Shown: in pieces, positions 1-37,587 of the stretch | Position numbering within the stretch: position 1 is the stretch's first letter | Layout of the letters: each line of letters opens with the position of its first letter | NCBI RefSeq assembly: GCF_006345805.1 | Contig: NW_021835886.1 | Location: 1 to 37,587 of the forward strand | Length of the DNA stretch: 37,587 nt | Direction: 5' to 3' | Source of the DNA: Octopus sinensis | Lineage: Eukaryota | Made by a program: the position numbers and the translations under genes | The notes under the pieces: model-generated | Databases searched by the model: none | What the model was told of the DNA's origin: nothing | Seen by the model: the letters and a program-made list of their open reading frames with translations, nothing else

Positions 1-190
1 TTGCCTCTTTCTTTCCTTTTTACGATCCCTTTTGATCGAAAACCAACCCCCTTTTTTTTTACCCCCAAAAGAAAAGCTCTACCTTGTAATTTTTTCTGTC
101 TGTGTGCAGCCCTGTGTGGCTAATAAAGAAACATATCTGTCTCTCTATCTGTTTATCTGCCAACCGAATGTCTATTTATAGATCTGTCTA
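1..190 (+). mobile_element. 3' UTR end of a Tx1/L1-clade LINE (copy 1, cut by window edge)
   Basis: GAAAAGCTCTACCTTGTAAT...GTGTGCAGCCCTGTGTGGCTAATAAAGAAACATATCT matches the 3' ends of the RT-bearing copies near 27270-27340 and 33265-33335; followed by degenerate (ATCT)n. Confidence 0.75.
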
Positions 191-272
191 TTTACCTGTC
201 CGTCCCCAGAGGCCAACAGCACAAGGTCCAGACCGGCAGATCCACCGACAACTTATTGTTACTTATTCATCG

Positions 273-908
273 GGAGGCGCAATGGCCCAGTGGTTAGGGC
301 AGCGGACTCGCGGTCATAGGATCGCGGTTTCGATTCCCAGACCGGGCGTTGTGAGTGTTTATTGAGCGAAAACACATAAAAAAGCTCCACGAGTCTCCGG
401 CAGGGGATGGTGGTGATCCCTGCTGTACTCTTTCACCACAACTTTCTCTCACTCTTACTTCCTGTTTCTGTTGTACCTGTATTTCAAAGGGCCGGCCTTG
501 TCCTCTCTGTGTCACGCTGAATATCCCCGAGAACTACGTTAAGGGTGCACGTGTCTGTGGAGTGCTCAGCCACTTCACGTTAATTCACCGGGCGTTGTGA
601 GTGTTTATGAGCGAAAACACCTAAAGCTCCACGCGGCTCCGGCAGGGGATGGTGGTGATCCCTGCTGTACTCTTTCAACACAACTTTCTCTCACTCTTAC
701 TTCCTGTTTCTGTGTACCTGTATTTCAAAGGGCCGGCCTTGTCACTCTCTGTGTCACGCTGATATCCCCGAGAACTACGTTAAGGGTACACGTGTCTGTG
801 GAGTGCTCAGCCACTTACACGTTAATTTCACACGAGCAGGCTGTTCCGTTGATTCGGATCAACCGGAACCCTCATCGTCGTAACCGACGGAGTGCTTCCA
901 TCCCATCC
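273..908 (+). mobile_element. tRNA-derived SINE (family A) with ~246-bp internal tandem duplication
   Basis: A box TGGCCCAGTGG and B box GGTTTCGATTCC; 12-bp TSD ACTTATTCATCG at 261-272 and 909-920; body repeated at 341-586 and 587-829. Confidence 0.85.
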
Positions 909-1011
909 ACTTATTCATCGATCCCTGCCGGACGAAAGACAAATGTCAAGGGGAGTAACTCAATATCATAATGCGTTCTACCCGACAGATTTTTCACCCT
1001 TTACACTTTAC

Positions 1012-1740
1012 ACTTTTACTTGCTTCAGTCACCTGACTGCGGCCATGCTGGAGCACCGCCTTCAGTCGAGCAATTGACCCCGGGACTTATTCTTTGTAAG
1101 CCCAGTACTTATCCTATCGGTCACTTTTTTGCCGAACCGCTAAGTGACGGGACGTAAACACATCAGCATCGGTTGTCAAGCAATGCTAGGGGACAAACAC
1201 AGACACACACATACATACATAATTATACGACAGGCTTCTTTCAGTTTCCGTCTACCAAATCCACTCACAAGGCATTGGCGGCCCGAGCTATAGCAGAAGA
1301 CACGACTTGCCCAAGATCCACACAGTGGGACTGAACCCGGAACCATGTGGTGGTTAGCAAGCTACTACCACACAGCCACTCCTGCACCTATACATATATA
1401 TATACGACAGGCTTCTTTCAGTTTCCGTCTACCAAATCCACTCACAAGGCATTGGTCGGCCCGAGGCTATAGCAGAAGACACTTGCCCAAGGGCCACGCA
1501 GTGGGACTGAACCCGGAACCATGTGGTTGGTAGCAAGCTACTTACCACAAGCCACTCCTGCACCTATACATATATACCGACAGGCTTCTTTCGTTTCCGT
1601 CTACCAACCACCACTCACAAGGCATTGGTCGGCCCGAGGCTATAGCAAAGACACTTGCCCAAGGTGCCACGCAGTGGGACCGAACCCGGAACCTTGTGGT
1701 TGGTTAGCAAGCTACTTACCACACAGCCACTCCCGCACCT
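1012..1740 (-). mobile_element. SINE family B with its 5' (tRNA-like) half triplicated
   Basis: Reverse complement of the full + copy at 16271-16670; head unit repeated at ~1227, 1404 and 1577. Confidence 0.85.
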
Positions 1741-1801
1741 TGTCAATAATGTTTTGTCTTAGTAAGCTTTTTTGTAATTATATTGAACAAGAAATTATTA
1801 C

Positions 1802-2008
1802 TGTTTAAAGGTTGTTTCGTGTTCGCTATAGTTCCTTCTGTTGTTGTATCCAAAGTGGAATTGTAGTGGTAACAACCATTTGCAGTGAATGACCATCCAA
1901 CGCATTTCGTTTTGGTACAGCAATTATGTTCACAGTCATTTAGGTTATCTTCTTGTATAAGTTCACGGAAAGCTGAAGTTACATTTTTAACGTATTGGCA
2001 GGGTCTCT
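1802..2008 (-). CDS. Coding exon 4 of secreted CTL-like/PAN protein: PAN/Apple-like domain
   Basis: Acceptor TTTTCTCGCATTCCAG, donor ACA|GTAATA, 207 nt, phase 1-1. Translates (E)RPCQYVKNVTSAFRELIQEDNLNDCEHNCCTKTKCVGWSFTANGCYHYNSTLDTTTEGTIANTKQPLN; the C-x3-C-x5-C-x9-C spacing is PAN-like. The frame could instead read through to the stop at 1743-1745. Confidence 0.75.
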
Positions 2009-2218
2009 CTGGAATGCGAGAAAATATAGAACAAGGCATATAAAAATATAAAATGTATAATATAAGCACGTGAACAAATATATATACACACACACAAACA
2101 CACACTAAAATATACGAATACACACACATATACACATATACATACCTACATACACACATATGTATATAATATATATATATATGTACACACCATATACGTA
2201 TCTACATACACACACATA

Positions 2219-2261
<43 letters not shown>

Positions 2262-2263
<2 letters not shown>

Positions 2264-2472
2264 CGGGAAACTTTATGAAAATAAACAAAAGACGAAGGCA
2301 GGTGGAATACAAACAAACAATTGTATTAGTATGGCGCTCAGGAATATAAATAATAAAACAAGTCTTTTACGTTTCGAGCCTACGCTCTCCAACAGAAAGA
2401 TACACAGAAAAGAAACACGGAGAGAAACAAGGAAGAAAAAAAATGCGTGCAGAAGCTAGCGAATCAACATGG

Positions 2473-2475
<3 letters not shown>
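2262..2475 (-). mobile_element. Penelope-like element terminal fragment (subfamily 1)
   Basis: Shares AAGTCTTTTACGTTTCGAGCCTACGC...ACAGAAAG with 18765-18930; (TA)n on both sides; hammerhead-like motif on the minus strand. Confidence 0.55.
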
Positions 2476-2538
<63 letters not shown>

Positions 2539-2625
2539 CTTTTAATAAAATGTTGTAGTGCGAAACAATTGTAACAAATTACCGGAGTCATTCTTGTTGC
2601 TATTTTTTGAGTATATATATATATG

Positions 2626-2671
<46 letters not shown>

Positions 2672-2773
2672 ATATACGTACATACATACGTACACACACA
2701 CACAACACACACACACAACACACACAAATATATATATATATATATACGTACATACATACACACATATATATAT

Positions 2774-3003
2774 ACTAATCATATCTGTCTGGCATGTGGA
2801 GGAGAGTGTAATTCGGCAAGAGGACTTAAACAGCATGCAAAGGTACATGAAGCCCAGTTGCAACTAAAGCCGGCTATTACCAGTAAAGGTTTTAGTTGCC
2901 AATTCTGCACAAGACACTGGGCTAAAAAGTCACATTCGACCACAGCACCAGTAACAGTTAAGCTTCGTGCAATGGCCATACTCGATAACGAGGGGGCAGC
3001 CAT
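2774..3003 (+). mobile_element. 3' fragment of RTE-like LINE with C-terminal zinc-finger motifs
   Basis: Closely similar to 18341-18592 apart from a short deletion; ends GGCCATACTCGATAACGAGGGGGCAGCCAT then (AT)n. Confidence 0.6.
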
Positions 3004-3370
3004 AATATATATATATATGTATATGTATATATATGTGTATACACACACGCGCACACATATATGCAGATATTTATTAATGTTTGATTTCATGTGGAGTTAT
3101 GTATAAAAACAATTGAATAATGAATATAAAAATTACTCAAATGTTTTTATGTGGGAATACATGAATTATTACAAAGAAAAAGTTGTCAGTCACATCGATG
3201 TTTTTGCTTACCCGCCGTCATCAGGTTGTCTGGTGCGAAATTTTGTAATATGTAATGTATATAGGCAGGGGTATAATGTTGACAATGCATCTTTTTCCAG
3301 AAGATAGGGGTGTTGGTGGGTACTTCCATGAAGTTACAGGTCCTTAGTTAAAATCCCAGGTATATATATG

Positions 3371-3408
<38 letters not shown>

Positions 3409-3874
3409 AAAAATAGGATAAAATATTCATAAGAAATTATCAAGTAGTTAGCGTGAAAAACCTGATAAGAGAAAAAATCTGTAAGTTTTTTCCACTTGAA
3501 TATATTTATTCATATTATATAGAGGGCATTGTTACACATAAATGCCGCACGCTAGGAGGGACTCTTAAAGTAAAAACTACCAAAATAAACATATCGTACC
3601 GAATGCAAGTCTCGAAGCAAGTCATTTAAAAACAGAATTTAGCTGCAGATCACCAGTGATTTCGTAATCAGCGCAGTGGTTGCGCTCTTTACTCATCGGT
3701 GCAAGCATGATTCAAGATTTATAATGAATGAACAAAATCAACATACCATATATATATATGTATGTAAGATCATTCACGTTTACAAATATATTTCCACGTA
3801 GGTACTTACACAAACTTGTATACATATATACATATATATGGATATATATATCCATATTTATTAGTTGATGGTAT

Positions 3875-4026
3875 ACTCTTTTACTCTTTTACATGTTTCA
3901 GTCATTTGACTGCGGCCATGCTGGAGCACCGCCTTAAGTCGAGCAAATCGACCCCGGGACTTATTCTTTTTGTAAGCCCAGTACTTATTCTATCGGTCTC
4001 TTTTGCCGAACCGCTAAGTGACGGGG
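3875..4026 (-). mobile_element. SINE family B, 3' half
   Basis: TGTTTCAGTCATTTGACTGCGGCCATGCTGGAGCACCGCC...GCCGAACCGCTAAG as in other family B copies. Confidence 0.85.
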
Positions 4027-4254
4027 TATAAGGAAATTAAGAAAACACTACGGATGTGTCTTAAGCGAAAGGATATTTGATGGTGCTCCGAAAGGAGTTA
4101 ATTCGGCACACAGTTTGCTGGATCTTCAGCTACCTGTCAGGTGAAAATAGGAAAGAGACAGTGGCAAAAATAGATCGAGGAAGGTGCCGAAGGTGGAATA
4201 CAAAATAAGAGTAGGTGCGATTATGAGAGCAATGATAATGGTGATGATAATAAT

Positions 4255-4443
4255 CCTTTCTGCTGGAGGAACAAGGCCTCAAATTTGATGGGGGGGGGGG
4301 ACTAGTAGATTACATCGACCCCAGTGTTTCACTGGCACTTAATTTATCGACCCCGAAAGGATGAAAGGCAAAGTCGACTTCGGAGGAATTTGAACTCAGA
4401 ACGTAGCGGTAGACGAAATACCGCTAAGCATTTCACCCGGCGT
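4255..4443 (-). mobile_element. SINE family C variant, partial
   Basis: Core TTTATCGACCCCGAAAGGATGAAAGGCAAAGTCGAC..GAATTTGAACTC shared with 11279-11509 and 13662-13892, with a different tail. Confidence 0.8.
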
Positions 4444-4465
4444 TCATAATCTTATTAGCATTAGA

Positions 4466-4655
4466 ATAACATGAACAGGATAAACTATCCATATTTTGCA
4501 GAAAAATCTGTCGGCGACTAGACTTCTCGTTGGGTCAGTTTAGCTTAATGGTAAAGCACTTGACGCGTAATCACGGGGATGTGAGTTCGAGTCTCATGGC
4601 TGGCCGCCGACAGATTTTTCTGTAAAATATGGATAGTTTATTCTGTTCATGTTAT
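4466..4655. mobile_element. MITE-like element with 51-bp terminal inverted repeats enclosing a tRNA-like sequence
   Basis: 4466-4516 and 4605-4655 are reverse complements at 49/51 positions; can be read as TA|ACATG...CATGT|TA (possible TA TSD). Confidence 0.85.
4534..4605 (+). tRNA. tRNA-Thr(CGT)-like cloverleaf, probably a pseudogene or element-borne Pol III unit
   Basis: Acceptor GTCAGTT/GGCTGGC (GU-rich, one mismatch); D arm GCTT-AATGGTA-AAGC; anticodon arm CTTGA-CGCGTAA-TCACG (CGT at 4566-4568, G instead of U33, one mismatch); T arm GTGAG-TTCGAGT-CTCAT; TTTTT at 4615-4619. Confidence 0.55.
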
Positions 4656-4719
4656 ATCATTGGCATAATCCTGCGTTTGAGAATAAAATTATTTCCTTAT
4701 CTGTATCTAATAATAGAAT

Positions 4720-5050
4720 GGTAATGACGTCGTCGTCGTCACCATAGTCGACGACAACAGCAACGATGATGATGGTGATGGTGATGATGATGATGATGAT
4801 AGTGATGATGGTGATGGTGATGATGATGATCGTGTTGAATAAGATAGTAGGCAGTGGCGTCGGTGGCGTCGGTGGTGATGATGTTGGGGATGATGATAAT
4901 GCTGGTGCTGGCGCTAGTAATGACGATGATGATGATGATAGTAGTGGTGATGATGATGATGATGATGATGATGGCAATGATGTTAATTACAAAATAATAG
5001 AAGATGGCAATACAATTGATGCTTAAGATGATAGTGATGATAGTGGTAAT
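4720..5050. repeat. Degenerate (GAT)n/(GGT)n trinucleotide tract
   Basis: Directly visible; explains the poly-D, poly-M and poly-S ORFs. Confidence 0.95.
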
Positions 5051-6384
5051 GATGTTAGGAGGTAGTGAAATGTTCTTTCGCCTGAAGTGAAAGACAAGAA
5101 ACTAATTGCTCTATGTCTCTTGTTACAGACGTAAGCAGTTGCCACAAACTCCTACTTCCGGTTGATACTTAGTCTTAATGTTAACCTGTAACACATTGCA
5201 TTTTATCTAGCATTGTCTCCCCTGCTACTGCCCTGTTATTACAGGGGAGAAAACTCATACGGTGACATGATGCACCTACAACGTGCTGAAGGTTAAATAT
5301 TAATATTTGCGAAAAATATATTTGCTCCCGTCTCTTAATGAATATTTTAGAGTATATACCGACACCTTCCTTGTTTCTTAGTGTGTTTGTAACTAAACTA
5401 CTGCCGTTCGATGTACTATGGTATATTTTAGCTTAAGTCTCTTTGTGTTCTGAGTTCAAATTCCTCTATGGCCAACCTGTGGTTAGACTTAACACTCCTT
5501 TCGGTTTCATACCTACACCTGGCACAATAGGTTCCTTCAGAGGAGTCCCCTCTGTTGTAGGTACTCTTACCAAGTCTCCGATTTGAGGATAATACTCCTC
5601 CTTCCCATTCCACCAGCATCTGTGGCCCTGTAAAGAGTCAGGGACACTGGCTCATCCACTTTCTGTTTAAAAGACAAAATCGAGAGTTAAAATACTATAT
5701 TCACCCTCATAAGTTTTGGCCCAACAATTTCAATAACTTCAATAAATATTTGATTCTGTTTTCGACAGAAAACATTTGATAGTTGAGTCACGGAAGCAAA
5801 TCCTAAGAGGATTTGGTGCCCAATATTTCCATAATAATTTAGCCCAAATCGAGAAATCTACTCCGTTTTCCATTTCAAACACTGAAGTGAATAATCAATT
5901 AAGTCATCCAATGTGATCTTCCTTAAAGGTAATGGAAACCGATTTTAGTGAGTTTTCGCTTTTATTCCCAGTAAAATCAAAGAAATATTGACGCTCGCTG
6001 GTTGGCTGTTTTCAGTTTTGTTAGATATTCCCAACACAACTTTCTGATAAGCGGGATCAATAAACAAGGTTGTAAATCACGTCCATAGTTCAATTCAGTC
6101 CATTGCAATTCTAAAATACGGTCTTGTAAGAAAGCGGAACTTTAATAATCGAAGACTGGTAAGCGGTTCAAGTGGTAGAAGGAATAAATATCTTGCGTTA
6201 TTTTGCGATTTTCCTTAAAGCTGTGAGGTCAAACGACAGAATTAAATCTGCGTCACATATGAATAAACCGAGAGTTTATATCTCTTACGCTAGAGTTCGT
6301 CACATTGATTTACTGAACGTAAAATAGATTAATTTGGGGGAATGAAACAATAAAATGAAAAACAAGATTAGATTGTAAACCTAC

Positions 6385-6506
6385 CTTTTTTACAAAACAC
6401 CAAACGCTTATCGCTGCATTGAACACATTCCATCGTGTGGTTGTTGTCCATCATGGCACATCCATTGTTCGGACAATCGCTATGAGCTATCCAGTAGGTC
6501 GTGACA
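6385..6506 (-). CDS. Coding exon 3: C-terminal half of C-type-lectin-like domain
   Basis: Acceptor AATGTTCGTTACAG, donor AAG|GTAGGT, 122 nt, phase 2-1. Translates (S)VTTYWIAHSDCPNNGCAMMDNNHTMECVQCSDKRLVFCKK. Not in the ORF track. Confidence 0.8.
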
Positions 6507-6689
6507 CTGTAACGAACATTTCACGAGAGTTTAATATATATATATATATTGGCCTGCTTGCTTAGCCAGCAGGGTGGCGTCATTCGAAGGCTAAAACAGT
6601 GCGAACGCATTGTGACCAGCGATGTGTAACAACATCTGATGGTCTGGTCGGTCACGTGATCACGTGATATATATATATGTAGTAATATA

Positions 6690-6830
6690 TCTGTGTGTGT
6701 ATCCGTATGTGTTCGTGTCTGTTTTTGTCCCATCACCACCACTTGAGAACCGGTGTCGATGGATTTACGTCCTCGTAACTGAGCGGTTCGGCCACAGACA
6801 CTGACATAATAAGGCCCAGGCTTAAGAAAA
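6690..6830 (+). mobile_element. Diverged SINE family B-related 3' part
   Basis: TTTGTCCCATCACCACCACTTGAGAACCGGTGTC...CGTAACTGAGCGGTTCGG resembles the family B body. Confidence 0.6.
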
Positions 6831-6883
6831 AAAAACATAAAAAGGACACCTTTGATGCATAGGGTCTTAGAAGAAGGAGTGAA

Positions 6884-7172
6884 GGAGAGCGTGGCTCAGT
6901 TGTTACGGTATTCGGCTCACAATCGTAAGGTCGAGAGTTCGATTCTCAGAGGCGCGTTGTGTCCTTGAGCAAGACACTTTATTTCACGTTGCTCCTGTCC
7001 ACTCAGCTGGCACAAAATGAGTAGTACCTGTAATTCGAAAGGGGACCAGCCTTTTCGGGGTCGATAAATTAAGTACCAGTTACGCACTGGGGTCGATGTA
7101 ATCGACTTAATCCGTTTGTCTGTCCTTGTTTGTCCCCTCTGTGTTTAGCCCCTTGTGGGTAATAAAGAAACA
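6884..7172 (+). mobile_element. Chimeric SINE: family A-type head joined to family C 3' half
   Basis: tRNA-like head GGAGAGCGTGGCTCAGTG...GAGTTCGATTC; A-type body to GGACCAGCCTT; then C-type TTCGGGGTCGATAAATTAAGTACC...AATAAAGAAAC. Confidence 0.75.
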
Positions 7173-7207
7173 GATATTAGATCTAGTGAAATGTCATAGA
7201 TACTTAC

Positions 7208-7394
7208 CTGTTGTTACGATTTTTTTGAAACCATTCACTAATATTTGGATGTAGGTCATCAGCCATGCTGACCATCGTGGCATCGTTCGATTCACACAAC
7301 GTTATGGCCATCCCATTGTTAACCTCCAAACTGTACGTTAGCAATGAAACCGCCTGGTTTCCACTAGCATTTGATAATACGAGGAGTATGGTTG
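7208..7394 (-). CDS. Coding exon 2: end of signal peptide and N-terminal half of C-type-lectin-like domain
   Basis: Acceptor TTGATATTTACAG, consensus donor CAG|GTAAGT, 187 nt, phase 1-2. Translates (A)TILLVLSNASGNQAVSLLTYSLEVNNGMAITLCESNDATMVSMADDLHPNISEWFQKNRNN, with the CTLD A-x3-C-x4-A-x-[ML]VS motif. Confidence 0.8.
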
Positions 7395-7504
7395 CTGTAA
7401 ATATCAATGGCGATGATTCAACAACAATCTGCGATTTTGATGATGAAAGTAATATCAGTGATGACGATGATTATGATATAATGATAATAATAATAATAAT
7501 AATG

Positions 7505-7560
<56 letters not shown>

Positions 7561-7563
<3 letters not shown>

Positions 7564-7756
7564 CCAGTACTTAGAAACACATATAACATACAGAAAATTG
7601 CACTACTAGGCACTGCACACATCCTACGCAGAACACTTTCCATACAATAACCATCAGAGCATCTCAACAAATCACAGCACATACCCAAGGCACACAGAGC
7701 TGCGCTCGGTAGTGAAGTGAAAGCACGCTATAAATATAAAAATAAAACTACTGAAC
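7561..7756 (+). mobile_element. R4/Dong-type (RLE) LINE, ORF C-terminus plus 3' UTR
   Basis: Encodes ...NIQKIALLGTAHILRRTLSIQ*, which I recognise as an R4-clade C-terminus; (AAT)n on both sides. Confidence 0.7.
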
Positions 7757-7764
7757 AATAATAA

Positions 7765-7802
<38 letters not shown>

Positions 7803-8086
7803 TAATAATATAATAATAATAATGATAATAATAATGATAATAATAATGATAATAATAATGATAATAATAATGATAATAATAATAATAATAAGAATAATAA
7901 TGATAATAATAATGATAATAATAATGATTAATATAATAATAATAATAATATATAATAATAATAATAATAACAATAATAATAATAATAATAGTAATAATAG
8001 TAATAATAATAATAATAATAATAAATAATAATAATTAATAAGAATAATAATAAGAATAATATAATAATAAGAATAGTAATAATAAT

Positions 8087-8121
<35 letters not shown>

Positions 8122-8570
8122 TAATAATAACAATAATAATAATAATAATAAATAATAATAATAATAATAACAATAAAATAATAATAAGAATAATAATAAT
8201 AAAATAATAATAATTAATAATAATAATATAATAATAATAGTAGTATAAGTAATAATAATATAATAATCATAATAATAATATCACTTCGGTAATATAATAA
8301 AATAATAATTTCTTAATCATTATAATATAAAAATAGTAATAAATACTTACATCATAATAATAAATAATAATAAATAATAATCATCTGTAATAATAATAAT
8401 AAAATAAGAATAGTAATAATAATAATAATCTAATAATAATAATATCTTGGCTGATATTTTTTGTTATGATGTCTGGTGTTTTGTCACCTTTGATGGCGAA
8501 CTGCTCTCTCACTCAATAATAATAATAATTAATGATCATAATAATGATAATAATAATAATAATAAGAATA

Positions 8571-8984
8571 AGGGATGAAAAATGATGTAGAGCCAAAATG
8601 TCGATATGCAACGATGAGATTGAAACAGTGGACCACCTAATCTCTGGGTGTAAGGTTTTAGCACCTGTAGAGTACAAATCAAATCATGACAGAGTTGGTC
8701 AATACCTATACTGGATAATGTGTCGGCATTATAAAATCAAAACTGCTGACAGATGGTAGAAGAACCACCCTGAGGCTGTAACTAAGGGAGAAAATGTAAC
8801 TATTCTTCGGGACTTCCCAGTATGTACAGACCGGACCATCAAAGCAAATAAACAAGATATTGTTGTGAAAGACCAAAACAATAAAGTCTGTTTATTGATT
8901 GACATGAGGAGCATACCCTGTGACCATAGTAACTCTGGCGAAAGAATTTGATAAGCTCAGAAAATATAAAGATTTGCTAATCGA
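8571..8984 (+). mobile_element. R4/Dong-type LINE fragment: CCHC knuckle and restriction-like endonuclease, degenerate
   Basis: With one frameshift and a stop: KCR/CNDEIETVDHLISGC...HDRVGQYLYW...ILRDFPVCTDRTIKANKQDIVVKDQNNKVCLLIDM. Confidence 0.8.
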
Positions 8985-9187
8985 CCAGAAGAAAATTCCA
9001 ACTGGGCCCGCCACCTGCAAGGTCATGTGCTGTTTATCTTGATATGAGATCACCGTGTCGCGCACACATGGTTGTGATGAATGTGCGTAGTGTACCCTCA
9101 TCAGATGGGTAGTCATGATGGGTATACTGGGCTTCGTATATTTTACCTCAGTGTCACTTTGATGGCATGCCCTGCGCTCTCTCACTC

Positions 9188-9253
<66 letters not shown>

Positions 9254-9452
9254 CAAACATAATTTTCGTATGTTTTTTTTTAGGAATTCACTAGTACAAC
9301 GCTAAGTACAAAACCAAATATATGGCACCCTAGGCATAACACCAACATGAACTTCCAACCTGTTGTCTCGGTGAGACTTGGAGCCAGCTTGTGCAAATGT
9401 AACGCAAAAGTCAAACATATAATAATAAAATATAATATACTAATAATAATAA

Positions 9453-9486
<34 letters not shown>

Positions 9487-9494
9487 TAATAATG

Positions 9495-9770
9495 ATAGGG
9501 ATGTCAGAAACACCTAGACAATATCCCTGGAAAACCATGTCTCAAGGAAATCCAAAAGATTGTGCTAACAAGTACTGCCCACATCCTTAGAAAAACCCTA
9601 TCAATGTAAATGTTTGTGTTTGCATTACATGGAGATATATCTCTACTTCCCCGCCCCAAGCTTTCAGCTGTATTTCAACAACTCTTAACCTTCACTTGCC
9701 CTAGGGCGCTGGGTGTGCCCCGGCAGGTGATTGCATCAAACATGCAGATTAAAAGTAAATGACAATGATA
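9495..9770 (+). mobile_element. Second R4/Dong-type 3' end
   Basis: CQKHLDNIPGKPCLKEIQKIVLTSTAHILRKTLSM* then a distinct 3' UTR ending in (AAT)n. Confidence 0.7.
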
Positions 9771-9784
9771 ATAATAATAATATA

Positions 9785-9815
<31 letters not shown>

Positions 9816-9909
9816 TAATATAATATAATATATAATATAATAATAATAATATAATAATAATAATAATAATAATAATACTAAAATAATATAATAATAATAA
9901 TAATTCTTT

Positions 9910-9957
<48 letters not shown>

Positions 9958-9989
9958 GATGAAAAAGAAATGAAATCACTCTGTGCATG

Positions 9990-10815
9990 AGAAAGCTGAT
10001 GATGTAAATAACGAAGGTAATTTAGCTGGACAAATGACAATAAATGTCGAAGAAGAACAATGAAGAGGAGAATATTCAAGAAATGCTGCGAGGTATAATG
10101 TTTGGTGTGAACAATGAAATGCAACCAAATGTAATGGACAGAGAAAAAGTAAGGAGAGTCACAGGCAAAATGGTGTTTTGAGTTTGGTCAAAATAAAGAA
10201 AATTAGCGAAATAAACCAGCTAATGATGGCTGCCGCAAATGTTGAAGCTGACATAGAAGAATACAAGCGGAAGACTGTTCAAGAAAAGAAAGGACAGGAA
10301 AAGAAAGAATCCAACTGGAGGCAGAGAGTACAAAGGAAGTTGGAAAAGACACGAGAAGAACTGAGGAAATGAAATGGGACAATGAGAGGAGAGCTCAAGA
10401 ATGAGGTAGTAATCAGAAAATTGAATGGACAGTACAGGTTAGAAGAAACGGTAAAACAAACAGTATATGAAGTGTTAGAAAGGGTGATGACGTTAAAGGT
10501 CAAATTGAAAAGATATGATGCAATATGCAAAGGTTTTGAACAGAATAGATTGTTTTAATCAAATAGAAGGCGTGTTTTTGAGGAAATAAAGGAGGAATAA
10601 CATCAGGAAGTAATTCTTGATGCGGAAGAAAGTAAAGTATTCTGGGTAGAACTTTGCAACCGGCCAGTGAGACATGAAAAAGTGCAGAGTGGCTAACACA
10701 GGTGTAGAGACAAAATGGACGTCAGAATTGATATGCATTTAGTGAAACTGAAATTTAAAAATTACCAAATTGAAAAGGACTCGGATGAAGTACAAGATTA
10801 TTGGCTGAAAAACTT
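9990..10815 (+). mobile_element. Degenerate pre-RT region of an R4/Dong-type LINE
   Basis: Broken frames such as LVKIKKISEINQLMMAAAN, NWRQRVQRKLEKTREEL, GFEQNRLF*SNRRRVFEEI and LDAEESKVFWVEL resemble the R4-clade region upstream of RT. Confidence 0.6.
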
Positions 10816-11278
10816 TATACAGCGGTGGTGCCCCAGCATGGCCGCGGCCTTCGGGCCAAAACATTTTTCAGGATTTAAGGATTTAAGTTGCATGAAAGGA
10901 CCGCTGCACAACTTTATGAATGTTGTTACGTCACAAAGACCACTTGAAATGTAAATTGGTGCCAAATTTTCGACTTATAACCTCTTCATCGCTTATGTTG
11001 AACAGAAAAGATGCAGGTATCAAAGTAGGGTAACTAAAGGCTTGTTATAAGTCTTTACAGGCTGGTGATCTTAGAATGACTAACATTCGCTTAGTAATTG
11101 ACAAACAGTTGGCAATGGAATGCAAACTTTGGTAACTATTAGACCAAGCTCTTTGAAACCGCGAGCAGGGCACGCTGTAGTGGGCGCCATTTTGTTTGGT
11201 TATACCTCTGGAGACACAAAATGGGCGGTCAAATGGTTTTTGTGTTTATGTCAACCGTAAACACAAAACCACGTAACC

Positions 11279-11509
11279 TATTTCTTTACTACTCACAAGG
11301 GGCTAAACACAGATAGGACAAACAAGGACAGACAAAGGGATTAAGTCGATTATATCGACCCCAGTGCGTAACTGGTACTTATTTAATCGACCCCGAAAGG
11401 ATGAAAGGCAAAGTCGACCTCGGCGGAATTTGAACTCACAACGTAACAGCAGACGAAATACGGCTACGCATTTCGCCCGGCGTGCTAACGTTTCTGCCAG
11501 CTCGCCGCC
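11279..11509 (-). mobile_element. Full-length SINE family C
   Basis: Head GGCGGCGAGCTGGCAGAAACG...GAGTTCAAATTCC on the minus strand; AACCACGTAACC duplicated at 11267-11278 and 11515-11526. Confidence 0.9.
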
Positions 11510-11799
11510 CCCGTAACCACGTAACCGCCCCCGCTTTGTGACTTTCAGGGGTCTAGTCAAACAAGATCACTCCCGTTAGAGCGACCTTGTAGGGTTCAAA
11601 TTGTTAAACATCTACTTTCTCGCACAATAGCATGTTCCACAATCACAGCGTACGACAGACGCATTCCTAACATGGCGCAAAGCTAATATTAAACCATTTA
11701 AACAGGTGAATAATTTATCAAAGTTCTGTAGTGTCAAATTATACCAAGAGGAAGAAATAAGATGTAAATTTGAAACACCGTCGACATAGTTTGACTTAC

Positions 11800-11851
11800 C
11801 AGATAGAACACGGAACGTGTAAGCAAGACATTTTCCTGAAGTAACGACCAT
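11800..11851 (-). CDS. Coding exon 1 (start codon) of secreted CTL-like/PAN protein
   Basis: ATG at 11851-11849 in Kozak-like GCAGGATGG; MVVTSGKCLAYTFRVLS; donor CTG|GTAAGT in phase 1. Splicing to exon 2 yields the signal-peptide-like MVVTSGKCLAYTFRVLSATILLVLSNASG. Confidence 0.65.
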
Positions 11852-13661
11852 CCTGCTTTATAAAATAACCACGACGAAATTAGTTTATCTGTAACGACGA
11901 AAGAAACACATTGAAGGGTTATCAATAGTAACATAGCAAGAATGGAATTCAATTGTCTAATAGAATAACGTGAGAGAGAATTATTGAAAAAAAAAAAAAA
12001 AAGAAAAGAAAAAAAAAGGTATTTTTATAATCAGTATACTGATATTAAATAAAGTAATTTAAATGTATATAGTCGAATGACACGCAAACCACCTCCTGAA
12101 AATTGCTCTTTAATATAGGATTGAAACCTATTTACAGAATGTGGAGATCGTAAAAGTCTCCTTGGCATACAGATCAAACGAAATAATTGGATACAATGTT
12201 TCCACTTCTAGGTCCAATCAAGAACGCAACCGATATAAGACGATACACACGTAATCGCTCTTCGCACATATGTACACACACACACACACACACACATACA
12301 CAAACCGTACACAGGCACACACGTTTTACCCACACACGCACATACACATGTATATATATATATATGTGGTATATACATTTTTATGTATACTATTTATTTA
12401 TAAGCACATACGCACGTATATGTGTACATAGCATACACTTGTCAATATGTATTGTTTTTATCGATAAATTTATAGCATGTTGCTAATTACCTATTTTGTT
12501 CAGTTATATATTTTAGCAGTTTCCTATTGAAAATTGACTTTACTCTATGTTAACCACTTAACCCATCGCTACACTTCATGTGTTTACAAAACTATTGGTT
12601 TTTTTTGCTTTAACACAATCTACTTTTTATAAATGACAATGACACAGCAGCCATGCCGTAGTTGACTTTGTTTAATAGCTTCTTAAACAACAATTGATGC
12701 AAGTTCATCATAAAGTTGTACCTGTCTATTCGGAACGTCCTGTCACCTGGATTTTCTTTTGAGAGGTCTGGGGTTAGATAGGTGGGACGAACCATAACAT
12801 CATTTGTAGGAACAATGTTGTGGTAATAATTCAAGCTAGGACTTCTCTGTACCTCTACGACTCCTCCACATATGAATGTAAAATAACAACTATCCATTTG
12901 ACGTTAGCATGGTGGAGCTGAGGCACAGAAACCAGATACACTAACAAGCAAATAACACCGGCCAGTGGGATGTACAGTGATGATGGCTCACTGTCGTGCG
13001 TCACCACCAGTATGGCGGTTGACTTACTCAGTGCCCAGGTTTAAAATCACGCTCTGTTTCTTGGGTGGTGTTATCAAATTTCACTCTGTTGCCTGTATTC
13101 GGAACATATCCTTAGCTTGAAAATAAATCAGTTGGTCCAAGACTTCTATTTCAGTAACCTACGTGTCGCGTATTGCTCTTGTAACAAAACAGTTTATTTA
13201 TTTATTTTTATCTTTGAGGGAGAAGAAACCTTATTTTCACATGTCAGTTTTTATTAGTCTATGAAATGCTTGGTTATTTACACGTTAATTCAAGAGCAAG
13301 TAGTTGAGTTAGCCCAACACCTGAACCCACATTGTTGAACGATCATTTAAATTTCACGATTACATCTCGTACGGATGTAAATTATCTATAAAAAGTAGAA
13401 CTGATTTTCCTGCTTCTACAATACTTTTTCAGTATCTCCTGTAAGTACGGTTTTCATATCCACAAAAAGTATTTGAGAAGAATTGATATCAACAAAAGAA
13501 GAAGCACTGAAAAAAAAAAAAAAATCCTAGCAAAAACTCAAATGATGCGAAGATTTGAGAAAATAAACAATTTTAACGATCAAAATAAGCTGTTTACACC
13601 CAATGCCGATAGCTTTTGGATCTTTGGTTTCATTATTCTTTGAGAGTAGGTAAGTAATACC

Positions 13662-13892
13662 TATTTCTTTACTACCCACAAGGGGCCAAACACAGAGGGG
13701 ACAAACAAGGACAGACAAACGGATGAAGTCGATTACATCGACCCCAGTGCGTAACTGGTACTTAATTTATCGACCCCGAAAGGATGAAAGGCAAAGTCGA
13801 CCTCGGCGGAATTTGAACTCAGAACGTAACGACAGACGAAATACCGCAAAGCATTTCGCCCGGCATGCTAACGATTCTGCCAGCTCGCCGCC
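13662..13892 (-). mobile_element. Full-length SINE family C with 15-bp TSD
   Basis: TAGGTAAGTAATACC at 13647-13661 and 13893-13907. Confidence 0.92.
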
Positions 13893-15204
13893 TAGGTAAG
13901 TAATACCATTTGCTAACCAGTCAGGTGTTTTCTTAGGATTTTGACCCCTTAGAAGCTTCCGAGTAATGAAAAACCTTCATGCTGATTTTGGTACAGATTG
14001 ATCCTGCGGTTTGGCCGTGCATAGAGGAAACACACACGCACATACACACATATACACACACACATACACACAGTGAATTTTATAATATGTCAGATTGACA
14101 TTATTTTTTTTTGTATATGTTTATAATTCAGGATAGCCACCGTTTGATTTTGCTGTAGTCCTTAACCTTTTCATAGCTGGAGCGCATGACTTTTCATGTT
14201 TAAATGATGGGTAAGGTAAAATGCCGCACCCGGAACACAATTATTTAGTGATTCTACGAAGCATTTTAAAAGCTGCTCAGTTGAGTCGTAACAGAACTAA
14301 AACCAACCTCTATGAAATACACACACATAAACATAAATGACAAACAGCAGTCAGGGATTATAATGGCTGTGCAAGAGCATACAGAAGATGACATTAGTAT
14401 AAGCAGTGTCTAGGACAAGTACGCTAGTTGCAATGGTTCGTTTATTTCGCGTCACTGTCTTATTTACAGTTAGATAGGATAAAGTTTAATAATTAAATAC
14501 CTTGGCTACGGCTACAACGGAGCGCAAAGATGCTATCGTTTGCGGATCTTACGAGGCAACATGGATCTCCCTACCGGTTGTATGCCCCCCGCTGACCGCT
14601 AACCACTGACCTCCACACACAGCCTTAACCCATTTCTGTTGATTGTACGTTGACCCATCTACTCAGCCCTCCCCTTCCATGCAGTGTCTAAATTCTAACA
14701 AAGTGGTATTGCTGATTTGAAAGCCAGCGCTTATTTTTATTATTATTGTTCCTATCATTTGTGTAATTAGACACAGGGAACCAGCATTTTAAAGAATTTG
14801 GCAATCTAGAATAGATAGGGTCAACGCTATACGATATGAAAAGCAGGTGATCGCCTAGGGCGCTAAAATCGAAGGGCATCTCACAAATACTGAATAACTT
14901 ACTTAAAATTTCGTAATCTAACTAAAACACACGAAAACTTCGTAATAAACGGAGTAGGTGAGATCGTGACCAGTAGAACAGAGGGCGGAGTGCAGGAGAC
15001 GAAGGGACCATATAGTATTATCATGTGTCACACGGTTCGGCACGAAAACATTTCAAATATCACAGTCAGTAGATTTCCATGGTGATTTTCTTCATCATAA
15101 TTATAAATTTTCGACTGCGTTTTTCTTTTCAGCTACAGTAAAAGTGTTCATGATTAAAAGGTGTTTGAAAAACTGGAGAAAAATTGTGGGGCTGGTGTGA
15201 AATT

Positions 15205-15385
15205 AACAGCGGACCTTGAAGCAATCCAGAGAAGATTCACAAAGAAGATCGTCTCTTTGCAACAGCTCAGCTACTGGGAAAGGTTGAAACAGCTAAGACT
15301 CTACTCCCTGGAGAGAAGACGAGAGAGGTATGCAGTGATATATATCTGGAAGATCCTGGAAGGAATGGTGCCAAATTTTGGTGGA
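15205..15385 (+). mobile_element. CR1/L2-group LINE fragment (post-RT region)
   Basis: LEAIQRRFTKKIVSLQQLSYWERLKQLRLYSLERRRERYAVIYIWKILEG is a typical CR1-group ORF2 C-terminal motif. Confidence 0.8.
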
Positions 15386-15726
15386 GAAGGGCGTCAACAT
15401 TGTAGGAATGAGAGAAGGGGGTACACAGTGTAGAGCTTGGAGAAGAGGACGGACAGTGCAGGAATGAGAGAAGAGGATGTACATTGTAGGGATGGGAAGA
15501 GAAGGTGAACAAATCATAGGGCTGAGAGAAAAGGGTACTCCAACGTACGGTTTGGAGAAATGGGCTCACAATTATGTGATTGTCCTTGGGAGCCGAATAT
15601 CCTGGTACCTGGGTATTAAGATATTTATTTCATCCAGAAATACTTAGAGAAAAAAGGTGTTATGTTTTAAAAGATAGGGTTATGGGAGTTTGTGATGTTC
15701 ATTACTTTCTCGTGGAGATTATCAAT

Positions 15727-16172
15727 ATTGGTTTCAAATCTTAGCACAAGGCCAGCAATTTCGTGGGACGGGATAACACGATCACATCGACCCCCAGTAC
15801 TTGACTGGTGTTAGACTGGTTCTTATTTTATTAAGACCAAAAGGAATGAAAGGCAAAGTCGACCCCGGTGGCATTTGAACTTAAGGACGGACGAAATGCT
15901 GCGAAGCATTCCACCTGGTGTGCTAACGATTCTGCCAGTTTGCCACTATTCAAATATAACTAAAATTGGTTTCCAATTCTGGCATCAACGCCAGAAATTT
16001 CATGGAATGGGGTAACTCGATTGCATCGACCCAAGTGTTCTACTAGTACTTATTTTATCGACCCCGAAAGAGATGAACGACAAAGTCGACCCCGGCGGAA
16101 TTTGAACTCTGAACGTAACGACGGACGAAATGCCGCTAAGCATTTCGCCAGGTGCGGAAACGATTCTACCAG
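15727..16172 (-). mobile_element. Two adjacent diverged SINE family C variant copies
   Basis: Two runs of ATCGACCCC...AAAGTCGACCCCGG..GAATTTGAACT...GCTAACGATTCT. Confidence 0.75.
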
Positions 16173-16270
16173 ATTCACCATCTTGGAGATGAATAAATAT
16201 TGAAACAGTGAAGCGTAAATGATTTTCTGAGAATAGAAAAATATAATTATATGAAAAGGTCTGTAGCATA

Positions 16271-16670
16271 GGCGCAGGAGTGGCTGTGTGGTAAGTAGCT
16301 TGCTTACTAACTACATGGTTCCGGGTTCAGTCCCACTGCATGGCACTTGGGCAAGTGTCTTCTACTATAGTCTCGGGCTGACCAAAGCCTTGTGAGTGGA
16401 TTTGGTAGACGGAAACTGAAAGAAGCCTGTCGTATATATGTATATATATATATGTATGTGTTTGTTTGTCTGTGTTTGTTCCCCAACATCGCTTGACAAC
16501 CGATGCTGGTGTGTTTATGTCCCCGTAACTTAGCGGTTCTGCAAAGGAGACCGATAGAATAAGTACTAGGCTTACAAAGAATAAGTCCTGGGCTCGATTT
16601 GCTCGACTAAAATGCGGTACTCCAGCATGATCGCACTCAAATGACTGAAACAAGTAAAAGAGTAAAAGAG
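16271..16670 (+). mobile_element. Full-length SINE family B
   Basis: Head GGCGCAGGAGTGGCTGTGTGGTAAG...GGGTTCAGTCCC, internal (TA)/(TG) microsatellite, tail GACTGAAACAAGTAAAAGAGTAAAAGAG. Confidence 0.9.
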
Positions 16671-16804
16671 TATGGTAAAAAACATAACAAAATCCTTACC
16701 TCCGTGAATAACTGTAGTTCTCTCCTTTTCATCACAAGCTATGCATCCGCAATTTGTTGCTGCTGTTGTTGTTATTGTTGCCACTTACTATTATTATTAT
16801 TTTA

Positions 16805-16849
<45 letters not shown>

Positions 16850-16996
16850 CGTTGTTGTTTGTTGTTTTGATGTTCGTGTCGTTAATATTTTCGTTGCTTA
16901 CATTTGCAACGTTCGCGGAAAGTTGTTAGAGACGACTCGCTTAGCACGATATATTTATCAAACGCTTTCCAGTGAGTTATTAGTAACCATTACAAC

Positions 16997-17030
<34 letters not shown>

Positions 17031-17748
17031 TTCATACGTGTACATGTGTTTATGTGTATGTATGAGTATTGTTTGCATATGCGTGTATGTGAATGTGTGA
17101 ACGTGTGTGGTGTGTGTGTGTGTGTGTGTGTGTATGGTGGTGGTGATACGTGAGCGTGCTTGGCAACGCTTTCACATAAGTGAAAACCTTATGCATCACT
17201 GTCAATACTAGAAACAGTCACAGCTCAGGTGAGAGACCTTGTATTTCTTTCTTTCTTTCTTTCTTTCTCTCGTCAGTTTCCTCTTTTCTATTCGATTCTA
17301 GGATAATCAATAAAATAATAGAAGCAGCATCAGCCGTATCAGCCGCATCAGCCGCATCAGCCGCACAATAACAAACAAAATAGCAACAATTACGATTATT
17401 ACGAAAGGTGGTTATTAAAACATAAATAAAGTTTCTTACGTCAATTCGACGGAGAGAGTTACTGACCCGGCTAATTAGGCTTACAGGACAAATAACCGAA
17501 ACGGGTCTGTAGCATGTATTCTATCAACAGCGTAGCATAGAGCTGTATGTAAAATATTTTAACTGTCAATGACACAGTCCACCGAGTTTTAAAAATATTT
17601 TACAGAGGGTACCAGTTTGTCATTCGGCACAGATTTTGATTCCGTCCATAACAAATGTCTGTCTGTCTTTCTGTCTGCCTATTTCCCCTCCCTGCCTCTG
17701 CCCCTCTGTATCTTTCTTTCGCTCTCTACCTGTCTCGATATATGCGTG

Positions 17749-17783
<35 letters not shown>

Positions 17784-17806
17784 TGTATGTATGTATGTAT
17801 GTATGT

Positions 17807-18305
17807 AGCACGGGTACGCAGAAATTCCGGGGTGGTGTCCGGCGTGCTGAAAGACCACTGGGAGTGAGGCGCCCCTCAGCTTTTGTTAAAGCATGCCTCT
17901 AGGAGAAGGTCACTCTGATATAAAACCAGATATGCAGGGAATGGCATTGGACATTTTGGGATCTTTGGTTTGTGCTAGAGATCACGGCGCTCCCACATCC
18001 CTGAGCCTGCGACTCATATTGGCACCAGGCATCTTGGTCTGGCTTGTCTCTAGATAATGTCAATAAAGTGGAGAGGGTCTATGAGGTTTTGTGCAAGCCT
18101 TATTGGACCTAAAACTCTGTACAGGCATTGCAGACCTCTATCTATAAAATTTGTGAATGGGGAAAGCTTGGTCTGCAATGTTTGCAGTAGTGTATGCTTG
18201 TCAAGAGCAGGGCTCATTAGCCACCAACGGAGCCGCAAATGCAAAATATAAGTTAGTCCTAGAGCGCACAATGTTCCTGAAGGTCGGCCATCATGTATGC
18301 ATGTA
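17807..18305 (+). mobile_element. Putative internally deleted RTE-like element (5' UTR-like part plus ORF C-terminus)
   Basis: CTAGGAGAAGGTCACTCTGATATAAAACC resembles RTE 5' UTR motifs; within ~300 bp comes LVCNVCSSVCLSRAGLISHQRSRKCKI*, similar to the RTE C-terminus at ~22820-22890. Confidence 0.5.
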
Positions 18306-18340
18306 TCTACCTGGTCACTGGTGGTGGCGTAACACACCAT

Positions 18341-18592
18341 ACTAATCATATCTGTCGGGCATGTGGAAGAGAGTGTAATTCGACAGGAGGACGTAAACGA
18401 AATGCAAAGGTACATGAAGCCCAGTTACAACTACAGCCGGCTATTACCAGTAACAGTTTTAGTTGCCAATTCTGTACAAGACATTGTAGATCTTTAGCTG
18501 GGCTAAAAAGTCACATTCGATTACAGCACCAGTAACAGTTAAGCTTCGTGCAATGGCCATGGCCATACTCGATAACGAGGGGGCAGCCATCA
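18341..18592 (+). mobile_element. 3' fragment of RTE-like LINE with two C2H2-like motifs
   Basis: HICRACGRECNSTGGRKRNAKVH...FSCQFCTRHCRSLAGLKSHIRLQHQ*; sister of 2774-3003. Confidence 0.6.
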
Positions 18593-18639
18593 TGTATCTA
18601 TCCATTATATATATGATATATGATATATATATATACATG

Positions 18640-18695
<56 letters not shown>

Positions 18696-18696
18696 A

Positions 18697-18743
<47 letters not shown>

Positions 18744-18764
18744 TATATATACACATATATATAT

Positions 18765-18928
18765 AGTGAGAATTTACAAAAAAAAAACGAAGACGGGTGT
18801 GTAAACAACAAACAGATGTATTAGTTTAACGCTCGGGAAGTGAGAAAGTCTTTTACGTTTCGAGCCTACGCATTTCGACAGAAAGGAACAGGGGGAAAAA
18901 TGTTTAGTGCGAGCGATCTATCATGGTG

Positions 18929-18930
<2 letters not shown>
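18765..18930 (-). mobile_element. Penelope-like terminal fragment (subfamily 1, second copy)
   Basis: Homologous to 2262-2475; (TA)n flanks. Confidence 0.55.
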
Positions 18931-18974
<44 letters not shown>

Positions 18975-18978
18975 TTAT

Positions 18979-19136
18979 CGCAGGAGTGGCTGTGTGATAA
19001 GTAACTTGCTTGCCAACCAAATGGTTCCGGGTTAAGTCCCACTGCGTGGCACCTTAGGCAGGCGTCTTCTACTATAGCCTCGAGCCGACCAAAGCCTTGT
19101 GAGTGGATTTGGCAGACTGAAACTGAAAGAAGCCCG

Positions 19137-19140
<4 letters not shown>
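18979..19140 (+). mobile_element. SINE family B, 5' half
   Basis: CGCAGGAGTGGCTGTGTG...GAAAGAAGCCCGTCGT then (AC)n. Confidence 0.85.
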
Positions 19141-19179
<39 letters not shown>

Positions 19180-19465
19180 ACACACACACATAATTATATT
19201 AAGGAAGCAAGGGCAAAAACGACCTCTCTCCAGCATTTTTGAAGTGGTGATACCTTAAAAAAACTACCAAAAACTCCAGATAAATATACACATGGCTGAA
19301 AGCGGGCTAGTGAAAGAAAACGAAAAAGACCTCTTGTTCCTTTAATATAATTATGTACATATGTACATTATTATTAATTTAATGTATAAATTGCCTATAA
19401 AAAATATATATAGCATGTTGACTACTTGATAAAAATCCTTAACGTGATTTTAATCCTTATATATA

Positions 19466-20074
19466 TCTATATATATAAAGCTGAAGTTGTCTGTGTGTGT
19501 GTGGAAGGTTTGGTAGCCTTCAACTAACACTATCTCCTCCGAGACCCTGCGGCGCAAGTTGATCAAAATTGAGCGAATGATAGAAGAAGGCTTGCTCCTC
19601 ATTCGGTAGAAGAAAAAAATCAAATCGGACCATGTTAAGACCAAAAATGATTTACATCAAAAAGGTGCTTTTTTTCTATGAAAATCCCTACTTTTTACAA
19701 TTTTTTGACTACTGTGTCGCCATTTTTCGGTGTATTTCAATCAGAAAAATGTTCACTTAAAGAGAATAACAAGCTACATAATGCAAAATGTTTACTTTTC
19801 AAAAATTCCATTTCTAAAAAAGGTCGAAAATAATTTTTTTGTGATGTCATTGGTTTTGAGCGAACGACGGATCAGCTGATCCAATGCAGAGGAGTAATGT
19901 TCGCCGTGTCAATGCACTACTTTTCAAGGTTGTCAACTGCTACAGCATTGAGTACAATTCAGCAATTTCAATCGATTTTTTGTGAGAAAAACTAATTGCA
20001 TTTGAGTAAGACAGAATGAATGAACGAAGCGCAACTAAAAAACAAACTCGAGCAACGTCGGGCTATACTGCTAG
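19466..20074 (+). mobile_element. Non-autonomous Helitron (~609 bp)
   Basis: A|TC...CTAG|T termini; 5' TCTATATATATAAAGCTGAAGTTGTCTGTGTG; 3' degenerate hairpin CGAGCAACGTCGGG just before CTGCTAG. Confidence 0.75.
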
Positions 20075-20215
20075 TATATCTATATATATATATATATCTA
20101 TATATATATATAATATATATCTATATATATACATATATATATACATATATATATATACATACATATATATATCATATTATATATATATATATATGTATAT
20201 ATCTATATATATAGC

Positions 20216-20248
<33 letters not shown>

Positions 20249-20298
20249 AATATATCTATATATATATAGATATATATATATATCCACTATATAATATA

Positions 20299-20334
<36 letters not shown>

Positions 20335-20339
20335 TGTGT

Positions 20340-20548
20340 ATATGTTTGTGTGTCTGTGTTTGTCTCCCCCCCCCAACATCGCTTGGCAAGTGATGGTGGT
20401 GTTTTTACGTCTCTGTAAATCATCGGTTCGGAAAAAGAGACCGATAGAATAAGCACTAGGCTTACAAAGAATAAGTCCTGGTGTCGATTTGCTCGACTTA
20501 AGGCAGTGCTCCAGCATGACCGCAGTCAAATGGCCGAAACAAGTAAAA
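20340..20548 (+). mobile_element. SINE family B, 3' half
   Basis: GTGTTTGTCTCCCC...ACTTAAGGCAGTGCTCCAGCATGACCGCAGTCAAATGGCCGAAACAAGTAAAA. Confidence 0.85.
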
Positions 20549-20571
20549 TAATAAGAGGATATGTGACCTCG

Positions 20572-20773
20572 TGTGTACCGTTGGCGATTTTTCCCCCCTC
20601 TGTCTTCCCTTCTCTGGATCTTTCATTCTCCTATGTTTCCGACGAAGAGCTCCGCTCGAAACGTTAAACTCTCCTTCTTTCCTTCTTTCCCTGAGCGTCC
20701 AATAATACTATATTTGTTCCACGTCCTCGCGTTGTTGTGTTTTTTTGTGATTTCTTGTTTGGATTAACAACTA
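20572..20773 (+). mobile_element. Penelope-like terminal fragment (subfamily 2)
   Basis: Homologous to 24186-24338; contains GACGAAGAGCTCCGCTCGAAACGTTAAAC; (TA)n tail. Confidence 0.6.
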
Positions 20774-20781
20774 TATATATA

Positions 20782-20829
<48 letters not shown>

Positions 20830-20949
20830 GTGTGTGTGTATGTGTGTGTAAGGATGCCCTGACAAAACCCCTCCAGATTCCCTTCCAGAGGTTTCTTGCA
20901 AATGGCAAACTGCCAAGCCAGCTGAAGGAGGGAATAATATGTCCAATCC

Positions 20950-21220
20950 ATAAATAGTGAATATACCAGCATAGTTTTATATAAGCCGAGTATGAAATTT
21001 ATAGAGATATAAATCTTAGAGTTATTTTGTAAATAAATAAATAAGAGCTAGTTTTAAAATAAAATAAAATAGATAATCATAGTTAGAACAATATAGAAAA
21101 GAGGTAAAAGGGTTAATATATTAACCACTTTATTTATTTACTAAATTATTCTAAGTCTTATATCTCTATAAATTTCACACTCAGCTTATATGAAACTATG
21201 CTGATATATTCACTGTTTAT
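20950..21220. mobile_element. Foldback/MITE-like element with ~92-bp inverted arms
   Basis: 20950-21041 is the reverse complement of 21129-21220 with scattered mismatches. Confidence 0.8.
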
Positions 21221-21302
21221 AATATAAGAAATATGCTCAGACTAAAATTGGTAATATTTAATATATAATTTTAACGTATTCTTTTACCTAAATTTTCCTT
21301 TA

Positions 21303-21556
21303 TTAGGGTGAGGGTTAGGGTTTGGGTTTGGGTTTGGGTTTGGGTTAGGGGTTTGGGTTTGGGTTTGGGTTAGGGTTAGGGTTAGGGGTTAGGGGTTAGG
21401 GTTAGGGGTTAGGAGTTAGGGGTTAGGGTTAGGGTTAGGAGTTAGGGCTAGGTTTAGGTTTTGGGTTAGGGTTAGGGGTTAGGATTAGGGTTAGGGTTAG
21501 GGGTTAGGGGTTAGGGTTAGGGTTAGGGTTAGGGGTTAGGGGTTAGGGTTAGGGTT
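21303..21556 (+). repeat. Interstitial telomere-like tract (TTAGGG with TTTGGG, TTAGGGG and TTAGGAG variants)
   Basis: ~250 bp of directly visible repeats with non-telomeric DNA on both sides. Confidence 0.95.
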
Positions 21557-21603
21557 ATATATATTAATAATAGCATTGTTTTATAGTAGGTAAATGTACT
21601 ACT

Positions 21604-21834
21604 TATTTCTTTACTAGCCACAAGGGGATAAACACAGAGAGGACAAACAAGGACAGACAAAGGGATTAAGTCGATTACATCGACCCCAGTGTGTAACTGG
21701 TACTTAATTTATCGACCCCGAAAGGATGAAAGGCAAAGTCGACCTCGGCGAAATTTGAACTCAGAACGTAACGGTAGACGAAATACAGCTAAGCATTTCG
21801 CCCGGTGTGCTAACGCTTCTGCCAGCTCGCCGCC
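21604..21834 (-). mobile_element. Full-length SINE family C with 10-bp TSD
   Basis: ATGTACTACT at 21594-21603 and 21836-21845. Confidence 0.9.
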
Positions 21835-22240
21835 TATGTACTACTACTATACGATAAGACTTCTCCTGCTCCATTAGCATTGTCTATCTCCTTATCCTCT
21901 TGGAGGTTTTGGATAAAATTATACTAATTAATCCTTCGAATTTAATTAAGTTCTATATTTTTGTGCAGCTGAAGATTGCTCTACATTTTAAATTGATGTA
22001 ATGTTTGCATTGTTCAATTAAATGGAGTCGCATGAAACGATTGTACTGCATTACCTCTGGATATCCTTGTTGCTTATTTTGATTATATATATATATATAT
22101 ATATAATAATATATATATATGTGGTGTGTGTGTTGTGTGTGTGTGTGTTGTTTATATGTGTGTTTTATATGTATGTATGTGTATGTATGTATATGATGTA
22201 TATATATATGTATGTAATATATATATATATATGTTATATA

Positions 22241-22281
<41 letters not shown>

Positions 22282-22649
22282 ATAGATATATATACTATAC
22301 ATATACATACACATACATACATATAAACACACACATACACGCACACACACACACATACATATGCGTCTGTGTGTGAGCTCGGCTGTAGCTTAGTAAAGAC
22401 ATGACTACAAACGGCGTATTATATAGTTTAATGGCGATAATACTTACAAATAACGGCCGCTCGTCCGAGGTTCGTGTGAAGATAATGGCATACACTCTAT
22501 CACACGAGCATGTTATGGATCTAAATTGATCACTGCCCCAATAACAAAGCGAAATAAATCCATAAGGTGTAGCACATCACCTGTACAGGAAACTGGACCA
22601 GTGTTTGTTAGTATATATATATATTATTATATATATATATATATATATA

Positions 22650-22700
<51 letters not shown>

Positions 22701-22733
22701 ATATATATATATATATATTATATATATATATAT

Positions 22734-23234
22734 TGGTTGGTTGGCATCCTTTCTTGTCTCGGGAGACAATGGAGTTGCGCATAAAGTAGTCTAGTCCGGC
22801 TTTTATATTTCATGTCCTGATACATTTCCTGCTGTGGCTGTGTAGTCCTATCCTGGACAAACACTCCCTCTGGCAGGTACCGCAAATGTAGCGAAGACTG
22901 TTCCTGGCTGGTTGTAATGCCATAGTCTCTTGTTGACGTCTCTTCTTTCTTTCCATTTCTCCTCTCTCTCTCTGTCACTCCTTTGTACTCCCTCTTTTAC
23001 GGTACGTCGCCAGTCTCCACGGTTACCGGTAACTGCCTCCCAACCGCTAATATTGATGTTGCAGGCCTTCATGTCCCTTTTGCAAACATCCTTGTAACGT
23101 AAGATCGGTTTACTCACAGACCTAGTACCCCTAGCAAGCTCTCCGTAGAGTATGTCCTTTGGGATTCTGCCATCTTTCATACGGCTAACATGCCCAAGCC
23201 ATCTCATACGTCTTTGTGTGAGGAGTGCAAACAA
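22734..23234 (-). mobile_element. RTE-clade LINE, 3' segment
   Basis: LFALLTQRRMRWLGHVSRMKDGRIPKDILYGEL...RYKDVCKRDMK; 3' end CCATTGTCTCCCGAGACAAGAAAGGATGCC(AACC)n; lies in (TA)n. Confidence 0.9.
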
Positions 23235-23699
23235 AGGAGATGTTATTTGCTGATGATGCCGCTCTGGTAACACACACAGAAGAAGCCCTCCAAAGGCTCA
23301 TTAACTGTTTTGAGCAAGCATGTAACGACTTTGGCTTAGCTATCAGCCTTAAGAAGACCAACATCATGGGCCAGGCTACATCGGACATCCCAAACATACA
23401 TATTGGAGACCACAGATTTCAAGAGGTGGAGAAGTTTACCTATCTGGGCTCTACCGTCACCTACAATCTATCCCTTGACGCTGAGCTCAATATACGCATC
23501 GGCAAGGCAGCTGCTGCGATGGCCCAACTCTCCAAACGGGCTTGGGACAACAATAAGCTGACCAAGACCACGAAAATGAAGATCTACCACGCATGTGTAC
23601 TCAGCACTCTACTGTATGGAAGTGAAACCTGGACGCTATACACACGCCAAGAGCGTCGCCTAAACATCTTTCACCTGCGCTGCCTCCGAAAAATCCTAT
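23235..23699 (+). mobile_element. RTE-clade LINE RT segment, inverted relative to its 3' segment
   Basis: KEMLFADDAALV...EKFTYLGS...LLYGSETWT...HLRCLRKIL. Confidence 0.9.
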
Positions 23700-24045
23700 A
23701 TAAGTACAGGCGTGGTTGTTTTGATAGAAGTGGCACCTTGGGCAAGTGTCTTCCACTATAGCCTTGGGCCGACCAAAGCCTTGTGAGTGGATTTGGTAGA
23801 CGAAAATTGAAAGAAGCCCGTTATATATATCTACAAATATCTATGTGAGTTTTTCTGTTTGTTCCCCTCCACCGCTTGACAGCCGGTGTTGGTTTATTTT
23901 CTTCCCCGTAACTTAGTGGTTCGGGGAAAGGTACGATAAAATAAGTATCAGGCTTAAAAACAGTTCTGGGGTCGATTTGTTCGACTACAGTCTCAAGGCG
24001 GTGCTCCAGTATGGCCGCAGTCTAATGACTGGAGGAAGTAAAAGA
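23700..24045 (+). mobile_element. Diverged SINE family B copy
   Basis: GGCACCTTGGGCAAGTGTCTTCCACTATAGCC...GCGGTGCTCCAGTATGGCCGCAGTC. Confidence 0.8.
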
Positions 24046-24185
24046 TATATGTATACTTACAGTATCTACACACACCACACACACACACCACACACACACA
24101 CATATATATATACACACACATACATATATACACACACATACATATACATACACGCATACACTCCCCCCACACACACATTCAAAAT

Positions 24186-24338
24186 GTAACCACATGTGAA
24201 TCGTTGGCGATTTTGCCCCCGTCTTACTTTTCTATTGGACTTCCCTCTGTCTCTGAAGAAGAGCTTTGCTCGAAACGTTAAACCACCTTTCATCCCTTAC
24301 CTGAGCGTCTGCTAATACTTTACATGTACCACGTATAT
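24186..24338 (+). mobile_element. Penelope-like terminal fragment (subfamily 2, second copy)
   Basis: Contains CTGAAGAAGAGCTTTGCTCGAAACGTTAAAC; homologous to 20572-20773. Confidence 0.6.
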
Positions 24339-24344
24339 TTATAC

Positions 24345-24394
<50 letters not shown>

Positions 24395-24524
24395 ATGTGT
24401 ACACAATATATATACATAGATATATATACATACATATTATATATACACACATACACACACATATATATATATATATATATACATACCACACACACACCAT
24501 ATATATATATATACATATATATAA

Positions 24525-24562
<38 letters not shown>

Positions 24563-24565
24563 CAC

Positions 24566-24613
<48 letters not shown>

Positions 24614-24673
24614 CATATATATATATACAATATATATAATATATATATATATTACAATTATATATATATTATA

Positions 24674-24707
<34 letters not shown>

Positions 24708-24992
24708 CACCCCCATATATAATATATATATATATCGACGTGCCTCAACAGGTGCACAGTGTGCCACGCGTCAGATGTCAAAGTGGTCTCAGAACAACGT
24801 GAGATGAAATATTTTACTTAAGAACTGAACGCACCACCCGGTCTAGGAATTGAAACCATGATCTAGCGATCGTGAGTGAAACTCCGTAACCACTAAGTGA
24901 TGCGCCCTTTATGTTGATTTACTAAAAATGGTAGCTGATCGAACCAACAGGACATCGATGAGATTGGATGGTAGTCTTTCAGCTTATACTCT

Positions 24993-25225
24993 CTTACTCT
25001 TTTAATTGTTTCAGTCATTTGACTGTGGCCATGCTGGAGCACCGTCTTTAGTCGAGCAAATCGACTCCAGGACTTATTCTTTGTAAGCCTAGTACTTATT
25101 CTATCAGTCTATTTTCTTGAACTGCTAAGTTACGGGGTCGTAAACACACCAGCATCGGTTGTCAAGCGATGTTGGGGGACAAACACAGACACACAAACAC
25201 ATACACACATACATACATACATACA

Positions 25226-25259
<34 letters not shown>

Positions 25260-25440
25260 CATACATACATATACACACAATGGGCTTCTTTCAGTTTCAT
25301 CTACCAAATCCACTCACAAGGCTTTGGTCGGCCGGAGGCTATAGTAGAAGACACTTGCCCAAGGTGCCACACTGTGGGACTGAACCCGGAACCATGTGGT
25401 TTGTAAGCAAGCTACTTACCACACAGCCACTCTTACGCCT
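24993..25440 (-). mobile_element. Full-length SINE family B
   Basis: Reverse complement of the family B consensus with an internal (ATAC)n. Confidence 0.9.
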
Positions 25441-26312
25441 ATTATGTTCATTTTAAATATAAAGTTTCTATATTGGTTAAAGAAGATGAACAACAACCAC
25501 GGTAGCTAATGTTCTAAATCAGTTCGAAGGACTTGTTTACCATATCTGATTTATTTTCTACGACCGAAAAGTTCAGGATACGAAAATAATTCGTAATTTA
25601 TTGATCTTTAGTTCATGGAACTTGTGCAGCAGATAATCTATAACTCAATTAATTCTTCATCTACAGGTATTCGGTTGTTTTTGGAAATTAGTTATGATAC
25701 GGTGAAGCCTTAATGACGAGATCATAGATTTTCAAAACACACACAAACGCACACAAACGCACTCACACACAAATACACACACACACACACGCTCACAAAC
25801 ACATGTACGCAAAGACAAACCACAGAGAAACACACAGACAAAAGACACACATAAACTCGCGTACACTGACAAACACACACAGAGACAAATACACACACAA
25901 ATACACACCCCACATACAAATATACATACATACACACAAACACACACATATACACAGACACACAGACACATGCTCATACACACACACACACACACACGCA
26001 ACTTTATTACACAACAATCTTTCTAGAGTATGCTCCAACGGTTTGTACAAACGGCTCTGGTTTGTACTTCAGGGCCTTCCACGATCATTGGTGACCACGC
26101 TTCCGCACATGCGTATACAGGCCTGAACACATTTGTTTTTCTGAAAGATTAGCCGCTGACGATAGTCTCTTCTCTCTCTCTATGCTAACGATGATTCTTC
26201 AAGAGAAAAGACACTCACTTGCGTGCGAGATATATGTCGGCACCAGTTTCACCACAGGCGGTTTTTCTCAGAAGGCGAAAAACTGGAATAAATACTGCAA
26301 GGAATCTCCCAC

Positions 26313-27340
26313 GACGTCAAGGAAGGGTGAATGGCACCGCGAGTATCGCGTTGCTCTCAAGCAAGTATACCGTCCCAGGCCGACCTTGAGCGACTTCAAC
26401 ACAACTAAAGCGTTCTATAGGGGATTAGTGGAGGGGAGGTACGACGACGAGCTCGGGGCGAACCTGGGCGTCGACGAGGAATACCTGACCCGCCTGTTCA
26501 AGACGACTTTCGGGCCGGGACCTATGGACAACCTCCAGTGCTCCCTGGCCTGGAAGTGCTATCGAGAAATGCTACCCGTTCGGGATATGCTCTACAGGCA
26601 TGACTCGAGAAATACGGGGCCGACCTCTCCGAGATGCGGCCAGAGCGACGAAACCGTTCTGCACGCACTCGTACAGCATCCAACCATTTCCGACCTGTGG
26701 GCCTATGTAGAACGACTGCTATCGCTTGTGGGACGAGTCAGTTTATCAACCGAGTCTATCGTGAATATTGTTGCGCCTCCTTACTTGAAACGGGAAGGAA
26801 GAGGCATTTCCATCGTACTTGTGGCTATGGCGAAAGAATGTGCATGGTGGACACGTCTGAAAAGTCTAGAGACAAACACTTACCTCTCTGGTGAATCTCT
26901 CATCAACTTCTTCAAGTATCACTTGAAGAGGAGGGTGAGAGTAGAGGGAAGTTTTGCTTAGTGAATGTTTAAAAAAAAAAAGATGGGTGAATGTAGCAAG
27001 GGTGGTACGTGTGATTGATGCATAATCCTATGAACCCCCCAAAAAGAAAGGAAAAAATAGAGTCGCTCTAATGCGTTTTCTTGCATGACATTATTGCCCG
27101 AGGTTACCGTGGTCTTTTCTGTAGGCTTTTCTTTCGACGGATAAACCTAATCTGTTCCCCCTTTTTACACTATGACATTTCTGTCATACACGATCCCTAA
27201 TGATCGGCCTTTTTTTAACGATCCCTTTTCGAATTTCTACCCTCCTTTCCTTTTTCTTTTCCTTCTCTTCCCAAAAAGAAAAGCTCTACTTGGTATTTTG
27301 TCCCCTCTTTGTTCAACCCTGTGTGGCCAATAAAGAAACG
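26313..27340 (+). mobile_element. 5'-truncated Tx1/L1-clade LINE (copy 2)
   Basis: RKGEWHREYRVALKQ...ETVLHALVQ..., closely similar to 32215-33330; AATAAAGAAAC then (ATCT)n to ~27486. Confidence 0.9.
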
Positions 27341-27346
27341 TCTATC

Positions 27347-27474
<128 letters not shown>

Positions 27475-28028
27475 ATCTCTCTATCTAAGCAATACATGGA
27501 AGAAAGCCTTGAAGCTCGGAGAAAATGTATCGTAGGCTTCGCTGCACACACTTACGTCAGCTTCACGTTACCGAAGTCGCAGCAGTGTATCGGATGCCGA
27601 GCAGATCGACTAAACATAATTGAGCGCAGTGCTCCAGCATGGCCCATAAACGCAATGACTGAAACCAGTGGAAGAATGAAAGACTGTATAAAATGTAAGA
27701 AAATCAATATTACAGAAGTTAATCAAAGTACAATATGGTTTGCTAATGGCAACCTGCTCATATCTGATGAGAAATACTTAACAATGGCGGCGAAAAAATC
27801 TTGTATGAACTTGTCTCGATATGCGTCCGGCAAAAAAAAAAAAAAAGATTTAATCTGAACAGTCGATGGCGTGGCTTCCCTTGAACTGGAATCTATGAAC
27901 TACAAACATTTCTCTTTGTTAACTGATCCTGCGTTGTCGATAACCTGTAACTGACATTCAGCTTTTCAATCAATGAGCTCGCTCATGGGCTGCTATTATT
28001 TAATTAATACTATTATTATTATTATTGT

Positions 28029-28143
28029 GGAGGCGCGTGGCTTAGTGGTTAGGGTGTTGAACTCATGATCGTATGGTTGTGGTTTCGATTCCTGCCTGGA
28101 CTGGGCGATGCGTTGTGTTCTTGAGCAAAACACTTAATTTCAC
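28029..28143 (+). mobile_element. SINE family A-type head fragment
   Basis: GGAGGCGCGTGGCTTAGTGGTTAGGG...GGTTTCGATTCC...TTGAGCAAAACACT. Confidence 0.75.
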
Positions 28144-28165
28144 CCGACAGAATTGTTAGCACGCT

Positions 28166-28398
28166 GGACGGCGAGCTGGCAGAATCGTTAGCACGCCGGG
28201 CGAAATGCGTAGCCGTATTTCGTCTGTCGTTACGTTCTGAGTTCAAATTCCGCCGAGCTCGACTTTGCCTTTCATCCTTTCGAGGTCGATAAATTAAGTA
28301 CCAGTTACGCACTGGGGTCAATATAATCGACTTAATCCGTGTGTCTGTCCTTGTTTGTCCCTTCTGTGTTTAGCCCCTTGTGGGTTGTAAAGAAATAG
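28166..28398 (+). mobile_element. Full-length SINE family C
   Basis: GGACGGCGAGCTGGCAGAATCG...AGCCCCTTGTGGGTTGTAAAGAAATAG. Confidence 0.9.
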
Positions 28399-28552
28399 GT
28401 ATTGCGCTCGTCGCTACGTTCTGAATAGATAAGTTGTGCTTATACTTTTAAATAGAGTAGAATAAGAATAAGAATGAGAGCAAAGACAAGAATACAAATG
28501 AAATACAGCAGAGTACAATAATGTGGGCATGCCAAGGGGAAATAAAGGTACA

Positions 28553-28759
28553 GCCGGCGAGCTGGCAGAAACGTTTGCACGCCGGGAAAAATGCTTATCG
28601 ATATTCCGTCTAACGCTACGTTCTGAGTTCAAATTCCGCCGAAGTCGACTTTGCCTTTCATCCTTTCGGGGTCGATAAATTAAGTACCAGTTACGCACTG
28701 GGGTAGATGTAATCGATTATACCCACTTCCAAATTTCAGGTCTTTGTGCCTATAGTAGA

Positions 28760-28817
<58 letters not shown>

Positions 28818-29107
28818 TCAGGCAGCGAGCTGGCAGAATCATTAGCATGCCGGCATTTCGTCCATCTTTAAGCTTTCATTTCAAATTTCGCCGAGGTCGA
28901 CTTTGCCCTTAATCCTTTTGCGGTCGATAAATTAAGTACCAGTGAAACACTGGAGTCGATGTAATCGACTAGTCCTCTCCCGCTTTGATTGGACGAGAGC
29001 GGTGGTTTAGCAGAATCGTTTGAGCGCCGAACGAAAGTCTTTGCGGCATTTCTTCCTACGGTTCTTTATGATCTGAGTTCATTTCCTGTCGAGATTAACT
29101 TCGCCTT

Positions 29108-29110
<3 letters not shown>
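28553..29110 (+). mobile_element. Cluster of three further diverged SINE family C copies or fragments
   Basis: Heads at ~28553, ~28820 and ~28990, the first two with the GTCGACTTTGCC core; separated by (TTA)n. Confidence 0.7.
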
Positions 29111-29144
<34 letters not shown>

Positions 29145-29145
29145 C

Positions 29146-29176
<31 letters not shown>

Positions 29177-29442
29177 CAAATTGAGATAGGGGTTGTAAAT
29201 GCAACCATCCATGGGATAACATATATCCAATTACTGCTAGTGAAGTACCCAACAAGTTAATACATAAATGTTAAGATTGCGATGCAATTAATTCATTTAC
29301 TGTATTATATGGGCAAAGGTAAAATGTTTTACCACAAATTCATAATACAAAATAAGAAAATGGAGAAATACATCCAAATCAAATGGGTATTATCTGGTAG
29401 TTGATATTTGATTTGGATGTATTTCTCCATCTGATTTGTGTG

Positions 29443-29488
<46 letters not shown>

Positions 29489-29624
29489 ATATAATATATA
29501 TGTTAATTATTTGTTTTTTGTTCAGTCATTAAAAAAATTTCATTAATTTGGTGAGTTGTTCGATACTTTTGTACAGTGTGGGAGAGGTGGTGGTGTTGTT
29601 GTTGTTGTTGTGTGATGATGATGA

Positions 29625-29677
<53 letters not shown>

Positions 29678-30300
29678 AATCGCGATAGTGGTGTTAACGA
29701 CCACGATGGCAATGATGATGATGATGATGATAATATACAAGTGGAGTTGCAGAGTCAGAATCTCTGCAACTCCCGATGTGCCTATCATTTTGTAGCAATG
29801 GTGCTTCACCGAAAACCATGTCTTCGAATACACTGATGGGTAGAGAGGAAACAATCAAAACTTTCTTGTTATTTGAATATAAAGAAATAATTGAAAACCA
29901 AGCAATGGAGACCAACTCAACAACGACTAATGACTCATTACCAAATCACGTTTGTATGTGTAGTTAAATAACTTGAACCAATACTCGTGTCTGAAATAAA
30001 ATTAGAACTTTCCAAACTAATCTTAATCACTTGATTAGTTTCGTAATCAATCTAATTTAATTTTGATTAATCAAATATCAATTAATGTTAAACCAAAGAT
30101 TAGAAACGGTTGGAGAAATCATCTTTTGCAATTAAGTTTTAAATAAGCCACATAGATTTTAGCAATTAATCAATACGAAAATAGGATCTAGCAAACGTTA
30201 TCTGTTCTAACATAGAAGTTCAGGTATTGTTCAAATAAATTCGTTTTATGTAATCGACTTTGAACACACATAATTCACATCACGTTAAATAATCACCTGA

Positions 30301-30339
<39 letters not shown>

Positions 30340-30345
30340 CTATCT

Positions 30346-33330
30346 AAATGGTGGTTTGCCCTCAAGAGAGCAGTAAAAGCAGAAGCGATTAGGGTACAGC
30401 AAAGCACTAGCCATAGATAGAAATAGAGTAAGGGTGAGCTAGTTAAGAAGCTAGAAGAGCAATTAGAAGCGGCATCGCATCCGACGTTTTGGCGGCGAGG
30501 TTGGCCCTCGACAAACACTTCAACGCCAAACACGAGGATGTGCTGTCAGAGCTAGAGATGCGTGCTCTAAGGAACGAAGGTGTTGGAGCCGCGAGAGAGG
30601 CCCGGGTGGCAGAGCGCAACAGGGCAACAAAGCCACCATTCGGTCACTGGTAGATGAACAGGGGCTAATTGCTCGAGCCAAGTAAAATGTGTGAGGCCTT
30701 TCAGCAGCATTTTGCCCGACTGTTCGGAACGAGTGGAGGGCAAGAACGTAGGGTGGACTTCAGTGCCTACCTACATAGCCTACCACGACTCTCGACAAGA
30801 AAGGCAGGGTGCTGCGAAGGTGCCATCACGGCGGCGGAAGTGCGGGAGCGATGGCAGAATGCTCGAGGGACAAATCACCGGGTTTGGATGGTCTACCCTA
30901 CGAGCTTTACAATTGTATGCCAGACTTGTTTGGAGATCTCTGGCGGCGGTTGTACTGCAACTGGCAGCAAAACGGGGAGCATTCCTGGTTTTGTGAGCCG
31001 AGGAGCCGTAACACTGCTGAAGAAGATAGAAAGATCTAAACGGGAAATGTAATAGATAACTTTAGGCCCATCACTCTGCTTAATGCAGACTTGAAAATTT
31101 TGGCCAGGTGCTAGCCAAGAGGTTGGCGCTTGTCATCGAGAAACTGGTCGACAAGGCGCAAACATGCGCCGTGCCAGGCCGGACCATCCATGACAACCTC
31201 CATCTGATGCGCTACATCATAGACAGGGTAGTTACGAACCTGGCATGGGTGGGGCCCCTGATCAACTTGATCAATCAAAAGCCTTTGATAGGGTAGACCA
31301 TCGATACTTGGAGGCAGTCCTGAGAGCGGCTGGTTTCGGTCCCGTCTTCCGCGGCTGATACTGCCTTGTACAGAGGATCCGTTCGGTAATTCGCGTAAAT
31401 GGGACATCTATCGAGACCATTTCGACATTGCACGTTCGGTCCGTCAGGGATGCCCCTCTCGGCGCTTCTATACGTATTGACTTTGAGCCACTACTGCGGA
31501 AGCTGGCGACTCTAAGGGCATCCCGCGAGAATTGGGATGCGGGACGAGCGTGTCTGCATACGCGGACGACGTCACCGTCATAGTGTCTAGCCACGAGCAC
31601 ATCGAGCTGGTCGGCGAGACACTGAAAAACTACGAAAGCGGTGACAGGAGCGAAAATCAACCGGGAAAAGTCAGTGGGCTTGCGACTAGGCACCTGGAGA
31701 AGCAAGCCCATGCCGTCCACCAGCGCCTCCGTCGTGGGACGCTGGACCGACGGACCGGTTGAGTTGCTCGGGGTCTGGTTTGGTCCGGACCTCCAAGTGG
31801 AGAAGAACTGGAACGAGATAACGAGTAGGGTGGTCACTCGCCCGGCAATGGGCCGAGAGAAACTGTCCCTAAAAGGTCGAGCGGAGGTGGCGAAACAAGT
31901 ACATCGCGTCCGTCATCTACTACCGCCTGACCCGTCGTACCTTGTCCCGACCCTACCATCACCAAAAACTACAACGCATCCTCTTTCGCTTTTGTGGAAA
32001 GGATGCGTCCCGATGTGCAGGCGATCCATTTGCTGTCAACACCCTTAAAAGGGGGCTGGCATGCCGTGGTTGATGATTGCGCAGACACGCGCTGAGACTG
32101 CGACATCTCTGGCTCTATGTAGACGACGGTGAACAGGTGTGGTCGCCGTTTGTGAGGCACGCTTTCCCGCAGCTCGTCTCCATGACCGAACTGCACAGTC
32201 GTGGATCAAAGAGGCCGAGGAAGGGCGAATGGCACCGCGAGTGTCGCGTTGCTCTCAAGCAACTCTGCCGTCCTGGGTCGACCTTAAGTGACTTCAACAC
32301 AACCAAAGCATTCTATAGGGGTTTAGTGGAGGGGAGGTACGACGACGAGCTCGGGGCGAACCTGGACGTCGACGAGGAGTACCTGACCCGCCTGTTCGGG
32401 ACGACTTTCGGGCCAGGGCCCATGGACAACTTCCAGAGATCCCTGGCCTTGCAGTGCTACCGAGAAGCGCTACCCGTCGGGATAAGCTCTACAGACACGG
32501 CTCGAGAAACACGGGGCCGACCTGCCCGAGATGCGGTCAGAGCGACGAAACCGTTCTGCACGCACTCGTTCAGTGTCCAACAATTTCCGACCTGTGGGCT
32601 TATGTCGAACAACTGCTGTCACGTGTGGGCCGAGTCGGTTTATCAGCTGAGTCTATCGTCATATTTCACGCCTCCTTCCTTCAAACGGAAGGAAGAGCTA
32701 TTTTCATCATCCTTGTGGCTATGGCGAAAGAATGTATCTGGTGGACGCGTCTGAAAGGATTGGAGACAAACACTTTCCTCTCTGGTCAATCTCTCATCAA
32801 CTTCTTCAAGTACCACTTGAAAAGGAAAGTGAGAGTAGAGAGGCAAGTTTTGTCTAGCGAATGTTTAAAAAAAGATGGGTGAATGTCGCAAGAATGGCAC
32901 GTATGAATGACGAAGCCACCTTGAGCATAGTCTATGAACCCAGAAATCGAAAACAGAGAGTTGCTTATTTGCAAAAAAAAAAAAAAAAAAAAAAAGAAAT
33001 AAATAAAATTTGACTTCATTGACCGAGGTTACCGTGGTCTTTTCCGCAGGCTTTTCTTTCGGGTAAACCTCACCTGTCCTCCCCTTTACACTTCATATTG
33101 ACATTTCTGATGATACGATCCCTATTGATCATTTTTTTTTCCTCTCCCCCCCCTTTTTTTTTTTTAACCCCCCTTATTTTGTCCTCTTTCTCTCTCTTTT
33201 ACGATCCCTTGATCGAACTCCCCTTCCTTTTTTCTTTTTTTTTTTTTTTTTTTTTTAATACCTCAAAAAGAAAGCTCTACCTTGTAATTTGTTCTATCTG
33301 TGTGCAGCCCGTGTGGCTAATAAGAAACAT
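30346..33330 (+). mobile_element. Tx1/L1-clade LINE, 5'-truncated ORF2 with RT and CCHC, many frameshifts (copy 3)
   Basis: KSPGLDGLPYELY, FRPITLLNADLKI, KAFDRVDH, VRQGCP, AYADDVT, CPRCGQSDETVLHALVQC; 3' UTR with AATAAGAAAC and (ATCT)n. Confidence 0.95.
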
Positions 33331-33351
33331 ATCTATCTATCTATCTATCTA

Positions 33352-33411
<60 letters not shown>

Positions 33412-33518
33412 TCGATCTATCTATCTATCTATTTGTCTGTATATCTATCTATCTATTATATATCTATCTATCTATCTATCTATCTATCTCTCTACTATCT
33501 ATCGATCTGTCTGTCTGT

Positions 33519-33558
<40 letters not shown>

Positions 33559-33571
33559 TCTATTGTCTGTA

Positions 33572-33611
<40 letters not shown>

Positions 33612-33669
33612 GTCTGTCTGTCTGTCTGTCTGTCTGCCTGTCTGCCTGCCTGCCTGCCTGCCTGCCTGC

Positions 33670-33726
<57 letters not shown>
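33331..33726. repeat. Compound (ATCT)/(GTCT)/(GCCT)n tetranucleotide array
   Basis: Directly visible, immediately 3' of Tx1 copy 3. Confidence 0.95.
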
Positions 33727-34556
33727 CGAGCATATATAAAATCTTATAAAGATTTTATCCTTGACTATTAAATTAATAAATATAAATTGCTCCGACCAGA
33801 ATATTCACTGCGGTATTATTTTCGGTCGTATAAGCAAGTGTTGAGGTGGATAAATTAGATGTAGCTCGTATATAAATGTGAACATTTGTATATATGATTA
33901 TGGATACGCGATATTCGTATTGACATGTATAAATGTTTATAATTATGTACAATTGGTCAAACTATACTGATAAAAATAAGAGATTTTAAATGTCTAAACC
34001 AGAAATCGATCTATACTTAAACCTCTTTTAAGAAATTTGATTTATTCACTGTCCTCGTTTTCGATCCGTGCTAATGGAGCAAACAACTGTAGTTCTTAGA
34101 GCCATTTGGCGTCTATTTCTAGCGTGTGGTGCTATTCATTAGTGTCCTTATCATTATAATTATATTTCTATAATTATATATACTCGTATTAATTATTACC
34201 TATATAGTTCATTACATGATTGCTACTTATTAAAATCTTATAAAGATTTTATCCTTGAATATTAAATGTATATATTTACACACAACGGTATTTTTCTCTC
34301 ATGAGCAAATGGGAAGCAAACTATCTCTTTAACTTGGAATAAACTGTAGATTCCCCCGAGGAGAAACGAAACCATATTGGTTAAGTTTCGAAATCACGTG
34401 ATAGGGTTTTATCAAACTACTCCATTCTGTGAGTTCTATCTCGTTGGAGACAGATGTTGTGGCTTGCCACTGGCAGTCCCTTTGAACATCTCATGACGTT
34501 AGTGATTTTTGTCTGGTTATTTGAGTTATACTTTTTAGCTCCCATTTCTCTCTCCT

Positions 34557-34670
<114 letters not shown>

Positions 34671-34781
34671 TACTTCCCCAGTATGGAATTCAATATTTCA
34701 CAATATAGGTAAAGAAATTTGAGAGATTTGAAAAGAAAATACGAACCGGCTATTTTTCCAAAACAATGTTACTATACTGTA

Positions 34782-35150
34782 GGCACAGGAGTGGCTGAGT
34801 GGTAAGTAGCTTGCTTACCAGCCACATAGCACCTTAGGCAAGTGTCTTCTACTATAGCCTAGGGCCGACAGAAGCCTTTTGAATGGATTTGGTCGACGGA
34901 AACTGAAAGAAGCCTGTCGTATATATGTATATATATGTTTGTGTGTGTAGATGTTTGTTTCTGTGTTTGTCCCCCAACATCATTTGACAACCGTTGGTGG
35001 TGTGTGTATCTTAGCGGTTCGGGAAAAGAGACCGATAAAATAAGTACTAGGCTTACAAAGAATAAATTCTGGGGTCGATTTGCTCGACTAAAGGCGGTGC
35101 TCCAGTATGGCCACAGTCAAAATGACTGAAACAAGGAAAGAGTAAAAGAG
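34782..35150 (+). mobile_element. SINE family B copy with internal deletions
   Basis: GGCACAGGAGTGGCTGAGTGGTAAG...AATGACTGAAACAAGGAAAGAG. Confidence 0.85.
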
Positions 35151-36239
35151 AGAGTATAAGCAAAATTTTATAACATTTTTCTGACAAATTATTTAAATAT
35201 ATTTTTTAACCATATAACACAAGCTTTCTGTAGTTTTTTCACTCTCGTTTGTCTTATATATATATATATATATATATATATAATGGACACAGGCCTCTGT
35301 CCCTTTTCGAGCTTAGAAGTTTTACCACAACGTGCGGTTAACTCGAACCTACTATAAAATACACTTGTCCAAGATGCTGAGATTTGTCATCGAACCTGCA
35401 ACCATGAGGCAGAAAAGAACATTTTTTAACCTCACAGCTATGTCTGCGCCTATATATCTGTATATCTATGGGACCCGTCTATGGTAGAATGTAACGTATT
35501 TATAATCATTCAAGAGTGAACTTCTTCAACGTACATTGATGAATGGTGGAAGGCGAAGGAAGAAACTTGTAGAGGTTACAGAGTACACGAAGAATTATTA
35601 TCACGAAACAAATGTTCTTGTTCCCAAGGATAAGACAAATAACGTAATTAACGTAATGCATGTAAAATATATTAGATCTATGTAATCAGTAAGGAATGAT
35701 ATATAAGAAAAGAAAAGAAAGAAAAGAAAAAGAAAAGAGGGGGGAGGTGGAGAGAAATGTGAGTGGGAAAGAAATATTGGTAAACTAGGAAATGGAAGAA
35801 TTAATGGAATACATCAAAGCACGTAAGGAAATGAGTACAGACAATGAAGAATTACTCGTCAGAGTTTTTGCAGAAAAGAAAAAGAAAAATGGTCCAATAA
35901 ATAAAAAAAAAACAGGAAAAAAGGAACAGAAATTTCGTATGAATCCTTCTTCTTCCATTGTCACACCATAATAACGTCCCATTAGCCAACTTAATCTTTC
36001 AGAGCATTTAAATAAATAACAGGGACACCGTCTAATATGTTAATAAAGTAAATATTTTCGTAAACAAATGACCAAATAGATTGCAATGTCAGATAGTATA
36101 AAGTTTGCGCATTTTATTCTTTTTTTTTCTTTGCTTTTATTATTTTTCTTTGCTTTGTCTTTTGTGTTCTTGATTTACGATGGACAAATTACAAAGTAGA
36201 AAGAAAGGCATGACACGCGTGCTTACCTGCTGCACGTGC

Positions 36240-36252
36240 ATATACATGCATA

Positions 36253-36323
<71 letters not shown>

Positions 36324-36472
36324 ATATATATATATACACACACACATTACTCTTGAGGAATGCATGCACTCCTTGTTGATTCCGACTTATCCAATTACCA
36401 TACATTAATTTTTATATACATATACATATATACATATTTATATTACATATTATATATATATCTATAAATATT

Positions 36473-36519
<47 letters not shown>

Positions 36520-36840
36520 TCATGTATATACATATATTTATATACGTATATATATTTATATATATGCATATATATATATATACATCTATACATTTGCATA
36601 TACTTGTATGTATATAATATATTTAATAAAATACATGTACATATATATATGTATATATATATGTATATATATATATATCTTTATACATATATAATACATA
36701 CATACATATACACATACAGAAATATGTATATACACATATATATAACATACATACATACATACATACATACATACACATATACATATATATATACACACAC
36801 ACACACACATATATATATATGCACACACACACATCTACAC
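36240..36840. repeat. Compound (ATCT)/(TA)/(CA)/(ATAC)n microsatellite field
   Basis: Directly visible; similar (TA)/(CA) fields lie at ~2040-2770, 22070-22340 and 24340-24740. Confidence 0.95.
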
Positions 36841-37587
36841 ATAATAAATCCCTATAAAAGCACTCTTTATCGCCGAAGATATTTACTGTGACTTGACTTT
36901 AAATCAGTGCATGAACGAATGGGTTATTTTGAGTTTCATGAAAAAAGGAAAAAGAAGTCATCGCGTAATATGAATACATGAATTATTACCAATTGAATAG
37001 CGTGAACCTGCTTTGCTTCCGTCGTTAATGGATTTAACAAATAGCTGCTGGGTCAATTATTTGCTCTTCATTCAGGCTATGCACACATAACGGAGACTAA
37101 ACCCAATAGTACAGCCAACGAAACATTCAAATAAAGCATGCTTCTGCTTCTCTCAGTACAGAAAATTTATCTAATCGTAGGATATTGCTATTAGAATCAA
37201 GATTTTGTTTAGTATTCGACACTGAAAAAGGACCTGTAATGATAAAATATGAGGTTGGTTGGTTGGCAGAAGAAAAGCAATTTGTGTGAGGTCCAAATAA
37301 TTATTAATCGCTTAAAACATACGATGTCGATGCGACGATGACAGAAAGAAATATATTTACTCCCAGTGAGTCAGTTTGTGTGTGTTTGTGGAAGATGAGT
37401 GTATTACGAGAGTAGATTATAGTAGTCGCTGCATTCCGTAGTCTCTGTAGGTGCAGTAAGTACCTGCAGCAAATGCACTTAGCTGTGTTATGGTGACTCG
37501 TCAGGTACCAGAAAGACCATCTATACACAAACAACGTTCACTGAAAAGCGCCAAAGACAAAATCATTAATGACATTCCAATGTGTTG

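What the first reader, a model, noticed from the sequence alone, without database searches (positions are those of the whole stretch)
1802..11851. Hidden four-exon gene for a secreted compact-CTL plus PAN/Apple protein
Seen: four minus-strand exons with GT/AG sites whose phases chain exactly (1,2,1,1), giving 189 codons without a stop: MVVTSGKCLAYTFRVLSATILLVLSNASG|NQAV...LCESNDATMVSM...YWIAHSDCPNNGCAMMDNNHTMECVQCSDKRLVFCKK-ERPCQY...DCEHNCCTKTKCVGWSFTANGCYHY.... It has several N-glycosylation sequons (NIS, NNS, NHT, NVT, NST). Established: CTLD and PAN modules mediate extracellular recognition in invertebrate immunity, adhesion and secretions. Inference: a lineage-specific secreted or surface recognition protein, probably continuing beyond the left edge. 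I recognise no named orthologue.
Basis: partly seen in the sequence, partly recalled or inferred. Interest (0 to 1): 0.7.

Follow-up and report, generated by a model that had tools for sequence, protein, structure and literature searches.

The report
Octopus surface glycoprotein gene, already annotated
The four exons are real and form the front part of an octopus-only membrane glycoprotein gene that public databases already list as uncharacterised, with a probable PAN/Apple module and a possible stripped-down C-type-lectin-like module, so it is a correct but fairly ordinary find.

Summary
The four minus-strand exons exist exactly as described: GT/AG sites, chained phases and 189 open codons. 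The gene is not hidden. With 19 read-through codons it is identical to RefSeq XP_029657314.2, uncharacterized LOC115231434 of Octopus sinensis. Orthologues lie at the syntenic site next to SNRNP200/BRR2 in O. vulgaris and O. bimaculoides, with all splice sites, all 12 mature cysteines and only in-frame indels kept. There the gene runs on from the donor at 1802 into two more exons. These encode a Ser/Thr-rich stalk, a conserved juxtamembrane motif, one transmembrane helix and a 16-residue tail. They would lie 4.7-8.6 kb beyond the window's left edge and are absent from this assembly. The product is therefore most likely a type I membrane glycoprotein, not a 208-residue secreted one. PAN is supported below threshold but repeatedly. 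The C-type-lectin reading rests on one near-threshold Pfam hit (E 4.7e-4, 21.3 vs 22.6 bits), absent in the O. bimaculoides orthologue, plus canonical cysteine spacing. The sugar-binding loop is missing. Both AlphaFold runs failed, so no fold was tested. The outer domains evolve fast (dN/dS 0.79) and the anchor slowly (0.13-0.35). No relative of the N-terminal half was found outside Octopus.

The parts
11800..11851 (-). Exon 1: ATG plus most of the signal peptide (MVVTSGKCLAYTFRVLS), 52 nt, ending in phase 1.
   Evidence: It is 100% identical in O. vulgaris. ATG and donor are conserved in O. bimaculoides. The hydrophobic peak at residues 7-27 is followed by the A-S-G cleavage motif.
7208..7394 (-). 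Exon 2: end of the signal peptide plus the first half of the CTL-like module (strand, helix with Cys51, ATMVSM, helix ISEWFQKN), 187 nt.
   Evidence: O. vulgaris differs at 3 of 187 nt with splice sites kept. In O. bimaculoides the exon is 196 nt, an in-frame +9. It is included in the RefSeq models of O. sinensis and O. bimaculoides but skipped in the two O. vulgaris models.
6385..6506 (-). Exon 3: second half of the CTL-like module (YWIAHSD, then C96-x13-C110-x7-C118, ending in FCKK), 122 nt.
   Evidence: O. vulgaris differs at 1 of 122 nt. The O. bimaculoides exon is 119 nt. The Lectin_C hit reaches the end of this exon.
1802..2008 (-). Exon 4: PAN/Apple-like module (C124, then C146-x3-C150-C151-x4-C156-x9-C166, with GWSF), 207 nt, followed by the donor GTAATA.
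   Evidence: It is identical in O. vulgaris. Pfam gives PAN_4 E 1e-4, PAN_3 0.007, PAN_2 0.023. It is single-copy in the assembly.
1743..1801 (-). Intron-4 read-through (SNNFLFNIITKKLTKTKHY plus TAA) that RefSeq uses as the C-terminus. It is probably not the normal coding end.
   Evidence: A 1-bp indel just after the donor shifts this frame in both O. vulgaris and O. bimaculoides. Both orthologues splice here to exon 5.

Best explanation
The window carries exons 1-4 of the Octopus sinensis gene LOC115231434. This is a six-exon gene whose last two exons fall off the end of this unplaced 37.6-kb contig and are missing from the assembly. Read through its orthologues, the full product is about 474 residues. 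It has a cleaved signal peptide, a roughly 90-residue Cys-rich module with the cysteine framework of a C-type lectin-like domain but without the long loop that binds Ca2+ and sugar, and a PAN/Apple-like module. These are followed by a roughly 200-residue Ser/Thr-rich, N- and probably O-glycosylated stalk, a CxCxC motif, a highly conserved juxtamembrane motif (KKNLSATIRRKTSAQDDRPSAQ), one transmembrane helix and a 16-residue tail. Shown: gene structure, conservation, topology signals, and fast evolution of the outer domains against a slowly evolving anchor. Inferred: it sits on the cell surface and holds two small recognition modules away from the membrane on a mucin-like stalk. There it would bind a protein or glycan ligand without classical Ca2+-dependent lectin chemistry. 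With no signalling domain, it would act in adhesion, as a co-receptor, or as a shed ligand-binding ectodomain.
For: The spliced peptide is identical to XP_029657314.2, whose only contig is 37,587 bp long, the window's length. The window is collinear with O. vulgaris chromosome OX597835.1, window 4-21028 matching L006 24381-1. Exons 5 and 6 there (L006 29072-29146 and 32196-32977) lie beyond the window edge. The six-exon O. vulgaris chain including exon 2 is open for 474 codons. The O. bimaculoides orthologue LOC106873133 has the same exons and the same downstream neighbour, SNRNP200/BRR2. There are exactly two hydrophobic segments, at residues 7-27 and 436-461, and the stalk is 39% Ser+Thr. 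Four of five mature sequons are conserved in position. Pfam hits: Lectin_C E 4.7e-4, and PAN_4, PAN_3 and PAN_2. Between O. sinensis and O. bimaculoides, exons 1-4 give dN 0.177, dS 0.225, ratio 0.79. The anchor gives 0.35, and 0.13 against a third octopod. The terminal exon is absent from the assembly by protein and DNA search, with a positive control that worked.
Against: No transcript data could be consulted, so exon 2 inclusion and the exon 4 to 5 junction in O. sinensis rest on orthologue models and conservation. Both O. vulgaris models skip exon 2 and start at an out-of-frame internal ATG. The membrane anchor is not observed in O. sinensis itself. Neither domain passes a Pfam gathering threshold. 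The O. bimaculoides N-terminal module gives no Lectin_C hit. AlphaFold2 gave pLDDT 33.6 and 34.5. PDB sequence and profile searches gave nothing. The function is inference only.
Confidence: 0.75

Rival explanations
1. The RefSeq form is the true product: a short, 208-residue secreted protein made by reading into intron 4 and terminating at 1743-1745, with no stalk and no membrane anchor.
For: This is the model NCBI annotated. The read-through is open for 19 codons. The roughly 60 nt after the donor are highly conserved at the DNA level among three species.
Against: O. sinensis differs from both O. vulgaris and O. bimaculoides by 1 bp just after the donor, so the tail is out of frame in those two species. 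Both orthologues splice from this donor to exon 5. The contig ends 1.8 kb further on, so an annotator could not have found exons 5-6. I saw no AATAAA near the stop.
Confidence: 0.12
2. The N-terminal Cys-rich module is not a C-type lectin-like domain but an unrelated, lineage-specific disulfide-rich fold. Only the PAN module has known relatives.
For: There is no Lectin_C hit for the whole protein or for the O. bimaculoides module. hhalign probability against a small CTLD alignment is 6.6%. A search of 1.8 billion representative proteins found no relative. PDB profile search found none. There is no confident model.
Against: The isolated O. sinensis module hits Lectin_C at E 4.7e-4, 1.3 bits under the cut-off, as the top family. 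By my inspection against the mannose-binding protein pattern recalled from memory, the cysteine spacing equals the canonical CTLD: C1 in a helix about 32 residues before YWIAH, then C2-x13-C3-x7-C4 and FCKK. hhalign independently aligns A..C...L..[LM]...W[FI]..N...YW[IV] to gastropod CTLDs (P 0.0056).
Confidence: 0.35
3. The exon-2-skipped transcript annotated in O. vulgaris is the main form. It would give a protein without a signal peptide, starting MSCLHVPCSIC from an internal ATG.
For: Both O. vulgaris models, CAI9738833.1 and CAI9738834.1, have this structure.
Against: Exon 2 and its splice sites are intact in O. vulgaris, with 3 of 187 nt changed and 2 of those synonymous. Exon 2 is used in both RefSeq models. 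Its indels against O. bimaculoides are in frame and Cys51 is kept. A Cys-rich, sequon-rich, stalk-plus-TM protein without a signal peptide makes little biological sense.
Confidence: 0.08
4. The locus is a decaying or non-functional gene that stays open by chance.
For: dN/dS is 0.79 for exons 1-4. There are no paralogues and no relatives outside Octopus.
Against: Between O. sinensis and O. bimaculoides the frame is open despite 16% nucleotide divergence (P about 0.05). Three of three indels are in frame. All 15 Cys/Trp are conserved (P 0.0019). All eight splice sites are kept. Between O. sinensis and O. vulgaris the exons differ at 0.7% against 2.1% for non-coding DNA.
Confidence: 0.04

Closest known systems
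XP_029657314.2, uncharacterized protein LOC115231434 (Octopus sinensis, RefSeq)
   Different: RefSeq adds 19 read-through codons from intron 4. Orthologues indicate these are not the normal C-terminus.
CAI9738834.1 (O. vulgaris, 405 aa), CAI9738833.1 ('Apple domain-containing protein' in UniProt), and LOC106873133 (O. bimaculoides, 413 aa)
   Same: They are syntenic orthologues next to SNRNP200/BRR2. They share exons 3-4 (O. vulgaris) or exons 1-4 (O. bimaculoides). They show the continuation into the stalk and TM exons.
   Different: The O. vulgaris models skip exon 2. The O. bimaculoides model leaves the last exon inside a Ser-Gly repeat and misses the TM module, which is nevertheless intact in its genome at L045 38490-38834.
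PAN/Apple domains (Pfam clan: PAN_1 to PAN_4, MANSC/KIAA0319_N), as in plasminogen and HGF N-domains, plasma prekallikrein and factor XI, nematode cuticle proteins and apicomplexan adhesins
   Same: It has the core C-x3-C...C-x9-C framework with an aromatic GWSF strand. It hits four clan members, with the same region of each profile aligned.
   Different: All scores are below the gathering thresholds (best 22.7 against 27). It is a single copy with an extra Cys pair (C124 and C151). No fold was verified.
C-type lectin-like domains lacking the long loop region (compact CTLDs such as Link modules and bacterial intimin/invasin CTLDs; from my own knowledge)
   Same: It has a four-cysteine CTLD framework, a WIGL-like YWIAH strand and a C-terminal FxCxK. 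Only about 5 residues occupy the place where canonical CTLDs have a loop of about 30 residues.
   Different: There is no detectable sequence relation to Link or intimin families. EPN/QPD and WND motifs are absent, so classical Ca2+-dependent sugar binding is not expected. The Pfam match is sub-threshold and seen in one species only.
Gastropod CTLD-stalk-TM proteins (Littorina saxatilis P0007, Batillaria attramentaria P0008) and octopus mucin-like paralogues (L007-L014)
   Same: They share the terminal module: helix, K.NLS.TIR.KTSA.D.RPSAQ, then a TM helix. The gastropod proteins carry bona fide Lectin_C domains upstream.
   Different: Similarity is confined to the anchor. Their ectodomains are canonical-length CTLDs or Thr-rich repeats, not the compact module plus PAN.

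Membership tests
C-type lectin-like domain (Pfam PF00059 Lectin_C) | Profile match at or above the curated gathering score (22.6 bits) | tested here: not met
   The isolated O. sinensis module scores 21.3 bits, E 4.7e-4. No hit is reported for the whole protein or for the O. bimaculoides module.
C-type lectin-like domain (Pfam PF00059 Lectin_C) | Four framework cysteines (C1 in helix 1 paired with C4 in the last strand; C2 paired with C3) at canonical spacing, plus a WIGL-type strand | tested here: met
   By inspection of the sequence: C51, YWIAH at 84-88, C96-x13-C110-x7-C118 and FCKK. All are conserved in O. bimaculoides. The disulfide pairing itself is inferred.
C-type lectin-like domain (Pfam PF00059 Lectin_C) | Long loop region with the Ca2+/carbohydrate site (EPN or QPD, and WND). 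This defines lectin-active CTLDs, not the fold. | tested here: not met
   Only CPNNG lies between the YWIAHSD strand and C96, and there is no EPN, QPD or WND motif. This is compatible with a compact, non-lectin CTLD only.
C-type lectin-like domain (Pfam PF00059 Lectin_C) | CTLD fold (two helices and two antiparallel sheets) | tested here: inconclusive
   AlphaFold2 gave mean pLDDT 33.6 with a single sequence and 34.5 with a 3-sequence alignment. No fold search was run because the models are unusable. PDB profile search was empty.
PAN/Apple domain (Pfam PAN clan; PROSITE Apple profile) | Profile match at or above the curated threshold | tested here: inconclusive
   Pfam gives PAN_4 22.7 bits (cut-off 27), PAN_3 16.6 (21.1), PAN_2 15.2 (21.1) and KIAA0319_N 15.4 (27). 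For O. bimaculoides, PAN_4 is 18.7 and PAN_3 is 16.0. UniProt's name for the O. vulgaris orthologue, 'Apple domain-containing protein', implies an automatic profile match that I could not rerun.
PAN/Apple domain (Pfam PAN clan; PROSITE Apple profile) | Core cysteine framework around a central helix and hairpin (C...C-x3-C...C...C) | tested here: met
   C146-x3-C150, C156-x9-C166 and GWSF are invariant in three species. The outermost Apple disulfide (first to last Cys) is not evident.
PAN/Apple domain (Pfam PAN clan; PROSITE Apple profile) | PAN fold | tested here: inconclusive
   The AlphaFold2 models have low confidence. PDB sequence and profile searches were empty.
Mucin-like type I membrane glycoprotein | Signal peptide, Ser/Thr-rich stalk, single C-terminal TM helix, short tail | tested here: met
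   This was tested on the O. vulgaris six-exon chain. Hydropathy peaks occur only at 7-27 and 436-461, and residues 190-395 are 39% Ser+Thr. In the window itself only the signal peptide is present. The stalk and TM exons are missing from the assembly.

The most novel reading that the evidence does not exclude
This would be an Octopus-restricted surface receptor whose ligand-binding head combines a minimal CTLD with no long loop and a PAN module. The head would be under diversifying selection while its anchor is frozen, as expected for a molecule in an arms race such as pathogen, gamete or self/non-self recognition. Separately, the anchor exon (CxCxC, helix, K.NLS.TIR.KTSA.D.RPSAQ, TM) would be an unnamed, anciently conserved molluscan module shuffled onto many different ectodomains.
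Probability: 0.2. Interest if true: 0.45.

Novelty: new member of a known kind. Interest (0 to 1): 0.27.

Why it matters
The practical value is for annotation. The RefSeq model for LOC115231434 is truncated by a contig end. The O. vulgaris models skip a conserved coding exon. The O. bimaculoides model misses its own transmembrane module. Combining the three gives one coherent six-exon type I membrane glycoprotein. Biologically, it adds one genus-restricted, fast-evolving candidate recognition molecule to the cephalopod surface repertoire. It also points to a conserved molluscan anchor module with no Pfam family. None of this changes current understanding unless function or positive selection is demonstrated.

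Tried and rejected
- **Structure prediction.** AlphaFold2 ran on XP_029657314.2 alone and with a 3-sequence Octopus alignment. Both gave pLDDT about 34, so I ran no fold search.
- **Sequence searches.**
  - phmmer against 1.8 billion representatives gave only the query itself plus a repeat artefact, P0004.
  - A word-indexed search restricted to residues 28-192 found only O. bimaculoides.
  - PDB searches with single sequences and two-sequence profiles gave no meaningful hit.
- **hhalign.** Against a hand-made CTLD alignment it gave probability 6.6% and P 0.0056, which is suggestive only.
- **Paralogue search in the genome.** None was found for exons 1-4. Exon 4 is single-copy.
- **Family scans of the genome.** Six-frame scans of the assembly with Lectin_C and PAN_4 did not list this locus.
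- **Positive selection from exon versus intron divergence.**
  - Exons differ at 15.9% and collinear aligned introns at 8.25% (P 1.8e-8).
  - However, dS in both the head and the conserved anchor is about 0.23. Aligned introns therefore underestimate the neutral rate, and I do not claim dN greater than neutral.
  - Fixed-length global flank alignments were confounded by insertions.
  - BRR2 third-position sites were too few to use.
- **Logan contigs L046 and L047.** These proved to be genomic, not transcripts.
- **Literature.** Searches for the LOC and XP identifiers, and for octopus + C-type lectin + apple domain, returned nothing.

Full report
**Where the window comes from.** The window is the whole of contig C12357 (37,587 bp) of a 2.72-Gb, 13,516-contig assembly. 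The proteins it encodes identify the assembly as Octopus sinensis.

**Checking the observation.** Reading the minus strand confirms each exon and each splice signal.
- Exon 1 is 11851-11800, followed by GTAAGT.
- Exon 2 is 7394-7208, preceded by TTTACAG and followed by GTAAGT.
- Exon 3 is 6506-6385, preceded by GTTACAG and followed by GTAGGT.
- Exon 4 is 2008-1802, preceded by ATTCCAG and followed by GTAATA.

The lengths 52, 187, 122 and 207 nt chain in phase. Reading on past 1802 gives 19 more codons and a TAA at 1745-1743.

**The gene is not hidden.** The 208-residue read-through product is letter for letter RefSeq XP_029657314.2, 'uncharacterized protein LOC115231434 [Octopus sinensis]'. 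Its only contig on record is 37,587 bp long.

The O. vulgaris orthologues are CAI9738833.1 (201 aa, which UniProt calls 'Apple domain-containing protein') and CAI9738834.1 (405 aa). The O. bimaculoides orthologue is LOC106873133 (413 aa), which is 67% identical over residues 28-192. No paper in the searchable library mentions these identifiers.

**Full gene structure.** Window 4-21028 is collinear, in reverse orientation, with O. vulgaris chromosome OX597835.1 (L006 24381-1).

In O. vulgaris, exons 1-4 differ from the window at only 4 of 568 nt. One change is non-synonymous (S25L in the signal peptide). All splice sites are identical.

From the donor equivalent to 1802 the orthologue splices to a 75-nt exon (L006 29072-29146) and a 782-nt terminal exon (32196-32977). 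These would lie about 4.7 kb and 7.8-8.6 kb beyond the window's left edge.

Joining all six O. vulgaris exons, exon 2 included, gives an open 474-codon frame.

The O. bimaculoides locus has the same four exons, of 52, 196, 119 and 207 nt, with conserved GT/AG. In both species the next gene downstream is SNRNP200/BRR2.

The terminal exon is absent from the O. sinensis assembly by protein search (best hits 32-39% paralogues) and by DNA search. A positive control with exon 4 found exactly one copy. The RefSeq C-terminus is therefore best explained by the contig ending. Its 19-codon tail is also put out of frame in both other species by a 1-bp difference just after the donor.

**The annotation discrepancies.**
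- The two O. vulgaris models start at an internal, out-of-frame ATG of exon 1 (MSCLHVPCSIC) and skip exon 2. Because exon 2 is 187 nt long, this restores the frame of exon 3.
- Exon 2 is nevertheless intact in O. vulgaris. Both RefSeq models use it, and its differences from O. bimaculoides are in-frame.
- I therefore regard exon 2 inclusion as the productive form. Only transcript data can settle this.
- The O. bimaculoides RefSeq model leaves the last exon inside a Ser-Gly repeat. Yet the TM module is intact in that genome, 85% identical at L045 38490-38834.

**Is it a selected coding sequence?** Between O. sinensis and O. bimaculoides the exons differ at 15.9% of nucleotides. Several features still point to constraint.
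- The frame stays open. Simulation gives a 5% chance of that after 90 random substitutions.
- All three indels are multiples of three.
- All 12 cysteines and 3 tryptophans of the mature part are kept while 33% of residues differ (P = 0.0019).
- Four of five mature N-glycosylation sequons keep their position.
- Between O. sinensis and O. vulgaris the exons are more conserved than non-coding DNA (0.7% against 2.1%, P = 0.014).

**Rates of evolution.**

| Region | Comparison | dN | dS | dN/dS |
|---|---|---|---|---|
| Exons 1-4 overall | O. sinensis vs O. bimaculoides | 0.177 | 0.225 | 0.79 |
| CTL-like part | same | 0.185 | 0.218 | 0.85 |
| PAN part | same | 0.205 | 0.252 | 0.81 |
| Stalk | O. 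vulgaris vs O. bimaculoides | 0.067 | 0.100 | 0.67 |
| Terminal module | O. vulgaris vs O. bimaculoides | 0.079 | 0.227 | 0.35 |
| Terminal module | O. vulgaris vs a third octopod (Logan contig L046) | 0.065 | 0.501 | 0.13 |

So the head evolves two to three times faster at the protein level than the anchor.

The exons are also about twice as diverged as the collinear aligned introns (15.9% against 8.25%, P = 1.8e-8). For exon 4 the figures are 38 of 207 against 8 of 265 in its flanks. However, dS is about 0.23 in the conserved anchor too. The aligned introns therefore understate the neutral rate. I claim fast evolution with a fixed cysteine scaffold, not proven positive selection.

**Domains: the PAN module.**
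- The whole protein gives only PAN_4 at E 0.011.
- Scanned alone, exon 4 hits four PAN-clan models: PAN_4 (E 1e-4, 22.7 bits against a cut-off of 27), PAN_3, PAN_2 and KIAA0319_N.
- PAN_4 and PAN_3 recur for O. bimaculoides.
- The C-x3-C...C-x9-C core with GWSF is invariant.

**Domains: the N-terminal CTL-like module.**
- The isolated O. sinensis module hits Lectin_C as its best family, at E 4.7e-4 and 21.3 bits against a cut-off of 22.6.
- The O. bimaculoides module gives no such hit.
- By inspection, the module has the CTLD framework: Cys51 in an A..LC helix, ATMVSM, a helix ISEWF, a WIGL-like YWIAH, then C96-x13-C110-x7-C118 and FCKK.
- Only five residues stand where canonical CTLDs have the long loop with the EPN/QPD and WND sugar-binding motifs. 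The comparison with canonical spacing rests on my own knowledge of mannose-binding-protein-type CTLDs.
- hhalign against a small alignment of gastropod and octopus CTLDs produced the same register for the first half, but with P 0.0056 and probability 6.6%.

**Fold tests.** Both AlphaFold2 jobs failed, with pLDDT 33.6 and 34.5. PDB sequence and profile searches returned nothing relevant. A scan of 1.8 billion representatives found no true relative.

**Verdict on domains.** PAN is likely. A compact, non-lectin CTLD is plausible, at roughly 60%. Neither is demonstrated.

**Topology and likely mechanism.** The full-length chain has exactly two hydrophobic segments.
- The first (residues 7-27) ends in A-S-G before Asn30. 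This fits a cleaved signal peptide.
- The second (436-461) is a TM helix followed by 16 residues.

Residues 190-395 are 39% Ser+Thr. The most likely reading is a type I, heavily glycosylated surface protein. It would display two small disulfide-rich recognition modules on a mucin-like stalk. With the sugar-binding loop absent, Ca2+-dependent lectin activity is not expected. With no cytoplasmic domain, it would work through adhesion, co-receptor action or shedding. These functional steps are inference.

**The anchor module.** The last exon carries CxCxC, a helix, then K.NLS.TIR.KTSA.D.RPSAQ and the TM helix.
- It recurs in at least eight other octopus loci. One of them follows a Thr-rich repeat within an open frame of 1,158 codons.
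- It also occurs in the gastropods Littorina and Batillaria, downstream of genuine Lectin_C domains.
- It has no Pfam family.

**The rest of the window.** It holds decayed non-LTR retrotransposon fragments, repeated SINE-like elements and long microsatellites. I saw no second gene.

**Verdict.** It is a correct reconstruction of an already annotated, uncharacterised, Octopus-restricted gene. The useful additions are a corrected six-exon, membrane-anchored model and evidence for a fast-evolving head on a conserved anchor. Interest is low to moderate.

Noticed in passing
Beyond window position 1; O. vulgaris L006 29072-29146 and 32196-32977; paralogues L007-L014; gastropod proteins P0007 and P0008: The terminal exon module (CxCxC, acidic helix, K.NLS.TIR.KTSA.D.RPSAQ, TM helix, short tail) is shared by at least eight other octopus loci and by Littorina and Batillaria proteins. 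It has no Pfam family. It looks like an old molluscan anchor exon attached to different ectodomains.
   Followed up: partly
G000 contig C9, about 20.35-22.03 Mb, and C17, about 21.67-22.26 Mb: A six-frame scan with PAN_4 lists roughly a hundred separate PAN-like exons packed into 1.7 Mb of C9, with a smaller cluster on C17. This is a very large tandem PAN-domain array with no close sequence similarity to the window's PAN exon.
   Followed up: no
Window 1-1801 and the contig's left end: The contig stops inside intron 4. The 3' exons of LOC115231434 are missing from the whole O. sinensis assembly, although they are present next to SNRNP200/BRR2 in O. vulgaris and O. bimaculoides.
   Followed up: yes
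L045 37767-38834 against 50796-50936 (O. bimaculoides): The RefSeq model LOC106873133 splices out of a Ser-Gly repeat to a distant exon and ends in an unrelated basic tail. An intact TM module, 85% identical to that of O. vulgaris, lies unused in the same exon.
   Followed up: partly
Window 22848-23761, 26095-26961, 30658-32882: Decayed non-LTR retrotransposon fragments: an RVT_1 hit at 23222-23761 and a weak zf-RVT hit at 26095-26961. The stretches 26.1-27.0 kb and 32.1-32.9 kb encode near-duplicate peptides (EWHRE.RVALKQ...YRGLVEGRYDDELGANL).
   Followed up: partly
Window about 1000-1400, 16268-16686, 20300-20560, 24972-25440, 34780-35158: Copies of one short interspersed repeat of about 400 bp, also scattered many times through the O. 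vulgaris locus. One copy begins just after the RefSeq stop codon at 1743.
   Followed up: no
Window about 7400-8300 (intron 1) and 4739-5101: Long ATT/ATC-type microsatellite tracts give the lowest G+C content in the window (0.26) and produce spurious Ile/Tyr/Leu-rich open frames.
   Followed up: no
Exons 1-4 against L045: On the sense strand, A<->G differences outnumber C<->T by 33 to 16 in the exons. In the aligned introns the counts are 128 to 179. This could reflect base composition, chance, or a link to cephalopod A-to-I editing.
   Followed up: no
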